From NCBI GenBank assembly GCA_021787535.1, contig JAJYLR010000002.1:24556-88555 (forward strand): DNA of 64,000 nt. Reading direction: 5' to 3'. The notes under the pieces are model-generated. The model was not told where the DNA came from, made no database searches, and worked only from the letters and a program-made list of their open reading frames with translations. Shown here one piece after another: positions 1 to 64,000 of this stretch. Source of the DNA: a bacterium. Lineage in GTDB: Bacteria > Patescibacteriota > CPR2 > UBA1875 > JAJYID01. A program made the translations under genes and the position numbers. How positions within the stretch are numbered: the stretch's first letter is position 1; every line of letters starts with the position of its first letter.

Positions 1-56
1 TCCAATATTTTGAGCTTCGAAAAGACAAATAAAGATTTACTTGGTAAAATAGGAGT

Positions 57-476
57 ATGAATCACAAAGAAAAAGTATCTATCGTTTTATCTTGTATCGA
101 TTATCGGTTTTGGCCTGATGCTCTGCCTCTCCTAGAAAAGAAATTTGGAGAATTTGATTTGATTGAGCTGGCCGGAGGAAGTAAAAATCTGGCTTCGCCT
201 GCAACTGAAGCAGATAAGCAAGCGGTGCTTGAAAGCATTAAAGTCTCAGTCGATCTGCATGGCGCGAACCAGATCATCCTCACAAATCACACAGATTGCG
301 GAGCGTACGGCGGAAGCAGAAAGTTCGCTTCAAAATCAAGCGAGATCATGTTTCACAAGCAAGAATTGGAAAAAAGCGCCAAGGTTATTAAAGATTATTT
401 CCCAAATCTTAATGTCCAAAAAGTCATAATCGATCTGGATGATAAAAACAGAATTCAACTTTTGCAAGTTTCTTAA
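57..476 (+). CDS. beta-class carbonic anhydrase-like protein (short)
   Basis: Zn-ligand motifs C-x-D-x-R (SCIDYRF) and H-x-x-C-G (HTDCGA) typical of beta-CA. Only 139 aa, shorter than canonical beta-CAs. Confidence 0.5.
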   Translation: MNHKEKVSIVLSCIDYRFWPDALPLLEKKFGEFDLIELAGGSKNLASPATEADKQAVLESIKVSVDLHGANQIILTNHTDCGAYGGSRKFASKSSEIMFHKQELEKSAKVIKDYFPNLNVQKVIIDLDDKNRIQLLQVS

Positions 477-533
477 GTTTGCTCTAAATCATTGAAAAAA
501 CGCCGGCTTTTAAGTATAATTACATGGTCATGA

Positions 534-623
534 GGTGAGGTGGCCGAGTGGTTGAAGGCAGCAGTCTTGAAAACTGCCGTGCCGGCAACGGTACCGTGGG
601 TTCGAATCCCACCCTCACCGCCA
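534..623 (+). tRNA. tRNA-Ser (anticodon TGA)
   Basis: GGTGAGG..CCCTCACC acceptor stem, anticodon loop CTTGAAA, long variable arm, T-arm GGTTCGAATCC, encoded CCA end. Confidence 0.85.
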
Positions 624-660
624 TGTACCGTCTGGTACATGGCACCGCCAAATAAATGCT

Positions 661-930
661 ATGAATAAATTTTATTACGTTTATGTTTTGTTGTGTAAAG
701 ATGGAAAATCTTATACAGGTTCGACGAGTAATTTGAAAGCAAGGGTTGAAAAACACAAAAGCGGTCAAGTTTTAGCAACAAAGCATAGGATACCAGTTAA
801 ACTGATATTTTACGAAGCATATTTGAATAAGTATGATGCATTAAGAAGAGAGAAATATCTAAAGTCATCAAAGGGTAAGACAACCCTAAAAACAATGTTA
901 AAAGAGTATTTTGAGCAAAATTTAGTATAA
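661..930 (+). CDS. stand-alone GIY-YIG nuclease domain protein (UPF0213/YhbQ-like)
   Basis: N-terminal YYVYVL..GKSYTGST..L..R..H matches GIY-YIG motifs. 89 aa, no extra DNA-binding domain. Confidence 0.7.
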   Translation: MNKFYYVYVLLCKDGKSYTGSTSNLKARVEKHKSGQVLATKHRIPVKLIFYEAYLNKYDALRREKYLKSSKGKTTLKTMLKEYFEQNLV

Positions 931-939
931 TAAATCCGT

Positions 940-1032
940 GGTGAGGTACCCAAGTGGCTGAAGGGGCGGGTTTGCTAAACCTGTAGGTCGGAGTTTTCCG
1001 GCGCGAGAGTTCGAATCTCTCCCTCACCGCCA
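940..1032 (+). tRNA. tRNA-Ser (anticodon GCT)
   Basis: Same GGTGAGG/CCCTCACC acceptor as the first tRNA, anticodon loop TTGCTAA, long variable arm, T-arm AGTTCGAATCT, encoded CCA. Confidence 0.85.
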
Positions 1033-1092
1033 TAAACTGTCTGGTATAGGCACCGACAAAGTTCAGAAATCATATAAAAGTAGTTAAGCTAA

Positions 1093-1123
1093 ATTGCAAG
1101 GGACGGACCCTTGCAATTTTTTT
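1093..1123 (+). terminator. rho-independent terminator after tRNA pair
   Basis: TTGCAAGGG-acgga-CCCTTGCAA hairpin followed by a T7 run. Confidence 0.7.
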
Positions 1124-1144
1124 GAAAATTGAAACATTAAAAAA

Positions 1145-2824
1145 TTGATTGATCATTGGAAATTGGAAATTGGTCATTTCCTTCGGTTGTGCTATCATTT
1201 AGCCATGGCAGATGATCTTGATATAGTTTCAAAAGCCAAGTTAGTTAATAGAAACTCTCTTGAGCAAAAGATAATGGATGAGGCAAACCGGCTCGATCTG
1301 CCGTATTTTGACTTGCGTGAAACGGCTCTATCCAAAGAAATCCTAGAAAACTTTGATTCGAAGGACTTTTTCGACTATGCGGTTATTCCAATAAAGGAAG
1401 AAAAAGGCACGCTCGTAATCGCTTCGCCAAATCCGAGATCTGATAAAGTAAACCAGTTTAAGAAAAAGTATGCCAAACCATTCCCAAAAATGACGGCGGG
1501 AATGATTTCCAACGAGAGTTTTGAAGATAATAAAGATCTTTTAAAAAGCATTGTCAGAGTTACTCCGCAAGAGGCAGCCGGCGAGATGGACGTTACGGCA
1601 ATGAAAGTTGGTGAAAAATCTTTTGAAGAATTCCAAAAGAATCTCGATCAAGCGCCGATCCAAAACCTTTTAAAAGTAGTGATAGTGGAGGGCTTTGCCC
1701 TAAATGCTTCAGATATTCACATAGAGCCGGCCGATGAGGAGGCAGCAATACGTTTCCGCATGGACGGCGTCTTGCACAAGGCGGGGGAACTCACAAAAGA
1801 AAAATATAAGTATCTCCTCTCGCAGGTGGAGCTCAGATCAGGACTGAAACTCAATGTCAACTATCCGCAAAACGGCCGTTTCAAAGTTAAGTTTGATGAT
1901 AAAAGCGAACTTGCGGTCAGAATCGAGGTTATGCCTTCACTCTACGGCTCTGATATCGTTATTCGTATTTTCAATGTTGAAGCTGATTTTTTGAATATCA
2001 ACGAGCTGGGCATTCGCGACATCCAGCTGCCAATCTTAGAGTCAGCTCTTATCCGCCCCCATGGCATGATCCTGGTTGTCGGACCTACCGGCGCCGGAAA
2101 AACCACGACTATTTACTCTATCTTAAACAAATTGAATGCACCGGAGATCAAACTTATCACTCTGGAAGATCCGATTGAGTATACTCTGCCCGGCGCGACA
2201 CAGTCGCAAATCAATGAGGGCGAGAACTTTGCCGGCCGGCTGAAAGCAGTGCTCCGGGAAGATCCGGACATCATCATGCTCGGCGAAATTCGCGACGCAG
2301 AAACAGCCAAGACGGCCCTGCAAGCAGCTATTACCGGACATCTTCTCATCACAACCTTGCATGCCAATGACGCGGTAACGGCCGTACCGAGAATAATCGG
2401 GCTTGTAGAAGATGCTTCATCCTTTCTTGACGCCGTCAATATTATTATTGCCCAGCGTCTTGTGCGAAAAATTTGCACGCACTGCCGCAAAGAATACAAA
2501 CCCTCAGATAACGAGATGGCGGAGATTAATAAAATCATTGATAATCTGCCCATCGAGCACAAGCCGAAAAAACCGCCTGAATTCTTTCATGGCACGGGCT
2601 GCGACAAATGCACAAACATCGGTTATAAAGGGCGAATCGGCATATACGAACTTTTGCAAGTCTCACCGGATTTTCAAAGAGCGGTGATAGAAAACAGCAC
2701 TCTGCACGAGTTAAAAGAAATTGCCGTGCGTGACGGAATGCTGACCATGGAACAGGACGGCTTCCTAAAAGCCATCGCGGGAACAGTCGATATTGTTGAA
2801 GTACTAAAAGTAATTAAAGAATGA
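1145..2824 (+). CDS. PilB/GspE-family type II secretion / type IV pilus assembly ATPase
   Basis: Walker A VVGPTGAGKTTT, Asp box, His box TTLHAND, tetracysteine zinc motif CTHC..CDKC, N-terminal GspE_N-like region. 559 aa is PilB-sized rather than VirB11-sized. True start may be Met at 1205. Confidence 0.85.
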   Translation: MIDHWKLEIGHFLRLCYHLAMADDLDIVSKAKLVNRNSLEQKIMDEANRLDLPYFDLRETALSKEILENFDSKDFFDYAVIPIKEEKGTLVIASPNPRSDKVNQFKKKYAKPFPKMTAGMISNESFEDNKDLLKSIVRVTPQEAAGEMDVTAMKVGEKSFEEFQKNLDQAPIQNLLKVVIVEGFALNASDIHIEPADEEAAIRFRMDGVLHKAGELTKEKYKYLLSQVELRSGLKLNVNYPQNGRFKVKFDDKSELAVRIEVMPSLYGSDIVIRIFNVEADFLNINELGIRDIQLPILESALIRPHGMILVVGPTGAGKTTTIYSILNKLNAPEIKLITLEDPIEYTLPGATQSQINEGENFAGRLKAVLREDPDIIMLGEIRDAETAKTALQAAITGHLLITTLHANDAVTAVPRIIGLVEDASSFLDAVNIIIAQRLVRKICTHCRKEYKPSDNEMAEINKIIDNLPIEHKPKKPPEFFHGTGCDKCTNIGYKGRIGIYELLQVSPDFQRAVIENSTLHELKEIAVRDGMLTMEQDGFLKAIAGTVDIVEVLKVIKE

Positions 2825-2905
2825 AGAGAATATTGGAGGCGTTAAAAAGGTTGGGTATGAAAAACAAAATTTCTCCAAGCAAGGCGATCCTTCACTTCTA
2901 ACATT

Positions 2906-3601
2906 TTACTTATTTCTCGCCAGTACAAATCCCCAAACCCGTGTCGCGCCCATTTTGCGGATTTCATGAGCACAGGCATCCAGCGTCGCCCCGCTTGTCA
3001 CAAGGTCATCAACAATCATTACCTGAGCTCCGCTTAAATCCATTTTTTTGCCGGCGGCGAAGGATTTTTCTACGTTTTTGAATCTCTCCTTACGGTTCAG
3101 CTGAGTCTGAGGGGTCTTATACTTTGTACGTTTTAAGAGGTTCGGGTAAAACCTCATGCCGGTATGCGCCGCGAGAATCCGAGCCAGCTCTTCGGCTTGG
3201 TTATATCCCCGCCAAGCCAGTCTTTTAGGATTTGAAGGTACGCAAGTTAAAATAGTTTTTTGAGGAAAGTCGTTCAGATAGGGCCAGGCAATATCGGCTA
3301 AATCATCTTTGAGCGCCTTGATAAATTCATATTTATACGTGTGAATGGCAGTTTTGAGCGGTTCTTCATAGTGCGCTGCTACGTAAACACCGGTGAGAGA
3401 ACTTTTACAGCTCGGGCAAACTCTGCCCCGAACAGTGATTTTGTTGCAAAAGGGACAGTTTTGGGTTTTTAAAAAAAGAATCTTCGCCCGGCATTTCTCG
3501 CAGAAAAGGGTATCAAACTTGCCGCAAGACACGCATTTTTTTGGAAACATAATATCGAGCAAAAATTCAGTGATTTTCTCTTTTTTACTTTGATTTTTCA
3601 T
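2906..3601 (-). CDS. comF: ComF family competence protein (PRTase domain)
   Basis: N-terminal Cys-rich zinc finger (CVSCG..CEKC..CPFC..CPSC) plus PRTase motif VMIVDDLVTSGATL. Confidence 0.8.
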   Translation of the reverse strand: MKNQSKKEKITEFLLDIMFPKKCVSCGKFDTLFCEKCRAKILFLKTQNCPFCNKITVRGRVCPSCKSSLTGVYVAAHYEEPLKTAIHTYKYEFIKALKDDLADIAWPYLNDFPQKTILTCVPSNPKRLAWRGYNQAEELARILAAHTGMRFYPNLLKRTKYKTPQTQLNRKERFKNVEKSFAAGKKMDLSGAQVMIVDDLVTSGATLDACAHEIRKMGATRVWGFVLARNK

Positions 3602-3695
3602 TAAAATGCCACTTAAATTTCCTCTTGCATTATTAACAAATTTGAGCTACCATGATAGCAACAAATTATAGGATTTTAAAGCACTAGGAGGGCAT

Positions 3696-4109
3696 ATGAA
3701 AAAAGACAGCACTCTCACGGATGAAGGTTTCTTTGCGGGTGGCGCAGTGCAGGAACAATGGGATAGCGATGACGACGCAGACGGTCAGCTCGCCGTCGAC
3801 GTTTACCAGACAAAGAAAGACGTTGTGGTAAAAGCGCCTGTGGCAGGCGTGGATCCTGAAAATATCGATATCGATGTTACAAACGAGTCGGTAGCAATCC
3901 GGGGTGAGAGATATGATGAAAAAGAAGTAGATCAGGAGGGTTATCATTTTCAGGAATGCTATTGGGGTTCATTTGCCCGCAGCGTCGCTCTACCAGTGGA
4001 ATGTGATGCCGACAAAGCAGACGCTACTTTCAAAAACGGCATTTTAACTATCCGTATGCCAAAGCTGGTAAAGACCAAGACCAAGAAAGTCAAAGTCAAA
4101 GCCGCTTAA
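3696..4109 (+). CDS. Hsp20/alpha-crystallin family small heat-shock protein
   Basis: Alpha-crystallin domain pattern (DVYQTKKDVVVKAPVAGVDPENIDIDV..AIRGER...FKNGILTIRMPK). Confidence 0.7.
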   Translation: MKKDSTLTDEGFFAGGAVQEQWDSDDDADGQLAVDVYQTKKDVVVKAPVAGVDPENIDIDVTNESVAIRGERYDEKEVDQEGYHFQECYWGSFARSVALPVECDADKADATFKNGILTIRMPKLVKTKTKKVKVKAA

Positions 4110-4135
4110 AGGATTGTGACAAAATGAATTCAAAG

Positions 4136-4157
4136 AAGGCCTAGCTGGCCTTTTTTG
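4136..4157 (+). terminator. rho-independent terminator after Hsp20 gene
   Basis: AAGGCC-tagct-GGCCTT hairpin followed by TTTTTT. Confidence 0.6.
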
Positions 4158-4411
4158 TTTACCCATAAAAACCTGAACACCCTCACCTTTGTCATTCCGG
4201 ACTATTCCTTTAAAAAACATAATCAGTTGATCCGGCATCCAGTGTAAAGAATGATTCTGGCCAAGCTCTTCGAGTCTGAGCGATGAGTTCACCTCAGAGT
4301 CGAAAACCGCTCGCCACTAGCGTGGAGTTGGCCGGAATGACAGTGCAGGTGATATTAAATTGAATTTCCGGATTTACGGATAAAAAATTTGGAAAATTTG
4401 GAAAATGGGGG

Positions 4412-4440
4412 TTGACAAATAGTAGACAATTATATAAAAT
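4412..4440 (+). promoter_or_regulatory. sigma70-type promoter with flanking 10-bp inverted repeat
   Basis: TTGACA, 17 nt, TAAAAT (within TATATAAAAT), about 30 nt upstream of ATG 4470. GACAATTAT..ATAATTGTC inverted repeat brackets the -10/TSS. Confidence 0.6.
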
Positions 4441-4469
4441 CACAATGATATAATAATTGTCTTCTAAAC

Positions 4470-5555
4470 ATGGATATAAAAGAGTTAATAATAAAGAGAT
4501 TGAATACTGCGGGTGAGGTTCGGGTTGCTGATATTGTAGATGAAACATCTTTCTCCCGAAAATACATTCACCGTTTTTTTGATGAACTTCAGAAGGAAAA
4601 TAAGATAGCAAAAATTGGCACGACAAAGGCTGCCAGGTATGTATTTTCCAGTCATCAAAAGGTTTTTGAAGCTAAAAAAAATATTATAAAGATAGATCTT
4701 CTTTTAAAAAATAGAGGGCTCAAAGAAGATTTGGTTGAAGATAAAATCAAGGAAGATACGGGTATCTTTATCGGATTATCAAAAGAAGTGAAGGCAGCGG
4801 CAGACTTTGCTTTCTTGGAAATACTTAACAACGCTATTGAGCACTCAAAAAGTGAAAACATTCGCGTCACTATGTCGAGGATGGAAAACAAGCTTATTTT
4901 TGACATTTTTGATTGGGGAGTAGGCGTATTTGCCAGTATTAGAAAAAAGAAGGGGCTCCAAAATGATCTTGAAGCTATCCAAGATCTTTTAAAAGGAAAG
5001 GAAACAACTAACCCGGCAAGACACACGGGGCAAGGAATTTTTTTTACTGCGCGTATCGCTGATAGGTTTATTCTATATAGTTCGAAAAAAAAGCTGATTT
5101 TTGATAATAATATCGATGATGTTTTCTTGAAAGATTCTCCCGCCAGAAAGGGTACAAGGGCTCATTTTGAAGTTGCTCTGGATACAAAGAAGAAATCGGA
5201 AGAAATTTTTAGGCGTTATTCGGATCCTGACTCTTATGAATTCTCAAAAACCGAGGTAATGATCCATCTCTACAAAATGGATATTGGCTACATATCTCGT
5301 TCTCAGGCGAGAAGAGTAACGGCGGGGCTTGAAAAATTTAAATCGGTCGTGTTGGACTTTAGCAGGGTGGATACGATTGGACAAGGTTTTGCCGATGAAG
5401 TTTTTCGCGTATGGCAGAAAAGGAATCCGAAAACAAGGATCTCCTATAAAAATGCTGATGAAAATGTGCAGTTTATGATAGAGCGTGCAAAATCAGATTT
5501 AAAGAATCATTTTGATCGGCACCAAAAAAAACAAAACAAAGATATTGACAAATGA
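4470..5555 (+). CDS. wHTH - GHKL (RsbW/SpoIIAB-like HATPase_c) - STAS-like (DUF4325-type) fusion regulator
   Basis: N-terminal winged-helix-like region. GHKL N-box EILNNAIEHS, G1 DWGVG, G2 GQGIFF. C-terminal about 100 aa STAS-like segment (VVLDFSRVDTIGQGFADEVF). Confidence 0.6.
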   Translation: MDIKELIIKRLNTAGEVRVADIVDETSFSRKYIHRFFDELQKENKIAKIGTTKAARYVFSSHQKVFEAKKNIIKIDLLLKNRGLKEDLVEDKIKEDTGIFIGLSKEVKAAADFAFLEILNNAIEHSKSENIRVTMSRMENKLIFDIFDWGVGVFASIRKKKGLQNDLEAIQDLLKGKETTNPARHTGQGIFFTARIADRFILYSSKKKLIFDNNIDDVFLKDSPARKGTRAHFEVALDTKKKSEEIFRRYSDPDSYEFSKTEVMIHLYKMDIGYISRSQARRVTAGLEKFKSVVLDFSRVDTIGQGFADEVFRVWQKRNPKTRISYKNADENVQFMIERAKSDLKNHFDRHQKKQNKDIDK

Positions 5556-5691
5556 GCTGTTTTATGATATCTTAATATAACCGATTCTCGAAAATCGGAG
5601 CAAGCAAGTTCTTTGAAAATAATTGAGATGTATGTTTCCCTGTTTTTCCGCCTATTGGCGATTCCGATATTCAAACAAAGGAGTGATTTGC

Positions 5692-6483
5692 ATGAAAACG
5701 ACAAAATGGATATTTGCATTAGCAGCACTCGTCATTATCGCAATTTTGGCTGTTACCACCACCGGCTGCGGTAGCGACAACGGCACCGCCCGGGCCGGCA
5801 ACTCACCGACAACCGAAAACAGCAGTGGCCCGAATGGCCAGAACGGCCCCAAGCCCGATAAGATCAGTATGCTGAGCGACAAGTGGAGTAAGGTGACCAC
5901 TGCCAAAGCCGCTCTGGAAAATGCGGTATTTGCGGCTGAAGCGAATGAAACCGGCGGAGACGCTTATTTCAAGGATAGCCAAGCGAGGGAATTCACAAAG
6001 AATGTCGATGACGCGCAAGCAGCATTCGATTCCGCCTTGAAAGAGTATATCCAGCTCGCATCCGGCGTTGATGCGCAAGGGCTTACTGACAGCGGCTTGC
6101 CGACCATTGACGGCGATCATCTGATATTGGACAACGACTTAAAGCCATCTTGGGATGCTGCCGTAGACGCAGACAAGCAGATACAGGTCTTGGCGGGGAC
6201 TATGTGCAAATCAAAATGCTATGCCCTCAGCGATCCAAAGTATCAGAGCCAAGTACAGGACGCTTTGAGCAAGTGGCAAACGGCCGCCAAAAACTACAAC
6301 GAGCAGGCAGCCAAGTTCAAGAGCGACCTTCTGGTTGCCTATAGCTACCCTGTATCGTTGGATGTCTCTTTCAAAATGAGCGCGATTGATGGAATTGATA
6401 AATATGGCGACACTGGATACACAACACCAATGGCATCCATTCGCTATGCGCTGGAGAATAACCAGCCGCTGCCCAGCGGTTAA
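5692..6483 (+). CDS. secreted lipoprotein, unknown function
   Basis: RBS AAGGAG before ATG 5692. Signal peptide plus lipobox-like VTTTGC. Ala/Asp/Gln-rich mature region. The ORF track start 5623 lacks an RBS. Confidence 0.6.
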   Translation: MKTTKWIFALAALVIIAILAVTTTGCGSDNGTARAGNSPTTENSSGPNGQNGPKPDKISMLSDKWSKVTTAKAALENAVFAAEANETGGDAYFKDSQAREFTKNVDDAQAAFDSALKEYIQLASGVDAQGLTDSGLPTIDGDHLILDNDLKPSWDAAVDADKQIQVLAGTMCKSKCYALSDPKYQSQVQDALSKWQTAAKNYNEQAAKFKSDLLVAYSYPVSLDVSFKMSAIDGIDKYGDTGYTTPMASIRYALENNQPLPSG

Positions 6484-6505
6484 GTAACAGCATTACATCT
6501 CAAAA

Positions 6506-6536
6506 AAAGGCCCCATTCCGGGGCCTTTTGTTTTTT
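6506..6536 (+). terminator. rho-independent terminator
   Basis: GGCCCC-attcc-GGGGCC hairpin followed by TTTTGTTTTTT. Confidence 0.75.
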
Positions 6537-6589
6537 CATTTTAGTTTTTATACTTTACAAAAGAAACAGAAAATCATTATAATACGCTT

Positions 6590-7150
6590 ATGAACACTTT
6601 TGGCATGAAGCTTGGCTCATTAACACTTGCTTTTTTGTTTTCAATGTTTGTGGTAATCTGTTTCCCCAGCATTCGGCTTCAAAGTGTTGACGCAGCAACC
6701 CCTCTTTGCAACAACACACAAGATCCTAATTCTCCACCAGGTTGTTCTCAAACACCCGTTTGCCCGTCGGGTAAGTATTATATACCTAGTCAAGATCCCA
6801 AAAAACCTGATGAAGCTTGCGTTCCACCCCCTTGTGATAATCAAAACCCTGATTATGATAATCCAGACTGTGTCAAACAAACTTTTAAATCAGTTTCCGG
6901 CGGATTTGATTTCGGCAATGCCAACAGCTTCAAAGATGTCGGCAAGACCATAATAGACACAGCCGGCGGTATTATTCTGGGAGTCGCAGTTCTCAAAATA
7001 ATTTTCGGCGGCATAATGTATTCAACCGCAGCCGGCAATCCCCAGCGAATAGAAGAAGCAAAGAGTCATATCTACTATGCCCTTATCGGCGTAGCCCTGC
7101 TTGTAGGCATGAATATTTTACTCTTTTTAATCGGAGCCCAAACATACTAG
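6590..7150 (+). CDS. T4SS pilin-like protein (VirB2/TrbC-like), paralog 1, with Cys/Pro-rich N-terminal extension
   Basis: Signal peptide. C-terminal TM - MYSTAAGNPQRIEEAK - TM module shared with the two following ORFs. Confidence 0.55.
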   Translation: MNTFGMKLGSLTLAFLFSMFVVICFPSIRLQSVDAATPLCNNTQDPNSPPGCSQTPVCPSGKYYIPSQDPKKPDEACVPPPCDNQNPDYDNPDCVKQTFKSVSGGFDFGNANSFKDVGKTIIDTAGGIILGVAVLKIIFGGIMYSTAAGNPQRIEEAKSHIYYALIGVALLVGMNILLFLIGAQTY

Positions 7151-7157
7151 CTATCCC

Positions 7158-7517
7158 ATGAAAATGAAAGAGTTAGAAAGATACAAAAAAATATTTTCCA
7201 GAACAACATTTCTTGCCCCTGGGCTTTATGTTCCTAACTTTGGTGGTCCGCTTTTGGGTGGGTGCAATATGAATGATCCAAATACTGGTGATATGCAATG
7301 TATTGTCAACAATATCACAAGTTGGGTCCTTGGACTTGCCGGCCTTGTTATAGTGTTAATGATTGTTATAGCCGGTGTCAGATATATTGTTTCGGCTGGC
7401 AACCCAAATCAAACTGAAGGCGCAAAAAAAACTCTTGTCGGCGCTATAATAGGGCTTATAATAATTATATTGGCAAAGGTTTTGATATCAATCGTCGTGA
7501 AACTTATTACAGGATAA
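7158..7517 (+). CDS. T4SS pilin-like protein (VirB2/TrbC-like), paralog 2
   Basis: TM - RYIVSAGNPNQTEGAKKTL - TM. Same conserved core as neighbours. Confidence 0.6.
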   Translation: MKMKELERYKKIFSRTTFLAPGLYVPNFGGPLLGGCNMNDPNTGDMQCIVNNITSWVLGLAGLVIVLMIVIAGVRYIVSAGNPNQTEGAKKTLVGAIIGLIIIILAKVLISIVVKLITG

Positions 7518-7616
7518 TCTCAGCTTTTAGCAAATTGTTAAATTAATTAAACAAACTAAGTTAGCTCTTTCTCAATTAATGAATACTGAGAAGAGACATA
7601 AAGGAGGTATAAAAAA

Positions 7617-7949
7617 ATGAAAGCAAAAATTACAGCGGCATCGATGGCAATAAGCCAGTTTATTTTAGCTGCTAGTGTGCGAGCGCAATCAAACCCAAAT
7701 CCACTACCGCAACCGCACAGTTCAGATCTAGGGCCAATTCTGCAAAACGTGATAAACTGGATTTTGGGCATAGCCGGTTTGCTGGCAGTGCTTATGCTTG
7801 TTATCGGCGGTATCAGATATGTGATTTCGGCCGGCAATCCGTCACAGACAGAGGGAGCAAAGAAAACCATTATCTACTCACTTGTAGGCATAGTGGTCAT
7901 CATACTCGCCGTTGTCTTGGTCAATACGGTTATAGGCCTGTTTCACTAA
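7617..7949 (+). CDS. T4SS pilin-like protein (VirB2/TrbC-like), paralog 3
   Basis: Strong RBS AAAGGAGG. Signal peptide. TM - RYVISAGNPSQTEGAKKTI - TM. Confidence 0.6.
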   Translation: MKAKITAASMAISQFILAASVRAQSNPNPLPQPHSSDLGPILQNVINWILGIAGLLAVLMLVIGGIRYVISAGNPSQTEGAKKTIIYSLVGIVVIILAVVLVNTVIGLFH

Positions 7950-8001
7950 AATCATCGGTAGAGGATAGAAATACCAAATTGTTCTTGCTCTTTAAACGCT
8001 C

Positions 8002-10017
8002 GTGTTATATATTTTTAATATGAGGGTGAGTTTATCTGAAAAAGCATTTATAAAGAGATTATCAAAAAAACGGACTGCTCAGGTTCTGCTTCCGTTTTTT
8101 TTGTTAGTAATTTTCCTGGGTGTTGCTATAACCCCGCATATTGCTTTTGCTTCCTGGTGGAATCCCATTGACTGGGTACAGGATTTTATCTCCGATTTGC
8201 TTATTGCCTTTTCTACTGCTCTTTATTTTCTAGGTTTTGGTTTAGTGAGGATAGGCGTCGATTTTACTACCTTCTTGATTAGCACGCCTGCCGTTTCTGA
8301 AAAATGGCAGCTGATGCGAAACTTTACGCTGACCATTTTCGGACTCTTCATAATCATTATCGCCGCCATGAATATCCTGAAAGTCAAGATAGAGGAGTGG
8401 GGAGTAAATAAAATGATCCCCAAGCTTGCTCTGGCTGCCTTTGTGGTCATGTTTTCAAAGTATGTCTGCATTACCATAGTGAACTTCTCTAACATTATCT
8501 CAAGTGTCGTGGCATCCTCAATGAACTTTAATCTCTTTCAGCCATTCAGCCAGTTGGGCGACATGTTTGCCAACTTCTGCCAGGACTGTGCCTCTGGACC
8601 AAAATTATATGCAGCTTGGCTCCTTTTATTGGTCTCTGTAATCGGCTTCATTTTTTTAGCTGCTTTATTCCTTATCTTGCTTATAAGGGCCCTGGTTCTG
8701 ATATTGCTGATTGTAGTCTCGCCACTTGCTTTCGCGCTTTATGTCTTACCCTGGACTAACAAGGTCTTCACTAAGTGGTGGGACATGTTCCTGAAGTGGA
8801 CTTTCTTCTATCCGATATGTCTGACAATTCTTGTCATAGGGGTATCTCTGTCTATGGACGCGCATAATACCGGTGGCAATCAGGTAAACAGTATTATGTC
8901 AGGGATTCTAAAATCGGTACCCTTGTTCGGTAACGATGCTGCGACTCAGATGGCTCCAGTCATGGCCCAATTCGCCTTTACTATGATAGCTTTTCTTACT
9001 ATACCTCTGGCAATGATTCTGCCGCTTTCACTTCTAGGGCAGGCAGGTAAAATGATCAACAATGCAATGAAAGGAGCCGGTAAGGCCGCGGGTGGGAAAG
9101 CATATAAGAGCAGTGTCATCCCCGGTGTCAGACGCAGTCCGAAGGCGTTGCTGCAAGCAGGAATGCGCAGAGGACTTCGGCCGTTTGGCTCCCGCGGCCC
9201 GAAACTCGGCTATGGCTATGACAAGATGCGAGATATGAATAGGGAGATGGTGAAAGAGATTAGTAAGACTCCTTTAAGCAAAGAGGAGAGGCGAAACTAC
9301 GCCAGAGGCCTTTTAGGCCGTGGTTCTCCTGCATTTAATAATCTATCAAACGAGAAACAGGCATGGATTAGGGATTTTGAAACAAAAGGCGGGGGCAGGA
9401 ACGAGATGATAGATTACCTTGCAGACAAAGGGGAAATAAATGCCGGGGTTATTGCGAATCCGCAAGTACAGCAGCGCTTGCAACAAACTGGAGACTGGAA
9501 TAAAGCCATAAGAGACGGTAAGCTTTTCCATGTTAATATGCACGATTCCCAAGGTGGAGAACTACAATATTACGGCAATGGAGATCCAATCATGATGCCA
9601 ACTAATCTAAATGAAGAAGGTCTCGGTCCAGTATCTGAAATGATTACCCCCAGCATTAATCAACTTCAGACCACCCAGCTAGCTGGACCGCAAGCCATAA
9701 CAGATGAAAACCTAGGACTTCTTGCCCGCGATCCTACCAAAGCCAAGTTTTTGTCAGATTATCGAGATTCTATTCATGATAGAATTGGAAATGTCCAAGA
9801 TGGTGATGTGCATCAACAAACAGCGGCTCAAATAAACGCTGAACTTCAAAGAAAGGAAAATGTCATCAACAACCTTCTTGGGCAAGCAGCACCGGGCGGA
9901 GGACAGGGACAAGGCGGTCAAGCGCAAGGACAACCTCAAGTGATAGTTCCTCATGTTGGACAAGGAAATCGCGATAACCCCCATCAGGATGATATCCCGC
10001 CAAACAGAAGATTATAA
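8002..10017 (+). CDS. VirB6/TrbL-like polytopic membrane protein with Gly/Gln-rich C-terminal tail
   Basis: At least 6 predicted TM helices, large hydrophilic C-terminal extension ending in GQGQGGQAQGQ low complexity. Position between pilins and VirB3/VirB4. Confidence 0.5.
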   Translation: MLYIFNMRVSLSEKAFIKRLSKKRTAQVLLPFFLLVIFLGVAITPHIAFASWWNPIDWVQDFISDLLIAFSTALYFLGFGLVRIGVDFTTFLISTPAVSEKWQLMRNFTLTIFGLFIIIIAAMNILKVKIEEWGVNKMIPKLALAAFVVMFSKYVCITIVNFSNIISSVVASSMNFNLFQPFSQLGDMFANFCQDCASGPKLYAAWLLLLVSVIGFIFLAALFLILLIRALVLILLIVVSPLAFALYVLPWTNKVFTKWWDMFLKWTFFYPICLTILVIGVSLSMDAHNTGGNQVNSIMSGILKSVPLFGNDAATQMAPVMAQFAFTMIAFLTIPLAMILPLSLLGQAGKMINNAMKGAGKAAGGKAYKSSVIPGVRRSPKALLQAGMRRGLRPFGSRGPKLGYGYDKMRDMNREMVKEISKTPLSKEERRNYARGLLGRGSPAFNNLSNEKQAWIRDFETKGGGRNEMIDYLADKGEINAGVIANPQVQQRLQQTGDWNKAIRDGKLFHVNMHDSQGGELQYYGNGDPIMMPTNLNEEGLGPVSEMITPSINQLQTTQLAGPQAITDENLGLLARDPTKAKFLSDYRDSIHDRIGNVQDGDVHQQTAAQINAELQRKENVINNLLGQAAPGGGQGQGGQAQGQPQVIVPHVGQGNRDNPHQDDIPPNRRL

Positions 10018-10048
10018 ATCTCTCCGGTTAACTATTTAAAATGAAGAC

Positions 10049-10711
10049 ATGCAGTACAAAATACCTCAAGAGTTTAACGTCGAAGACAAGATAATCGGTC
10101 CCTTTACTTTAAAGGGATTCGGTTTCATTTTCGCTGCAGCCGTCGTAGCTTTAGTATGCGTCGTTTCTCTGTCAAAGCATATCGGCTTCATACCTTCCGT
10201 TTTGATTGGCGCACTCTTGGGCTCGGTCTTTATAATCGTCGGATTTATCCCCTTCAACGGCCGGCCGATGTATACCTTCGCATCACCCTTTATAAACTTT
10301 TTGATAAAGCCGAGACAAAGGGTCTGGAGAAGAGAGGTTGAGACGGCTAAAAAACCTCAAACAGCTAATAAACCCGCAGCAACAACCGAAGCAAAACCGG
10401 GTAATACACCGGCAAAAGCAGATGTCTCATCAATTGCAGAAAAGATCGAAGACATCGCTCTCACAGTAGACACCGGCGGAGCATATGCCGGGAGCCAGGC
10501 GGAAACAGCAGGTGATATCCTAGAGAAAGGAAGTCCTACTGTAGAGCAGGCGCTTCAGAAAGCGCAGGCCGAGGCTAGCCGAAAGAAACAGCGGCCAGAA
10601 CCGGCCATATCAGAAATGGCTAGCGTAGATCCGGACAAAAAGTTCGGCTATGAGCGTCCAGATACTTCAAAATATAAAATTGATGAGGAGTTAAAAAAGA
10701 ACAGGCAATGA
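10049..10711 (+). CDS. VirB3/PrgI-like small membrane protein
   Basis: Two N-terminal TM helices immediately upstream of VirB4. Hydrophilic Ala/Lys/Glu-rich C-terminus. Confidence 0.45.
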   Translation: MQYKIPQEFNVEDKIIGPFTLKGFGFIFAAAVVALVCVVSLSKHIGFIPSVLIGALLGSVFIIVGFIPFNGRPMYTFASPFINFLIKPRQRVWRREVETAKKPQTANKPAATTEAKPGNTPAKADVSSIAEKIEDIALTVDTGGAYAGSQAETAGDILEKGSPTVEQALQKAQAEASRKKQRPEPAISEMASVDPDKKFGYERPDTSKYKIDEELKKNRQ

Positions 10712-11457
10712 ATCCTTTTAAGAAAAAACAAACTGGGGCAAACCCGCAGTCATTCGAAAGCACCCAGAAGTACCTGGCCATCGACCAGATTAAAGACGAT
10801 GTTTTGCTAATGAAAGACGGCTCTTTGAGAGGTGTGCTTATGGTTTCCAGCATTAATATGTCTCTGCGCTCGGAACAAGAACAGTCATCAATCATTTATG
10901 CCTATCAAAACGCTTTAAATTCTTTGGATTTTCCTGTACAAATCCTAGTGCAATCAAGAAAAGTTGATCTCACCTCCTACATGGCGATACTGGAAAAAGA
11001 ATATGAGAAGGAGGCGCCCGGACTTTTGAAAGATCAGATTCAAGAATACATTAGCTTCCTGCAGCAGATCTTGGAAAGCGTCAATGTCATGGACAAACGT
11101 TTTTTCGTGACAGTTCCATACTTTCCCAATGTCATTCAGGAAAGCTCAAAAGGCGTACTTTCTATAGTGGGTTTAGGGAAAAAGGCGAACCCCGTCTCCC
11201 AAAGCCAGCGCAACTACAGTATAAACCTTGACCAGTTAAACCAGAGGTTGGATATCGTTACCTCCCTTCTTTCCACTATAGAGCTAAAAGCATCGCGCCT
11301 GCCTACAGAGGCCCTTATAGAGCTTTTTTACGTCTGCTACAATCCTGAAACAGCCGGCCATGAGCATATAAAAAATCTGGACAGCTTTGGGGCAAAGTAC
11401 ATTACAAGGAGAGAATCGCTTGGAGGTAATACGATAGGTGGCGGGTATGCTGGATAA
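10708..11457 (+). CDS. VirB4/TrbE-family ATPase, N-terminal domain fragment (frame 1)
   Basis: Pattern YLAIDQIKDDVLLMKDGSLRGVLMVSSIN..SEQEQ resembles the VirB4 N-terminal region. Overlaps the next ORF by 20 nt in a different frame. Confidence 0.5.
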   Translation: MNPFKKKQTGANPQSFESTQKYLAIDQIKDDVLLMKDGSLRGVLMVSSINMSLRSEQEQSSIIYAYQNALNSLDFPVQILVQSRKVDLTSYMAILEKEYEKEAPGLLKDQIQEYISFLQQILESVNVMDKRFFVTVPYFPNVIQESSKGVLSIVGLGKKANPVSQSQRNYSINLDQLNQRLDIVTSLLSTIELKASRLPTEALIELFYVCYNPETAGHEHIKNLDSFGAKYITRRESLGGNTIGGGYAG

Positions 11458-13240
11458 GTTTCTGAAGAAGAGCCAGCCAACCCAGGAAGAGATCCTTGCC
11501 ACGCAAAAGGTGCAGGCCTTCCAGCGGGGAATAAGCACAATACGCGATCTTATAGCCCCTGCTTCATTTGCAAAAAACTTTAACTATCTGCAGATTGGGG
11601 AAACATATGCCAGAACTCTCTTCGTATATGAATATCCCAGATTTTTGTATTCCGGCTGGATATCTCCCATTATTAATATTGACATTCGACTTGATCTTTC
11701 AATATTTATCTATCCTGAAGATTCCCAGGATGTGGCCAAAAAACTGCGCGCCAAATCCACTCAAGTAGAATCCTCGATCAATATGGAGGCAGATAAAGGG
11801 CTGGCGAGAAATCCCACGCTTGAAGCGACTTATCAGGATATCGAGGAACTGAGAGACAAACTTCTCACCGGACAGTCCAAAATGTTCAAACAGGGTATGT
11901 ATATCACGGTTTACGAAGACTCGCTGGACGAGCTGAACGAATGCACAAAGATTTTGGAAAATATGCTTGGAACAGAAATGGTTTTTACCAAGCATGCTTC
12001 CCTTCAAATGGAGGAGGGTTTTAACTCCACGCTGCCAATGGGGCTGGATCAGCTCATGTACAATCGCAATATGGACACAGAGGCAATCTCCGTATCTTTT
12101 CCTTTTGTTTCATCGACTTTAACCAGTAACGAGGGTATTCTCTACGGAGCCAACAAGTCAAACAACAGTTTAATTATCTTCGACCGCTTTAAGCTGCAAA
12201 ACTACAATTCCGTTGTTCTGGCTTCCTCGGGAGCAGGAAAATCATATACAGTGAAGCTGGAGATATTAAGACAGCTTATGTTTGACGCGGATGTTATAGT
12301 GATTGACCCTGAAAAAGAGTTTGAAACTTTATGCCAAACTGTTGGCGGATCATATATAAATATCCATTTGAATTCAAAGGAGGTCGTAAATCCTTTCGAC
12401 CTACCCCAAAATCTGACCGATTATGATGACCAAAAAGATGCCCTCCGAAGCAATATCATTATTCTGACGGGGCTCCTTAGAGTTATGATGGGCAAACTCA
12501 CAGATGAGGAAAGCAATATCCTGGACAAGGCGCTGGTGGAAACATATGCTTCGAAGGGTATAACAGAAGATCCGTCAACCCATCACCTGACTCCGCCTAT
12601 CATGAGCGATTTAAAGAGTATCTTAGAAAGCATAAACGGAGGCGAGAGTATGGCCCTTCGCCTGGGCAAATTCACGGAAGGGACATTCTCGGGTCTCTTT
12701 AATGATTACACCAACATTTCGCTGGGCAATAGGATGGTCTGCTTTTCTATCCGAGACCTGGAAGAGGATTTGAGGCCGATTGCCATGTATTCCATACTGA
12801 ACTTCATCTGGAATAAGGTTAAAAGCGATAAGAAAAAAAGAATTCTGGTGGTTGATGAGGCCTGGACTATGATGAAATATGAAGACTCGGCCCAATTCCT
12901 TTACGCCATAGCAAAAAGAGGCAGAAAATATTACCTGGGCATGACTACTATCGGCCAGGACATCGGCGACTTTTTAAAGAGCGAGTACGGGAAACCTTTG
13001 ATTTCAAACGCTTCAATGGCTCTGCTTTTGAAGCAGCATCCTTCGCAGGTTGAGCTTATTAAAGAAGTATTCGACCTAACAGATTCTGAGAAAAACTATC
13101 TGCTGCAATGCGGAGTCGGTGAAGGGCTTTTTGTCGCCGGGCTAAACCATGCTCTAATACAAATCATCAGTTCGGAAAAAGAAGACTCAATCGTCACTAC
13201 TAATCCCGAGCAGTTAAAATCAATGCAGGGAGGAGCTTAA
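11438..13240 (+). CDS. VirB4/TrbE/CagE-family T4SS ATPase (C-terminal 600 aa, frame 2)
   Basis: Walker A LASSGAGKSYTVK, Walker B ILVVDEAWTMM, IAPASF..IGETYARTLFV segment typical of the family. Confidence 0.8.
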   Translation: MAGMLDKFLKKSQPTQEEILATQKVQAFQRGISTIRDLIAPASFAKNFNYLQIGETYARTLFVYEYPRFLYSGWISPIINIDIRLDLSIFIYPEDSQDVAKKLRAKSTQVESSINMEADKGLARNPTLEATYQDIEELRDKLLTGQSKMFKQGMYITVYEDSLDELNECTKILENMLGTEMVFTKHASLQMEEGFNSTLPMGLDQLMYNRNMDTEAISVSFPFVSSTLTSNEGILYGANKSNNSLIIFDRFKLQNYNSVVLASSGAGKSYTVKLEILRQLMFDADVIVIDPEKEFETLCQTVGGSYINIHLNSKEVVNPFDLPQNLTDYDDQKDALRSNIIILTGLLRVMMGKLTDEESNILDKALVETYASKGITEDPSTHHLTPPIMSDLKSILESINGGESMALRLGKFTEGTFSGLFNDYTNISLGNRMVCFSIRDLEEDLRPIAMYSILNFIWNKVKSDKKKRILVVDEAWTMMKYEDSAQFLYAIAKRGRKYYLGMTTIGQDIGDFLKSEYGKPLISNASMALLLKQHPSQVELIKEVFDLTDSEKNYLLQCGVGEGLFVAGLNHALIQIISSEKEDSIVTTNPEQLKSMQGGA

Positions 13241-13243
13241 GCA

Positions 13244-15124
13244 ATGGCTGCGGAGCTGCAAGAACCAGAGGAACTGGAAGAAGAGCCCCAAGAAGATGAA
13301 GGGCTTGGCGACACCGTCCGTGATGCGGATCAGGACTTTAAAAATCTAAACAAGTTCAGAAATAAGGGCAAGGGAGGAGAAGGCGCATCAGATGCCGCAA
13401 AGGGTGGAGCAAAAGCTGCCGGAAAAGAAGGAGCTGAACTGGCCGCTGAAGAAGAAGCAGCCCACATAGCCGAAAAAAGGGTGGCAGCTGAGGCAGCGGC
13501 AAGGTTAGGGGCGGAGGCCATCGGCGCGATTTCAACCGGGGTTGGAGTGGTGCTTGCTATTCCCGATCTTGTCCGGCTGGCAAAAAGCAAGTGGGGGAAG
13601 ATAACAATTGGTTCCTGCTGTGTTTGTGCGTGTTTGCCGTTTGCAGGAATATTGTTTGGCGGCATGATCTTGATTGCCGCCATTGGTGGTGGCCAAAGCG
13701 GAGACTCTAACAATCAATGCCCTTATATTCGCAGTGATGGAGAGGTGATCGAAGATTGGAGTTATGAGTTGGTAGATGGTAACAAAGAGAATTATAAAAC
13801 TGCCCTCCAAGATGCTGAAGCAATTACACATGTACCCGCTGCTATTCTGGCAGCTATTGATTATGAAAAGTACGCTAACGGTTATCAAGACGATAGAGAT
13901 AATCCACACAGAAGTCATGAACAAGCATTAATTGAGATAGGCAAAAAGGTACAGGAAACAAATGAATTGAGAGATAAATCGACAGGCAAGCTAGTTCTTG
14001 ATGAGAATGGAAAGCCCATAGATACCGTCTGGACTGATTCGGTTAGCAAAGATAACCCCAATATTGCCACTGGAATAGCTATCTTATCAAACTATCGATG
14101 CCCTGAGGTGGCAGAATCCTTGGCAGATCAAGCTAACCCACCCATAGCCGGGAATCAAAAAAATGAGTTCATAAATGAGTTTTGTTATTCATCCAAAGGG
14201 GGACCGGGTAACAGCACCTATACAGCAATGGACGATGATTGGATCATGCGAGATTTTGTTGACGATTCAGTAGCTGGTGAAATTCAAAAATTAAATCCTG
14301 TGCAGTCGGTTCCTTACTTAGGCACCTTTGTGGGAGGCGTTTTAAAGGGAGTGTCCACAGCTAAACAATTACTTGACTCATTGGCAAACGTGCCGGGAGC
14401 AGTTTGGTCTGCAAAATGCCACATAGGAGTAGGAAATTGCGAAACACCAGAGATTGGCGCGGCTACATGGCTAAAGGTATATCTTGATGGCGATGAACTG
14501 ATAAAGAGCCACACAGTAACAGAAAATGGGAAAAAGAAGACCATTCCAGGATGTCCTATCAAGAAATGGACGGGTGGCAGTAGCAACGGTTCTCCAAGTT
14601 CAGGTAGTCCAGGCCAATGCGTTAACGGCATTGCCCAAGTTCCCGAGTTTTTCCAATTTTCTCCACCCTGGGCATCTATACCTATAGATGAGTCGGGAGA
14701 CAACGTCCGAGCAGGCGGTTGCGGACTCACTTCACTGACAATGGTGTTAAACTGGTATGGCAAAGGTGTTACACCGGCCGATACTATTACTTGGCTGGAT
14801 GCCAATCCCCCTGTTTGCTATTCAGGTGGCTGGACCGGCTGCATGTATCCAAAAGTAGCACAACACTGGGGTATGAATGCCGGATTTAATACCATAGGAT
14901 GGGCAGAGGCAGAACAAAAACTTAGGAACTGCCAACCTGTTATTGTGGCAAATAATAGCGGCAGTTGGGCTTATACATGGCATTTAGTGGTTCTAACAGG
15001 AATTGACAGCAACAACAATGTCCATGTTAACGATCCGTTTCCTCGGGATATGAAAACTGGCCAATACACCGTGCCTCTTGATACAATAAAATCAACCATA
15101 GGAAATATCATCGATGTATACTGA
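13244..15124 (+). CDS. membrane-anchored cell-wall hydrolase with C39-like papain-fold cysteine peptidase domain (VirB1/PrgK functional analogue)
   Basis: Acidic N-terminus, TM helices, C-terminal GGCGLTSLTMVLNWYG (Cys nucleophile) and WHLVVLTGID..VHVNDP (His/Asp). Confidence 0.55.
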   Translation: MAAELQEPEELEEEPQEDEGLGDTVRDADQDFKNLNKFRNKGKGGEGASDAAKGGAKAAGKEGAELAAEEEAAHIAEKRVAAEAAARLGAEAIGAISTGVGVVLAIPDLVRLAKSKWGKITIGSCCVCACLPFAGILFGGMILIAAIGGGQSGDSNNQCPYIRSDGEVIEDWSYELVDGNKENYKTALQDAEAITHVPAAILAAIDYEKYANGYQDDRDNPHRSHEQALIEIGKKVQETNELRDKSTGKLVLDENGKPIDTVWTDSVSKDNPNIATGIAILSNYRCPEVAESLADQANPPIAGNQKNEFINEFCYSSKGGPGNSTYTAMDDDWIMRDFVDDSVAGEIQKLNPVQSVPYLGTFVGGVLKGVSTAKQLLDSLANVPGAVWSAKCHIGVGNCETPEIGAATWLKVYLDGDELIKSHTVTENGKKKTIPGCPIKKWTGGSSNGSPSSGSPGQCVNGIAQVPEFFQFSPPWASIPIDESGDNVRAGGCGLTSLTMVLNWYGKGVTPADTITWLDANPPVCYSGGWTGCMYPKVAQHWGMNAGFNTIGWAEAEQKLRNCQPVIVANNSGSWAYTWHLVVLTGIDSNNNVHVNDPFPRDMKTGQYTVPLDTIKSTIGNIIDVY

Positions 15125-15674
15125 TAGAAAAATTTTGCTTCTCGCCGGCCTGTCTGTTTTTATGATTCTGTTTTTAGTGTTTTCTATCATATTTTCAAGA
15201 GTAAAAAATCTGGAAATAACAACAAGTCCAAGCGGTGCGAGTTATAGCATTCAAGGCGATTCATCGGGTACAACACCTGTAAAACTCCGGCTCTCACCGG
15301 GCAAGCATATAATTAAAATAACAAAGGGTTCCTACAAAACGATCAATGCTAATATAAATATCCCCTTCTGGGGCTTTCAGAAAATACACTATGATTTGGA
15401 ATACAATGGGCCTAAAAAATCCGATACGCAAACCTCTCTCCAAGAAAGAATTGACACGCGTGAAAAATATAATCATGATTTTCCATTCGCAAAGTATCTA
15501 CCCTTTCATGGAAATAACTTTTACATGACGCCGCCCTCCAATGACGGCACGCTTAATATATATTACAGCCCAACCAATGAAGCGCAAGGAAAAGCTGAGG
15601 CCGAGACGTGGCTTCAGCAGCATCAAGTTAATACAGCTAATCTAAAGATCAATTGGCTTCCAGGTGTAGAATAG
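15114..15674 (+). CDS. PEGA domain membrane protein
   Basis: N-terminal TM plus ITTSPSGASYSIQGDSSGTTPVKLRLSPGKHIIKITKGSYK, a PEGA-like beta-sandwich motif. Confidence 0.45.
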   Translation: MYTDRKILLLAGLSVFMILFLVFSIIFSRVKNLEITTSPSGASYSIQGDSSGTTPVKLRLSPGKHIIKITKGSYKTINANINIPFWGFQKIHYDLEYNGPKKSDTQTSLQERIDTREKYNHDFPFAKYLPFHGNNFYMTPPSNDGTLNIYYSPTNEAQGKAEAETWLQQHQVNTANLKINWLPGVE

Positions 15675-15703
15675 TTATAATAAAAATATAAAGGAGAGTC
15701 TCA

Positions 15704-16975
15704 TTGTATTCACCAATTGAAAATAAAAAAGAAAAAGTGGAATTCCTAGTAGCATTTTTTATAACTTTTCTTTTTATTTTTATTCCATTGACAATAACAT
15801 TTGCTGGTAATACAAAAAGGTTTTTCTCTACCCCACCCGGTGCTTTAAATCTGGATCAATGTAATGGACCTTGGGCTGTAACGTTCAGCGATAAAACAGA
15901 TGATCCCAATGTTAAGAGTGACGCTGCAATAGAAAAAAACAAGAGAAAACTCGCTGATGCTATAAACGCCGAGATTGCCAAATTCCCTAAGTCTAAGTTT
16001 TTAAAGACAAACGGCGGACTAGATGATCCGGGTAAAGCTTTTGTTGATGCCAGTATCGAAAATAATATCAACCCTATACTTTTAGTGGCTATGGCTTACA
16101 CCAATTCGGATATGGCGAGTACGACGAATGCGGCCCTGAAATGCGGCAACCCATGGGGCCAGCAGCCCATAACCGGCAAACCAACCTGTCAGACTAATGA
16201 TGGTGGCCAAACCCTTTCATGGTATGAATATAACAAAGATCATCAGTATAATGAGGGCATGATTGGCGATGAGGCAAAGAGAGTTTTTCAAACATATCTG
16301 AACCAGACCGACTGGAACCCGCCACTTATCACTCTGGATGATTTCGTACAAAGATATGACGAGAAAAATCCTTGGAGAGAAATGGGCGTGCCAGATCAAA
16401 GTAAATCAATCGCAGACAACTATAAAACTGTTTACAATGACATATTAACATCAAAGAATGGGAAAGATACCCTTGTGTGCTCTCAGAGTGGAAATGGTGG
16501 GGGGGATTTAGCAAATGCCGACTCCCTGAGCGTCAAAGGCATAGAATGTGTTCTAGATGCAACAGGCCATGGCTACAATCTAAAGCCTTATGCTCAGGAT
16601 TTGTATAAAGCTGCTCATGATTTTCATGTTAACCCCCTTTATTCCCTTGCGCAATTTGATAAGGATAGTTCCCTAGGTACAGCAGGAGCCGGCCTCGACA
16701 ATAAAAATCCAGGAAATATAGGTTGCGACCAAGGATACACCACAGGAGCTGGTGTGCAATACAGCTGTGCTGACTTTGCCGTTTTTAATACCTTTGGTGA
16801 TGGAATGAGGGCTCACAACTGGTTAATCAGAACTGAATATCTAGATCAGGGACTTACCACAATTGAAGCCATTATCAACAAGTATGCCCCTCCTAGTGCA
16901 AATGACACCAACCAATATATTCAAGATGTGAAAGATTTTATGAGTAAATATGGGCCAATGTGTTCCGGCCAATAA
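15704..16975 (+). CDS. membrane-anchored glucosaminidase/muramidase-like peptidoglycan hydrolase (two repeats)
   Basis: N-terminal TM. Two segments with an L-L-h-A-x-A..NS..S pattern (NPILLVAMAYTNSDMAS; NPLYSLAQFDKDSSLG) reminiscent of the FlgJ-type glucosaminidase domain. Confidence 0.4.
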   Translation: MYSPIENKKEKVEFLVAFFITFLFIFIPLTITFAGNTKRFFSTPPGALNLDQCNGPWAVTFSDKTDDPNVKSDAAIEKNKRKLADAINAEIAKFPKSKFLKTNGGLDDPGKAFVDASIENNINPILLVAMAYTNSDMASTTNAALKCGNPWGQQPITGKPTCQTNDGGQTLSWYEYNKDHQYNEGMIGDEAKRVFQTYLNQTDWNPPLITLDDFVQRYDEKNPWREMGVPDQSKSIADNYKTVYNDILTSKNGKDTLVCSQSGNGGGDLANADSLSVKGIECVLDATGHGYNLKPYAQDLYKAAHDFHVNPLYSLAQFDKDSSLGTAGAGLDNKNPGNIGCDQGYTTGAGVQYSCADFAVFNTFGDGMRAHNWLIRTEYLDQGLTTIEAIINKYAPPSANDTNQYIQDVKDFMSKYGPMCSGQ

Positions 16976-16989
16976 GGAGGTAAAACTAA

Positions 16990-17508
16990 ATGAGAGATAA
17001 AAAAATAATTATTTTATTGTTAGTTATAGGAGCTTTTATAATTATATTCTTATTTGCACTCATTTTTTTGCACCCCAAAAGAAACACTCCCCAAAAACCC
17101 AGTAACAGTTCAGCTACCCAACAAAGAAGTCCTGAGGAAATATTTGCAGAGGATTTTGTAAAGAAATTTGTTACATATAGCTACCAAGATACTTCTAACT
17201 ATATACCACAGCTAACCCCATATATAGCGCCGAAATACCTAGCCAATTTTCAAAAAAGATTCAGATTACCTAAAAATATAACACCGGACATAAGGAATAA
17301 TTATAGTAAATATCAGTCAACCATTCAGGTACTAACTTTGGCAAAAAGCGATTCCAGACAAACGATATATGTTGAGTATGTTGCTTCAAAAGTTGATGCC
17401 CCTAATCGCCCCCAAGAATTCAAGGACACAAATGCAGTAACAGTTGTATTAGACAAGATTAATGGCAAATTTTTAATTACCGCTGTAGATTTTTCCACTC
17501 CCCAATAG
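16990..17508 (+). CDS. membrane-anchored protein, unknown (possible VirB8-like)
   Basis: Single N-terminal TM plus about 140 aa extracytoplasmic domain. Last gene of the T4SS-like cluster. Assignment speculative. Confidence 0.3.
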   Translation: MRDKKIIILLLVIGAFIIIFLFALIFLHPKRNTPQKPSNSSATQQRSPEEIFAEDFVKKFVTYSYQDTSNYIPQLTPYIAPKYLANFQKRFRLPKNITPDIRNNYSKYQSTIQVLTLAKSDSRQTIYVEYVASKVDAPNRPQEFKDTNAVTVVLDKINGKFLITAVDFSTPQ

Positions 17509-17829
17509 CGGCTCAATCACAAATACTATTCTCAGTTCTCCACTTTGAAGCTCTATTTGCCGTAGATTAATCTCTTGGGCCCAGGCGCTTGAGGTAACGG
17601 CGACTTTTAATATTCCGTCGCGGAATGAGATTGCTCTTACGTTCCTTTGCCCCTTTTCTCCAAAAACTTCCATAATAGTCCTGTCAAACTCCTCACAAAT
17701 CATAGCAGCATCAACCTGTTTTTTGATGCCAAGCTGGCTGAGGCGCTTGGCAAAAATATCCCCCAAGTTACCGGTACTGGAATTTGGAATAGGAGTATTG
17801 GATTTTGAATTTTGGGGATTGTTTTTCAC
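17473..17829 (-). CDS. dciA: DUF721/DciA-like protein
   Basis: Pattern ..AAMICEEFDRTIMEVFG.. and conserved position downstream of recF. ATGA overlap with recF. Confidence 0.6.
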   Translation of the reverse strand: MKNNPQNSKSNTPIPNSSTGNLGDIFAKRLSQLGIKKQVDAAMICEEFDRTIMEVFGEKGQRNVRAISFRDGILKVAVTSSAWAQEINLRQIELQSGELRIVFVIEPLLGSGKIYSGN

Positions 17830-18941
17830 GATACTTTCTCCGCTTTTCCGCTTTCTATTTTGTAAATTAGGGCGGTTTTTCGCAAACTTTTATCAATATG
17901 GTCCAGGTCGGTTGTGGTCACTATGGTTTGCTGGCTATTAAAAGTCTTGGCTAAATGTCTTCTTCTTAATTCATCGAGCTCGCTAAAAACATCATCGAGA
18001 AGCAAAACCGGCCTTTCTCTTGTCTTTTCCTCTAGAAGCATGGCTTCGGATAGTTTAAGAGCCAAAATAACAGATCTAAGTTCGCCGCGGGAAGCAAAAG
18101 TTTCTGCATTTTTGCCTTGAAGGCGAAATGCAAAACCGTCCCGATGAGGTCCGGCCGTAGTGGCCTTTAGGGCTAGGTCTTTCTCTCGAGATTTAATGAG
18201 GGTTTTGAGCATGATAGCCCAAAAGTCTTCACCTGTTTTACCGTCTTTCCCGCCCCAAACAGCTGGGCTATACTCCAGCATCAAATCTTCTTTACCACCT
18301 GCTACCTTTTTGTAGTCACCGGCAAGGGTTTTATTTAACCCATCCGCGGCTTTGCGCCTTTCGCTGATAATTTTTGAACTATGCTCAGCCAGTTTACCAT
18401 CCCAGATTTCCAGTTCCCCCGCCTTTGCCCGGCCTTCTCCAATTTTACGCAGGAGTGCGTTCCTGTGCTCTAAGACCTTTCTGTAATTAATAAGCTCACG
18501 AGCGTATTCTTTATTTATCTGGGAAATGAAAATGTTGAAATGCCGCCGCCTCTCGGCCGGAAAGCCAAAAAACATATCAGTCTCGTCGGGAGAAAAGAAA
18601 ATGCATTTAAGCCCATCCAGGAGAGCGGAGCTGGCCTTCTTAACGCCGTTTATCTTGACTGTTTTCCTACCGCTGCCGGCATTTGCTTCGTAAATATACT
18701 CTATCTTGATTGGCTTCGCGTTTTCCGACTCCGCCTCAATGCGGAAAAATGTCTCATCCCAAAAAACCATGTCGCACTCTTTCCCCCGAAAAGACTTGCC
18801 TACCGATGTTAGATATATGGCCTCAAGCAAATTAGTCTTCCCTTGGGCGTTTGCACCGACCAAGATAGTATTTTTACCAAGCTTAATGTTAAGCTTCTTA
18901 TACGAACGGAAGTTTTGTAATTTTAGTGAATGAATTTGCAT
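17826..18941 (-). CDS. recF: DNA replication and repair protein RecF
   Basis: N-terminal LKLQNFRSYKK..GANAQGKTNLLEAIY Walker A, signature and D-loop. Position after dnaN. Confidence 0.9.
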   Translation of the reverse strand: MQIHSLKLQNFRSYKKLNIKLGKNTILVGANAQGKTNLLEAIYLTSVGKSFRGKECDMVFWDETFFRIEAESENAKPIKIEYIYEANAGSGRKTVKINGVKKASSALLDGLKCIFFSPDETDMFFGFPAERRRHFNIFISQINKEYARELINYRKVLEHRNALLRKIGEGRAKAGELEIWDGKLAEHSSKIISERRKAADGLNKTLAGDYKKVAGGKEDLMLEYSPAVWGGKDGKTGEDFWAIMLKTLIKSREKDLALKATTAGPHRDGFAFRLQGKNAETFASRGELRSVILALKLSEAMLLEEKTRERPVLLLDDVFSELDELRRRHLAKTFNSQQTIVTTTDLDHIDKSLRKTALIYKIESGKAEKVS

Positions 18942-19034
18942 AAGATTAATTGTTGGAATTGTTAGATCGCTTTACTTGTGGGAATTGTTTAAAAATACAT
19001 TTCCTCATTTCCCACGCCTCCCACAATTTCCATG

Positions 19035-20141
19035 CTAATTTCTTAACGGCATAATGATATAAATATAACCTTTGTCGTTAGGGGTTCTAATTATGCCGGG
19101 GTTTAGTTTCCCGCTTATTTCAAAGCTGACTTCCTTTGCGCTTAAATTATTCAAAACATCTATAATATACTTTCCATTAAAGGAAGCTTCGCCGTCCTTG
19201 CCTTCAACATGCGCCTTAATTTTTGCTTTATTTTGGCCTACTTGGGAGCCCCCGGAATCCACCTCCAAAACTCCCTTGGATTTCATAGACACCTTTATAT
19301 TATTGGCATTTTCTCTGGCAAATAAGCTGGCAATCTTGACGGCAGTCAGAAGCTCCTCCTTTGGAACTATGGTTTTAGTATCTGAACTTTCTGGGATAAT
19401 CTGGCGGTAATTTGGAAACTGCCCTTCAATTAATCTAGAGATAAAGTCCAGCCCGTCTGTCTCAAAGAGAATCTGATTATCAGAGAGGTAGACGCCTACA
19501 TTTAAATCTTCTTTAAACTCTCCTAAAATACGAGCCAGCTCTAAAAGTGTTTTGGCCGGCAATATCAGCTCTTCTTTTTTGGTTTTGCCACTTTTTACAT
19601 TCACAACCTTTTCTGCGAGGCGGTAGCTATCTGTAGCAGCTAAAGTCACTTTAGAACCGTCGACTTTCAAGTACACCCCAGCAAGTACCGGCCTGGAATC
19701 ATCTATCGCTGCGGCAAAAGCTGCCAGTAAAATAGCTTTTCTTAAATCGGAAGATTTTATATCCATAACTTTTCCGGTTTTTATTTCCGGAATTAAAGGA
19801 AATTCATCTGCCGAGATACCTTTTATATTTGATTCATAATTTTCTGATTTGGATATAAGCGTATCCCCATTGAGTTCTAAAGTAATTTTTTCATTGGGAA
19901 GTGAATTTATAAATTCACTAAAAAGCCGAGCCGGAACAGTAATAGCGCCTTCACTATCAACTTTAGCCCCAAGACGATAATTAATTCCTACCTCAAGATT
20001 TGTGGCTGAAAGACACACTCTTCCTTTTTCTGTTTTAATAAGGATATTACCCAACACTTCCAAACTTCCCCGAGTTGAAACTATTCTGCTTATAATATTC
20101 AAACCCTTAGATAGATTTTCTTTAAGTAGGGTGACTTTCAT
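19035..20141 (-). CDS. dnaN: DNA polymerase III beta sliding clamp
   Basis: 368 aa, three-domain clamp pattern, immediately downstream of dnaA. Confidence 0.9.
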   Translation of the reverse strand: MKVTLLKENLSKGLNIISRIVSTRGSLEVLGNILIKTEKGRVCLSATNLEVGINYRLGAKVDSEGAITVPARLFSEFINSLPNEKITLELNGDTLISKSENYESNIKGISADEFPLIPEIKTGKVMDIKSSDLRKAILLAAFAAAIDDSRPVLAGVYLKVDGSKVTLAATDSYRLAEKVVNVKSGKTKKEELILPAKTLLELARILGEFKEDLNVGVYLSDNQILFETDGLDFISRLIEGQFPNYRQIIPESSDTKTIVPKEELLTAVKIASLFARENANNIKVSMKSKGVLEVDSGGSQVGQNKAKIKAHVEGKDGEASFNGKYIIDVLNNLSAKEVSFEISGKLNPGIIRTPNDKGYIYIIMPLRN

Positions 20142-20400
20142 TTTTCCTCACAATCTTATTAATTTTTTTATATAAATTTAGTATTAGTTTTTATAGTGTC
20201 TGTGTAAACTGTTTATAACCCGCTTTTTAAATTTATTTTTTATAATTTTTCCTGTGTTTTTCTTGGGATTTTATAAGCCGTTTTTATGGGGATGAAATGT
20301 AAGGGCTGTTGAAAATATTTTATCTTATCTTCTATTATCCTAAATTTATAATCAACATTTTCACCTTTTTTCCATAGAAAACATCATCTTTTCCACACCC
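20142..20400. promoter_or_regulatory. putative oriC region (dnaA-dnaN intergenic), AT-rich with DnaA-box-like 9-mers
   Basis: 259-bp AT-rich spacer with TTTTCCACA (20389-20397) and TTATCCTAA (20335-20343) variants of TTATCCACA, and a long A/T tract at 20160-20200. Confidence 0.45.
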
Positions 20401-21768
20401 TCAGCCGATATATAATCTCTCCCGGATTAAATTAATATTATGCCTGAGCGGTTCGTCTTTATCCATTTCTTTTTCAATTTTTGAACAAGCATGCATTGCG
20501 GTAGTATGGTCGTTCTTGCCGGCTTCTCTTGAAATCTTTGGATATGAGAGATTTAATTCTTCCCGCATCAGATACATGGCGATTTGGCGCGGCAAAACTA
20601 TCTCTTTATCCCTTTTTTTGCTTATCAGGTCGCTTGCGGGCAGATCAAAAAAGTCGGCCACGCTTGAGAGGATTTTTTTGCCGGTCAGGGCCTTTCTTTT
20701 AGGATTGGCAAGGAGACTGCCTAGTACATTTTGGGCCAAGGCCATATCCGGTTTTTTATTGTTTAGCTCGGCGTAAGCGATAATTCTATTTAAGGCCCCC
20801 TCAAGTTCGCGCACGTTATGCTGAATGTTTCTGGCAATGTAATCATAGATTTCGAGAGGCAACTCATGGCCGCGAAGATAAGCTTTTTTCTGCAAAATAG
20901 CTATTCGCGTTTCAATTTCCGGCGGCTGGATGTCAACCAAAAGCCCCCATTCAAACCGGGATCTAAGGCGCTCTTCCAGTGTTGGGATGGCTTTGGGCGG
21001 ACGGTCTGACGCTAGTACTACTTGTTTGTTTGCCTGGTGCAGGGCGTTAAAGGTATGAAAAAACTCTTCTTGAGTTTGTTCCTTGCCGCCTAAAAACTGA
21101 ATGTCATCGACAATTAAAACATCCACCTTTCTGTATTTGTTTTTAAAAGCATCTGTTTTTTTATCGAATATTGATTTTATAAGTTCGCTTGTAAATTTCT
21201 CGCTTGTGACATATTCTATTTTCTTTTTGGGATTTTTCTTTTTCAGCTCATTGCCAATAGCTTGTATGAGGTGGGTCTTGCCTAGCCCCACTCCGCCGTA
21301 TACAAACAAAGGGTTATAGGAGACACCCGGTTTTTTGGCTACGGATTGGCAGGCGGCCGTGGCCAGCTTGTTTGTTTCGCCGACGACAAAGCTTTCAAAA
21401 ACATATTTAGGGTTTAGATTATAGAGTACCTCGGGTGCGTCTGCAGCCGCGAAATCCAGCAACTCTTCTTTAGCCGTTTCCTTCATTTCCATTTTCAGCT
21501 TGTCAGCCCGCCCAACTTTGTAAGTTATTTTAGAAATAGGGCCAGCTATATGCTCTATGGTGGATTTAATCTCGGTGTTGTACTTATTTTCCAGCCACTC
21601 CTTAGTGAACACATTGGGCACGCTTATCACAACCTCGCCATTTTCCTGGGAAACAATATTCGTTCCCCTAAACCACGTGGTAAAGTTAGCCTTTGATAAG
21701 CTAAGTTCGAGTTCTCCCAGGGCTGCTTGCCACAAACTTTTATTATCCATAAAATATCTCTCCGCCAA
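20401..21768 (-). CDS. dnaA: chromosomal replication initiator DnaA
   Basis: AAA+ Walker A GGVGLGKTHL, sensor motifs, C-terminal DNA-binding helix-turn-helix. Confidence 0.95.
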   Translation of the reverse strand: MAERYFMDNKSLWQAALGELELSLSKANFTTWFRGTNIVSQENGEVVISVPNVFTKEWLENKYNTEIKSTIEHIAGPISKITYKVGRADKLKMEMKETAKEELLDFAAADAPEVLYNLNPKYVFESFVVGETNKLATAACQSVAKKPGVSYNPLFVYGGVGLGKTHLIQAIGNELKKKNPKKKIEYVTSEKFTSELIKSIFDKKTDAFKNKYRKVDVLIVDDIQFLGGKEQTQEEFFHTFNALHQANKQVVLASDRPPKAIPTLEERLRSRFEWGLLVDIQPPEIETRIAILQKKAYLRGHELPLEIYDYIARNIQHNVRELEGALNRIIAYAELNNKKPDMALAQNVLGSLLANPKRKALTGKKILSSVADFFDLPASDLISKKRDKEIVLPRQIAMYLMREELNLSYPKISREAGKNDHTTAMHACSKIEKEMDKDEPLRHNINLIRERLYIG

Positions 21769-22011
21769 ACTTTAAAGCGTTAGAAAAATAATGCCGTACT
21801 CGAAATCTTCGAGCCAGCCGCATCATTTATATTGCCAGTATGCGTTCATCCACCCCGCAGTAAGGGTATTATAGCCAAAAACTGAGTTATACACAAGGGG
21901 AATTTCGCAAAAAGATTTTTCCACATGGTTTTTGCTTGAGAGGCCGCTCCGATTGACCAAAGGATGATTTTACGCTAAACTTATATAACGTAAATAAAAA
22001 AAGGAAAAAGT

Positions 22012-22146
22012 ATGAAAAGAACCTTCCAGCCCAAAAAGGCCAAAAGGAAAAAGAGACACGGTTTTCTAAAGAGAATGTCTGCTGCGTCCGGTCGCAATGT
22101 TTTAAAGAGAAGGCGCGAAAAAGGCAGGAGCCGCCTCGCGGCCTAG
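22012..22146 (+). CDS. rpmH: 50S ribosomal protein L34
   Basis: [44 protein letters not shown], 44 aa. Below the ORF-track length cut-off, found by manual translation. Confidence 0.9.
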
Positions 22147-22154
22147 GGGTTAAT

Positions 22155-22496
22155 ATGCTGCCAAAGGAGAAAAGGCTGGTTAAGAGCCGCGACTTTGATC
22201 GAGTCTATCAAAAAGGCAAAAGGCTTCATTCGAAGTCTTTTAATCTTAGCTACTATTCCAATCGGACGCATGTCACGAGAATAGGAGTCGTCGCCGGCAA
22301 AAAATATTCCAAAAAAGCCGTTGCCAGGAACAAAGCAAAAAGAGTGATCAGGGCGGTAGTGCAAGATGAGTATGGAATGTTAAAAGAGGGCTTAGATGTG
22401 GTAATATTCGTTAAAAATACAGGCGCGGAGCTCGGGACATCTTCTTTTAGGAGAGAATGGGGCGAGATACTTGCAAAAGGAGGGCTCAAAAAATGA
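22155..22496 (+). CDS. rnpA: ribonuclease P protein component
   Basis: Basic 113-aa protein ([18 protein letters not shown]...) directly after rpmH. Confidence 0.85.
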
Positions 22497-22726
22497 GAAA
22501 GCCATTTCTTGCCTTAATACGGCTTTACCAAAAAACTCTCTCGCCGGATCATGGGCCTTTGAGCGCCAAATTTCCGCACGGCTACTGCCGGTTTCAGCCC
22601 ACCTGCAGCCAGTATACCTATGAAGCAATCGAAAAATACGGTATTATAAAAGGCGGACTTATGGGTTCGTGGCGAATTCTGCGCTGCAACCCCTTTTCGA
22701 AAGGGGGAGAGGATCCGGTAAAATGA
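22493..22726 (+). CDS. yidD: membrane protein insertion efficiency factor YidD
   Basis: Conserved LIRLYQ..SP......CR..PTCSQY..EA....G..KG..L...RILRCNP. RBS AAAGGAGGG. ATGA overlap with rnpA stop. Confidence 0.85.
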
Positions 22727-22893
22727 CTAATGCCCAATATCCAATGACCAATAAAATCCCAACTTGAAAATTAATTGACTGAAACATTTATTGGAAATTT
22801 CAATAGAAAAAGTTTAAGACATTTGAATTTAGGATTTATAATTTGTTTCAGATTTCGGATTTAGAGATTAGGATTTAACAACGAAGGAGTTAA

Positions 22894-23676
22894 ATGGGAA
22901 ATATATTTAATACACTTATCACACAACCGCTTTTAAACCTGTCAATATTTCTGTATAGCATTATGCCGGGTTGGGATTTCGGTTTGGCTATCATTGCCAT
23001 CACGGTTGTTATCAGGGCTGTTCTATGGCCGCTTTCGGCCAAGTCGCTGCACAGCCAGAAGGCCCTGAAAGCTTTGCAGCCTGAAATTGATAAAATTAAA
23101 AAGCGAAACAAAAACAATCCCCAGGCGCTGCAAAAAGCCATGACCGAGCTGTATAAAGAAAAGGAAATCAGTCCGTTTTCTTCCTGTTTGCCGACTTTGC
23201 TGCAGTTTCCTATTCTTATCGGGCTCTACTGGGTGTTTGTGAAGTTTAAAGACCCTGCTTTTATCCAAGTTGCAGATACCTCCAAAAGCTTTATTGCCCA
23301 ACTTTATCCCTGGGTAAAAAGCTTCCCAACTGTCAAATCAGTCATTGTGGCCGATGGCTCTCTTCACACAAGTTTTCTCGGCATTGTAAATCTGGCCAAG
23401 CCCAATATCATACTGGCAATTATTGCCGGAGCCGTTCAGTTTTTGCAGACTAAGCTGATGACGCCCAACACGGCGCAAGATCCGACCCAAAAAATGATGG
23501 CCAATATGGTTTATATATTTCCCTTGGTTACTATTTTAATTTCCTTGAGTTTGCCTGCCGCTCTTCCGCTTTATTGGACGGCTTCTACCGGCATCGCCGC
23601 CTACCAGCAATGGCTGATTATGAACAAGGAAGTAACATTGCTTGAACACCTGCGGCTTAAAAAGCCGAAATCCTAA
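22894..23676 (+). CDS. yidC: membrane protein insertase YidC (short form)
   Basis: 260 aa, 5 TM, conserved rnpA-yidD-yidC-jag context. Confidence 0.85.
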   Translation: MGNIFNTLITQPLLNLSIFLYSIMPGWDFGLAIIAITVVIRAVLWPLSAKSLHSQKALKALQPEIDKIKKRNKNNPQALQKAMTELYKEKEISPFSSCLPTLLQFPILIGLYWVFVKFKDPAFIQVADTSKSFIAQLYPWVKSFPTVKSVIVADGSLHTSFLGIVNLAKPNIILAIIAGAVQFLQTKLMTPNTAQDPTQKMMANMVYIFPLVTILISLSLPAALPLYWTASTGIAAYQQWLIMNKEVTLLEHLRLKKPKS

Positions 23677-23812
23677 GCGAGAAATCCCTGCTTTGCCGGC
23701 AGGCAGGCGAGACAATGTCAGAATTCAAATATTTAAAGAAGGCAATGAAATTATGAAATTTAAAATTAAGATATTAGAGCTTGTTAGCATTTAGAAATTA
23801 GAGATTAATACC

Positions 23813-24274
23813 ATGGCAAATATTAGCGTCAGCACAATTAAAAAGGTCAAAGAGCAAGCAGACCGAATGCTCTCCCTGCTTGGGGTTGACGCAAATACAA
23901 ACGTTTCAGCCCAGGAAGGAAGAGTAAAGATTGAAATCGTATCTGCGGATAAAGCCCTTTTAATCGGTTATCGCGGAGAAAACCTGTTTGCCCTTAGATA
24001 TATGATGGCGCTTGTGGCAAGAGAACTGCTTCCGGAAGGCACTTCCCTGGCTGTAGATGTTGGCGGCTACTTAAAAGATAAGGAAAAAAGAATTGAGAAT
24101 ATGGTAGATGTGGCTGCGAAAAAAGCCAAAGAAACAGGGATGGAAGAAATGCTGCCGCCGATGAATGCTTATGAAAGGATGCTAGCCCACCAAAGAGCAT
24201 CAAAAATAACCGGAGTTACCAGTTATTCTGAAGGTGCCGGAAGCGAAAGAAGAATTTTTATAACTAAAGGATGA
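23813..24274 (+). CDS. jag: Jag/KhpB-like RNA-binding protein (KH + R3H)
   Basis: IEIVSADKALLIGYRGENL (KH-like) and C-terminal R3H-like region. Position after yidC. Confidence 0.7.
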   Translation: MANISVSTIKKVKEQADRMLSLLGVDANTNVSAQEGRVKIEIVSADKALLIGYRGENLFALRYMMALVARELLPEGTSLAVDVGGYLKDKEKRIENMVDVAAKKAKETGMEEMLPPMNAYERMLAHQRASKITGVTSYSEGAGSERRIFITKG

Positions 24275-25164
24275 ATCTCCAAATGCAGGGTGTAAAAGTT
24301 AAAAAAGCAATTTTGCCGGTAGCCGGGTTTGGCACCAGATTTTTGCCGGCCACAAAAGCGATGCCGAAGGAAATGCTACCCATAGTTGACAAGCCGGTAA
24401 TCCAGTATTTGGTCGAAGAGGCGGTAAACTCAGGGATAGAGGAAATCATCTTTGTTACAGGGCGAGGGAAACGCGCCATTGAGGATCATTTTGATATTTC
24501 ATACGAGCTGGAAGATACACTGGTCGAAAAGAATAAAAAAGATCTACTTGCCTCGGTCCAGGATATACCGACGCTTGCCAAGTTTTCTTATGTGCGCCAG
24601 TCGCTGCCGCTTGGCGACGGCCATGCCATCTTGCAGGCCGCCCATCTTTTAAATGGCGAGCCGGCCCTTGTAATCTTCGGCGATTGTCTTTATGATAGCG
24701 AAGTCCCGGCCTCCAAACAGCTGATTGACGCATTTGAAAAATACGGCGATTCAATCATAGGGCTCAGTGAAGTGCCAAGAGAGGAAGTAAAAAAATTTGG
24801 CGTCATTGACGGCAAAGAGATCGAAGCCGGTATTTATGACGTTAAGCAGGTAGTTGAAAAACCGGAACCCAAAGATGCACCGACCAATCTGGTGGCTGTC
24901 GGGAAATATATAATTACCAAAGACGTTCTTGATACTTTAGCGGGGATGGAATCCGGCAAATCCGGCGAGATCCGCCTGGCCGATGCTTTTGATATAATGC
25001 TGGCATCCGGTAAATCCATTTATGGCAAGGTGCTGGACGGCGAGTGGCTAGATACAGGAACCAAGCTCAACTTTTTGAAAGCCACTGTCAAAATGGCCTT
25101 AAAGCATGACAAATTGCAAAGTGACTTTAAAAAGTTTTTAAAAGAGGTAACAAAGGAGCAATAA
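24271..25164 (+). CDS. galU: UTP--glucose-1-phosphate uridylyltransferase
   Basis: AILPVAGFGTRFLPATKAMPKEMLPIVDKP nucleotidyltransferase signature. Confidence 0.85.
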   Translation: MNLQMQGVKVKKAILPVAGFGTRFLPATKAMPKEMLPIVDKPVIQYLVEEAVNSGIEEIIFVTGRGKRAIEDHFDISYELEDTLVEKNKKDLLASVQDIPTLAKFSYVRQSLPLGDGHAILQAAHLLNGEPALVIFGDCLYDSEVPASKQLIDAFEKYGDSIIGLSEVPREEVKKFGVIDGKEIEAGIYDVKQVVEKPEPKDAPTNLVAVGKYIITKDVLDTLAGMESGKSGEIRLADAFDIMLASGKSIYGKVLDGEWLDTGTKLNFLKATVKMALKHDKLQSDFKKFLKEVTKEQ

Positions 25165-25919
25165 TGAAAGGAATAATCCTTGCTGGAGGGAAGGCAACTC
25201 GGCTAAGGCCGCTAACCAAAGTCATCACCAAACAGCTCTTGCCAGTTTATAACAAGCCGATGATCTACTACCCCATCGAAACTCTAGTCGGCGCCGGTAT
25301 TAAAGATATTTTAATAATTGTCGCGCCCGAACATGCCGGCAACTTCATGAATATGCTTGGTTCCGGCAGAGACTTTGATGCCAAGTTCAGCTACGAAATC
25401 CAAGATGAACCGCGAGGATTAGCCGATGCTTTCATTGTAGGAGAAAACTTTATTGGCAGTGATGATGTTACTCTTGTCTTGGGTGATAATATTTTTGATT
25501 ATGATTTCACTGATCACATCAAGTCATTTAAAAAAGGAGCCACTATTTACGCCAAAGAGGTGCATGACCCGGAAAGATATGGTGTGGTTGAGTTTGACGA
25601 ACAGATGAATGTCATTTCTATAGAGGAAAAACCGGCAAAGCCAAAGTCCAACTTTGCCGTTGTTGGTTTATATACTTATGATAATCGTGTGATTGAGTAT
25701 GCAAAGGGATTAAACCCTTCTGATAGGGGTGAGATTGAAATCACTGATCTTAACAATGTTTATCTGAAAAAAGGCGAAATGAAAGTAAACATAATTGACG
25801 GTATCTATGAGGACGCAGGAACCTTTGACAGCTTGCTGCGGGCCGGTAATATCATGGCCGAAAAAGCCACCTCTTCTTGTCATTCCCGCGAAGGCGGGAA
25901 ACTGGAGAGTAAAAAATGA
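25164..25919 (+). CDS. rmlA: glucose-1-phosphate thymidylyltransferase-like sugar nucleotidyltransferase
   Basis: MKGIILAGGKATRLRPLT..LLPVYNKPMIYYP signature. 251 aa. Confidence 0.75.
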   Translation: MKGIILAGGKATRLRPLTKVITKQLLPVYNKPMIYYPIETLVGAGIKDILIIVAPEHAGNFMNMLGSGRDFDAKFSYEIQDEPRGLADAFIVGENFIGSDDVTLVLGDNIFDYDFTDHIKSFKKGATIYAKEVHDPERYGVVEFDEQMNVISIEEKPAKPKSNFAVVGLYTYDNRVIEYAKGLNPSDRGEIEITDLNNVYLKKGEMKVNIIDGIYEDAGTFDSLLRAGNIMAEKATSSCHSREGGKLESKK

Positions 25920-26923
25920 AAATACTTGTAACAGGTGGTGCCGGCTTCATTGGCTCTAATTTTATCTATTGGGTTTTAAAAAATAGAGATTGGGAAATCA
26001 TAAATCTAGACAAACTGACATACGCCGGTAATCTAGAAAATCTAAAGGGTATAGAAAACGATCCACGATACAACTTTGTGCAGGGTGATGTCTGTGATTC
26101 GCACACTGTTAATGAACTCATGGCAAAGGTGGACTGTGTAGTACATTTTGCCGCCGAATCTCACGTTGACCGTTCGGTTCTTGAGCCGGCCGTTTTTGTA
26201 GAGACTAATGTGGTTGGCACACAAGTGCTTCTGCAGGCAGCCCTCGAAAATAAAATTAAAAAATTTCATCATGTCTCAACCGATGAAGTCTTTGGCGCGC
26301 TCGAGCTTGATGGCAGCAAAAAGTTTAATGAGGAAACACCCTACAACCCGCACAGCCCTTATTCCGCTTCCAAGGCAGCGTCTGACCACCTAGTCAGAGC
26401 TTACGGCGACACTTTTGGCCTCGAGTATACCATTACTAACTGCTCTAATAACTATGGCCCGTACCAGTTTCCGGAAAAAATCATTCCTCTTTTTGTAACC
26501 AATGCTCAGGAAGATAAATCTTTGCCGATTTACGGCGATGGTAAGGCGGTTCGTGACTATCTATACGTTGATGATCATTGCGAGGCGATTGCTTTGGTTT
26601 TGGAGAATGGCAAGGCAGGGGAAACTTATTGTGTCGGCGGTGACAGTGAGAAAAACGGCATTGAGATGGCCGAAACCATTCTAAAAGCGCTTGGTAAGCC
26701 GAAAAGTCTCATGACATTTGTCAAAGACCGGCCGGGGCATGATCGCAGGTACGCCATAGACCACTCTAAAATCACCAAAGAGCTTGGCTGGAAACCGCGA
26801 GTCACATTTGAGGAAGGAATTGCCAAAACTATTCAGTGGAATCTGGATAATAAAGGATGGGTCGAAAATATCTTAAGCGGCGAATATCAGAAATATTATG
26901 AAAAGCAGTACGGAGCGAGGTAA
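25916..26923 (+). CDS. rmlB: dTDP-glucose 4,6-dehydratase
   Basis: SDR fold [11 protein letters not shown], catalytic YxxxK (YSASKAASD), 335 aa. Confidence 0.85.
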
Positions 26924-27096
26924 TGAACAGCAAGCTTTTAGTTACAGGTGGAGCAGGTTATATCGGCAGCCATGTTATAAGGCAGCTTTTGGATGCCGGT
27001 TATAATGTGAAGGTTTTTGACTCTTTAGAAAACGGACCACACAGAATAAAAACTTTAAAAAGTCTTAAAATGATGTGCCCAACGGGTAGTAATTAA
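26923..27096 (+). pseudogene. truncated UDP-glucose 4-epimerase (GalE) N-terminal remnant
   Basis: First about 37 codons match the GalE N-terminus ([22 protein letters not shown]). The reading frame then diverges and stops after 57 codons, overlapping the convergent - strand gene. Confidence 0.55.
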
Positions 27097-29137
27097 TTTC
27101 AGTATTGTTCACAAGAATAATATTATTCCAATCATAATTTAAAAAACAGAAAACTTCTGGTGAGCTAATCCATCGCTTTTGTCCGTTCTCAAGAACGTAA
27201 ACTGGGGGATCACTCCCTTTCAAAAGGGTTCCATCGGGATAATGCATGTCTGAAGCAGAAGAATAAGAGGATATCTCAGATGGAGAAATTACCACTATAT
27301 TCCTCCAAAAAAACTGAGAATTGAAAATATTCGGATCCCCAATCCATCTTTTTTGACCATTGCTAATTAAATAGACATTTGGATTATCTACTGCTTTCAC
27401 TAAGGTACTATTGGGGTGTAGCGCGGTGTTTGTAACATTTTCACCAGATGGATAGTATGCAACCTCTGCGTCCGAAGTATATACGAGGTTATCCCAGTTG
27501 TATCCAAGACTATTAAAGACATCAGGACTGGTAATCCATCGCTTTTGTCCATTCTCAAGAACGTAAACCTGTTGAGTGCTACCCTTGATTAATGTTCCAT
27601 CTGGGAAATGTAGAGAAGGTCCATCACTATATCCTTTGATTCTGCCCTCTGATACTGTTAAAACTCTTTCTGACTTAAGATTTAACCTGAAAAATTGAGG
27701 ATCTCCAACCCATCTTTTTTGACCATTGCTAATTAAATAGACATTTGGATTATCTGGAGACTTTACAAGAGTTCCATTTGGATTGAATTTGTTATTATAG
27801 TTTAACGAACTTCTTATATCCATTCTTCCAAAACCATATTCAAATGAGAAGTTACCATCAGGGATTTGTAATTTTTCTCCGGAAGATATAATCATGTCCA
27901 TGATTTCATTGTTTGTTGAACTTGGAAACTCAGAAAAAAGCAAACTTGCTTCGCCGGTTACCTCTGGTGCTGCTAACGATGTTCCATCGGCGGTAGCATA
28001 ACTATTTGTAGTATAGGTATTACCTTGCCAAGTAGTTGAAGAAGACAAGATATTAACTCCAGGAGCCATAACATCAAGTTCTGGACCATAGTTTGAACCC
28101 CAACCATAGTTAGCTGTAGTAACCCTCCTATCTTGATTATCTGTAGCACCAACTGCAATTACATCTGAGTAGGCGGCTGGATAATCCACACCCTGAATAT
28201 CATCATTTCCTGCAGCAGCCACTAAAACAACCCCCTTCCCATAAGCATAATTGATTGCATTTTCCAAAATAGTATCGGGTCCTTGTGATTGTAATTCTCC
28301 AAAACTCATATTAATAACCTTTGCACCATTGTCAGCCGCATACTCAAGAGCTAAGGCAACCTTATCGCTGGTACCACTACCATTATTGTCCAGACATCTT
28401 ACCGGCATAATTTTGGCATTCCAATCAATACCAGTAATACCTTTACTGTTGTTGGCATTCGCAGCAATCACTCCAGCTACTAGGGTACCGTGCATATAAG
28501 CAGATCCACCCCCACTTGCCGGAGAAGGATCGTTGTTACCGTCAACAAAATTCCAACCATATTTATCGTCAACATAACCATTATTATCATCATCAACACC
28601 TGATACGCCATTCACTTCTTTGGTATTTTGCCAGATTCGTCCAGTAAATTCTTCATGTATTGGATGCGCACTATCCATACCAACGTTTATCCCCGTATCA
28701 AGTACTGCGACAGTAACAGAGTTACTACCTGTTGCTCCGGTAGCCCATGCTTGGTCTGCCGTTATCTTTGGAATGTTCCACTGGTTTGTATAAAGAGGAT
28801 CATTAATAACTGCTGTAGCATTATAGTGCTTTATAGGCTGCTTATTGTTAATAAGTAAGGGTTCAGTAATAAGGCCCAGAATGCTGACATTTTTTCTGCG
28901 AATCTTATATAGACCAGGTGAAGATTTTAGCTTGAGAGCTTGAACATCATAACCTTCATTTTTTAGAGTTTGTATGTTCTGAGGGGCTATTTTGCCAAAG
29001 AATGTGGTTTGGTAACTACCTGCAAAAGTTTTATCATACAAGAACAAACAAAAAAAGAAAATGCAGAGCAAAATAAGGGTTTTTTTATAATTAAATAATT
29101 TTAAAATCTTTGTTGACATAAACATTATTAATGACAA
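27065..29137 (-). CDS. secreted subtilisin-like (S8) serine peptidase with four C-terminal about 65-aa repeats
   Basis: Catalytic Asp (VAVLDTGI), His ([11 protein letters not shown]), Ser ([11 protein letters not shown]). Signal peptide. C-terminal repeats with core [18 protein letters not shown]. Confidence 0.8.
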
Positions 29138-29173
29138 TAAAAATTTATCATAAAACTATTCTTTTATTCAAGC

Positions 29174-29201
29174 TTGACAATGTGCTCAATCATGCTAGAA
29201 T
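29174..29201 (+). promoter_or_regulatory. sigma70-type promoter in divergent intergenic region
   Basis: TTGACA, 16 nt, TAGAAT about 75 nt upstream of ATG 29278. Confidence 0.5.
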
Positions 29202-29277
29202 GCAAAAGCAAACAAACATAAAATTTATGATAAGTATCATTAGTTTATTTAAATTATTTTCCAAGGGTAAGGGGGTA

Positions 29278-32025
29278 ATGGCGCTTCTACTAACAACTCT
29301 TGGTTTTTTGTTTATTATAGGTCACCCCCAAAAAACATTCGCAGCATTAGATAATAGTAATGTTATTTCAGATAATAGGTTTGTTGCTTCTGGCACAATG
29401 TCGGAGCAGGATATACAGAATTTTTTAAGTTCACATGGAAGCTACTTGGCAACTTATACTGTACCAGCAGCTAGATATGAAACATGGCAAGGTACCAGTT
29501 ATTATGAGAATCCTTGGATAGGACCCATTGGTAATGAAGTTAACGCTACTGGATGGAGTGCTGCTCATGTTATATATCAGGTTTCACAGTGGTATACCAT
29601 AAATCCGCAAGTCTTAATTACTACCCTAGAAAAAGAATCAGGTCTCATCACAACATCTAACCCTAGTTATTATGGGTTAGTACAATGGTCAATGGGATAT
29701 GCGTATACCGAAGGAGGTATTCTGAATGCCTGCGGTACAAGTACAAATTATAACCCGACGGGTTCGTGTGCCGGTTTCGCCATGCAGGTAGATTGGGGTG
29801 GAGGTGCTCTAAAACAATGGATGGTTTGGGCTAATGAACATAACTCAAGTGCAGGTATATATTACACAGGGAATACTGTGTCTATTGACGGGCAATCAAT
29901 ATACCTAGGCAATGGAGCAACTGCTGCTTTATACCGATATACTCCTCATATTCAGACAAGTTTTTACAATATTTTTACCTCCTGGTTTAGTATAGAGAGG
30001 GCAATTGCAGACAATGGAGATCAACGCCAATGGATTGTTGATTATACAACAGGCACGCGACAATATATCCCAAGTGCTAGTGTAATTAATGCTTGGAATT
30101 TAGATACTAATGCACCTTTACAAACAATGAGCGCTACAACATTGGGGTCTTTTCGTGATATGACAGATCCTTTGGGAAACATAATCCGTCCCAGTGGAAC
30201 CCTTACCATCTATTATGTTAATGGTGGTAGAAAGTATCCAATTGCCTCAATTGGGGTTTTTGCAGAGTGGGGTCTTTCCACCCAAGATATCATTGATACC
30301 ACGGCCAATACTGGAAGTTTATCTATAACCACTAATACTGCTACATATTTGGATAGTAATCAACAACAATGGTTAATAGATTTTACGGTAAATACTCGAT
30401 ATTATATTTCTTCAGGCGATATATCTAGCGCTTGGGGTATTAGTGTTGATCCAAATAACCAAAACAATAATGCTCCTACTGTTAGCTTGCCTAATGCTAT
30501 TTTCTCTGGGATTGTACAAGGAGCAAATCTAGGAAGAGTTGTAAGACCTAGTGGCGATGTGGCAATTTATTTTGTTGATAATGGAACCCGCTACCATATT
30601 ATGTCTCCCGAGATGATGTCTGCTTGGGGAATCTCTACAGATTCGGTTCTCAATCTCTCAAAGCAATTAATAGATGTTTCGTTACATCAAGCAGATTTAG
30701 GATATATAGTAAAGGATCCAAATAACACAAATATCTACATGGTTGATGGTTCGAATGGATTAGGCCAAACAATTCTTAGGCAATATGGCAGTCCTGATGT
30801 TCTGGTTGCATGGGAAGGGAATGTGCAAAATATAGCCATTTCAAATACTTTCTTTACAAGCAACATGACTGTTAGTGCTGATCAGATTACCACAACAAAA
30901 ATTGCCTATAATGGTAATGAATATCAAGTTGTTTCGGGACAAAAACTGCCTATGTCAGACACTGTTGCCCACCTTTATCCAGGAGTGGCACAAAATATCT
31001 CTGATGCTACCTTTAATAGACTAGTTCCTAGTGCTCCTGTTGTTCAATTTATAAGAAGCTATGATAGCACCGATGTATATATGATAGATAACCTTAAGAA
31101 ACATAAGGTTTTAAGTCCAGAGATACTTCGAGCATGGGGTATAGGACCTGATCCCATTATTAATATTGTCAATAGTGGCTACCTTAACTTAATCCCTTCC
31201 GATACAGATTTAAATACTTATGAAGCTGATGTAAGTGGCCAGCTTTATCTGATGGATGGTCGCAAGATTACTATTCCAGCAAACTTAGATACTGCATATA
31301 GAACAGTTAATGTTTATAGTCCTAGTACATACCTAATAACCCTTTTAGTTTCCGGTGAAAATGCCTCAAATTTTTTAAAGGGTTTTCAGACTGTGCCTAT
31401 TTATCTCATGGATAACGCTAAACTTCGTCATATCCGTTTCCCAGCTGATCTTGAACTTTTGAATTCAGGAGAAAACATTACCTCTGTTTCCCAATATGTT
31501 CTAAGCCAGTTTTCGGAAGATGCTTTTGTAGGGCATTATGTTACAGATGGGAGCACTAAATACCTAATAGATCATGGCACTAAGTACACTGTAAGCGACT
31601 CATTAGCTTCAGAATGGGGTCTTGGTACACCAGACACTTTAACGAGTGCTACTATCTCTAGATTTACAGGGTCTTCTGCCCTAACTAATCTTTTTAGAGA
31701 TTCGGGGGGCAATATTTATTTAATCAATCAAGGGATAAAAAGGCATATTCTCGGTCCCTCTGTTTTCTCAGCATGGGCCTTTCAAGAAAACCAAGTATTA
31801 AATACCTCAGATGCCTTGATTAATACTGTGCCCACGGGTCAATACCTTGATATATTAGCAAAGACTTCATCATCTCCGGCAATATATAAAATGGAACTAG
31901 GGATAAAAAGGCATATTCTTTCTCCCGAGGTCTTTACGTCCTTAGGATATCAACCGTCTATGGTATCCATAGTATCCTCAGCATTATTGGATAGCTATAA
32001 TGAAGGAAGTCCGATTTCGAATTAA
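29278..32025 (+). CDS. large secreted protein with at least 10 copies of the same about 65-aa repeat as the neighbouring peptidase
   Basis: Signal peptide MALLLTTLGFLFIIGHPQKTFA. Repeated cores IYYVNGGRKYPIAS, IYFVDNGTRYHIMSPEMMSAWGIS, VYMIDNLKKHKVLSPEILRAWGIG, IYKMELGIKRHILSPEVFTSLGY. The ORF-track start 29131 would overlap the divergent gene. Confidence 0.7.
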   Translation: MALLLTTLGFLFIIGHPQKTFAALDNSNVISDNRFVASGTMSEQDIQNFLSSHGSYLATYTVPAARYETWQGTSYYENPWIGPIGNEVNATGWSAAHVIYQVSQWYTINPQVLITTLEKESGLITTSNPSYYGLVQWSMGYAYTEGGILNACGTSTNYNPTGSCAGFAMQVDWGGGALKQWMVWANEHNSSAGIYYTGNTVSIDGQSIYLGNGATAALYRYTPHIQTSFYNIFTSWFSIERAIADNGDQRQWIVDYTTGTRQYIPSASVINAWNLDTNAPLQTMSATTLGSFRDMTDPLGNIIRPSGTLTIYYVNGGRKYPIASIGVFAEWGLSTQDIIDTTANTGSLSITTNTATYLDSNQQQWLIDFTVNTRYYISSGDISSAWGISVDPNNQNNNAPTVSLPNAIFSGIVQGANLGRVVRPSGDVAIYFVDNGTRYHIMSPEMMSAWGISTDSVLNLSKQLIDVSLHQADLGYIVKDPNNTNIYMVDGSNGLGQTILRQYGSPDVLVAWEGNVQNIAISNTFFTSNMTVSADQITTTKIAYNGNEYQVVSGQKLPMSDTVAHLYPGVAQNISDATFNRLVPSAPVVQFIRSYDSTDVYMIDNLKKHKVLSPEILRAWGIGPDPIINIVNSGYLNLIPSDTDLNTYEADVSGQLYLMDGRKITIPANLDTAYRTVNVYSPSTYLITLLVSGENASNFLKGFQTVPIYLMDNAKLRHIRFPADLELLNSGENITSVSQYVLSQFSEDAFVGHYVTDGSTKYLIDHGTKYTVSDSLASEWGLGTPDTLTSATISRFTGSSALTNLFRDSGGNIYLINQGIKRHILGPSVFSAWAFQENQVLNTSDALINTVPTGQYLDILAKTSSSPAIYKMELGIKRHILSPEVFTSLGYQPSMVSIVSSALLDSYNEGSPISN

Positions 32026-32107
32026 CATCAGAATACATATGTCTTGTCAGATTAAGATATAATTGACACTGTTGGCAATTTTTGCTATATTTTAACTTGT
32101 TTTCAAG

Positions 32108-32902
32108 ATGGAAAAAATAAAACAATACAATTACTTTGGATTAACCAGAGAACTGGCTCTTACTGATTTTAAACTTAAATACCAGGGCTCTTTTTTTGGA
32201 TATTTATGGTCCCTAGCTAAGCCTTTAATGCTTTTTGGAGTTCTTTACCTCGTGTTTACTAGATTCTTTAGATTAGGTGGTTCGATACCCCACTATCCCG
32301 TTTACTTATTATTGGGCATAGTTCTTTTTAACTATTTCGTAGAGTCAACATCAGCTTCAATGGGGTCTATAGTAGGTAAAGGTGATCTTATTAGAAAGGT
32401 TTACTTTCCAAGAATTATACTGACGGTTTCTACATCGATCACAGCTCTGATAACTCTATTACTTAATATGATTGTAGTATTTATTTTTATGATATTATCA
32501 AAAACGGTTCCCACTATAGATACACCCTTCTTAGTTCTACTTTTATTGGAACTCTTCGTTTTGGTATCAGGTGTTTCCTTATTTCTTGCCTCACTATTTG
32601 TGCGCTTTAGAGACATTGCTCATATTTGGGAGGTTTGTAATCAAGTACTTTTCTATGCGGTTCCTATAATCTACCCCCTTAGTTTTGTTCCTGGTAGAAT
32701 TGGAAAAATACTATTATTAAATCCCCTTGCTCAAATTATTCAAGATTCGAGATTCGTATTAATTACCCATCAAACAGCTACGGCTGGGTCTATGTTACAT
32801 TTTCCATATGTTTTTATTCCATATACTCTACCCTTCATAGTTTTTGCATTTGGGTATTGGTTTTTTCAAAAATCAGCAGCTAAGTTTGCGGAAGAGGTTT
32901 AA
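32108..32902 (+). CDS. wzm: ABC-2 type polysaccharide/teichoic acid export permease (Wzm/TagG-like)
   Basis: 6 TM ABC-2 architecture directly upstream of the cognate ATPase. Confidence 0.8.
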   Translation: MEKIKQYNYFGLTRELALTDFKLKYQGSFFGYLWSLAKPLMLFGVLYLVFTRFFRLGGSIPHYPVYLLLGIVLFNYFVESTSASMGSIVGKGDLIRKVYFPRIILTVSTSITALITLLLNMIVVFIFMILSKTVPTIDTPFLVLLLLELFVLVSGVSLFLASLFVRFRDIAHIWEVCNQVLFYAVPIIYPLSFVPGRIGKILLLNPLAQIIQDSRFVLITHQTATAGSMLHFPYVFIPYTLPFIVFAFGYWFFQKSAAKFAEEV

Positions 32903-34173
32903 TGAGTGATGTAATACAAAAACTAACCAAAAAGAAAAAAACTTCTAAAAAAGAAGTTGCAATTGAGGTAAAGAATATTTCAAAGACCTTTAAAGTACCC
33001 CATGAAAAACATATGACATTAAAAGCAACAGCATTAAATGTATTGCGAAAAAAACGTTATGAAGAATTTCAAGCTTTAAAGAATATAAATTTTGAGGTTA
33101 AAAAGGGTGAGTTTTTTGGAATTATTGGTAGAAATGGTTGCGGGAAAAGCACTTTGCTAAAGATTATTGCGAGTATTTACATTCCCACCGAAGGACAAAT
33201 AAAAATTAAAGGTAAAATCTCTCCCTTTTTAGAGCTTGGGGTAGGATTTAACCCCGAATTAACCGCTAGAGAAAATGTTTTTTTAGGAGGTTCTATTCTT
33301 GGCTTGTCAAGGAAAGAAATTTTTAAAAAATTTGATGAGATTATTCAATTTGCCGAATTAGAAGAATTTGTTGACATGAAATTTAAAAACTTCTCATCTG
33401 GAATGCAGGTTAGACTTGCATTCTCACTTTCCATTTACGCTCATGCCGAGATTCTTTTGATGGATGAAGTCTTGGCTGTTGGAGATGCAAATTTTCAGGC
33501 CAAGTGCCTAGAAGAATTTAAGAAATATAGGCAACGTGGTAAAACAGTTGTTCTAGTAACGCATGATATTGGAACTGTTAGACAACATTGTGACAGAGCT
33601 GCACTTTTAAGGAATGGTAAGATTGTTAAGATAGGCAAGGCAGAAGACGTGACGACAAAATATATAGCCCAAAATATGTCTGACCAAGAAGCAGCAGAAA
33701 TAAAAACAGATCACGCTAGTAAGTTGAAGCAATTTGGCACAAAGGATATAGTAATTACCTCAACCAAGGTTTTTGATTCAAACAATAAGGAAAGACAGTC
33801 TTTTTTAGCTGGAGATCCTATGACAGTTAAGATTGAATACAAGGCCAAAAAGACAGTAGAAGGACCACATTTTGGTATAGCAATGATTGATACGGGGGGA
33901 AATCTGCTTTGTTCTAGCAATCATTTAAGACATATGCAGATCATTAATAAAATTGAGAAAGGCCAAGTTGGTTATGTGGAATGCAAAATAAAAAGTCTAC
34001 CATTTTTAACAGGCAGTTATTTTATAACAGTCTCAATTTATTCTGATAAGTTTAAAAGTGCTCCTCGTGCCATTCATCACATTGAAAAAGCTAAGAAGAT
34101 TAATATAACAAACAAAAATCAGATTTCTGATGAGGGCATGATATTTTTAAATTGTGATTGGAAAATTTCATGA
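32902..34173 (+). CDS. wzt: polysaccharide ABC exporter ATP-binding protein (Wzt/TagH-like) with about 170-aa C-terminal extension
   Basis: Walker A GRNGCGKST, signature SSGMQVRLAF, Walker B LLMDEVLAVGD. Extra C-terminal beta-rich domain as in Wzt carbohydrate-binding domains. Confidence 0.8.
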   Translation: MSDVIQKLTKKKKTSKKEVAIEVKNISKTFKVPHEKHMTLKATALNVLRKKRYEEFQALKNINFEVKKGEFFGIIGRNGCGKSTLLKIIASIYIPTEGQIKIKGKISPFLELGVGFNPELTARENVFLGGSILGLSRKEIFKKFDEIIQFAELEEFVDMKFKNFSSGMQVRLAFSLSIYAHAEILLMDEVLAVGDANFQAKCLEEFKKYRQRGKTVVLVTHDIGTVRQHCDRAALLRNGKIVKIGKAEDVTTKYIAQNMSDQEAAEIKTDHASKLKQFGTKDIVITSTKVFDSNNKERQSFLAGDPMTVKIEYKAKKTVEGPHFGIAMIDTGGNLLCSSNHLRHMQIINKIEKGQVGYVECKIKSLPFLTGSYFITVSIYSDKFKSAPRAIHHIEKAKKINITNKNQISDEGMIFLNCDWKIS

Positions 34174-35087
34174 ATCTAAACAAAATTAAGCTTAGAAAAC
34201 TTTTATTTACTCAGGACAAAAAGTATACAATCAAGTGGATTAACTATGAGTTTTGCTCATCCTGTAATCTTAGGTGCAAATGGTGCTCACTGGATCATAA
34301 AAAGAAACCTATGTTTATAACAAATGAGATTTTGACATCTAGTCTGGATAATATAATACAAGATGAAGGGTTTGATATTGAGCGGATAGATTTGCATAAT
34401 GCCGGTGAGACATTGCTTCATCCGAAACTATCAGAATTATTAGGTATTCTAGCTAGCAAAAAAAAAGAGTTTAAAAACAAACCAACTATTCATCTCCTGA
34501 CGAATGGAACCTTGTTAAATGAAGAAAAGACGAAAATTATTCTTGCAAGTAATGCCCTTGACGAATTACGAGTTAGTATTGATGGTGGGACTAGACAATA
34601 TTATAACGAGATAAGGATTGGCGCTGATTGGGATAAAGTCAAAGAAAGAATTTCAAACTTTATTACATTCAATAAAAAGAAAATTAAAATTGGTGTTATT
34701 TGCATGGTGCCTCAAGAAAAACCACTGACAACTGACTGGATGGAAAGGGATTTTAAAGAACTTTTTAGTAAAATGGATAGTGTAGACCTTAGACATCCTC
34801 ATAACTGGGATGGGGCTAAAGATTTAAACTTATTTAAAAGTTCTGATTGGAAGGAGGAAAACAAGTTATGTAAATTCCTGTTAAAAAATCTGGTTATTCT
34901 TCCAAATGGAGATGTTACCGTTTGTTGTGCTGACTTGAATTCCAGAGGTGTTGTAGGGAACCTAAGAAACAAAACACTGACTGAGATCTTTTTTTCAGAA
35001 TCGAGATTAAAAATGATTGATTTATATAATAAAGGAAGGAAGTCAGAAATAGAACTTTGCAAAAACTGCACAGGATATTATGAATAG
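34158..35087 (+). CDS. radical SAM enzyme with C-terminal SPASM/twitch Cys cluster
   Basis: CNLRCKWC (CxxxCxxC). C-terminal VTVCCADL...CKNCTGYY auxiliary-cluster cysteines. Confidence 0.7.
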   Translation: MENFMNLNKIKLRKLLFTQDKKYTIKWINYEFCSSCNLRCKWCSLDHKKKPMFITNEILTSSLDNIIQDEGFDIERIDLHNAGETLLHPKLSELLGILASKKKEFKNKPTIHLLTNGTLLNEEKTKIILASNALDELRVSIDGGTRQYYNEIRIGADWDKVKERISNFITFNKKKIKIGVICMVPQEKPLTTDWMERDFKELFSKMDSVDLRHPHNWDGAKDLNLFKSSDWKEENKLCKFLLKNLVILPNGDVTVCCADLNSRGVVGNLRNKTLTEIFFSESRLKMIDLYNKGRKSEIELCKNCTGYYE

Positions 35088-35128
35088 TTTAATAAGTTGT
35101 TGTTGTTCACTAAAAGAGGTTTTCGCAT

Positions 35129-38062
35129 ATGAATGATGAAAAAAAATTATATTTGGAAGAACTACCATTTGATACTTATGGGAGACATGCTCTTATTCGA
35201 GATATTATTAATCTTGATCGTTCTGGCGATAAGATTAAAATACTTGATGTTGGGGGACGATATAATCTTATGACGAAATTTTTCCCAAATGACGAGGTTT
35301 TTTACCTTGATTTGGAGATTAACCCAGGGGATAAAAATGCAGTACAAGGTGATGGTTGCGATATTCCGCTCAAAGACAATAGTTTTGACTATGTTGTATC
35401 CTCTGATGTTTTCGAGCATATAAAACAAAAGGATAGGCAAAGATTTCTAAGGGAGTGCATGAGGGTAGCGAAAAATGGGCTTGTTTTAGCAGCTCCATTT
35501 TATTCAAAAGAAGTTGAGGAGGCGGAGAAAATTGCTAACGAAAGTTACAAAATAATTTTTGGGGGGCAAGACCATAGATGGCTTATTGAACATATAAAAA
35601 ACGGATTGCCAAGGGAAGATGAAGTTAAGAACTTTGTAAAAAGTAATAATTTGTACTCACAGGTATCTAACGTAAATAACCTTGGGTTGTGGGCGCAGTT
35701 AATCACAATCGGCTTTATAGCGATAGACAAAGGATTGATTAGTGAAGAATATAGTCGATTTAATAAATTCTACAATCAAGAGATTTACCCTATAGACAGA
35801 ACAAGGAACTCATATCGTAAAATCTTCCTTATTAAAAGAGAAAATAACTTTAATATGCCAAAAATTACAGAGGAGATTCCATTGGATTTGTACTTAAGAG
35901 CTGTTTCAATGGGCAACAATTTAACATTTGGTGTGATTAGTAAACTGGAGAGTAATGAAAGGGAACTGATTTTGAAAAATCAAGAGATCAGGAAAGAAAT
36001 GAAACAACAACTGGATCAAAAGCACAAAGAGCTAGAAGAAAAAGTGAAAGAGACAGAAGAGATACGGACTTCAACAAGTTGGAAGGTTACAAAGCCAATG
36101 AGAAAAATCAAAGATATAAGTAATAAAGTCTTATTATTAGGTAAAAAATCCATTACTGTGATCAAAGAGGAAGGTGTCTTTGAATTTTTTAAGCGAGTGG
36201 GTAAATACGTAACTCATAGAACAATAGCTAGATTGCATCAACAAAAAACCTTCTCCCATAGTTACCTAGATATCTCCCAATGGTATCAGGGAAATAAGAA
36301 GAAAGTGACTGTAGTCATACCAAGTTATAACGACTACAAATTGCTTAAAAAATGTATTGATAGTATTAACAGGACAGCAGATGAGAGATATGTGGATGTG
36401 ATAATAGTTGATGATGCTAGTACTAAGAATGAACACCAAAGCTTTTTGAAGTCATTAAACCAGAAGAATATTAAAGTAATCTATAACAAGAAAAATAGTG
36501 GTTTCGCCAAAACAGTTAATGTTGGTATGAAGGCAGCAAAAACCGGTGATATTGTTGTTTTAAATAGTGATATAGAAGCAAAGAAATACTGGCTTGAGTC
36601 TCTTCAGTATGCTGCATATTCCTCAAAAGACATAGGAATCGTCGGTGGTAAGCTTCTATATCCTAATAAAACCATTCAATATGCTGGATCATATCGTAAT
36701 CTAGATGCTCCTGAATGGTTTGATCACTATTACCGTTTTAAACCATCATCTTTTCCACCCGCAAATATACCTAACTTTGTACTAGGAATTACAGGGGCTT
36801 GTATGTATATCAAAAGCGAGGTAATTAAAAACATAGGTTATATGGATGAAAAATTTCCAATGGCCTTTGAGGATATGGATTATAGTATACGGGCTTGGAA
36901 TGTGGGATATAAAAGTCTGTATTTCCCTATGGCTACTCTCATTCATCATGAGTCGATTACACGTGGGACAAAACAAGGAGCTCGAGAGAAGGAATCTCTC
37001 AGATATTTCTGGCAAAAATGGGGTGATTGGTTTGACAAAAGAAATGTAAGAAATAGTGAGGGAGTAACAAAGATTATATATGTTATTCAATCTACGGGTG
37101 TTGGTGGAGGAGCGAGGATTATATTTGAACATGTTAATAAACTTAAAGAGCTTGGTTATGATGTAGAACTCTATAATCTCGAAGGAAATCCAAAATGGTT
37201 TAAGCTAGACGTTCCAGTGAAGACGTTTAAGAACTATTCTCAGCTTATAAAAGCATTGGAAAATGAAGAGGCAATTAAAGTTGCCACTTGGTGGGAAACA
37301 GCAGAACCAGTTTGGCTTTCTTCTGTAAGAAAGGGAGTCCCAGTTTATTTCGTCCAAGACATAGAATCGTCTTATTACAAAGATGATGAATATATGCAGA
37401 ACTTTGTGTTATCAAAGTACAGAAAGGAATTCAGATATTTTACTACCTCTGGAGTTAATGAAAAGGCACTTAAGGATATGGGTTTAATACCAGCAGTCAT
37501 TCCTTGTGGCATGGATACCACTATATATAAACCTCTTGAGGTGAAAAGAGAAAAAGATGTGATGCTTTCTGTAGGTCGAAGTCACTACTTGAAGAATCTC
37601 ACTATGACTATGGATGCTTGGAAAGAAATCAAAGATAAACAACCTACATTTTGGATGTTTGGTATAGAACCACAAGTTGCTGATGGAATACAAAATACTA
37701 AATACTATTACAAACCAACAGATGAAGGTGTAAACGAACTTTATAATAAGGCAACTATATTTGTTCAAACTTCAAGACATGAAGGTTTTTGTCTCCCTGT
37801 TCTAGAAGCTATGGCTGCTGGGGCTCCAGTGATATGCACAGATGCACATGGAAATGCAGATTTCTGTGTCGATGGGGAAAATTGTCTGATGATTGAGCAT
37901 GATGATGTAAATAATCTTAAAAGACAGATTAAAAAACTTTTCTCAGATAAGAAACTACAAGAAAAATTGAGGAAATCAGGATATAAAACAGCGCAGCAAT
38001 ATTCCTGGCCAGTTATAATGAAAAAATTAACAAATTTTTTTGATAACATTGCAAATAATTAG
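35129..38062 (+). CDS. three-domain glycan-synthesis protein: class I SAM methyltransferase - coiled coil - GT2 glycosyltransferase - GT1/GT4-like glycosyltransferase
   Basis: MTase motif I ILDVGGRYN and post-I acidic DL. Coiled-coil at about aa 260-310. GT2 VTVVIPSYND..IIVDDAS..DMDY. C-terminal RHEGFCLPVLEAMAAGAPVI (E-x7-E). Confidence 0.7.
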   Translation: MNDEKKLYLEELPFDTYGRHALIRDIINLDRSGDKIKILDVGGRYNLMTKFFPNDEVFYLDLEINPGDKNAVQGDGCDIPLKDNSFDYVVSSDVFEHIKQKDRQRFLRECMRVAKNGLVLAAPFYSKEVEEAEKIANESYKIIFGGQDHRWLIEHIKNGLPREDEVKNFVKSNNLYSQVSNVNNLGLWAQLITIGFIAIDKGLISEEYSRFNKFYNQEIYPIDRTRNSYRKIFLIKRENNFNMPKITEEIPLDLYLRAVSMGNNLTFGVISKLESNERELILKNQEIRKEMKQQLDQKHKELEEKVKETEEIRTSTSWKVTKPMRKIKDISNKVLLLGKKSITVIKEEGVFEFFKRVGKYVTHRTIARLHQQKTFSHSYLDISQWYQGNKKKVTVVIPSYNDYKLLKKCIDSINRTADERYVDVIIVDDASTKNEHQSFLKSLNQKNIKVIYNKKNSGFAKTVNVGMKAAKTGDIVVLNSDIEAKKYWLESLQYAAYSSKDIGIVGGKLLYPNKTIQYAGSYRNLDAPEWFDHYYRFKPSSFPPANIPNFVLGITGACMYIKSEVIKNIGYMDEKFPMAFEDMDYSIRAWNVGYKSLYFPMATLIHHESITRGTKQGAREKESLRYFWQKWGDWFDKRNVRNSEGVTKIIYVIQSTGVGGGARIIFEHVNKLKELGYDVELYNLEGNPKWFKLDVPVKTFKNYSQLIKALENEEAIKVATWWETAEPVWLSSVRKGVPVYFVQDIESSYYKDDEYMQNFVLSKYRKEFRYFTTSGVNEKALKDMGLIPAVIPCGMDTTIYKPLEVKREKDVMLSVGRSHYLKNLTMTMDAWKEIKDKQPTFWMFGIEPQVADGIQNTKYYYKPTDEGVNELYNKATIFVQTSRHEGFCLPVLEAMAAGAPVICTDAHGNADFCVDGENCLMIEHDDVNNLKRQIKKLFSDKKLQEKLRKSGYKTAQQYSWPVIMKKLTNFFDNIANN

Positions 38063-38086
38063 TTTCTTAGTCACGAAAGGAATAGC

Positions 38087-38977
38087 TTGGGAAGATTCTT
38101 ATCGGCTGTTAAATCTCCAAATAAAACTATCAAAATCCTTAAAAAGCGCTATTTGGCTTTAGGTATTGATAGTACTTTAAGGGAACTGGAAAAAATATCT
38201 ACCGAACATAAGTTACAAGAAGGTCCACAAGGATCTAAGGTAAGCATTATTTTACTCACTTTTAATAATCTCAGATATTCAAAATCCTGTATTTATAGTA
38301 TTTTAGACTTTTCTAATTACTCAAATCTCGAGCTGGTCATTATTGATAACGGTTCTTCCGATGAAACGCCGGAATTTTTGAAAAACTTGGATAAAGATTA
38401 CGGAAATGTAAGAGTCATTCTGAATAAAAACAATAGAGGTTTTGCCGGAGCCTGCAATCAGGGTATCAAAAAAGCAACCGGCGAGTATTTTATTTTCCTA
38501 AATAACGATACCATTGTGACGCCGAACTGGATTGAGAGGCTTGTCCAGCCGCTCAAAGACAAAAAGATAGGACTGGTCGGGCCGATCACTAACTTTATGT
38601 GGAACCATCAGGAGATTGATATTTTTTATCGATCGCTTGATACGATGCTCAAAAAATCCAGCCAGGTTACCGGTCAAAACAAAGGTAAGACAAGAGTGGC
38701 ACGCGATGTCGCCTTTTTCTGTGTAGCGGCCCGCAGTGATGTTATAAAGGAGGTTGGAGATTTGGACGAACGTTTCGGTATGGGGATGTTTGAGGATGAT
38801 GATTACTGTCTAAGGGTGCAAAAAGCTGGCTATAAAATAGTTGTTGTCGAGGATGTTTTCGTTCATCATTTTGGACAAATTTCCCTTTTTAGTTTAGGAA
38901 GAGGCAAGTATAATGAGTTACTCGAGGAAAATCGGGAGAAGTTTGAGAAAAAATGGGGCAAGGGACAAAATGACTAA
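38087..38977 (+). CDS. GT2 family glycosyltransferase
   Basis: VSIILLTFNN..ELVIIDNGSSDET..FLNNDT..DDDYC motifs. Confidence 0.75.
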   Translation: MGRFLSAVKSPNKTIKILKKRYLALGIDSTLRELEKISTEHKLQEGPQGSKVSIILLTFNNLRYSKSCIYSILDFSNYSNLELVIIDNGSSDETPEFLKNLDKDYGNVRVILNKNNRGFAGACNQGIKKATGEYFIFLNNDTIVTPNWIERLVQPLKDKKIGLVGPITNFMWNHQEIDIFYRSLDTMLKKSSQVTGQNKGKTRVARDVAFFCVAARSDVIKEVGDLDERFGMGMFEDDDYCLRVQKAGYKIVVVEDVFVHHFGQISLFSLGRGKYNELLEENREKFEKKWGKGQND

Positions 38978-39047
38978 TTAAGAATTTTTAATGTCTAATG
39001 AAGTTCCAATTTATCAATTTAAAAACAATTTATATTAGAACGAAGTT

Positions 39048-40997
39048 ATGATGAAAGAACTAGCAATCACCTTAAGTAAAAAAATCTTTGGTATAAAAGT
39101 GCGAAACTCTATTAAAGTTTTTATTTCCAAGCATCCTTATCTGACCGGCAGAGAAAATTATTTTGAAAAGAAGAAGTACAAAGCCGAACTCCAGAATATT
39201 CTAAAAGAGCACAAAGATGTTAAGGGCATCATTATTTATCCGTCTATTTCCGACTGGAATATGCCGCTTACCCAGCGGTTTAATCATCTGGCCAGAACAT
39301 TTTCAAGGGCGGGTTATCTTTTTTTCTACGGCACCCACAATCTTCGCTATGATAAAGTTAACGGTTTTGAGAAAATTGAAAGAAATCTTTATTTAACGAA
39401 TCAGCTTGAGGCTTTAAGGGATATTAAGGATCAGATTCTCTATCTCACTTGGGCGGCAAATAGTTTCTACACCCGAAGGTACAAAGCAAAGTCGATCATT
39501 TATGACTTTGTGGATGACCTTGAAATGTTTCCCTTGATCGGCAATAAGATTTATAAGTGCCACAACGAACTTCTGGAAAAGGCAACCATTATTCCCGTAA
39601 CGGCCAGCAGGTTGTTTGATAGTATTAAAGATAAGAGACCGGATGCATTTTTGTCTCATAACGCAGTACTCTTTGATGTCTGGCATCTGAGCGACAAAAA
39701 CATAAAACCCGACAAGGAGATGAAAAATCTAGTCGGCAAGAAGCCGCTAATCGGTTACTTCGGGTCATTAATTGAGAGCTGTTTTGACTATAACCTTTTA
39801 AAGTATGCGGCCAAAGCGCGTCCGGAATACGACTTTGCTATCAGCGGACCGCTTGACTTCGATACCTCAAACAGCGTGCATAAATGGAGTGACTACCCAA
39901 ATATCCACTTTATCGGAACAGTTCCCAAATATGAAGATTTGGCTGAGAGGATTCATTTTTTTGACGTTTGTACTGTCCCGTTTGTACTAAATGAGGTTAC
40001 TCAGTCTATATCACCTTTAAAACTTTTCGAGTACATGGCGGCAGGCAAACCTATTGTGACTACCGATATGCGGGAATGCAAAAAGTACAAGAGCGTTCTG
40101 GTTGCCAAGACTAAGGAAGAGTTTGTTAAAAACCTAGACAGGGCTATAAAGCTGAAAGACGACCCGAAGTTTCAGACTTTGGTTTTGAAGGAAGCGAAGG
40201 AAAATACCTGGGAAGTTAGAACCAGGGAAATTATTAAGCAGCTGGAGGCGCAAAAAAAGAGGAGACATTCTATACTGGGAGTCGGAGTAGACCCGCATTC
40301 TTTCAGTGAATCGGTTGAGAAAGCCATGAATGCTGCCAGAGAAAGAAAAGGATTTTTTGTTGTGACGGCAAATGCAGAGATCGTCTCAAAAGGCGCCAAA
40401 GATGAAGCTCTAAACGATATTTTTGCCCAAGCCGATATGGTGACCGCGGACGGTTCGGGGGTGGTGCTGGCCGGTAAAATCCTGGGCAAGCATTTTCCGG
40501 AGAGGGTTGGCGGAGCCGATCTTGCTGAAGCGTTAATTCGAGAAGGTTCTAAAGAAGGTTTGAGTTTTTATTTTCTAGGTGCTACCAAGGATATCTTGGA
40601 CAAGGCAGTTAAAAATATCCGCGCCAAGTATCCGCACGTTAAAATTACCGGTTACAGAGATGGCGGAGTCTGCAGTTTAGACGGGAATTTTGAGAAAAAC
40701 AGCGAAATCATTCAGGAAATTAAAAGTTTAAAGCCCAACTTTATATTTGTGGGTTTGGGTTGCCCTAAACAAGAACGGTGGATTGTGAGGCACAAGGAAG
40801 AACTTGGGGCGGTTTGTATAGGATTGGGAGGAACTTTTCGTTATTGGTCAGGCATCGAAAGAAGAGCTCCGAAGTTTATCCAGAAAATGTATATGGAGGG
40901 GGTTTGGCGTTTGATACAAAACCCTAAAAGGCTTGGCAGATTTCTTGCTTTGCCGAAATTCTTTTATAATGTAATGAAGGAAAGGATTGGCTCATGA
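39048..40997 (+). CDS. bifunctional glycosyltransferase: N-terminal GT1/GT4-like domain fused to C-terminal WecB/TagA/CpsF (GT26) domain
   Basis: N-terminal PLKLFEYMAAGKPIV (E-x7-E). C-terminal ILGVGVD..VVTANAEI..ADMVTADGSGVVLA..FVGLGCPKQE GT26 signature. Confidence 0.7.
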   Translation: MMKELAITLSKKIFGIKVRNSIKVFISKHPYLTGRENYFEKKKYKAELQNILKEHKDVKGIIIYPSISDWNMPLTQRFNHLARTFSRAGYLFFYGTHNLRYDKVNGFEKIERNLYLTNQLEALRDIKDQILYLTWAANSFYTRRYKAKSIIYDFVDDLEMFPLIGNKIYKCHNELLEKATIIPVTASRLFDSIKDKRPDAFLSHNAVLFDVWHLSDKNIKPDKEMKNLVGKKPLIGYFGSLIESCFDYNLLKYAAKARPEYDFAISGPLDFDTSNSVHKWSDYPNIHFIGTVPKYEDLAERIHFFDVCTVPFVLNEVTQSISPLKLFEYMAAGKPIVTTDMRECKKYKSVLVAKTKEEFVKNLDRAIKLKDDPKFQTLVLKEAKENTWEVRTREIIKQLEAQKKRRHSILGVGVDPHSFSESVEKAMNAARERKGFFVVTANAEIVSKGAKDEALNDIFAQADMVTADGSGVVLAGKILGKHFPERVGGADLAEALIREGSKEGLSFYFLGATKDILDKAVKNIRAKYPHVKITGYRDGGVCSLDGNFEKNSEIIQEIKSLKPNFIFVGLGCPKQERWIVRHKEELGAVCIGLGGTFRYWSGIERRAPKFIQKMYMEGVWRLIQNPKRLGRFLALPKFFYNVMKERIGS

Positions 40998-41434
40998 TAC
41001 TAGATAAAGAGGGCAAGATTTTCGGGAAAGTTAATATACTGGACTTTTTAGCGGCTGTTTTTGTGATAGCCGTTTTGGGGTTCATAGGGTTTAAATTTTT
41101 AAAAACGGACTCCAGGGCTAAGTCTGTCGAGCCGATGACGGTGACTGTATATGTAGATAATGTGCAGCCCGATATAGCAAAGAGTATGCAAGGGGTAAAG
41201 CAAGTTTATTTTGGGCGGGGACTAGTGAAAACTCCAGTATCGAATGTCCAGGTTTTGTCCATGCCGGCAGGGTCGGGACGGCCAGACTTCAAAGAGGTGA
41301 GGGTTACATTATCCGGAAGCGGTTACGTTTACTCTGATGGCGCTTATTTTGACGATCAGAGAGTATCGCTTGGCGAAAAGGTTTGGCTCAGGTCTATCTA
41401 TGAACTTGAGACAACCGTAATGAAAATTAACTAA
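40994..41434 (+). CDS. small membrane-anchored protein, unknown
   Basis: Single N-terminal TM, within the glycan operon. Confidence 0.35.
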   Translation: MILDKEGKIFGKVNILDFLAAVFVIAVLGFIGFKFLKTDSRAKSVEPMTVTVYVDNVQPDIAKSMQGVKQVYFGRGLVKTPVSNVQVLSMPAGSGRPDFKEVRVTLSGSGYVYSDGAYFDDQRVSLGEKVWLRSIYELETTVMKIN

Positions 41435-42897
41435 TGAAAGCGAATTTTCAAAATATCTATGCAAGCAGCAGGTTTGCTTCTCTTGCGCGGAAGCTTTCTT
41501 TTTTCTGTGAAAATAGCTTCGTTTTTAAGCAGAGGGAATATTTCAAAAACAGCCGGCTGAGTTGGCCGGAGCTATGGAGAAATAGCAAATTTTTTAGTAC
41601 CTTGTCATCTGGTCTTGATCGGCTAAGACCTCAGATTCAGTCCGGATTTCTTGATAAACTGACACTTCTTCTTTTCTTCATAATATTTCTCTTTACGCCA
41701 TTTAAAAGCTGGCTGAAAAATGCCTACCCTTCAAACCTTTATACATTTTTGGTGCCTGTGGCGCTGGTATTAATCGCCGCTTGGCTTTTAGCCAGAAAGA
41801 GGTCGGAAAAGATGCATTTTACCTTAGCTGACCTTGGAATAATATTTATAGTCTTCAGTATTTTAGTTTCTTCTTTTGCCAGCCTTTTTACTTATGGACA
41901 AGTCAAAAATATATATTATGAAGGGTTTATCTGGCTTTCATACATTGCCGTTTTCTATATCGGCCGGACAATCTTTCAGACAAAAAAACAACTTAAGGTA
42001 TTTCTAGCCTTCAATTTATTTATTGTCTTTGTCGTTTCTCTCATAGGGATCGGCCAGCTGGTTTTAGGCGTCCAGACGCCCCAGTGGATTGAAGGTTTTG
42101 AACTGATAAAAACCAGAATATTTTCAACGCTAGACAATCCGATCATTTTATCCGGGTATTTAAATATCTTTTTCTTTATAGCTCTAGGGATTTTTTTCGG
42201 GTTAAAGCGTCTCAAAAGTAAACTGTTACTCCTGCCGTTATTTGCTGTTATGCTAGTTGCTTTAGTTCTGACTTTTTCGAGGAGCGGCTGGATCGGCTTG
42301 GTGTTGGGTTTGCTCTTTTTCTTCTTCATTTATAAACCCAAATATATTTTGGGTATTATACCGCTTTCCATATTTTCTCTGCTTGTGATCCCAAAAAGTT
42401 ATTTTTATCGTCTTACTGATATCTTCGACAGCCGATATAACGCCATTTCTTCTGTTTCTGGCAGGACATGGACCTTGCATAATGTTTTTCATATACTACC
42501 GCATCACCTTCTTTTTGGAGTTGGGCCGGGGATGTATGGTGGAGAAGTTGCCTTTAAAACGAGTCCATCCATAGTTTACATGGAAGGTATTCAAGGCGGA
42601 GCAGTACCGATGCAAAACACAGATAATCAGTTTCTGCAAATCCTGATAGAGCAGGGTTTGCTTGGTATCTTAGCTTTCATTTTTTTTGCTCTAGCTATCC
42701 TATGCTCAGGGCTCATAGTTTATCAGCACTTGAATGATAGATTGTTAAAAATGCTAGCACTAGGGATTACGACTGCTTTTTTTGCTTTTTTAGTGCAGAG
42801 CGTCTTCACTGACAGCCTGCAGTTTCCTCAAATGGCACTGACTATGTTTGGATTTTTAGGGATATTACTATCTTTGCCAAGAATAAAATTGACTTAG
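41434..42897 (+). CDS. O-antigen ligase/polymerase-family (Wzy_C-like) polytopic membrane protein
   Basis: At least 10 TM helices, periplasmic-loop motif LTFSRSGWIGL characteristic of O-antigen ligase-like proteins. Confidence 0.6.
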   Translation: MKANFQNIYASSRFASLARKLSFFCENSFVFKQREYFKNSRLSWPELWRNSKFFSTLSSGLDRLRPQIQSGFLDKLTLLLFFIIFLFTPFKSWLKNAYPSNLYTFLVPVALVLIAAWLLARKRSEKMHFTLADLGIIFIVFSILVSSFASLFTYGQVKNIYYEGFIWLSYIAVFYIGRTIFQTKKQLKVFLAFNLFIVFVVSLIGIGQLVLGVQTPQWIEGFELIKTRIFSTLDNPIILSGYLNIFFFIALGIFFGLKRLKSKLLLLPLFAVMLVALVLTFSRSGWIGLVLGLLFFFFIYKPKYILGIIPLSIFSLLVIPKSYFYRLTDIFDSRYNAISSVSGRTWTLHNVFHILPHHLLFGVGPGMYGGEVAFKTSPSIVYMEGIQGGAVPMQNTDNQFLQILIEQGLLGILAFIFFALAILCSGLIVYQHLNDRLLKMLALGITTAFFAFLVQSVFTDSLQFPQMALTMFGFLGILLSLPRIKLT

Positions 42898-42945
42898 ATC
42901 TTTCAACTTTTTATACTTAAATTTTAATCATTCAAAAGGAGGATT

Positions 42946-44334
42946 ATGAATAAATTAAAAATTTACCCTGTTATTTTAGCCGGAGGCAGCGGTACTCGGC
43001 TCTGGCCATTTTCTCGGGAGGCGACGCCGAAGCAGCTACTCTCGCTAACAGACGAGAAATCACTTATTGAAAAATCGGTTGCCAGATGCAAATATTTTAC
43101 GAAAGAAAATGTTCGTGTTGTTGCCATAGTGGACTTAGCGGAAAAGATTAGACACCACACTACAAATGACCAAATTATTTATATAGAAGAACCTATGAAA
43201 AGAGGTACGGCCGCAGCGATTGCTCTTGCTGTTCGAGAGATTTATAAAAAAGATCCTACCGGAGTGATAGCTGTTCTGACGGCCGACCATGAACTAGATG
43301 ATCAGAAGCTGGCGGAAGATTTGAAAATGGCAGCCCATGCAGCTTCTAGGGAAAATTCGATTACATTACTCGGCATAAAGCCAACAAGTCCTGAAACTGG
43401 TTATGGCTATATTAAGTTAGGCAAAAAATTGGATGGATTTAAAGATTGCTATGTCTCAGGTGGATTTGTAGAGAAGCCAAATAAGGACACGGCAGAAAAG
43501 TATTTAAGAAATGGTAATTATCTCTGGAATTCCGGTATGTTTGTGGCTACAGCTGAAACATTTGTTCAGGAATTTAAAAGACATTTGCCGCAAACAGCAA
43601 GTTTAATCGCAGCAACAACCAGTGACGTTGATAAAGTATTTGGATCACTGCCAAAAGTGTCGTTTGATGATGGAGTGCTAGAGAAGACAAAAAACATTAC
43701 CGTACTCGAAACTGATATTTACTGGAATGATCTAGGCAGTTGGCAAAGTGTCTATGAACTTCTCCCAAAAGATGAAGGCCATAACTATATTGATAATGGA
43801 TGTATATCTCAAAACAACGACCATACTATGATTTTTAATAAAAAAGATCGGCTTGTGGTAGGTATTGGCCTCAAAAACACCGTGATTGTTGATACTGAGG
43901 ATGCGACTTTGGTCTGTGACATGGATATGACTCAAGAAGTTAAAGAAGTTGTTGAAACGATTAAACAAAGCGGCCGCAAAGAACACCTGGAACATAAGAC
44001 AACTCACAGGCCATGGGGAAGATATACCATTCTTGATGAAGGCGAAGGATTTAAAGTTAAGTTTATACATGTTAAACCCGGAGCAAAATTATCCCTTCAG
44101 TCGCATAAACACAGAAGTGAACATTGGATAGTTGTGAAGGGTGAGGCCAAGATTACGAATGGCGATAAGGTAATCATTCTAAAGCAAAACGAGAGCACCT
44201 TTATCCCGGCAAAATCAAAGCATAGATTAGAAAATGATAATAAATCGGAACTTACGATCGTTGAGGTTCAGAGCGGATCATACTTAGGAGAAGATGATAT
44301 CGTCAGATATGATGATATGTATGAAAGAAAATAG
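42946..44334 (+). CDS. manC: mannose-1-phosphate guanylyltransferase / mannose-6-phosphate isomerase (cupin C-terminus)
   Basis: IYPVILAGGSGTRLWP signature. C-terminal cupin with HxH..E..H. Confidence 0.8.
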   Translation: MNKLKIYPVILAGGSGTRLWPFSREATPKQLLSLTDEKSLIEKSVARCKYFTKENVRVVAIVDLAEKIRHHTTNDQIIYIEEPMKRGTAAAIALAVREIYKKDPTGVIAVLTADHELDDQKLAEDLKMAAHAASRENSITLLGIKPTSPETGYGYIKLGKKLDGFKDCYVSGGFVEKPNKDTAEKYLRNGNYLWNSGMFVATAETFVQEFKRHLPQTASLIAATTSDVDKVFGSLPKVSFDDGVLEKTKNITVLETDIYWNDLGSWQSVYELLPKDEGHNYIDNGCISQNNDHTMIFNKKDRLVVGIGLKNTVIVDTEDATLVCDMDMTQEVKEVVETIKQSGRKEHLEHKTTHRPWGRYTILDEGEGFKVKFIHVKPGAKLSLQSHKHRSEHWIVVKGEAKITNGDKVIILKQNESTFIPAKSKHRLENDNKSELTIVEVQSGSYLGEDDIVRYDDMYERK

Positions 44335-44596
44335 TCATGGAATTTATTTTGGGAAGTTGTACTGGTGATTTGCGACAGCCAAGGATGCCAATACATATCT
44401 TCATACTTATCCTTAACCTTGGATAATTTATATCTGACATGCCTGATAGACTAGCTGTTCGGGGGGTTGGCCCTTGGCCGATTGAAATTTCTTGCTAAAA
44501 ACTGAGATATTCCGCACATTATCGCTGATTAATATATTAATATATAAATATTAGCGTAGTGATTTTTTGAAGATTTCAGTTCAAAATTGGCCAAAA

Positions 44597-44620
44597 ATAG
44601 TGTCAGTAAGCTGACACTAT
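44597..44620. promoter_or_regulatory. perfect 24-bp palindrome ATAGTGTCAG-taag-CTGACACTAT (candidate operator)
   Basis: 10-bp perfect inverted arms about 125 nt upstream of the WecA-like gene. Half-site shared with the palindromes at 52676, 53854 and 53900. Confidence 0.5.
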
Positions 44621-44743
44621 TTGAGGATTGTTTTTAATTAATCTTTGGATACGAAGTAATCAGCCTTCTGGTGAAGCCCTACAAGATTTGCCGGGAAGTT
44701 TGCTGTAGCAAAGCGAGCATAAAAGTAGTATAATAGCTCTCAC

Positions 44744-45751
44744 ATGATAGAAGTTTTGGTTTTTAGTTTAGTGCTTAGCTACCTTCTTTGTATCGCTGTC
44801 AGAAAAGCCCTCATACATTTCAATGTTTTGGCAGCGCCGAGCGAGAGAAAGGTTCATAAGGAAGCTATTCCGGAAGGCGGGGGAATAGCTATTTTTATTA
44901 CGGTTATTTTGACCTCTCTCTTATTTGCGGGCTTTCACAGAGAGTTTCTTGGCTTCTATGTCGGGGCGACTCTCATGTTCATAATGGGGCTTATTGATGA
45001 CGTTTTCGACATTCGAGCCAGGTATAAGCTTCTGGGGCAAATAGCGGCGATCGGACTTGCGATGTATCTAGGGCTCACTATTGAATTTGTCACCGGGCGT
45101 GACAGCGTTGTGCACACTGGTATTTTTTCTATTCCGCTTACATTTCTCTGGCTGCTTGGCATCACCAACGCCATTAACTTAATTGACGGTCTGGACGGCT
45201 TATCCGGAGGAGTAGGATCGATCGTGGCTGTTGTGCTTGGAATAGTGGCTCTGGGGCAAGGCAGAGGAGATGTGGCAACGATTGCCTTCATATTAGCCGC
45301 AGCGACTATAGGATTCTTGCCTCATAATTTTTCTGGAAAGAAAAAAATGTTCATCGGAGATACCGGATCACAGTTTTTAGGATTTTCTCTCGCCGGTTTG
45401 GCTATTCTCGGAGTGACTAAAGTCGCGGCCACCTTTGTTATCTTGGCGCCGGTTATGATTTTAGCAATTCCGATCTTTGACACGGTTTTTGCCATAATCC
45501 GCCGTACTAAAAACGGCCAGAAAATCTTTGTGGCTGATCGAGGGCACCTTCACCACCGTCTGCTCGACCTGGGCTTTACAGAAAAGAAAGCCGTAACCTT
45601 TATCTATTATGTCACTGTACTTCTTGGCTTTGTAGCTATTTTTTCAACTACCTTGAGACCAAAGGACGCTGTGATACTTTTCGTTATCACTGTGGGAATC
45701 ATTGCGGCTCTTTCTTTCATGTTAGCCCGCCAGCATCGGCTGAAAAAATAG
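44744..45751 (+). CDS. MraY/WecA-family polyprenyl-phosphate N-acetylhexosamine-1-phosphate transferase
   Basis: DDVFDIRARYK, NAINLIDGLDGL, multi-TM, 335 aa. Confidence 0.8.
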   Translation: MIEVLVFSLVLSYLLCIAVRKALIHFNVLAAPSERKVHKEAIPEGGGIAIFITVILTSLLFAGFHREFLGFYVGATLMFIMGLIDDVFDIRARYKLLGQIAAIGLAMYLGLTIEFVTGRDSVVHTGIFSIPLTFLWLLGITNAINLIDGLDGLSGGVGSIVAVVLGIVALGQGRGDVATIAFILAAATIGFLPHNFSGKKKMFIGDTGSQFLGFSLAGLAILGVTKVAATFVILAPVMILAIPIFDTVFAIIRRTKNGQKIFVADRGHLHHRLLDLGFTEKKAVTFIYYVTVLLGFVAIFSTTLRPKDAVILFVITVGIIAALSFMLARQHRLKK

Positions 45752-45898
45752 TCTGGAATTCCCTTTAAGTTTGTGCTAATATATTTTTGACGAGGGGTTT
45801 CTGGAAAGAAGCTTTTTTTAAATCCCGCGCACTATTTGCAAAATGCGGGGCAAGCAAAAATTAAGGTTAAGTTTTACATAAGAAAGGAACAAAAAGGA

Positions 45899-47917
45899 AT
45901 GAACAGTTATCTTCTGTTTGCGCTAGGCGCTTCAGCTGCCAGTATTTTATACGGCATATATCTTATCAAATGGATTTTAGGCAAAAGTGATGGAAATGAC
46001 AAAATGAAAGAAATCGCATCCGCGATCCAGGAAGGCGCTAAAGCATATTTAAACAGGCAATACAAAACTATATTCTTAGTAGCGATTTTGGTTTTCGGAG
46101 CTCTCCTTTTTACCTTGGGAGTGAACACGGCTTTCGGCTTTTTAATCGGTGCAGCAGCTTCGGCATTGGCCGGCTATATCGGGATGAATATCTCAGTAAG
46201 AGCTAACGTCAGGACGGCCGAAGCGGCTAAAAAAGGTATGAAAGAAGCGCTTGAAGTAGCGGTAAAAGGCGGTGCCGTCACCGGATTTTTAGTAGTCGGG
46301 CTGGCGCTTCTTGTTATTACCCTCTTCTGGATGGTTACGCATGATGCCAAAGCTCTCGTCGGTCTTGGTTTTGGGGGCTCTTTGATTTCCGTTTTTGCCC
46401 GTCTTGGCGGAGGTATTTATACCAAAGGCGCCGATGTGGGCGCTGATCTCGTCGGCAAGGTTGAGGCCGGCATTCCGGAAGACGATCCTAGAAATCCGGC
46501 TGTTATCGCAGACAATGTCGGCGATAATGTCGGCGATTGCGCCGGGATGGCGGCCGATCTTTTTGAAACTTACGCCGTCACAGCCGTAGCGGCAATCCTA
46601 CTGGGCACGCTTGTATTCGGCGACTTTAAAAATGCGGTTTATTATCCGCTTGTGATTGGCGGAGTTTCCATTGTCGCTTCTGTGATTGGCTCGTTTTTTA
46701 TCAGGATGGGAAACAGCAAAAATATCATGGGCGCGCTCTATAAAGGATTGATAGTCTCTGCCGGCATTTCGGCGATAGCATTTTACTTTGTGACTCAAAA
46801 ACTCATGACAGGAAACGGCCTTTACACTCCTGAGAATCTCTACTTTGCTTCCCTGATCGGCTTAGTCGTAACCGCAGGCATGGTTATTATTACCGAATAC
46901 TTTACTTCCACTAAATACAAGCCGGTTAAGTCAATTGCGAAATCTTCTGAAAGCGGCCATGGCACTAATATTATTACCGGGTTGGCTGTTAGTATGAAGT
47001 CCACTGCTTTGCCGGTTCTTTTAATAGGTGCGGCAATTATTGTTTCCTTTAGTTTAGCCGATATTTACGGGGTGGCCGTAGCGGTCATGAGCATGCTTTC
47101 GATGGCGGGAATTATTATTACAATCGATTCTTACGGTCCTATCACGGATAACGCCGGCGGAATAGCCGAGATGGCCGAACTGCCGGCTAAAGTCAGGGCT
47201 ATCACCGATCCTTTGGATGCAGTAGGAAACACAACCAAGGCGGTGACCAAAGGTTATGCCATCGCTTCTGCGGGACTTGCGGCAATAGTCCTTTTCTCGG
47301 CCTTTACGGAAGAGCTTGCCAAAGCCGGAGGTGTCAAGATCAACTTTACCATTTCTGATCCTTATGTTCTCGTCGGGCTTTTTCTGGGCGGACTTCTGCC
47401 TTATATCTTTGCAGCCCTTTCCATGGAAGCGGTTGGTAAAGCGGCTGGCGCCGTTGTGGCTGAAGTAAGAAGACAGTTTAAAGAAATTAAAGGCATCATG
47501 ACCGGCAAAGCGAAGCCCGAATATGGGAAATGCGTGGATATCGTTACAAAATCAGCCATCAGGCAAATGATTATGCCGGCCCTTTTGCCTGTGCTTGCGC
47601 CTATTGTGATAGTGATTATCGGCAAAGCCCTGGGTGATGAGGTAGCGCCGAAAATGATCGGCGGTTTGCTTGTCGGCTCTATTGTTACCGGAATCTTTGT
47701 GGCCATCAGCATGACTTCAGGCGGAGGCGCTTGGGATAATGCTAAAAAATACATCGAGGACGGGAACTACGGCGGCAAAGGATCGCTGGCCCATCAGGCC
47801 GCCGTGACCGGAGACACGGTAGGAGATCCCTATAAAGATACTGCCGGACCGGCCATCAATCCGATGATCAAGATCTTAAACATTGTTGCGCTGCTGCTTG
47901 TAAGCTTGATGTTCTAA
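45899..47917 (+). CDS. hppA: membrane H+-translocating pyrophosphatase, K+-independent type
   Basis: 16 TM. GNTTKA (Lys at the position diagnostic for K+ independence), DNVGDNVGD motif. Start chosen at Met 45899 (MNSYLLF). Confidence 0.9.
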
Positions 47918-47934
47918 AATCTTATTATCCTTTA

Positions 47935-47962
47935 AAAGGGCCCGCATAAGGGTCCTTTTTTA
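47935..47962 (+). terminator. rho-independent terminator after hppA
   Basis: AAAGGGCCC-gcataa-GGGTCCTTT hairpin followed by a T-run. Confidence 0.65.
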
Positions 47963-48023
47963 GCCAAAGAAAAAACGCTTATTGTTTACTGGGAAGCTTT
48001 TTAAGTGTTATATTAATGAAAGA

Positions 48024-48245
48024 ATGCCTATGCGTATAACAAAAGTGACAGTCGAGAAATTAGATTCGGATTTTGCCGTTTTTCGAGCCGGTGAAATCAG
48101 TTTTGAGGTGCCGAGGGCGCTCTTGCCTGACAACGCAGAAGAGGGCGCTGTGCTTTATTTGGATGTGAAAAGCGATGAAGAAGCCGCGCTTACCCAAGAG
48201 GGCTTGGCGAAAGCAATACTGGGTGAGGTATTAAAGGAAGGTTAG
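48024..48245 (+). CDS. DUF3006-like small protein
   Basis: RITKVTVEKLDSDFAVF..EISFEVPRALLP..EGAVLYLD pattern. Start ambiguous between 47982, 48024 and 48030. Confidence 0.5.
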   Translation: MPMRITKVTVEKLDSDFAVFRAGEISFEVPRALLPDNAEEGAVLYLDVKSDEEAALTQEGLAKAILGEVLKEG

Positions 48246-48248
48246 ATC

Positions 48249-50018
48249 ATGGAGGCGCATAAAACAGTTGCAAAAAAGCAAAACCAAAGCTGGCGTGAAG
48301 ACAAAAGAGTAATGTATGGATACATTGCCTTATTTGTCTTGGCTCTTATCTATGTCGACGCGCTTTTTTATAATTCCGTAAGGTATGAAGATAGAATTTA
48401 TCCCGGGATAAAGATTGCCGGCACAGATGTAGGGGGGGAAACTAGAGAAGAGGCGGCTCGGCGGATTGCTGAAAAAGTAAAATCCTCCAGCAGTGATATT
48501 GTTTTGAAAGGAAGCCACAGTTACACATTTAGCAAGGAAGATTTGGGTGTTGCCTATGATATCCCAAAGACTGTCGATCATGCTTTTAGCATAGGCAGAG
48601 ACAATGATTTAAATCCGATTAAAAAATATCACGAGGATGTGCCCTTGGCGGTGAATCTTGATTCTGATAAAGTCACAGGTGCTCTGATGGATGTTACCCA
48701 AAAAGAGAATCGAGGTGTTGAAGATGCAAGTGTTTTCATGAGAAACGGCAAACTTCAAACCGAGAAAGAACAAATTGGCAAACGTGTTCTTCTAGGAGAA
48801 AATGTCCGGATGATCCAGGACGGACTTAGCGGACTTGATGATAGTTTTAATCTCAAAATCCGCAATATGGATCCTGCTGTTACAGGGGCGGATATTAACT
48901 CGGCGAAAGATCAGATTCAAAACGCCTTGTCGCAAAAGCTTGTTCTTCAAAATGTCGGGGAAAAATATGTTTTAAATGAGAAAGATATCGCCGGTTTTCT
49001 CTCTTTTCAGTCAAGCAGCAGCAGTTCCCTTGCATATGCTACCAATTTCTCGCAAATTTTTCCGAATGTTGTTCAGGCAGTTCGGGTATCATATGACAGA
49101 AAGGCGATCAGGGATTGGGCGGTTAGGTTTTCCGGCCACATAAACCAGGATCCGAAAAATGCAAAGTTGGCTATGAACGAAGGGGGCTTAACCGTTGTCG
49201 CTTCGAGCAAAGATGGGGTGAAAGTTAATGCAGAAGAACTAACCGATCGGATAAAAGACGCTCTGGTTAATCAAAAACAAACTGTCGATGTTCCTGTTGA
49301 TACCATAAAACCTGAGGTCTCAAGCGATAATTTGGATAAGCTGGGCCTGAAAGAACTAGTTTCGACCGGCTGGACTGACTTCTCTGGTTCGCCGGCGAAT
49401 AGAATTCATAATATTCAAGTCGGTGCGGCAAAATTTAATGGAGTTCTTATAAAACCGGGCGAGGATTTCTCGTTTGACGATACTCTGGGTAATGTTGATG
49501 CTTCTACCGGTTATTTGCCGGAGCTGGTGATACTCAAGGATAAAACAGTGCCTGAGTACGGCGGGGGGCTTTGCCAAGTGTCGTCGACTGCTTTTCGGGC
49601 GGCGCTAAATGCGGGTCTGCCTATTTTAGAACGAGCTGCACATGCTTATCCAGTCGGATACTATAAGCCATATGGGGTTGATGCTACTATTTATCTGCCT
49701 TCTCCGGATTTAATCTTCAAAAATGACACGCCGGGATACATTCTCATTCAAACCAGAATTGCCGGCAACAAACTTTATTTTGATTTCTACGGCACCAAAA
49801 AGCCGGGAAGCATCAAATTTGCCGGTGACGAGAACGCTACTCAGGGAGTTTCATCTACAGTAGAAGGTATTACCCCGACTATTACAGAACAAGACGCGCG
49901 TGGCCCCAAATCTTTTACGGCTACCTTTTACAGGTTTATTTATGATACGGCCGGCAATCTGATCAAGAAAAACTATTGGGTTTCCAAGTACGATTCTCCG
50001 GACAAATACCCTCATTAG
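48249..50018 (+). CDS. VanW-family protein with N-terminal TM anchor
   Basis: C-terminal VanW core (FSFDDTLGNVDASTGYLPELVI..EYGGGLCQVSSTAFRAALNAGLPILERAAHAY). Confidence 0.8.
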   Translation: MEAHKTVAKKQNQSWREDKRVMYGYIALFVLALIYVDALFYNSVRYEDRIYPGIKIAGTDVGGETREEAARRIAEKVKSSSSDIVLKGSHSYTFSKEDLGVAYDIPKTVDHAFSIGRDNDLNPIKKYHEDVPLAVNLDSDKVTGALMDVTQKENRGVEDASVFMRNGKLQTEKEQIGKRVLLGENVRMIQDGLSGLDDSFNLKIRNMDPAVTGADINSAKDQIQNALSQKLVLQNVGEKYVLNEKDIAGFLSFQSSSSSSLAYATNFSQIFPNVVQAVRVSYDRKAIRDWAVRFSGHINQDPKNAKLAMNEGGLTVVASSKDGVKVNAEELTDRIKDALVNQKQTVDVPVDTIKPEVSSDNLDKLGLKELVSTGWTDFSGSPANRIHNIQVGAAKFNGVLIKPGEDFSFDDTLGNVDASTGYLPELVILKDKTVPEYGGGLCQVSSTAFRAALNAGLPILERAAHAYPVGYYKPYGVDATIYLPSPDLIFKNDTPGYILIQTRIAGNKLYFDFYGTKKPGSIKFAGDENATQGVSSTVEGITPTITEQDARGPKSFTATFYRFIYDTAGNLIKKNYWVSKYDSPDKYPH

Positions 50019-50122
50019 AAAATTTTCAATTTTCAAGTAACAATTTTCATTGAAATATCAGTCTCCCAAATTCCAAAGCATCAGGATAGTACACTAAACT
50101 GGTTTAGTGTACCAAAAAAGTA

Positions 50123-50306
50123 TTGCAAATGGATGATGGCTAAGATATAATTGCTTTTGTGAAAAGAAGAATGATTCAAACAAAATACTGGTTTACCTTC
50201 AGGGCTTAGCTTTGTAGGTTTCATATTTGTTGAATCAAAAGTAAGAGTCCTGCAAAGCGGGGCTATTTTTAATTCGAAAATAGCCCTTTTGTTGCAGGAT
50301 TTTTTG
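50123..50306 (+). ncRNA. candidate small RNA: sigma70 promoter, about 150-nt ORF-poor transcript, intrinsic terminator
   Basis: TTGCAA, 17 nt, TATAAT at 50123-50151. Terminator hairpin CCTGCAA..GGGCTATTTT/AAAATAGCCC..TTGCAGG at 50249-50298 followed by TTTTTT. Only a 12-codon ORF lies inside. Confidence 0.3.
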
Positions 50307-50343
50307 TACCTTTAAAAACAAGATTTCGGAGGAAACTAGAAGA

Positions 50344-50580
50344 ATGACAATGTTTTGCCAAGGAAAAATCAAGGTTGAATTCGGAAAGAAAGGGGTGAGT
50401 GTTTTGGATGACACAATCAGGAGAATTCTTGAGGCGCGCGTCAGAAATGCTGTTCGAGGGTACTATCATGCGAATGGGAACAAGGATGAAAAAATGAGCG
50501 AGCTGCTAGAATGCTCCAGTGAATTTCTGGCAAAAGGCGGTACTCTTGAAGAGCTGGAAAGTCTTACAAGCGGCAAGTAA
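50344..50580 (+). CDS. small hypothetical protein (78 aa)
   Basis: GGAGG RBS 11 nt upstream. No recognisable motifs. Confidence 0.35.
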   Translation: MTMFCQGKIKVEFGKKGVSVLDDTIRRILEARVRNAVRGYYHANGNKDEKMSELLECSSEFLAKGGTLEELESLTSGK

Positions 50581-50590
50581 AGGGGAATTG

Positions 50591-50800
50591 ATGTTTTATA
50601 TGAAAAGCGATAATGCTCCGATAATCGTTAGTGATTCTTTGACGGTAGAAGACTATGTCCGGCAGTTTCTTCAGTCGAGAAAAGCAGATAAGATAGTCCA
50701 AATGAGGAAACCAGGGCATAGACTGATTGAATTATTTTCAACATATACTGTTGATGAGATTCGCGCTCTTTTCGTCGAAATCGAAAAGGAAGTTTCTTGA
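50591..50800 (+). CDS. small hypothetical protein (about 69 aa)
   Basis: Follows the previous small ORF after a 10-nt gap. No recognisable motifs. Confidence 0.3.
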   Translation: MFYMKSDNAPIIVSDSLTVEDYVRQFLQSRKADKIVQMRKPGHRLIELFSTYTVDEIRALFVEIEKEVS

Positions 50801-50812
50801 GTGAAACGCCAA

Positions 50813-50840
50813 GGGCCGTCCGGTAACTGCCGGACGGCCC
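50813..50840 (+). terminator. GC-rich perfect hairpin (11-bp stem)
   Basis: GGGCCGTCCGG-taactg-CCGGACGGCCC after the small ORF pair. Weak U-tract, so may act as a transcript-stabilising or terminating structure. Confidence 0.45.
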
Positions 50841-50908
50841 AAAATCTTTGGATTGATTTTTTACGCTATTTTCGCTATAATATTCCAGTATTTGCACCTC
50901 AAAAATAA

Positions 50909-50983
50909 TCCCGGGTAGCTCAATGGTAGAGCAGTTGACTGTTAATCAATTGGTTGCCGGTTCGAGTCCGGCCCCGGGAGCCA
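50909..50983 (+). tRNA. tRNA-Asn (anticodon GTT)
   Basis: TCCCGGG/CCCGGGA acceptor, D-loop AGCTCAATGGTAGAGC, anticodon loop CTGTTAA, T-arm GGTTCGAGTCC, encoded CCA. Confidence 0.85.
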
Positions 50984-50987
50984 AGGT

Positions 50988-51008
50988 AACAGCTAATAGC
51001 TGTTTTTG
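50988..51008 (+). terminator. terminator hairpin after tRNA-Asn
   Basis: AACAGCT-aat-AGCTGTT followed by TTTTG. A second A/T-rich stem follows and may also serve the convergent - strand gene. Confidence 0.55.
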
Positions 51009-52612
51009 ATTTTAAACAGCTTTTTTTCTGCCACGATGATCATGCTGGTTACCGGATATTCGACCGGTATAAGCCGATCGTTTGCCATTTCGTAGAGCTG
51101 GACACTTTCTTCAACTCTCTTTTTGACAATCCAGGGATTTCTATAGGTTTTTGATTCCGGACGTACACTTAAACCTGCTTTTTCTAGCGCCTCTACCCAG
51201 TCGCTATATGCCCAGAAGCAGAAAGTTTCATGGGTTTCGCTTTGCCAGTTGTCGGTATAATCTTTTTTTGTCACAAATTCGCACGTGTCCTTTAGCTTTA
51301 TTTTTATTAAATTTTTACCGGATACCTTTACGATTTGGTACTTCATTTTATACCCTTCCCTAGCTCGAAAATCTTTGGAAAACCTTAAAAATCTACCGAA
51401 TGTTGAAAGTCCGTCTAAATATTCTTTGAATTTATTTCTATCTTCAATTTTCTTATCATAATCATTATTTCTGCCATCGGTTGCATTCAAATCCAAATAG
51501 ATTTCCTTTTCTCCGTCTTCGGGCCCTATAACATCGCGATTGATCCAGCGGCCCCCTTCGCTTAGTTCAATAGACCGATTTTTTATAAATTTCAAAAGAT
51601 CTTTCCGTCCGCCGTAAGATTCTATTTCATGAGTGAGAGAGGAGGTAAGGATAGTATCCATGCTATCCGGTTCGAAAACGAGTCCGGTAATGGCATTTTT
51701 TTTCATGAAAAATACATAATCGCTTGCAAAGTCGCCATTATCTTTTCTTTGCTCGCAAATGTCGTAAAGTTTTCTGGTAACCTCTACTCCATAAAAGTCA
51801 GATTCGGAGAGTTTAGGATCCTGGCAGGCCATTTTAATCCAAGAGCCGATTGCGCAGCCGATATCTCCGATCCTTCCCGGTTTAACATATGGTGATGTTT
51901 CAGCATATTTCTGTTCGATGCTATTATCCATTGAGCGAACATAAGTGTTGTAGTCTCTGGTTTCTGTCATGTCGCCATCATCGCCGAGAGTGGTATCGCT
52001 AAAAAGCAGCTGGATCTTATCTCCTAAATTATAATCCTCAAAAATCCTCTTCGAAGAAGAATGAGTTTTATCTTGATGTATCTTATTATTTCGCCAGTTC
52101 CCTCTAGAGTTTGCTATTTCCTCTATAATTTCCCAAGGCAGCAAATCGGCATATTTTTTAAAGTCATGAGATGCGAGTTCTACCGGTAAAATCTTGAAGC
52201 CAAGTTTTTGGTACATTCTAAGCACCGGCGTTGAGCAGGCGATAATCGTATTTTTTGGTGTTAGTTTAAGTTTTCCCTCGCTTTGGTTATTAATTCTCTT
52301 TAAAGTGTACTCTCCGAACCTATCCGTGGTTCCGACGTCATTTATAGCATATACCGTGGTTTTAACTGGAAGTTCTCTGGAAAAATCTTGAATTGCCATT
52401 GCTCTCTGATACAAGGGCAAAGGATTTCTTCTGGTATTTGCATGATTCGCAGAAGTGATGGCAAAGACAATGCCGTCAATTTCCCCTTCTTTTTTAAAGG
52501 ATTTTCCATCGAAATCTTTTTTTGATCCCAGACCATTTTTTGCTAAATCATAAAGATAACCAAACTGAAAATTGGTCAGAAGATGATGCCTGCCGGGGAA
52601 TAGAATATACAT
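50993..52612 (-). CDS. two-domain protein: N-terminal nucleotidyltransferase-like region fused to class I SAM-dependent methyltransferase-like domain
   Basis: Central GRIGDIGCAIGSW (MTase motif I-like) and downstream acidic motif. N-terminal ILFPGRHH..TSANHANTRR loosely resembles HxGH/SxxxxR nucleotidyltransferases. Function unknown. Confidence 0.4.
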   Translation of the reverse strand: MYILFPGRHHLLTNFQFGYLYDLAKNGLGSKKDFDGKSFKKEGEIDGIVFAITSANHANTRRNPLPLYQRAMAIQDFSRELPVKTTVYAINDVGTTDRFGEYTLKRINNQSEGKLKLTPKNTIIACSTPVLRMYQKLGFKILPVELASHDFKKYADLLPWEIIEEIANSRGNWRNNKIHQDKTHSSSKRIFEDYNLGDKIQLLFSDTTLGDDGDMTETRDYNTYVRSMDNSIEQKYAETSPYVKPGRIGDIGCAIGSWIKMACQDPKLSESDFYGVEVTRKLYDICEQRKDNGDFASDYVFFMKKNAITGLVFEPDSMDTILTSSLTHEIESYGGRKDLLKFIKNRSIELSEGGRWINRDVIGPEDGEKEIYLDLNATDGRNNDYDKKIEDRNKFKEYLDGLSTFGRFLRFSKDFRAREGYKMKYQIVKVSGKNLIKIKLKDTCEFVTKKDYTDNWQSETHETFCFWAYSDWVEALEKAGLSVRPESKTYRNPWIVKKRVEESVQLYEMANDRLIPVEYPVTSMIIVAEKKLFKIKNSY

Positions 52613-52675
52613 GATTTCTCCTTTTGTTTAATTCAATTATACATTTGCCTCTCGTGATTAAAAAGATTAATCAAC

Positions 52676-52694
52676 TGTGTTATAATAACACTAT
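52676..52694. promoter_or_regulatory. palindrome TGTGTTATAATAACACTAT in divergent promoter region (candidate operator overlapping a TATAAT)
   Basis: GTGTTAT/ATAACAC perfect inverted arms. Near-identical to the 53900-53920 palindrome. Confidence 0.5.
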
Positions 52695-52708
52695 TAATAG
52701 GAAAACAT

Positions 52709-53101
52709 ATGGAAAGAGAAAGACCAGGAGAAGAAATAAAAGAAGGTGATCAAAAAGATAGCTTACACCAAAGGGTAGAAAAAGTTCTTAAAAAAGCCCG
52801 AGAACACGATAATTTTCAAAGAGAAAATAGAGGCGGAGAACTTCCGGAAATATTTGCAGACATTGATCGGGAAGGATTTGTTAGTTTTGGAGTGATTTCA
52901 CATGGTCTTATGAATAAACAGAGCCAATATGCGAGCAGGTATCTTAATGAAAAATTTTCTGATGAATATCCATATCTTGGAGAAGATATCAGATTGAAGG
53001 GTGATCTTGATGATTATCATGCGTTTAGAATACATAAAGATGATATCGAAGAGTTTGTAGAAAGATATGAAAAATACATGAAAAAAATTGGAGCGATGTA
53101 A
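52709..53101 (+). CDS. small acidic hypothetical protein (130 aa)
   Basis: ORF with TAATG overlap to the downstream NrtR-like gene. No recognisable motifs. Confidence 0.4.
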   Translation: MERERPGEEIKEGDQKDSLHQRVEKVLKKAREHDNFQRENRGGELPEIFADIDREGFVSFGVISHGLMNKQSQYASRYLNEKFSDEYPYLGEDIRLKGDLDDYHAFRIHKDDIEEFVERYEKYMKKIGAM

Positions 53102-53787
53102 TGAGGAGAGAAGAGGACTTTATCCCATCGCCAGTTGCCACCGATGTTGTTATTTTTACAGTCATTGGGAATGAGCTCAATGTACTTTTAGTAAAAAGAG
53201 GAAAGTTTGCGCCTCTCGGCTGGTCCTTGCCTGGCGGATTTGTTGGACAAAGGGAAGATCTGGATGAATCAGCGGTTAAGACCTTGCGGGAGAAAACCGG
53301 TGTCAGAAATGTTTACCTCGAACAGCTATATACATTCGGTGAACCCAAACGAGATCCTCGAGGCAGAGTCATATCGATAGCTTATATGGCACTAGTTGAT
53401 GCTCAAATGGTCAAGCTTGAGAAGGGCAAAGATACAGAAGGCATAAAGTGGCTACCAGTCAAGAAACTGCCTCAACTTACCTTCGACCACAGACAAATTA
53501 TTGATTATGCAAAAAAGCGGCTTATTTGGAAGATGGAATATACCAATGTTGTTTTCTCGCTTTTGCCTACTTATTTTTCACTGACAGAGCTACAGAAGGT
53601 TTATGAGGCAATTCTTGAACGGGATCTGGACAAAAGGAACTTCAGAAGAAAGTTTTTATCTACAGGGCTCATTAAGGAGACGAAGAAGAAAAGCCAAGGT
53701 GCGCATAGACCGGCGACTCTCTATAATTTTGCCGAAAAGCGGCTTGAATATATTACAAATCCTTTTGGCCAATTTCTCAAAAAATAG
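53101..53787 (+). CDS. NrtR-like Nudix-wHTH transcriptional regulator
   Basis: Nudix box GGFVGQREDLDESAVKTLREKTGV. C-terminal about 70-aa winged-helix-like region (FSLTELQKVYEAILERDLDKRNFRRKF), as in the NrtR family. Confidence 0.6.
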   Translation: MRREEDFIPSPVATDVVIFTVIGNELNVLLVKRGKFAPLGWSLPGGFVGQREDLDESAVKTLREKTGVRNVYLEQLYTFGEPKRDPRGRVISIAYMALVDAQMVKLEKGKDTEGIKWLPVKKLPQLTFDHRQIIDYAKKRLIWKMEYTNVVFSLLPTYFSLTELQKVYEAILERDLDKRNFRRKFLSTGLIKETKKKSQGAHRPATLYNFAEKRLEYITNPFGQFLKK

Positions 53788-53826
53788 CTTTCTATAAGTT
53801 AAAAATAAAATTTTTCAAAAAAGTAC

Positions 53827-53854
53827 TTGACAGTGTTTTAAAAGGGAGTATAAT
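53827..53854 (+). promoter_or_regulatory. sigma70-type promoter upstream of PP2C/kinase operon
   Basis: TTGACA, 16 nt, TATAAT. The -10 overlaps the palindrome TAGTGTCACATATACACTA. Confidence 0.6.
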
Positions 53855-53872
53855 AGTGTCACATATACACTA
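53854..53872. promoter_or_regulatory. palindrome TAGTGTCA-cat-ATACACTA (candidate operator at -10/+1)
   Basis: AGTGT/ACACT inverted arms immediately at the -10 of the promoter. Confidence 0.5.
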
Positions 53873-53899
53873 ATAACGTGTGTTTTTAAAAAATAAAAG

Positions 53900-53920
53900 A
53901 TAGTGTTATAAAAACACTAT
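53900..53920. promoter_or_regulatory. palindrome ATAGTGTTATAAAAACACTAT (candidate operator)
   Basis: 8-bp perfect inverted arms. Same half-site family. A third reversed copy ACACTTAGTGT lies at 53933-53943. Confidence 0.5.
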
Positions 53921-54030
53921 TAAATAATCAAAACACTTAGTGTATATGAAACAATTACAAAGGGGCGATCATATCAAACTGATGAGAACTTTGACAAAAG
54001 AATCGCTAAAACCTATAGAAAGGAACCGAA

Positions 54031-54762
54031 ATGGAGCTCTTACGAATAAGGGGAGGTAGAGTCATAGGAAGGCAACATTCTTTGGCAGGCAAGAACAGTC
54101 AGGATGCTTATCAAATCTATGAGCCAGAGATAATAACTTCATTATTCTCAGAGCCCAAAGTGTTTCGAGCGGGTATTCTCTCTGATGGATGCGGAAGTAC
54201 CAAGACCAGTGAGGTTGGGGCAAACCTTATCGTTCAAAAGATAGTAAGCATTCTTTGCGAAAGCAAAGTTGTGAGAATGTGCCGGAGATGGTCTCTGGAG
54301 GAGATTATTGATTACATTGAGGATTCAACATATGAGTTTCTCGATGAACTCTCAAGGGGCTGGCGGCAAATTCCATTTGTCCAAGATAATCTCTTGGCTA
54401 CTATTCTAGGGTTTGTAACTAATGGGAAAAAGCTGGTGATATTCTCAAGCGGTGACGGAACAATATTTCTTGATGATGATGTTCTTGTTATTGATGAGGA
54501 TAACACACCATCCTACTTTGCCTATCGTTTATTCGAGAAGCAAGTCAGTTTTAAGAGGATAGAGGTTGATCTGCAAAAAGTGCAGAGAGTTGCGATAGCA
54601 AGTGACGGCTTTGAACCGGAGCTTATAAATGAGTTCTGGGGCAAAGAACATCCAAATGGGGTTCAACGTCTCTTGAACGTTTATTCAAAGAAAAAGCACT
54701 TTTTGGATGATGCAACCTTAATAACTCTCGAGAAAATTCAGGGGGAAGGAGGTAGAAAATGA
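54031..54762 (+). CDS. PP2C-family Ser/Thr protein phosphatase
   Basis: PP2C motifs GRQHSLAGKNSQDAY, LSDGCGST, IASDGFEP, and a C-terminal Asp (LDDATLITLE). Confidence 0.65.
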   Translation: MELLRIRGGRVIGRQHSLAGKNSQDAYQIYEPEIITSLFSEPKVFRAGILSDGCGSTKTSEVGANLIVQKIVSILCESKVVRMCRRWSLEEIIDYIEDSTYEFLDELSRGWRQIPFVQDNLLATILGFVTNGKKLVIFSSGDGTIFLDDDVLVIDEDNTPSYFAYRLFEKQVSFKRIEVDLQKVQRVAIASDGFEPELINEFWGKEHPNGVQRLLNVYSKKKHFLDDATLITLEKIQGEGGRK

Positions 54763-56606
54763 AAGTCGTAGTCCAGGGGAAGGCGATCAATCTCAATCCG
54801 AAAGACGTACTGGGAACCGGCGGTGAGGCAGTAGTGATCAAGAAAGGCAAAGCGGCATACAAGATATTTCACCAGCCGAGTAGAGAAAAAACACAGAAAC
54901 TCCAATCCCTTCTCAAGAAAAGACTGCTCCTGCCAGATCGGGTACTTGCGCCTCTTAAACTGGTAAAAGCGGCAGGCGGCGGCGGAGTGATTGGATATAT
55001 GATGCCGCTTGCTGATCCGGGAGCAGAACCGCTGGCAAAACTGAGCAATCGGAACTTTAGAAAGACTAGCAGGATCAACATCAAAGACGTTACCGATATC
55101 TTCTTGGACACGTATAGAACAGTTGAAAAACTTCACTCGGCCGGCTTCGTGGTAGGAGACTTAAATGACTTAAATGAGATTTTTCTGGGAGATAAAGTCT
55201 ACTTTATAGATGTAGACAGCTTTCAGTTTGATCGGTTTTCCTGCCAGGTGGCAACAGAGCCATTCTTAAGTCCGACTCTCTATAATAAAGACCTGACCAA
55301 CGGTTTGGTTTTTACTCCGGAGACGGATTGGTACAGTTTCGCTGTTCTGTTATTCCGTTCACTGCTTCTGGTTCATCCTTATGGTGGTGTTCACCCCAAG
55401 ATAAATCAACTGACCGAAAGGGTAAAAAAGAGGGTAACCGCATTTGACAAAGATGTGCGTTATCCGAAATTTGCCCTAAACAGAGAAATACTTTCTGACG
55501 AGCTGCTTGACTACTTCGAGAAGACTTTCGAGAAAGGCCGTATAAGCCAATTCCCAAAGAACATTCTCGAGCAGTACGATGGCATTCTAATCAAATGCTC
55601 TAAGTGCCATGATTATTTCCCTAACAACAGGCGTCAATGTCCGGCATGCAGTACAAAGTCGGCGTTTGTAATAAACCAGAAGATAATCCTCGACTATGAG
55701 ATATCTCTGATTACTGAAACGCTCGGACAGTTTGTCTATTCCAAACTAGTTGGCAATAAGCTTTACGCTATTGCCTACGAAGATGGTATGGCAGTACTGC
55801 ATACATGGAAGAAAGGAGAGAAAACGCAAAAAACAGTCCTTTTTCCAGTAGCTCGGGATCTGGGCTTTGACATCGCCTTCGACAAGTTAATTCTGTCGAG
55901 AAAGGGCTCTAAGCAACTGATAGTTTTAGATGCAAATGATGGTTCGGTATTTACAAAAACCACGACCGATTTGTTCCAAAACTATCCGATAAAAGCCGGT
56001 ACCCATGATTCGCTGTACAGAACAGCCGGCGGTATTCTCCTAAAGTCAGAAATGATGGCAGGGAATCTCGTAAGCAGGACTGTTTCCACCATAGCCGATG
56101 AACAGACCTGGTTTCACGGAGAAACTGTTCAGGGTAAAGAAAAACTAGCAGTGGTTAGCCGGATCTTTGACAAATGGGTCTACCGGGTCTTGGTAGATGG
56201 TGCCAGCTATGAAGCTGATGTTAGGGAGCTCGAAAAAGGCGAGAAGCTAGTGTCTCTAAACGCCCGTTTCGATACAAAGGGCGCTCTTGTTATCCGTGAG
56301 ACAAAAAAGAAGGGTAAAGCATTTGTCCTGCTTGATTATATAAGTGACAATGGCGTTTCTCTCTTCTACAGTCGGGAAACATACAACGACGAAGATCATG
56401 GTAACTTACAGGGTGCAACCTTAGGAAACGGTTCGCTTCTCTTTGCCACGGCAAATGGACTCAAAGGCAAGTCTCTCACGAAGGGCAGCACTTTTGAGTT
56501 CACTGGAACTGATAAGTTCATTCAGGGAAATGAAAAAATCCACGGACTTCAAGGAGGCATTATTGTCGTAAGTGATAATAAGGCATTCCTGATAAGAAAG
56601 AGGTGA
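54759..56606 (+). CDS. Hanks-type Ser/Thr protein kinase with zinc ribbon and about 330-aa beta-rich C-terminal domain
   Basis: Gly-loop LGTGGEAVV, Lys (AYKIF), catalytic loop GFVVGDLNDLNEIF, DFG-equivalent DVDSFQF, APE-like EPFLSP, DxWS (TDWYSF). CxxC..CxxC (CSKCH..CPAC). ATGA overlap with the phosphatase. Confidence 0.7.
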   Translation: MKVVVQGKAINLNPKDVLGTGGEAVVIKKGKAAYKIFHQPSREKTQKLQSLLKKRLLLPDRVLAPLKLVKAAGGGGVIGYMMPLADPGAEPLAKLSNRNFRKTSRINIKDVTDIFLDTYRTVEKLHSAGFVVGDLNDLNEIFLGDKVYFIDVDSFQFDRFSCQVATEPFLSPTLYNKDLTNGLVFTPETDWYSFAVLLFRSLLLVHPYGGVHPKINQLTERVKKRVTAFDKDVRYPKFALNREILSDELLDYFEKTFEKGRISQFPKNILEQYDGILIKCSKCHDYFPNNRRQCPACSTKSAFVINQKIILDYEISLITETLGQFVYSKLVGNKLYAIAYEDGMAVLHTWKKGEKTQKTVLFPVARDLGFDIAFDKLILSRKGSKQLIVLDANDGSVFTKTTTDLFQNYPIKAGTHDSLYRTAGGILLKSEMMAGNLVSRTVSTIADEQTWFHGETVQGKEKLAVVSRIFDKWVYRVLVDGASYEADVRELEKGEKLVSLNARFDTKGALVIRETKKKGKAFVLLDYISDNGVSLFYSRETYNDEDHGNLQGATLGNGSLLFATANGLKGKSLTKGSTFEFTGTDKFIQGNEKIHGLQGGIIVVSDNKAFLIRKR

Positions 56607-56665
56607 GGCAAGGCAAAAAAACTGATAGTCAAGTCCAATTCCTATTTCCAAAAAGGAGGAAAAAA

Positions 56666-57589
56666 ATGAAAGCGCCAGCTTTCTATGATCCTGCTATCAT
56701 TGGATCTCTTGAATTGCCAAAGGTCCAAGAAGCAACGGAAGAAGGCCGCCGGCAGAATGTAGCTCCGGCTGCCGAAGACAAGCAGAAAGTCATCCTGGTA
56801 AATGTAGATTTCCAGGTCGACTTTGTCTTCCCAAACGGCGCCCTTCCGGTAGCAAATGCTCTCGGCGATGTAGAAAGGACAGTTGACTGGGTTTTTAGGA
56901 ACCTGGATCAAGTAACGACCATCGCCTCGAGCATCGACTCGCATATCCCCGTTCAGATCTTCTATTCCACTTGGTGGGTAGATGAGAACGGGAACCCGCC
57001 TGCTCCATATACGATGATCACGCTGAAAGACGTGGAGGACGGCAAGTGGAGGCCTGTCGTTGATCCGGTGTGGACGCGGAAATATCTGACAGAGCTGGAT
57101 AAGGGCGGCAAGAAAACTCTGATGATCTGGCCTTTCCACTGCATGATCGGCACTCCCGGTCAGGCACTGGTGCCGAATCTGATGGAGGCAATTGCCTTCC
57201 ACTCCGCTGCCAGGCGTTCGCAACCGGTATACCTCGTCAAGGGCTCCATCCCTCAGACGGAAAACTACTCCATCGTTGAGCCCGAAGTAAAGTATCCCAA
57301 GCATCCGGCCGGTGACTTAAATACTCCGTTTCTGGACCTTGTGGCCAGACACGACCTGGTTTATGTAGCCGGCGAGGCGAAGAGCCACTGCGTGTTGGAT
57401 ACGATGCATTCCATCGTGAAACACTTTGCCGGTCAGGATGAAATCCTCGGCAAGATCCGTTTTCTGATGGACTGCACATCTTCGGTGGAGCATCCCGATG
57501 TTCCGTTCAATGAAATCGCCAATGCCGAACTCGCCGAAATGGAAAAGCTCGGCGTCCGTTTGGTCAAATCCACCGATCCGATCGGCTAA
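56666..57589 (+). CDS. nicotinamidase-like isochorismatase-family hydrolase (PncA-like, long form)
   Basis: D-x-Q-x-DF (VNVDFQVDF), conserved Lys, Cys nucleophile in AGEAKSHCVLDT. Strong RBS AAAAAGGAGG. Start at Met 56666. Confidence 0.55.
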   Translation: MKAPAFYDPAIIGSLELPKVQEATEEGRRQNVAPAAEDKQKVILVNVDFQVDFVFPNGALPVANALGDVERTVDWVFRNLDQVTTIASSIDSHIPVQIFYSTWWVDENGNPPAPYTMITLKDVEDGKWRPVVDPVWTRKYLTELDKGGKKTLMIWPFHCMIGTPGQALVPNLMEAIAFHSAARRSQPVYLVKGSIPQTENYSIVEPEVKYPKHPAGDLNTPFLDLVARHDLVYVAGEAKSHCVLDTMHSIVKHFAGQDEILGKIRFLMDCTSSVEHPDVPFNEIANAELAEMEKLGVRLVKSTDPIG

Positions 57590-57611
57590 TTTAAAAGGAG
57601 GAGGTGACAAA

Positions 57612-58388
57612 ATGTCTAATATGAACGATGTCAACGATCTCTTCGAAGAGGCGGTTGAGGACGGTCTGGATGAACAAGCGAGCCAGATCATGGTAGCAAA
57701 CCTCGACGCAGTGGCGCTCGCCGGCTGTCAAGGTACAGAGATCGACCTTATCCCTGAGGATGAGGTTACACTAGTCTCTGTCATTCACGATGGCAGCGGT
57801 TCTATGAGCGGCGCGCGCGACGTGGTAGTCCAGAGCTATGAAGGCTTGCTCGACGCCTTAAGAAATTCAAAAAAGGCAGAGAGCATCTTCATTTCTGACT
57901 GGATCTTCAACACTCAGTCGGACTTAGTCCACGACTACTTGCCGGTTGAGCAAGCACCTGATCTCGGTAACAGCTACTTTCCAGGCGGCGGAACAGCTCT
58001 TTATGACACTGTTATGAAGGGCTTAAGCGGTATCGTCGCTTATGGCCAGCAGCTGAGATCAAACGGTGTTCGTACCAAGAACGTAGTTGTTGTCTTTTCT
58101 GATGGTGAAGATAACAGCTCAGGGGTTACGAACACAGAAGTCAAAAAAGTCACGAAGGCCCTTCTCGCTCAAGAGACATTCATCCTTGCCTATGTTGGTT
58201 TCACCACATACGGCATGATGAATGAAGCTGAAGTACAGCGTCTTGCTGGCGAGATCGGTTTCAATGACGTTATCGCGGTTGGCACGAGCCCTTCCGAAAT
58301 CCGGAAGATCTTCCAACAGGTAAGCGATTCTATTATACAAGTTAGCCAGTCGGCTGTTTCGTCCGGCGGATTCTTCGCCGCACCTTAA
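57612..58388 (+). CDS. von Willebrand factor A (vWA) domain protein (TerY-like)
   Basis: MIDAS DGSGSM (DxSxS), later Thr and VVFSDGEDN. Strong RBS AAAAGGAGGAGG. Confidence 0.65.
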   Translation: MSNMNDVNDLFEEAVEDGLDEQASQIMVANLDAVALAGCQGTEIDLIPEDEVTLVSVIHDGSGSMSGARDVVVQSYEGLLDALRNSKKAESIFISDWIFNTQSDLVHDYLPVEQAPDLGNSYFPGGGTALYDTVMKGLSGIVAYGQQLRSNGVRTKNVVVVFSDGEDNSSGVTNTEVKKVTKALLAQETFILAYVGFTTYGMMNEAEVQRLAGEIGFNDVIAVGTSPSEIRKIFQQVSDSIIQVSQSAVSSGGFFAAP

Positions 58389-58452
58389 GCAGCCGGTAAC
58401 TAACCTGTAGCTGTTTCTTTAAAAGAAACAAGGGGAATAATGCTTTAGCAAA

Positions 58453-58521
58453 GCGCCCCGGGCAAACGCCCGGGGTTCCCCTCCCAACATGGTCCGAAAA
58501 GGATCACCAATATGTACCTTG
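58453..58521 (+). promoter_or_regulatory. conserved leader element copy A (hairpin 1 - GGGGTTCCC - hairpin 2 - CCAATATGTACCTTG box)
   Basis: CCCCGGGC-aaac-GCCCGGGG hairpin. GGTCC-gaaaa-GGATC hairpin. Conserved box directly 5' of the RBS of ORF 58561. Confidence 0.45.
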
Positions 58522-58560
58522 GAAACCAACTATAAACTTTCTTGATTAGGAGAGATGAAA

Positions 58561-58698
58561 ATGTCCGGTTCAGATACAAGTATGATAAGGCCTATGACCA
58601 TCCAAGAACGGCTCGCCAGACTGGAAGAAGAAATGGCAAATGTCAGATTGCAAATGGAAAGAGAGAGGAGTGAAGATGATCCGCGCAGAAACACTTAG
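58561..58698 (+). CDS. small protein (45 aa), unknown
   Basis: RBS AGGAGAG 6 nt upstream. Helical RLARLEEEMANVRLQMERER. Not in the ORF track (below the length cut-off). Confidence 0.35.
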   Translation: MSGSDTSMIRPMTIQERLARLEEEMANVRLQMERERSEDDPRRNT

Positions 58699-58960
58699 GA
58701 GAATCATCGAAGATGCCGAGAGAGATATCGCTTCTACCCGTAAGTTTCTCGCCAGACAGAAAGCAGAGCTCAAGATGATCGAAGGCACCTGTCTCCACTC
58801 CTTCACGAAGTTTGTCTACGATCCAATCGTGACAATACCGGAAGCCAAGTGGCAAGGCAAGGGCCTGGTCGCGCCGGATGACATAACCGTTCGTTTCGTC
58901 AAACAGTGTGTTATCTGCGGCATGACCCGGATGGTCGAGACAGAATCGGCTCTCAACTGA
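58676..58960 (+). CDS. small Cys-containing protein (94 aa), unknown
   Basis: RBS GGAG within the upstream ORF end. CLHSF..CVICGM possible zinc-binding pairs. Start taken at Met 58676 (the track ORF 58640 has no RBS). Confidence 0.4.
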   Translation: MIRAETLRRIIEDAERDIASTRKFLARQKAELKMIEGTCLHSFTKFVYDPIVTIPEAKWQGKGLVAPDDITVRFVKQCVICGMTRMVETESALN

Positions 58961-59013
58961 CAGTTGGTCAAAGCTATTCTTTTTAAAAAAGAATGGGATT
59001 AAAGCAATGGCAT

Positions 59014-59082
59014 GCGCCCCGATGGATATCGGGGTTCCCTTCACATTATGGCGCTAAAAAGCGCCGCCAAATATGTACCTTG
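59014..59082 (+). promoter_or_regulatory. conserved leader element copy B
   Basis: CCCCGAT-ggat-ATCGGGG hairpin. GGCGC-taaaaa-GCGCC hairpin. CCAAATATGTACCTTG box. 5' of the RBS of the Nudix gene. Confidence 0.45.
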
Positions 59083-59121
59083 ACAACAGAATAAGCTAAA
59101 ATAAGAACAAAGGAGAGGATT

Positions 59122-59682
59122 GTGAAGATAATTAATGAAGAAACCTTGGCCGAAACGCCGTTTCTAAAGCTTGTCAGACTGGATTGCATAAGTCCTTTAG
59201 GAAGACGCTTGAAGTGGGATGGTACAAGGAGAGAAAACCGAAGAGCAGTCAGTGTAGTTGCCGTTACAAAAGACGAAAAGATAATTCTAGTGCGGCAGCC
59301 TCGTTACTTAATTGGCAGTGAAGTGATCGAATTTCCTGCCGGTCTCCTGGATATTAAGGGAGAAAATATGATCAAGACAGCAAAAAGAGAACTTCTCGAA
59401 GAAACCGGCTATGAGGCGACAGATTTTACCATTCTCCTGGGAGGAGAGGAAGGACTTGTCAATTCTCCCGGTATGACAGACGAAAGATCGTCTCTTGTCG
59501 TATGTAAAAATGCCGTCAAAGCCGCTGAACCGCTGGAAAATGAAGAAACCAAACCCTTCCTGCTTGATTTAAAAGGGGCTTACCAAGAATTGAAAGAGTT
59601 AGCTCAAAGGGAAGAAGTGGCCTTTAAGGTTTTCGGTAACCTGGCCCTAGCGAAAGATTGGTATGAAGGGAGGAGAAAGTGA
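59122..59682 (+). CDS. Nudix hydrolase (ADP-ribose pyrophosphatase-like)
   Basis: Nudix box GLLDIKGENMIKTAKRELLEETGYE. GTG start with RBS AAAGGAGAGG. Confidence 0.7.
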   Translation: MKIINEETLAETPFLKLVRLDCISPLGRRLKWDGTRRENRRAVSVVAVTKDEKIILVRQPRYLIGSEVIEFPAGLLDIKGENMIKTAKRELLEETGYEATDFTILLGGEEGLVNSPGMTDERSSLVVCKNAVKAAEPLENEETKPFLLDLKGAYQELKELAQREEVAFKVFGNLALAKDWYEGRRK

Positions 59683-60479
59683 AGGTATATCTGGCTATCA
59701 AACACGGGGATAAAGCTCAGTATATGGTAAAGAAACTGAGGGCGATATTTCCAAATCTGGGTATAGAAGAAATAAGTACACCCGAAGAAGCTGATAAGAT
59801 ATTCTCTGTCGGCGGAGACGGAACTCTTCTATATAACATTCAGAAATATCTCCACCTTGAGAAACCGCTTATCGGCATTAACGCCGGATCTGTCGGATAC
59901 CTCTGCCGAGCGCATGAAGACAACATGGAAGAAGACTTAAAGGAAGCATTAAACGAAGAGCCGCTAACTTTTTATGCCTTCGATGTAACATCAGAAAAAC
60001 TAGAGGAGGTGGCGATAGCGGAAGTAAGAGTAGAACGGCCCACACTTGATTGTGTCAGGATGAAAATAGTGAATAATGGTGCAACCTTAGCTCATAAACA
60101 TATCGGCGATGGCATCATTATTACAAACTCTCTGGGTTCTACTGGCTATAACGACTCGGCCGGCGGACCAATTCTCGCACTAGATGATAAGCGTGCGGTC
60201 TTAACCCCCATCTGCCCCTACAAAAGAGGAGGGGAAATATACGACTCAATCATAACCTCACAGATCTATGATGATATTGATATAGAAATCATCACAGATC
60301 ATGATGCGCGGCTGGTTCTGGAAAATCGGGGGTTTGTATTGACTGCCGGAGAGCCCGTACACATTACCTATGGCAAGAAAAAGTTCTTTCTTCACACGAA
60401 GAGAAAGGATGAAAGGAGAGAGGAAAATGAAAAAAAATCAGATACAAGCAAAACGCTTAAAACCAAAGCTCGGCTTTGA
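59679..60479 (+). CDS. nadK: NAD+ kinase
   Basis: GGDGTLL and NDSAGGPI motifs. GTG start with RBS GGGAGGAG. Confidence 0.8.
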   Translation: MKVYLAIKHGDKAQYMVKKLRAIFPNLGIEEISTPEEADKIFSVGGDGTLLYNIQKYLHLEKPLIGINAGSVGYLCRAHEDNMEEDLKEALNEEPLTFYAFDVTSEKLEEVAIAEVRVERPTLDCVRMKIVNNGATLAHKHIGDGIIITNSLGSTGYNDSAGGPILALDDKRAVLTPICPYKRGGEIYDSIITSQIYDDIDIEIITDHDARLVLENRGFVLTAGEPVHITYGKKKFFLHTKRKDERREENEKKSDTSKTLKTKARL

Positions 60480-61632
60480 TGATGTGGATGTCTATCTTCC
60501 AAGGGGCATCAAAGCTCTTGAAGCCGAGGGCCAAAACCCGATAGGTTTCTGGCGGCTCTTCCAGAGGCATGAAGGGGCTAGATTTTTTGGCATTCATGAG
60601 TTTATGAGTGCTCTCGCATCTCTGGTTCACAAGGATGATCTGGAAGACATCGTGATTTATGCAGTCCCTGAGGGCTATCAGCTGAAACGCCATGAAACGG
60701 CGGTTACGATGGAAGGTCCTGCCAGAAGTCTTCTGGCAAACGAGACGCTTCTGCATTACCTCTCGACCGGAACGCGTTTCCGCACTCTTGCCGGCGATTT
60801 CCCCTTTGATACCATAGCATCTCCCTGGGTTTTCATGGGTGCAAGGTATCTTTCTCTGGAGGATCTGACAATAGCGACCAGGGCGTTGAGCGAGGAAGGC
60901 ATTGTCTCAACCGTTCCCAGTCTGGCTGACAAAGTGATTGGCACAGAAAGCCATTCTCAGATTGCCATGTGGGGAGCGCTTAGACTGGATAGCGTGGCTG
61001 AAGAAGCCATTCAAAGCATTACGCGTGATCCGGGGACGCAGGCTACGATTCGGGCAACGGTAGCTTTTAACAAAGCAAATCCTGAGGTGCCGCTCTTTGT
61101 TCTGGGTGACTTTGCAGCCAGAAGCATTGGCTGCTTTGAAACATTCAAGGCAACCAAAAAAGCATGTGACCTTCTTGGCATCAAACTGGTTGGCGGCCGG
61201 ATGGATATCTCGAAAGCCGACTTAAACGATGAACCGATTGTGGATGCGGCCTTTGGCGGAAACTCGAAAGAAGATGCCGGCATGAAACTGCATGTAGTCA
61301 AAAAGATCCGTCAAATGTTAGACAAAGACGGCATGAGCGGTTTCAAGCTTGTTGTTTCAAGCGGGATCAAGCTTGAGGATATAGGCAAATACAGAGAAGT
61401 CGGAGCCGATATCATCGGTATCGGCGAACAAGCGGCTTACTACTTAAACCAAGGCCAATGCAACTTCACTTCAGACGCTTCCGGTTTCTTTGAAGGTGAA
61501 CGGCTGGTTCCTTTTGCCAAAGAAGGCCGGGAACTTCGGCGGGTGATGGCATCCGAAGATCTTGTAAATGCAGCCAGAGGCATCAAGATCTCCGATTCAC
61601 TAGTTCGCCATAATCTACGAAATTACGTCTAA
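60427..61632 (+). CDS. pncB: nicotinate phosphoribosyltransferase, archaeal-type (type II PRTase)
   Basis: Segments IVIYAVPEGYQL, TMEGPARSLLANETLLHYLS..RFRTLAG and FKLVVSSGIKLEDIGKYREVGADIIGIGEQ match the short NAPRTase family. Start at Met 60427 with RBS AGGAGAGAGG. Confidence 0.65.
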   Translation: MKKNQIQAKRLKPKLGFDDVDVYLPRGIKALEAEGQNPIGFWRLFQRHEGARFFGIHEFMSALASLVHKDDLEDIVIYAVPEGYQLKRHETAVTMEGPARSLLANETLLHYLSTGTRFRTLAGDFPFDTIASPWVFMGARYLSLEDLTIATRALSEEGIVSTVPSLADKVIGTESHSQIAMWGALRLDSVAEEAIQSITRDPGTQATIRATVAFNKANPEVPLFVLGDFAARSIGCFETFKATKKACDLLGIKLVGGRMDISKADLNDEPIVDAAFGGNSKEDAGMKLHVVKKIRQMLDKDGMSGFKLVVSSGIKLEDIGKYREVGADIIGIGEQAAYYLNQGQCNFTSDASGFFEGERLVPFAKEGRELRRVMASEDLVNAARGIKISDSLVRHNLRNYV

Positions 61633-61692
61633 TTAAAACGGCGGGCGCTTCACATCAAGAAGCGCCCGCTCCAAAACCAAAGGGAGAAGAAA

Positions 61693-62457
61693 ATGAAATT
61701 CGATGTACAAAAGTTCACCGACAAGGCTTGTAATTTCCTACAAAATTACATGCGAGACAATAATCTGAACAAAGTCGTCATCGGCTTGTCCGGCGGCGTT
61801 GATTCGGCCACAGCTCTTGCCCTCGCGGTAAGGGCGCTTGATCCGGACCGGGTAATCGCAGTCACTATGCCAAACGGCGTGCTCGGTTTTAAAGACCGGG
61901 ATGATGCGCGTCTTGCGGCGGAGACCTTCGGCGTAAAGGATTTGAGAGATGTCGATATCTCTCCCGCAGTAGAGACTTTCTGCGAAATGCTATCCTCGGA
62001 TCAACCGAAGTGCGTCGGTAATATTTCGGCCAGATGCCGGATGATCACTCTCTATGACATAGCCCGGCGGGAAGGTGCGATCGTACTTGGTACCGAAAAC
62101 AAGACGGAGCACTTCCTGGGCTACTTCACAAAGGCCGGCGATGAAGTGTCTGATATTGAGCTTATTCGAGACCTTTGGAAGACGCAGGTTCGCGAGCTGG
62201 CTCGTTCTTTGGGTGTTCCCAGGGAGATTATCGAGAAAGCTCCGAGCGCCCGTCTCTGGGAGGGTCAGACCGACGAAGATGAACTCGGCGTCATCTACGA
62301 ACTGGCCGACCAAATCCTGAAGGCATTGGTCGTGGACCAAAAGCAGGATGAAGACCTCGTTCGGGAAGGTTTTCAAACTCAAGATGTCGCCAAAGTCAGG
62401 GAGCTGATGGCGGGTATTGCTTTCAAGCTCCAGGATGTACCTTTCCCGAAAGTGTAA
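61693..62457 (+). CDS. nadE: NH3-dependent NAD+ synthetase
   Basis: PP-loop VIGLSGGVDSA, 254 aa. Confidence 0.85.
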   Translation: MKFDVQKFTDKACNFLQNYMRDNNLNKVVIGLSGGVDSATALALAVRALDPDRVIAVTMPNGVLGFKDRDDARLAAETFGVKDLRDVDISPAVETFCEMLSSDQPKCVGNISARCRMITLYDIARREGAIVLGTENKTEHFLGYFTKAGDEVSDIELIRDLWKTQVRELARSLGVPREIIEKAPSARLWEGQTDEDELGVIYELADQILKALVVDQKQDEDLVREGFQTQDVAKVRELMAGIAFKLQDVPFPKV

Positions 62458-62468
62458 ACAAACAAACC

Positions 62469-62497
62469 GGCCCCGCTATATGCGGGGCCATTTTCTG
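62469..62497 (+). terminator. rho-independent terminator after nadE
   Basis: GGCCCCGC-tatat-GCGGGGCC hairpin followed by ATTTTCTGATTTT. Confidence 0.75.
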
Positions 62498-62557
62498 ATT
62501 TTAAATGGTAAATTCTCTTCTTGAAAAAGTTTTGAATTTAACCTACTCTATTTAAGT

Positions 62558-63223
62558 ATGTTGGGACTTGTTATCGTAAACGGGCTGATAGACAGTTTTA
62601 ACCCCTGCGCCATAGGGATTTTTTTGATTTTCCTTTCGATGCTTTTTATGCTCAAAAAAGACAAAAAGCATATCTTTAAAATCAGCTTGGCCTATATTTT
62701 ATCCATTTACATTCTTTACCTCTTAATCGGTTTGGGTCTTATAAAGGTTATTTTCTTTCTCGGCATTCCCCACCTCATAACTTTTATCGGCGCGGTGATC
62801 ATTGTCTTGGTCGGGGTGCTTTCGATCAAAGATTACTTTTTCCCAAACTCTATGTTTTCAACCAAAATTCCTTACAGCGCCCGCCAGCTGATCTTGAAAT
62901 GGGCATATAAAGCTTCTTGGCCGGCGGCAGCTGTCATGGGGGTCTTAGTCGGCATCTCCGGTTTTCCCTGCGCCGGCGGGATCTATGTGGCAACGCTGGG
63001 TCTGCTTTCACAGAAATCTACCTTTATCCAGGGATTTTTCTACCTCTTGCTTTACAACTTGATGTTCGTGATGCCGCTCATAGTTATTTATGCGGCCACA
63101 GCCAACCAAAAAGTGGCTATGAAAATGCTGGACTGGCAGGAGAGAGAAAAAAACCACATGAAACTGATCATGGGTCTTATCATGACGATATTAGGTGTTA
63201 TAATATTTAAGTGGTATATTTAG
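62558..63223 (+). CDS. ccdA: CcdA/DsbD-family thiol-disulfide transmembrane electron transporter
   Basis: TM1 Cys in SFNPCA, second Cys in GFPCAGGIY, 6 TM. Confidence 0.7.
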   Translation: MLGLVIVNGLIDSFNPCAIGIFLIFLSMLFMLKKDKKHIFKISLAYILSIYILYLLIGLGLIKVIFFLGIPHLITFIGAVIIVLVGVLSIKDYFFPNSMFSTKIPYSARQLILKWAYKASWPAAAVMGVLVGISGFPCAGGIYVATLGLLSQKSTFIQGFFYLLLYNLMFVMPLIVIYAATANQKVAMKMLDWQEREKNHMKLIMGLIMTILGVIIFKWYI

Positions 63224-63312
63224 TTACCAAATTGGTTAGTTGTAAGTTACTAAGTTCAAAGTTATTTTGTTAAAAATTTGTAGATTAGTAAACATTCGTA
63301 ATTGGTCACATA

Positions 63313-63702
63313 ATGAAAAAGTTTGTTCCATATATTATCATAGGGGTTCTGGTCATTGGCTTTATTGGCCTGATTGGCTATGTCAAGATGAGCCAAATAC
63401 CTAATCAGCCCCAGACCAACACCAAAATTTCTGATATAGAGCCATATTTCGACCAGAATGCTACCGTGATGTATTTTTATTCGCCAAACTGCTCTCATTG
63501 TCAGGATGAGAAGTCAGTGCTCACCGATCTTGCAAAACAAGGGTATAGGGTTAAGCCGATGAATATTTTGGACCACCCGGAATACGGCAAGCAGTACAAC
63601 ATTGAAGGCACGCCGACTTTTGTTTCCCAAAAAGACCAGGCGAGAGTTGTCGGTTTCCAAAAAGAAGATGCTCTAAAGTCCTGGCTTGATCAGCACAAGT
63701 AA
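63313..63702 (+). CDS. membrane-anchored thioredoxin-fold protein (CxxC)
   Basis: N-terminal TM. YFYSPNCSHCQ active-site motif. Adjacent to ccdA. Confidence 0.7.
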   Translation: MKKFVPYIIIGVLVIGFIGLIGYVKMSQIPNQPQTNTKISDIEPYFDQNATVMYFYSPNCSHCQDEKSVLTDLAKQGYRVKPMNILDHPEYGKQYNIEGTPTFVSQKDQARVVGFQKEDALKSWLDQHK

Positions 63703-63827
63703 CCTTAGTTAAAAGTTCAAATTTAAAAATTAAAAGTTATTTTGGGAATTGTAAACATTGATAATGATTACAATTTCTTTTGATTTTACAATTTGTTTAA
63801 GATTAAAATTGAAACAAGGAGGATAAA

Positions 63828-64000
63828 ATGGAAAAACTTGAAGCCATCGAACTGCCGTATAAAAAGTTAAAAGGAATTTCGCATGATCAAATTGCCGAGC
63901 ATTTTGAGGTGCTTTATAAGGGTTATGTAGGGAAGGTGAACGCGATACGCAAAGATTTGGAAGATGGTTTTAAAGGAATGCCAAATGCAACATATGACAA
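63828..64000 (+). CDS. partial CDS at the 3' edge of the window, Fe/Mn superoxide dismutase-like N-terminus (tentative)
   Basis: RBS AGGAGG. LPY..L.GIS.DQIAEHFEVLYKGYV..VN loosely matches the SOD N-terminal helix hairpin, but the usual His residues are partly substituted. Truncated by the window end. Confidence 0.3.
   Translation, partial: MEKLEAIELPYKKLKGISHDQIAEHFEVLYKGYVGKVNAIRKDLEDGFKGMPNATYD

What the first reader, a model, noticed from the sequence alone, without database searches (positions are those of the whole stretch)
54031..58388. PP2C phosphatase - Ser/Thr kinase - vWA triad (TerY-P type) embedded in an NAD-salvage neighbourhood
Three genes carry clear signatures. 54031 is a PP2C (DGCGST, SDG). 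54759 is a Hanks kinase with zinc ribbon and a large beta-rich C-terminal domain. 57612 is a vWA protein with intact MIDAS DGSGSM. Phosphatase and kinase are translationally coupled (ATGA). This matches the vWA/PP2C/STK 'TerY-P' triad predicted by comparative genomics as a phosphorylation switch. Here it sits among NAD-metabolism genes (PncA-like between kinase and vWA; Nudix, NadK, NAPRTase, NadE downstream) and behind a Nudix-wHTH (NrtR-like) regulator with palindromic sites at the promoter. The combination suggests a signalling or defence module wired to NAD/ADP-ribose status. That wiring is inference and has not been characterised.
Basis: partly seen in the sequence, partly recalled or inferred. 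Interest (0 to 1): 0.75.

Follow-up and report, generated by a model that had tools for sequence, protein, structure and literature searches.

The report
Kinase-switch nicotinamidase cassette under NrtR
The three signalling genes are real, but they belong to a conserved four-gene unit whose fourth and best-conserved member is a nicotinamide-degrading enzyme; the unit is switched on by an NAD-breakdown sensor in several bacterial phyla and is also carried by many phages, so it most likely controls NAD recycling.

Summary
54031-58388 encodes a PP2C phosphatase, a Ser/Thr kinase with a zinc ribbon and a predicted beta-propeller, a nicotinamidase-like hydrolase, and a vWA protein with an intact MIDAS. 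The phosphatase, kinase and vWA proteins are homologous to E. coli PphC, YegI and YegL, the TerY-P archetype.

Three points are new:
- **Four genes, not three.** The conserved unit includes the nicotinamidase-like gene, which is the best-conserved member. Two gene pairs are invariant: PP2C then kinase, and nicotinamidase then vWA.
- **NrtR control.** An NrtR-type palindrome (TAGTGT-N7-ACACTA) sits at a perfect sigma-70 promoter here. It also lies upstream of the cassette in 44 of 72 related loci from several phyla, about 100-fold denser than elsewhere. NAPRTase and nrtR are the only recurrent neighbours across phyla.
- **Phage carriage.** The cassette occurs in 32 of 37 viral-contig groups, including huge phages, often next to NAPRTase and NadE.

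Best reading: an ADP-ribose-induced nicotinamide-salvage module controlled by phosphorylation, which phages use to rebuild NAD. A defence role is less likely. How the proteins act on each other is inferred. I found no description of this cassette in the searchable literature.

The parts
52658..52693 (+). Promoter-like site (TTAAAA-17-TATAAT with TG extension) overlapped by an NrtR-type palindrome (CTGTGTTATAATAACACTA, 52675-52693), upstream of orf130-nrtR; likely autoregulation
52709..53101 (+). 130-aa ORF of unknown function immediately upstream of nrtR; found only in the closest relatives
   Evidence: no Pfam family; present in L001-L003 only
53101..53787 (+). NrtR: Nudix-like effector domain plus winged-helix DNA-binding domain (the family is described as an ADP-ribose-responsive repressor)
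   Evidence: NrtR_WHD 8.8e-26, NUDIX 5e-16; NF050029, 9e-53, below the equivalog cutoff
53827..53854 (+). Consensus sigma-70 promoter TTGACA-16-TATAAT (12/12) for the cassette
53854..53872 (+). NrtR-type operator 1, TAGTGTCACATATACACTA (GT-N7-AC core), abutting the -10 box
   Evidence: conserved in L003; motif definition in PMC2330246
53901..53919 (+). NrtR-type operator 2, TAGTGTTATAAAAACACTA, downstream of the promoter
54031..54762 (+). PP2C-family Ser/Thr phosphatase, homologous to PphC/YegK
   Evidence: PF13672, 1.6e-12; invariant metal-binding Asp residues; hhalign against PphC: probability 97.7, E 1.4e-12
54759..56606 (+). YegI-type Ser/Thr kinase (about residues 1-275), four-Cys zinc ribbon (277-300) and a predicted beta-propeller of about 29 strands (305-615); start overlaps the PP2C stop (ATGA)
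56666..57589 (+). Long-form nicotinamidase (PncA-like isochorismatase-fold hydrolase): catalytic D48/K192/C242 and metal ligands D91/H93/H158
57612..58388 (+). TerY/YegL-like vWA protein with an intact MIDAS (D60xS62xS64, T128, D164), an N-terminal extension of about 50 aa and a conserved C-terminal GFF
59122..62457 (+). Lineage-specific NAD-metabolism block: NudE-like Nudix (59122-59682), NAD kinase-like (59679-60479), divergent type II phosphoribosyltransferase (60427-61632), NadE (61693-62457). Context only, not part of the conserved cassette

Best explanation
**What it is.** A four-gene operon: PP2C phosphatase, YegI-type Ser/Thr kinase (zinc ribbon plus beta-propeller), long-form nicotinamidase, and TerY/YegL-like vWA protein. 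It is a nicotinamide-salvage module under two layers of control.

**Layer 1, transcription (partly shown).** NrtR binds palindromes that flank the promoter and represses the operon. By the established behaviour of the NrtR family, ADP-ribose, the co-product of NAD cleavage, relieves repression. The cassette is therefore made when NAD is being broken down.

**Layer 2, protein level (inferred).** The kinase/phosphatase pair sets a phosphorylation state. The propeller is a candidate sensor or docking domain. This state governs the vWA protein. The vWA gene always directly follows the nicotinamidase gene, so the vWA protein probably binds the enzyme, or its partner, through its metal-dependent MIDAS site and gates activity or localisation.

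**Output (inferred from sequence and fold).** Nicotinamide is hydrolysed to nicotinate. Nicotinate feeds NAPRTase and NadE, the Preiss-Handler route, to rebuild NAD.

**In phages.** The same cassette, often with NAPRTase and NadE, would rebuild NAD from the nicotinamide released by host NAD-depleting defences.

**Status of the steps.**
- Shown: gene identities, homology to the YegI/PphC/YegL triad, the conserved four-gene architecture, conserved operators, NAD-salvage neighbours, and carriage on phages.
- Inferred: enzyme substrate, who phosphorylates whom, the vWA-nicotinamidase interaction, and ADP-ribose induction.
For: **Architecture.**
- Of 80 genome loci found through the kinase, 70 have the PP2C, 65 the nicotinamidase and 63 the vWA.
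- The vWA gene lies downstream of the nicotinamidase gene in 113 of 114 loci. The kinase gene lies downstream of PP2C in 115 of 115.
- Only two gene orders occur, and both keep the two pairs.

**Nicotinamidase identity.**
- The only PDB sequence hits are nicotinamidases.
- The catalytic and metal residues are at least 97% conserved in 161 dereplicated sequences, phage copies included.
- The AlphaFold model has pLDDT 86. Its top 10 Foldseek hits are all nicotinamidases, with target-normalised TM 0.71-0.78 except the longer Drosophila enzyme (0.47).

**Triad identity.** hhalign against YegI, PphC and YegL. YegI is a proven Ser/Thr kinase (bioRxiv 10.1101/819920).

**NrtR control.**
- Operators sit at a 12/12 promoter in the window.
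- The same palindrome lies upstream of the first cassette gene in 44 of 72 loci, at 2.59 per kb against 0.026 per kb elsewhere. This includes loci with no nrtR within 10 kb.
- Both halves of split operons carry sites.
- The motif fits the published GT-N7-AC core (PMC2330246).

**NAD context.**
- A bona fide NAPRTase (Pfam 2e-53) is adjacent in 24 genome loci, and nrtR in 15.
- In viral loci, NadE recurs in 13 groups, NAPRTase in 10, and also NrtR, Macro and NAD-dependent ligase.

**Phage carriage.**
- 32 of 37 viral groups carry the full cassette.
- Huge-phage GenBank records carry cassette genes.
- In one phage group, terminase and portal genes flank the cassette.
Against: - Nothing here shows a physical or regulatory link between the triad and the nicotinamidase.
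- The same nicotinamidase family often occurs alone. Only 20 of the 80 best metagenome loci have the vWA. No residues distinguish cassette-linked copies from solitary ones. The enzyme therefore does not need the triad.
- Anaerolineae-type and viral cassettes lack the NrtR-type operator.
- Some loci have only the PP2C-kinase pair, or the kinase alone, behind an operator. The kinase may have other targets.
- Relatives of the triad (TerY-P) are reported as stand-alone anti-phage systems (PMC11090510, citing Gao 2020).
- The nicotinamidase has about 100 extra residues compared with characterised PncA enzymes and no Pfam hit. Its substrate could differ.
Confidence: 0.5

Rival explanations
1. Anti-phage defence or superinfection-exclusion system of the TerY-P kind. 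The kinase/phosphatase/vWA switch senses infection. The nicotinamidase is the effector: it destroys nicotinamide so that invading phages cannot rebuild NAD through nicotinamide-dependent pathways (NARP1, NARP2). ADP-ribose induction through NrtR couples it to NAD-depleting immunity. Prophage copies would exclude competing phages.
For: - The triad is homologous to YegI/PphC/YegL.
- TerY-P-like modules are reported as stand-alone defence systems (PMC11090510).
- Nudix-wHTH regulators have been proposed to control conflict operons (PMC9503650).
- In one tailed-phage group the cassette sits in a moron-like position between terminase and portal.
Against: - No PADLOC model hits any of the four proteins, even at E up to 10.
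- The nicotinamidase is 50-67% identical across phyla, which is slow evolution for a defence gene.
- No defence genes recur in the neighbourhood; only NAPRTase and nrtR do.
- Lytic-type huge phages carry the cassette together with NAD-building enzymes.
- Solitary copies of the same enzyme are common.
Confidence: 0.2
2. Co-regulated but functionally separate units. The nicotinamidase is simply the pncA of the NrtR regulon. The PP2C/kinase/vWA triad is a general Ser/Thr signalling unit, with other targets, that is also induced by NAD breakdown. The adjacency reflects shared regulation and joint horizontal transfer, not a direct interaction.
For: - Loci with only PP2C-kinase, or only the kinase, still carry NrtR-type operators, and unrelated housekeeping genes lie downstream.
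- Solitary nicotinamidase genes are common.
- There are no cassette-specific residues in the enzyme.
Against: - The nicotinamidase-then-vWA adjacency holds in 113 of 114 loci, through both gene orders, across at least four phyla and in phages that lack NrtR operators.
- The median gap is 47-76 bp.
- The vWA gene travels with the enzyme, not with the kinase pair, in the permuted order.
Confidence: 0.15
3. The isochorismatase-fold enzyme does not act on free nicotinamide. It acts on another amide, such as NMN, nicotinamide riboside, NAD itself or a protein side chain. The vWA protein presents the substrate and the kinase switch licenses the reaction.
For: - The protein is about 100 residues longer than characterised PncA enzymes: an N-terminal extension, a roughly 60-residue insert between the metal ligands, and a C-terminal extension.
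- There is no Pfam or NCBIfam match.
- vWA domains are peptide-binding modules (PMC9503650).
Against: - All nicotinamidase-specific residues, including the WPxH metal ligand, are invariant.
- Nicotinamidases are the best matches by both structure and sequence, ahead of other isochorismatase-fold amidases.
- NAPRTase, which uses the product nicotinate, is the most frequent neighbour.
Confidence: 0.1

Closest known systems
TerY-P triad (Anantharaman, Iyer, Aravind 2012), with E. coli YegI-PphC-YegL as its archetype
   Same: - A TerY/YegL-like vWA protein, a PP2C phosphatase and a Ser/Thr kinase with a C-terminal zinc ribbon, encoded together.
- All three are detectably homologous to the E. coli proteins.
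   Different: - A nicotinamidase gene is built into the operon and paired with the vWA gene.
[quoted passage not shown]
- The unit is under NrtR operators and linked to NAPRTase and NadE.
- It is frequent on phage genomes.
- I could not read the 2012 paper, so I cannot exclude that it lists this association.
TerY-P anti-phage defence system (Gao et al. 2020, as summarised in PMC11090510)
   Same: A three-gene vWA/PP2C/kinase module that can act as a self-contained cassette.
   Different: - In that system the kinase is fused to an OB fold. Here it is a zinc ribbon plus propeller.
- No PADLOC model matches.
- This cassette has an added enzyme with a metabolic signature.
- A defence activity has not been tested.
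NrtR regulon for salvage pathway I (nrtR-pncA, pncB, nadE; Rodionov et al. 2008, PMC2330246)
   Same: - A Nudix-wHTH repressor.
- Palindromic operators with a GT-N7-AC core.
- Targets include pncA-type and pncB genes. Chloroflexi are listed with '#nrtR-pncA; #pncB'.
   Different: - The regulated unit here includes a kinase, a phosphatase and a vWA protein, none of which that paper mentions.
- The PncA is a divergent long form that Pfam does not recognise.
Phage NAD reconstitution pathways NARP1, NARP2 and NARP3
   Same: Phage-borne genes that would restore NAD after host NADase attack. The neighbours here include NAD-building enzymes.
   Different: - The enzymes differ: NARP1 is Adps+Namat, NARP2 is Nampt+Nmnat, NARP3 is PnuC+NadR.
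- Here the route would be nicotinamidase, then NAPRTase, then NadE.
- None of the NARPs includes a kinase/phosphatase/vWA switch.
- Function is untested here.
ARG-centred systems regulated by Nudix or WYL transcription factors (Iyer et al. 2022, PMC9503650)
   Same: Operons under an NrtR-like ADP-ribose-sensing repressor that sometimes include a vWA 'chaperone'.
   Different: - The core enzyme there is an ADP-ribosylglycohydrolase with rhodanese-type phosphatases.
- Those systems have no nicotinamidase, no PP2C and no Ser/Thr kinase.

Membership tests
TerY-P triad | TerY/YegL-like vWA protein with a MIDAS | tested here: met
   - MIDAS residues D60, S62, S64, T128 and D164 are invariant or nearly so.
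- hhalign against E. coli YegL: probability 82, E 1e-5, over 174 columns.
- A profile search hits vWA domains in the PDB.
- Several homologues carry PF00092 or the JGI name 'YegL'.
- The window protein itself is below the Pfam gathering score.
TerY-P triad | PP2C-type phosphatase encoded alongside | tested here: met
   PF13672, E 1.6e-12, above the cutoff. hhalign against PphC: probability 97.7, E 1.4e-12.
TerY-P triad | Ser/Thr kinase fused at its C-terminus to a zinc ribbon | tested here: met
   - hhalign against YegI: probability 99.5, E 3e-22, covering the kinase domain and the CxxC...CPxC region.
- Four Cys and the catalytic K, D, N and DxD residues are invariant.
- AlphaFold model.
- An extra propeller follows the zinc ribbon.
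TerY-P triad | The three genes are conserved as neighbours | tested here: met
   co-localised in 61 of 80 genome loci and 32 of 37 viral groups, always together with the nicotinamidase gene.
TerY-P defence system (Gao 2020 / PADLOC) | Match to the curated defence-system protein models | tested here: not met
   No PADLOC-DB v2 model hits the PP2C, vWA or nicotinamidase at E up to 10. The kinase gives only a spurious MkoA fragment. I did not verify which TerY-P models the library contains.
TerY-P defence system (Gao 2020 / PADLOC) | Kinase fused to an OB fold | tested here: not met
   The C-terminal domain is an all-beta propeller of about 29 strands. The OB-fold feature is taken from PMC11090510.
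TerY-P defence system (Gao 2020 / PADLOC) | Protects against phage | not testable with these tools
   Requires a phage challenge of a host carrying 53788-58388.
Nicotinamidase (PncA/Pnc1) | Asp-Lys-Cys catalytic triad | tested here: met
   D48, K192 and C242 are invariant in 25 sequences and at least 97% conserved in 161. They align with Pnc1 and PncA motifs.
Nicotinamidase (PncA/Pnc1) | Metal-binding Asp-x-His and the WPxH histidine | tested here: met
   D91, H93 and H158 are invariant. The WPxHC motif aligns with Pnc1 and with P. horikoshii PncA.
Nicotinamidase (PncA/Pnc1) | Isochorismatase-like fold closest to nicotinamidases | tested here: met
   Model pLDDT 86. The top 10 Foldseek PDB hits are all nicotinamidases; best E 3.4e-10, target-normalised TM 0.76.
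Nicotinamidase (PncA/Pnc1) | Match to the curated family model (Pfam Isochorismatase, NCBIfam) | tested here: not met
   No Pfam family at E up to 1 and no NCBIfam hit. This is a divergent long form of about 305 aa.
Nicotinamidase (PncA/Pnc1) | Hydrolyses nicotinamide to nicotinate | not testable with these tools
   Requires an enzyme assay.
NrtR regulon | Regulator with a Nudix domain plus the NrtR winged helix | tested here: met
   (PF21906, 8.8e-26; PF00293, 5e-16).
NrtR regulon | Palindromic operators with a GT-N7-AC core at target promoters, conserved across genomes | tested here: met
   - Window sites.
- 44 of 72 related loci, with about 100-fold enrichment.
- Motif definition from PMC2330246.
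- Not met in Anaerolineae-type loci or in viral loci.
NrtR regulon | DNA binding relieved by ADP-ribose | not testable with these tools
   Requires a gel-shift assay with and without ADP-ribose.
Phage NAD reconstitution pathways (NARP1-3) | Presence of the defining enzyme pairs (Adps+Namat, Nampt+Nmnat, PnuC+NadR) | tested here: not met
   None of these families appears among the cassette genes or among the recurrent viral neighbours tested against Pfam. The resemblance is functional only.

The most novel reading that the evidence does not exclude
The cassette is a previously unrecognised way to rebuild NAD through the Preiss-Handler route (nicotinamidase, then NAPRTase, then NadE), with a built-in Ser/Thr phosphorylation switch. 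Bacteria induce it through ADP-ribose and NrtR when NAD is being cleaved. Phages, including huge phages, carry it to defeat NAD-depleting immunity. It would also give the TerY-P/YegI-PphC-YegL type of triad its first defined physiological output: control of a nicotinamidase through the vWA protein.
Probability: 0.3. Interest if true: 0.8.

Novelty: new variant of a known kind. Interest (0 to 1): 0.68.

Why it matters
- **A concrete lead on an old puzzle.** TerY-P-type triads, including E. coli yegI-pphC-yegL, have been known for over a decade with no identified target or signal. Here the triad is locked to one enzyme of known chemistry and one known metabolite-sensing repressor. That gives a testable hypothesis: ADP-ribose as input, nicotinamide turnover as output.
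- **A possible new kind of NAD control.** I know of no bacterial NAD-salvage enzyme controlled by Ser/Thr phosphorylation or by a vWA partner, and the papers I could search describe none.
- **The phage-host NAD arms race.** The cassette's abundance in phage genomes, next to NAPRTase and NadE, suggests another route in that conflict, distinct from NARP1-3.
- **Annotation.** The long-form PncA family is invisible to Pfam and NCBIfam. NAD-salvage capacity is therefore probably under-annotated in Chloroflexota, Patescibacteria, Myxococcota and Elusimicrobiota.

Tried and rejected
- **PADLOC.** Scans at E 0.01 and E 10 gave no TerY-P or other defence match.
- **Rfam.** The whole window at gathering score, and 58380-59130 at E up to 1, gave only tRNAs and noise.
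- **Literature.** Searches for nicotinamidase+vWA+PP2C+kinase, PncA+TerY, and nicotinamidase/von Willebrand/NrtR found no description. The NARP papers do not mention PncA or kinases. The jumbo-phage and NAD-ADPr surveys from the Aravind group do not describe the cassette. The original TerY-P paper (PMC4104200) is not held.
- **Cassette-specific residues.** I looked for residues that separate cassette-linked from solitary nicotinamidases, as candidate phosphosites or MIDAS ligands. There are none.
- **Operators elsewhere.** I looked for NrtR-type operators in Anaerolineae-type loci and viral loci. They are absent, so NrtR control is not universal.
- **Alternative effectors.** I checked whether loci with only the PP2C-kinase pair, or only the kinase, carry another effector downstream. 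Only unrelated housekeeping genes are there.
- **539-aa neighbour.** Its N-terminal half gave nothing against the PDB.
- **AlphaFold database.** The afdb50 fold library was unavailable.
- **Rejected idea.** The downstream Nudix-NadK-PRT-NadE block is not part of the conserved system. It is present only in L001-L003.

Full report
**Observation**

The region 54031-58388 holds four tightly packed plus-strand genes, each with its own Shine-Dalgarno sequence.

- **PP2C, 54031-54762.** It matches Pfam PP2C_2 above the gathering score (E 1.6e-12). Its metal-binding aspartates are invariant in orthologues.
- **Kinase, 54759-56606.** Its start overlaps the PP2C stop (ATGA). The Pfam Pkinase hit is only sub-threshold. 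But 35 full-length homologues keep the glycine loop, K35, D134, N139, the D151/D153 pair and four cysteines.
- **Kinase structure.** An AlphaFold model built on that alignment has mean pLDDT 91 and pTM 0.86. It shows a kinase domain, a zinc ribbon and an all-beta domain of about 29 strands. Foldseek matches kinases and WD40 or clathrin-type propellers, and LRRK2 as a kinase-plus-propeller.
- **Nicotinamidase-like gene, 56666-57589.** No Pfam or NCBIfam hit.
- **vWA, 57612-58388.** Its MIDAS is invariant across the family.

Upstream, NrtR (53101-53787) is clear. Three TAGTGT-N7-ACACTA palindromes lie at the two promoters. One abuts the -10 box of a perfect TTGACA-16-TATAAT promoter.

**Source**

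The window is a chromosomal stretch of an uncultured bacterium. Identical genes lie on ENA and Logan contigs of up to 122 kb, flanked by H+-PPase, VanW, SOD, LepA and similar genes.

**What the triad is**

Profile-profile comparison with E. coli K-12 genes fetched from NC_000913.3 gave:

| Family here | E. coli protein | Probability | E-value |
|---|---|---|---|
| Kinase | YegI (kinase domain plus zinc ribbon) | 99.5% | 3e-22 |
| PP2C | PphC | 97.7% | 1e-12 |
| vWA | YegL | 82% | 1e-5 |

- This is the architecture described as the TerY-P triad: a TerY-like vWA protein, a PP2C, and a kinase fused to a zinc ribbon (PMC11090510).
- YegI is an experimentally shown Ser/Thr kinase (10.1101/819920).
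- No PADLOC model matches. The domain after the zinc ribbon is a propeller, not the OB fold of the tested defence variant.
- I therefore file it as a TerY-P-type triad, not as the Gao-type defence system.
- The kinase family is large: 1,618 cluster representatives at E up to 1e-30. Most of the best 150 are full length.

**What the fourth gene is**

- The 307-aa protein hits only nicotinamidases in the PDB by sequence.
- The PncA catalytic triad (D48, K192, C242) and metal ligands (D91, H93, H158 within WPxH) are at least 97% conserved in 161 dereplicated family members.
- Its model has pLDDT 86. The ten best PDB matches are all nicotinamidases.
- It is a long form with about 100 extra residues, 50-67% identical across phyla.

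**Neighbourhood conservation**

- A scan of one genome per species with the kinase profile returned 80 loci. They come from Chloroflexota, Patescibacteria (WWE3, Woesebacteria, Collierbacteria, Kuenenbacteria, Falkowbacteria), Myxococcota, Elusimicrobiota, Spirochaetales and others.
- Of these, 70 encode the PP2C, 65 the nicotinamidase and 63 the vWA protein. The Nudix, NadK, PRT and NadE genes of the window recur only in its closest relative.
- Over all collections, the vWA gene follows the nicotinamidase gene in 113 of 114 loci. The kinase gene follows the PP2C gene in 115 of 115.
- Only two orders occur: PP2C-kinase-nicotinamidase-vWA and nicotinamidase-vWA-PP2C-kinase. One viral locus is the exception.
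- The only neighbours that recur across phyla are a NAPRTase (24 loci; Pfam 2e-53 for a WWE3 example) and nrtR (15 loci).

**Regulation**

- The window's palindrome fits the published NrtR operator core, GT-N7-AC (PMC2330246).
- The same palindrome lies within 350 bp upstream of the first cassette gene in 44 of 72 evaluable loci. Its density there is 2.59 per kb, against 0.026 per kb elsewhere.
- It is present where no nrtR lies within 10 kb, before both halves of split operons, and before kinase genes that stand alone.
- Myxococcota carry a variant at the NAPRTase gene that heads their operon.
- Anaerolineae-type loci and viral loci lack it.
- The 2008 NrtR paper lists nrtR-pncA and pncB for Chloroflexi but mentions no kinase, phosphatase or vWA protein.

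**Reverse test and phages**

- Starting from the nicotinamidase profile, only 20 of the 80 best metagenome loci carry the vWA gene. Many solitary copies have 6 kb of flank on both sides. The enzyme family therefore also serves alone. Solitary copies cluster with Anaerolineae-type cassette copies.
- In IMG/VR the same profile found 103 loci. The best 80 form 37 dereplicated groups, and 32 of them carry all four genes.
- Ten of those contigs exceed 200 kb.
- Three GenBank huge-phage records (462-595 kb) carry cassette genes. LR745208 and LR756500 have all four. In LR756511 no kinase was found within 10 kb.
- In one group of 42 near-identical loci, a terminase large subunit and a portal gene flank the cassette.
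- The best BFVD match of the kinase model is a Myoviridae kinase.
- Recurrent viral neighbours are NadE (13 groups), NAPRTase (10), NrtR, Macro, a calcineurin-like phosphoesterase and NAD-dependent DNA ligase.

**Interpretation**

The data fit a nicotinamide-salvage module with transcriptional control by NrtR and ADP-ribose, and protein-level control by the triad.

- The invariant pairing of the vWA gene with the enzyme gene suggests that the vWA protein is the link between the switch and the enzyme. This step is inferred.
- Phage carriage next to NAD-building enzymes suggests use against NAD-depleting defences. The enzymes differ from those of NARP1-3.
- Rival readings are:
  - a defence system with a nicotinamidase effector;
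  - mere co-regulation of separate units;
  - a substrate other than nicotinamide.

Each remains open and has a stated refuting test.

**Novelty**

I found no paper describing this four-gene cassette, its NrtR control or its presence in phages. The original TerY-P paper could not be read.

I rate it a new variant of a known kind, with interest 0.68. The components are familiar. But the link gives an orphan signalling triad a candidate input and output, and it points to a further front in the phage-host NAD conflict.

Noticed in passing
window 58432-58530 and 58993-59091 (+ strand): Two copies of a structured element of about 95 nt: an outer GGGGA/UCCCC stem enclosing two hairpins, then a further hairpin with compensatory changes between copies, then a conserved CCAAnAUGUACCUUG. 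One copy follows the vWA gene. The other immediately precedes the Nudix-NadK-PRT-NadE operon. Both are conserved, with the same fold, in the 88% relative L003. There is no Rfam match, and the element is absent from the other 244 loci. It could be a cis-regulatory RNA of NAD genes or a terminator-promoter repeat.
   Followed up: partly
window 50993-52612 (- strand); L024:13771, L054:14556, L157:7938-8831: A 539-aa protein with only a weak SAM-methyltransferase signal (residues 221-474) lies next to the cassette in the window. Homologues lie next to it in a Woesebacteria locus, a Myxococcales locus (just after nrtR) and a metagenome locus. It is a recurrent neighbour of unknown function. Its N-terminal half has no PDB relative.
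   Followed up: partly
L045, L048, L050, L053 (PP2C-kinase only); L057, L060, L062-L064, L073 (kinase only): More distant kinase paralogues in Chloroflexota lack an adjacent nicotinamidase-vWA pair. They still carry tandem NrtR-type palindromes directly upstream. The downstream genes are unrelated housekeeping genes. The kinase thus seems to be an NrtR-regulon member in its own right.
   Followed up: partly
window 58562-58699 and 58676-58960 (+ strand): Two small overlapping ORFs (45 aa and 94 aa; the latter has Cys pairs) lie between the vWA gene and the Nudix operon. They are called as genes on the source contig and conserved in L003. No family match.
   Followed up: no
L168:6487-7938 (and the 42-member viral group): In the tailed-phage group, a 483-aa DUF2828/DUF7788/VWA_2 protein (PHROG 850, 'RNA-binding protein') sits directly upstream of the cassette, between terminase and portal. 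This is a second, unrelated vWA protein at the same locus.
   Followed up: no
L040:10001-11880 (Ktedonospora formicarum SOSP1-1): The only cultured carrier seen has its kinase split into two overlapping ORFs (524 aa and 156 aa). This suggests a frameshift in the propeller or a sequencing error.
   Followed up: no
window 60427-61632 (+ strand): The 'NAPRTase' of the window is very divergent: QRPTase_N E 5e-4, NCBIfam PRK07188 E 1e-21, far below the cutoffs. It is unrelated at the phmmer level to the bona fide NAPRTases that accompany the cassette elsewhere, so its substrate is uncertain.
   Followed up: partly
window 50909-50980: A tRNA gene lies immediately next to the 539-aa gene at the left edge of the NAD-related block. 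No integrase was seen, and I did not examine whether the block is a mobile insertion.
   Followed up: no

What the first reader, a model, noticed from the sequence alone, without database searches (positions are those of the whole stretch)
58453..59082. Duplicated about 70-nt leader element with two hairpins showing compensatory base changes
Copies at 58453-58521 and 59014-59082 share GCGCCCC..GGGGTTCCC, a second hairpin with an A-rich loop, and the box CCAA(A)TATGTACCTTG. Each lies immediately 5' of an RBS. Hairpin 1 is CCCCGGGC/GCCCGGGG in copy A and CCCCGAT/ATCGGGG in copy B. Hairpin 2 is GGTCC/GGATC in copy A and GGCGC/GCGCC in copy B. The sequence differs but pairing is kept, which is the signature of a selected RNA structure rather than a protein-binding palindrome. 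One copy precedes a two-gene small-ORF operon, the other the Nudix-nadK-pncB-nadE genes. A cis-regulatory RNA, possibly metabolite- or protein-responsive, is plausible.
Basis: seen in the sequence. Interest (0 to 1): 0.7.

Follow-up and report, generated by a model that had tools for sequence, protein, structure and literature searches.

The report
Structured RNA element in NAD operon
The two look-alike stretches are real copies of a previously uncatalogued folded RNA element that sits between genes of an NAD-cofactor operon in a rare group of uncultured bacteria, and it probably tunes expression of the NAD genes after transcription, although how it does so is not yet known.

Summary
Each copy is about 120 nt (58407-58527 and 58970-59088, + strand). 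It consists of an AU-rich hairpin P0, a three-way junction (P1/P2/P3), hairpin P4, and an invariant single-stranded tail N-CCAA-(0-4 nt)-GUACCUUGAAAA. The tail ends 29-58 nt before the start codon.

I found 14 copies of the P4+tail core on 9 contigs of related uncultured bacteria; 12 also carry P0-P3. Every helix keeps pairing while its sequence changes. In P4, 70 of 70 cells pair, 3 of 5 pairs change on both sides, and no shuffle in 500 does as well. G·U pairs place the structure on the mRNA strand.

No Rfam 15 family matches, including the NAD+ riboswitches. The element is not a promoter, an intrinsic terminator, an NrtR operator or a leader peptide.

Both copies lie inside one operon that has a consensus promoter, three canonical NrtR boxes and a terminator after nadE.

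Best reading (about 0.4): a regulon-specific cis-acting mRNA operator. Main rival (about 0.3): an mRNA processing and stability site, possibly a mimic of a tRNA acceptor end. The mechanism is not established.

The parts
58407..58527 (+). Copy A, the full element (type 1). It lies after the vWA-like 258-aa gene and before the 45-aa and 94-aa ORFs.
   Evidence: Model R1 scores 121 bits, E 1e-26. MFE -47.9 kcal/mol, z -6.1. The helices were checked by hand.
58413..58429 (+). Copy A, P0: AU-rich hairpin GUUUCU/AGAAAC.
   Evidence: The orthologue in L006 is GCUUCUU/AAGAAGC, so U-A became C-G.
58432..58481 (+). Copy A, three-way junction. P1 is GGGGA/UCCCC (58432-36 with 58477-81). P2 is GCUUU-AGC-AAAGC (58442-54). 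P3 is GCCCCGGGC-AAAC-GCCCGGGGU (58455-76).
   Evidence: RNAalifold and single-sequence folds agree. Pair counts are and the manual helix table.
58491..58505 (+). Copy A, P4 hairpin GGUCC-GAAAA-GGAUC, preceded by U58490.
   Evidence: In P4, 70/70 cells pair across 14 copies and 3 of 5 pairs change on both sides.
58506..58527 (+). Copy A, single-stranded tail A-CCAA-U-AUGUACCUUGGAAACC (N-CCAA plus the box).
   Evidence: CCAA and A(C)CUU are invariant in 14 copies. The tail is unpaired in most of the 12 single-sequence folds.
58548..58563 (+). Shine-Dalgarno AGGAGAG and the ATG (58561) of the 45-aa ORF.
   Evidence: Sequence and the gene call in L001.
58970..59088 (+). Copy B, the full element (type 2). 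It lies after the 94-aa gene and before Nudix-nadK-pncB-like-nadE.
   Evidence: Model R1 scores 113.5 bits, E 9e-25. z -2.75.
58976..58994 (+). Copy B, P0: AUUCUUUU-UAA-AAAAGAAU.
   Evidence: The L003 orthologue is AUUCUCG/CGAGGAU, with two pairs changed on both sides.
58995..59039 (+). Copy B, three-way junction. P1 is GGGA/UCCC. P2 is GCA-AUGGCA-UGC (59004-15). P3 is GCCCCGAU-GGAU-AUCGGGGU (59016-35).
59050..59065 (+). Copy B, P4 hairpin GGCGCU-AAAA-AGCGCC, preceded by U59049.
59066..59088 (+). Copy B, tail G-CCAA-AU-AUGUACCUUGACAACA.
59110..59124 (+). Shine-Dalgarno AAGGAGAGG and the GTG start (59122) of the Nudix gene.
53827..53955 (+). Operon promoter TTGACA-16-TATAAT (53827-53854), followed by three NrtR boxes (53855-71, 53902-18, 53939-55), upstream of the PP2C gene.
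   Evidence: The promoter matches 12 of 12 consensus positions. The boxes fit AGTGT-N7-ACACT, which agrees with the GT-N7-AC core of NrtR sites (PMC2330246).
53101..53787 (+). NrtR homologue (Nudix + WHD_NrtR). Its own promoter and NrtR box lie at 52658-52692.
   Evidence: Precomputed Pfam hits.
62469..62489 (+). Intrinsic terminator after nadE. It is the apparent end of the operon that contains both copies.
   Evidence: GGCCCCGC-UAUAU-GCGGGGCC followed by a U-rich tail.
61641..61680 (+). Possibly related intercistronic hairpin between the pncB-like gene and nadE: an 11-12 bp GC-rich stem followed by (U)CCAAAACCAAA and then the SD.
   Evidence: Orthologues in L003 (4498-4524) and L006 (6222-6244) have different stem sequences. 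It lacks the GUACCUUGAAAA box and neither model detects it.

Best explanation
The element is a conserved, strand-specific, folded segment of the mRNA of an NrtR-controlled NAD-salvage operon, and it acts in cis after transcription. It has two modules.

The 3' module is the invariant core. It consists of a 5-7 bp hairpin (P4) whose sequence is free to vary, followed by the single-stranded tail N-CCAA-(0-4 nt)-G(U)ACCUUGAAAA. The tail ends 29-58 nt before the start codon. I propose that a trans-acting factor specific to this regulon recognises this core. The hairpin loop varies and there is no pseudoknot, so the factor is more likely a protein or another macromolecule than a small metabolite. 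Occupancy would set translation initiation, and with it the stability, of the following NAD cistrons. This would add a layer of control on top of NrtR repression at the promoter.

The 5' module (P0 plus the P1/P2/P3 three-way junction) is a very stable fold found only in the copies that lie between genes. I propose it keeps the operator folded independently of the upstream coding RNA and caps the upstream mRNA segment.

Shown: the RNA structure, its strand, its conservation, its restriction to the regulon, and its position inside the transcript.

Inferred: that a factor binds it, what that factor is, and the effect on translation.
For: - Covariation. In P4, 70/70 cells pair in 14 copies, 3 of 5 pairs change on both sides, 0 of 500 shuffles reach this, and slid controls give 25-63%.
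- For P1-P4 in the 8 closest copies, 96.8% of 157 cells pair, 9 of 21 pairs change on both sides, and 0 of 500 shuffles reach this.
- All hand-defined helices are canonical in 12 copies, and P3 occurs in 9 or more distinct sequences.
- Single-sequence folds reproduce the same architecture, with z scores from -1.9 to -6.2.
- G·U pairs (GGUCC/GGAUC, GGUGCU/AGCGCC, GUCCC/GGGGC) would be A·C on the other strand, so the structure belongs to the mRNA strand.
- Copies left out of the model were still found: L003_1 at E 3e-7, L025 at 1e-15, L027 at 1e-6, L026 at 2.5e-5, and L029 and L030 at 1e-7.
- Specificity. The core model finds only these 14 sites in 160 kb, including the whole window.
- Every copy precedes a gene of an operon that carries NrtR or NrtR boxes: nadM-like, Nudix, nadK, pncB-like, PP2C, or the small ORFs.
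- The element is inside the transcript. In L026 and L029 the core lies downstream of TTGACA-N17-TATAAT and the NrtR boxes. In the window, both copies lie between promoter 53827 and terminator 62469, with no internal promoter-like site.
- The tail stays unpaired in most single-sequence folds and is the most conserved stretch.
Against: - No conserved alternative pairing or expression platform was found. Pairing between the box and the SD is predicted in only about 4 of 14 leaders, and predicted SD accessibility ranges from 0.02 to 0.91.
- The candidate helix ACAU/AUGU is 70% paired with no compensatory change.
- No gene for a candidate RNA-binding partner accompanies all copies.
- The distance from the box to the start codon varies from 29 to 58 nt.
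- The three-way junction has conserved junction bases, yet it is missing or simplified in 4 copies. This argues against it being a ligand pocket but leaves its conservation unexplained.
- All copies come from one narrow lineage, so shared ancestry inflates apparent conservation.
- The covariation alignments were fitted to the models.
Confidence: 0.4

Rival explanations
1. An mRNA processing and segmental-stability site. An endonuclease cuts at or next to P4 and separates the PP2C/kinase/vWA-like cistrons from the NAD cistrons. The GC-rich P0-P3 fold then protects the 3' end of the upstream fragment. P4, flush with the new 5' end, protects the downstream fragment. In a specific version, P4-N-CCA imitates a tRNA acceptor end and RNase P cuts between U(-1) and G(+1).
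For: - The window copies lie between functional gene blocks inside one operon.
- The stable folds have no U-tract.
- The P0-P3 domain is present only in the copies between genes. It is absent from the two promoter-proximal copies, L026 and L029_0, which have no upstream cistron to protect.
- All 14 copies have U at -1, an invariant G-C closing pair, one unpaired base, and then CCA. These match bacterial RNase P determinants: U(-1)/G(+1) and the 3' RCCA (PMC10731613).
- The tRNA genes in the window encode CCA.
- RNase P cleavage of a hairpin in the E. coli hisCD mRNA is a precedent.
Against: - The stem is 5-7 bp, not the 12 bp that RNase P measures, and there is no T-loop.
- The base after the stem is U in 5 of 14 copies, so it is not always a purine.
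- The invariant 12-nt box downstream is not explained.
- A general RNase site would not need to be confined to one regulon.
- The promoter-proximal copies follow NrtR-box palindromes that would also form RNA hairpins, which weakens the presence/absence argument.
Confidence: 0.3
2. A metabolite-binding riboswitch of a new class for an NAD-pathway compound (NAD+, NaMN/NMN, nicotinate, ADP-ribose or PRPP). This is treated as a subset of the sensor reading.
For: - The element is exclusively associated with NAD genes.
- It has a multi-helix fold with conserved junction bases: J1/2 AUAAU or UUAAA, and GC in the P2 loop.
- The C-rich 3' strand of P1 resembles an anti-SD. In two MFE folds it pairs with the SD.
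Against: - No Rfam riboswitch model matches.
- The junction domain is dispensable in four copies.
- The universally conserved core is a plain hairpin with a variable loop plus a single strand, with no supported pseudoknot.
- No conserved terminator or SD-sequestering switch was found.
- NrtR already supplies metabolite sensing for the same operon.
Confidence: 0.18
3. A transcription-elongation signal. This could be a hairpin-dependent pause, or an ops- or put-like site that loads an antitermination factor onto RNA polymerase so that it reads through the long operon.
For: The motif is oriented and sequence-specific. It lies at a variable distance from start codons, is preceded by a hairpin, and recurs at the leader and at internal sites of one long operon.
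Against: No internal terminators are evident that would need to be read through. The spacing from hairpin to box varies by up to 4 nt. No NusG paralogue or partner was identified. This is resemblance only.
Confidence: 0.07
4. A DNA-level element: an internal promoter (with the box as the -35), an operator for NrtR or another repressor, or a terminator.
For: The box contains TTGAAA or TTGACA. In type 2 copies a TAGAAT or TAAAAT lies 17 nt after TGTACC.
Against: - No promoter-like site is called there.
- In L025, L026, L027 and L031 the SD begins 0-10 nt after the box, which leaves no room for a promoter.
- The true NrtR boxes (TAGTGT-N7-ACACTA) lie elsewhere and look different.
- The hairpin sequences differ between copies and use G·U pairs.
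- No U-tract follows the hairpins.
Confidence: 0.04

Closest known systems
NAD+ riboswitches: class I (nadA motif) and class II (pnuC motif)
   Same: Both are cis-acting RNA structures upstream of NAD biosynthesis or salvage genes. Class II is small and lies next to the ribosome binding site.
   Different: Neither covariance model matches, even at E up to 10 on three copies. The architecture differs: a three-way junction plus a hairpin plus a single-stranded tail. There is no supported pseudoknot. The host lineage is different, and the operon is also NrtR-controlled.
Small riboswitches made of a hairpin plus an A-rich tail (preQ1-I type). This comparison is from my own knowledge.
   Same: A short hairpin is followed by an A-rich conserved single strand shortly before the SD.
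   Different: In those classes the tail pairs with a conserved loop to form an H-type pseudoknot. Here the loop is not conserved (GAAAA, AAAA, GAUAA, GUUUUA, CUUA, AAUA, AAAC, UUUC).
RNase P substrates other than tRNA: hisCD operon mRNA hairpin, phage C4 and M3 RNAs, 4.5S RNA precursor (PMC10731613)
   Same: A hairpin with U(-1)/G(+1) and a 3' N-CCA, inside a polycistronic mRNA.
   Different: The stem is 5-7 bp rather than about 12 bp, and there is no T-loop. N is U in 5 of 14 copies. An extra conserved 12-nt box is present. Cleavage has not been tested.
Intercistronic stabiliser stem-loops and protein-binding mRNA operators, for example ribosomal-protein leaders and the tRNA-like thrS operator. 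This comparison is from my own knowledge.
   Same: A structured element between cistrons or ahead of the SD, in which the structure is conserved but the stem sequence is free, with an adjacent conserved recognition sequence.
   Different: No binding protein is known or encoded alongside every copy. The element is restricted to one regulon in one lineage.
NrtR operators (DNA)
   Same: They belong to the same regulon. In L026, L029 and L031 they lie in the same leader region.
   Different: NrtR sites are 21-bp DNA palindromes with a GT-N7-AC core. They occur as separate sites at 52676-92 and 53855-53955. The element has neither that symmetry nor that sequence.

Membership tests
Any Rfam 15 family, including the NAD+-I (nadA) and NAD+-II (pnuC) riboswitches | A match to the family covariance model at or near the gathering score. 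| tested here: not met
   The window and 9 related loci give no hit at gathering thresholds apart from tRNAs. Permissive scans (E up to 10) of three copies give only unrelated sub-threshold hits, and none recurs on the element's strand.
Riboswitch (general) | A conserved structured domain with covariation, upstream of genes of one pathway. | tested here: met
   Searches show the structure. Searches show the NAD gene context.
Riboswitch (general) | An expression platform: a terminator or an SD-sequestering alternative helix coupled to the aptamer. | tested here: inconclusive
   There is no terminator-like hairpin with a U-tract. Pairing of the box with the SD, and of the P1 3' strand with the SD, is inconsistent among copies.
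Riboswitch (general) | Direct, selective binding of a small molecule. | not testable with these tools
   This needs in-line probing or ITC.
Bacterial RNase P substrate (tRNA acceptor-end mimic) | U at -1, G(+1) paired with C at the base of the stem, and CCA after one unpaired base. | tested here: met
   14 of 14 copies have U|G...C-N-CCA. The determinants are as described in PMC10731613.
Bacterial RNase P substrate (tRNA acceptor-end mimic) | A purine at position 73 (RCCA). | tested here: inconclusive
   The base is A in 8 copies, G in 1 and U in 5.
Bacterial RNase P substrate (tRNA acceptor-end mimic) | A coaxial helix of about 12 bp and a T-loop contact. | tested here: not met
   P4 is 5-7 bp with a variable 4-6 nt loop.
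NrtR operator | A 21-bp palindrome with a GT-N7-AC core. | tested here: not met
   The element lacks it. Canonical boxes lie elsewhere in the window.
Sigma-70 promoter | -35 and -10 hexamers 16-18 nt apart, placed upstream of the mRNA start. | tested here: not met
   No site is called on the + strand in 58380-59130. In four relatives the SD lies 0-10 nt after the box.
Intrinsic terminator | A GC-rich hairpin followed by a U-tract. | tested here: not met
   P3 and P4 are followed by UUCCCC and NCCAA. The organism's real terminators do have U-tracts, at 62469-89 and at L028 4015-4040.
Leader peptide / upstream ORF | A conserved start codon and reading frame. | tested here: not met
   An AUG occurs in the box in 9 of 14 copies. 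L024_1, L026, L029, L029_0 and L030 lack it, and L025 reads AUG-UAA.
Dispersed repeat (REP/MITE-like) | Many copies scattered in a genome, unrelated to gene function. | tested here: not met
   Only two copies occur in 64 kb, both in the NAD operon and at orthologous positions in relatives.

The most novel reading that the evidence does not exclude
The element may be a new class of regulatory RNA dedicated to NAD homeostasis, one that works together with the NrtR repressor. It could be a third NAD-pathway riboswitch class. Alternatively, it could be a tRNA-acceptor-end mimic (hairpin-N-CCA) that recruits tRNA-processing machinery to cut and differentially stabilise segments of a metabolic operon.
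Probability: 0.3. Interest if true: 0.8.

Novelty: new member of a known kind. Interest (0 to 1): 0.6.

Why it matters
Only two riboswitch classes are known for NAD+, and most bacterial NAD regulation is attributed to protein repressors (NadR, NiaR, NrtR). This element is a covariation-supported RNA that is specific to an NrtR regulon and recurs two to three times within a single operon. It would show that NAD gene expression in these small-genome uncultured bacteria is controlled at two levels.

It also offers a compact, testable RNA: a core of about 50 nt. The ligand, or the processing enzyme, could be identified with standard assays. The unusual invariants (U|G-stem-C-N-CCA followed by GUACCUUGAAAA) give clear mutational targets.

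The main limitation is narrow distribution. I found 9 contigs, all from metagenomes, and no cultured host.

Tried and rejected
- Phage origin. blastn of 56000-63500 against the phage collection found nothing. The neighbouring genes are bacterial, including LepA, PolA, DnaG and RpoD in relatives.
- Collection scans. Exact-pattern and protein scans of viral contigs and of JGI metagenomes gave only chance hits that lack the rest of the motif. The lineage is found only in ENA, Logan and NCBI data, plus JGI contigs that lack the core (L028, L031).
- Promoter, terminator and NrtR-operator readings. Rejected.
- Upstream ORF (MYL...). Rejected because 5 of 14 copies lack the AUG.
- Helix P5 (ACAU before P4 with AUGU in the box). 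It is 70% paired, shows no compensatory change, and has two clear counter-examples.
- Anti-SD model (ACCUU with AAGG). It is predicted in only a minority of leaders.
- Pseudoknot between the P4 loop and the tail. Excluded because the loop is not conserved.
- Pairing of the P2 loop UGG with CCA. It fails in the type 1 copies and in L024_2 (UAGC), with no compensation. This was checked by inspection.
- Alternative helix UGGN/N'CCA competing with P4. Only partial correlation, so not pursued.
- Complementarity of UACCUUG to the 16S rRNA sequence CAAGGUA (recalled from memory). A 7-nt match is about 10% likely by chance and is weakened in the variant boxes.
- Genome-wide signal of a hairpin followed by NCCAA. 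The window has 12 such sites, mostly inside genes. Only the NAD operon sites and one site before tRNA-Asn are intergenic.
- Taxonomy. It could not be established. NCBI labels are 'bacterium', and one probably mis-binned 'Candidatus Aminicenantes'.
Full report
**1. The observation**

- GCGCCCC-N11-GGGGTTCCC occurs only at 58453 and 59014, against 0.18 matches expected.
- The box occurs with 1 mismatch or fewer only at 58507-58521 and 58068-59082's counterpart 59068-59082.
- A pairwise alignment shows that the similarity continues about 45 nt further upstream.

Folding each copy gives the same architecture:
- an AU-rich hairpin, P0;
- a linker;
- an unpaired tail that carries the box.

The full copies are 58407-58527 and 58970-59088. 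The ribosome binding sites lie about 25-35 nt beyond the box.

**2. Context**

The source is a bacterial contig, not a phage. The same DNA is held as ENA ERZ27233565 k141_1711346, with LepA, SOD, thioredoxin and other bacterial genes nearby, and there is no match in the phage collection.

Gene order in the window:
- a 130-aa ORF and NrtR (53101-53787);
- PP2C (54031-54762);
- a kinase-like protein of 615 aa;
- a 307-aa protein;
- a weakly vWA-like 258-aa protein (ending at 58388);
- copy A;
- the 45-aa and 94-aa ORFs;
- copy B;
- Nudix, NAD kinase, an NAPRTase-like 401-aa protein and NAD synthase (ending at 62457).

A 12/12 consensus promoter, TTGACA-16-TATAAT, lies at 53827-53854. Three boxes of the form TAGTGT-N7-ACACTA follow it immediately, at 53855-71, 53902-18 and 53939-55. 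A fourth box overlaps the promoter of the NrtR operon at 52676-92. These boxes fit the published NrtR operator, a 21-bp palindrome with a GT-N7-AC core (PMC2330246).

The only canonical terminator is at 62469-89, after nadE. No promoter-like site is called on the + strand between 58380 and 59130. Both copies are therefore most simply read as intercistronic parts of one NrtR-controlled mRNA.

**3. Relatives**

The lineage is rare.
- The Nudix protein has only three close homologues.
- The 94-aa protein has four members among 5.8 billion sequences.
- Scans of JGI metagenomes and viral contigs gave only chance hits.

Contig look-ups through Nudix, the 94-aa protein and the pncB-like protein gave the following copies:
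- Full elements at the two orthologous positions in L003, L006 and L024.
- Single full elements in L025 (before nadK), L027 (before pncB), L029 (before a 64-aa ORF and pncB) and L030 (before pncB).
- Core-only copies (P4 plus tail) in the promoter-proximal leaders of L026 (before a nadM-like gene) and L029 (before PP2C). In both, the core lies downstream of TTGACA-N17-TATAAT and three NrtR boxes.

Three further loci show reduced or absent forms:
- L031 keeps only a hairpin plus GGCACCUUGAAAGGAG.
- L030 has a box-only remnant before PP2C.
- L005 and L028, which are more distant, have NrtR boxes only.

A covariance model built from 7 copies found the held-out and divergent copies at E values from 1e-15 to 2.5e-5. 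A model of the core found exactly these 14 sites in 160 kb and nothing else in the window.

**4. Structure evidence**

P4, in 14 copies:
- 70 of 70 cells pair.
- Pairs 2, 3 and 4 change on both sides (G·U/G-C/C-G/U·G; U-A/C-G/G-C/U·G; C-G/G-C).
- None of 500 shuffles reaches the observed values.
- Slid controls give 25-63% pairing.
- L024_2 (GGUGCU/AGCGCC) is a U·G intermediate between U-A and C-G.

P1-P4, in the eight closest copies:
- 96.8% of cells pair.
- 9 of 21 pairs change on both sides.
- None of 500 shuffles reaches this.
- Slid controls give 43-62% pairing.

Hand-defined helices in 12 copies are all canonical:
- P3 is 5-10 bp and occurs in at least nine different sequences. L025 has an inserted inner stem.
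- P0 is present in 10 of 12 copies, in forms ranging from AU-rich to CCGGC/GCCGG.
- In P2 the third pair switches between U-A and A-U.
- P1 is always a G-run paired with a C-run, with one G-C to A-U change in L024_1.

The z scores range from -1.9 to -6.2. The conserved G·U pairs would be A·C on the opposite strand, so the structure belongs to the mRNA strand.

Three caveats apply. The alignments were fitted to the models. The sequences are related. And P1 shows little covariation.

**5. What is conserved**

The strongest primary-sequence conservation lies outside the helices. It comprises:
- U immediately 5' of P4;
- an invariant G-C closing pair;
- one base (A in 8 copies, G in 1, U in 5);
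- CCAA;
- 0-4 variable bases;
- G-(U/A/C)-A-(C/A)-CUU-(G/A/U)-AAAA.

This tail is unpaired in most single-sequence folds. The junction J1/2 (AUAAU or UUAAA) and a GC in the P2 loop are also conserved. However, L003_1 and L027 lack P2 altogether, and two copies lack P0-P3.

**6. Excluded readings**

- Rfam. No family matches, including the NAD+ riboswitch models.
- Promoter. In L025, L026, L027 and L031 the SD begins 0-10 nt after the box.
- Terminator. There is no U-tract, whereas the organism's real terminators have one.
- NrtR operator. The element has a different sequence and symmetry.
- Leader peptide. The AUG is missing in 5 of 14 copies.
- Dispersed repeat. There are only two copies in the window, both at orthologous operon positions.

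**7. Mechanism**

I looked for a switch and did not find a consistent one.
- Pairing of the box with the SD is predicted in about 4 of 14 leaders, and SD accessibility ranges from 0.02 to 0.91.
- ACAU/AUGU pairing has no compensatory support.
- The P4 loop is not conserved, so an H-type pseudoknot is excluded.
- The C-rich 3' strand of P1 resembles an anti-SD, but it pairs with the SD in only two MFE folds.

What remains is a free-sequence hairpin next to an invariant single strand. It is restricted to one regulon and placed shortly before ribosome binding sites. This is the usual form of an operator for a trans-acting factor. That is my best reading (0.4 for a factor-responsive operator, of which about 0.18 is a true metabolite riboswitch).

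The main rival (0.3) is processing and segmental stability. The window copies sit at the borders of gene blocks. P0-P3 is a very stable fold found only where there is an upstream cistron. The invariants U|G...C-N-CCA reproduce the cleavage-site determinants of bacterial RNase P (PMC10731613). The tRNA genes of this organism encode CCA. Against this rival, the stem is 5-7 bp rather than 12, there is no T-loop, N is U in five copies, and the box is left unexplained.

A transcription-elongation signal (0.07) and DNA-level roles (0.04) are minor rivals.

**8. Comparison and novelty**

Functionally, the element most resembles small leader RNAs placed next to the ribosome binding site and intercistronic stabiliser or processing elements. 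It is not a member of any catalogued family that I could test.

I rate it a new member of a known kind: a structured cis-acting mRNA element. There is about a 0.3 chance that it is something more unusual, either a third NAD-pathway riboswitch class or a tRNA-end mimic used to segment an operon.

Interest is 0.6. The structure and its specificity to the regulon are solid, and the core is small and testable. Its distribution is narrow and its function is unproven.

Noticed in passing
window 53827-53955 and 52658-52692: A perfect sigma-70 promoter is followed by three canonical NrtR boxes ahead of PP2C. A fourth box overlaps the promoter of the 130-aa/NrtR operon. The same layout occurs in L024, L026, L029, L030 and L031.
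   Followed up: yes
window 54031-58388; also L024, L025, L029, L030: A PP2C phosphatase, a kinase-like 615-aa protein and two proteins of about 307 and 258 aa (the second weakly vWA-like) are conserved upstream of the NAD genes, under the NrtR promoter. From memory this resembles a TerY-type phosphorylation triad. A signalling module inside an NAD regulon is unexpected.
   Followed up: partly
window 58561-58960: Between the two copies lie a 45-aa coiled-coil-like ORF and a 94-aa protein with a C..H...CxxC pattern. The 94-aa protein has only 4 members among 5.8 billion sequences. In L003 and L024 a nadM-like (CTP_transf_like) gene occupies the place of the 45-aa ORF. L003 also has a 113-aa paralogue.
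   Followed up: partly
window 61641-61680; L003 4498-4530; L006 6222-6250: A third intercistronic hairpin lies after the pncB-like gene. It has a 10-12 bp GC-rich stem whose sequence differs between genomes, followed by CCAAAACCAAA. It may be a relative of the P4-NCCAA core, but it lacks the box.
   Followed up: partly
window 53984-54000; L024 about 3598-3615: The 5' leader of the PP2C gene contains GAGAACTTTGACAAAAG. This is a degenerate version of the box, which reads AGAACCUUGAAAAG at the same place in L030. L029 has a full P4+box core there.
   Followed up: partly
window 534-1060: Two tRNA-Ser genes are each followed by a hairpin and a second copy of the acceptor 3' end (GGCACCGCCAAA and GGCACCGACAAA). 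A small ORF lies between them at 660-930. The first trailer begins CCA-UGUACC, which echoes the element's CCAA..UGUACC. This may be a remnant of an integration site or a coincidence.
   Followed up: no
window 50816-50842: A 9-bp GC-rich hairpin followed by CCCAAAA lies about 65 nt upstream of tRNA-Asn. It is the only other intergenic hairpin followed by NCCAA in the window.
   Followed up: no
window 27150-27781: Two interleaved direct repeats of about 95 nt lie 366 nt apart (74-81% identity). They suggest a tandemly duplicated domain in a coding region.
   Followed up: no
window 32000-38000: G+C falls to 0.33-0.35 here, against 0.40-0.50 elsewhere in the window. This may be foreign DNA or a distinct gene class.
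   Followed up: no
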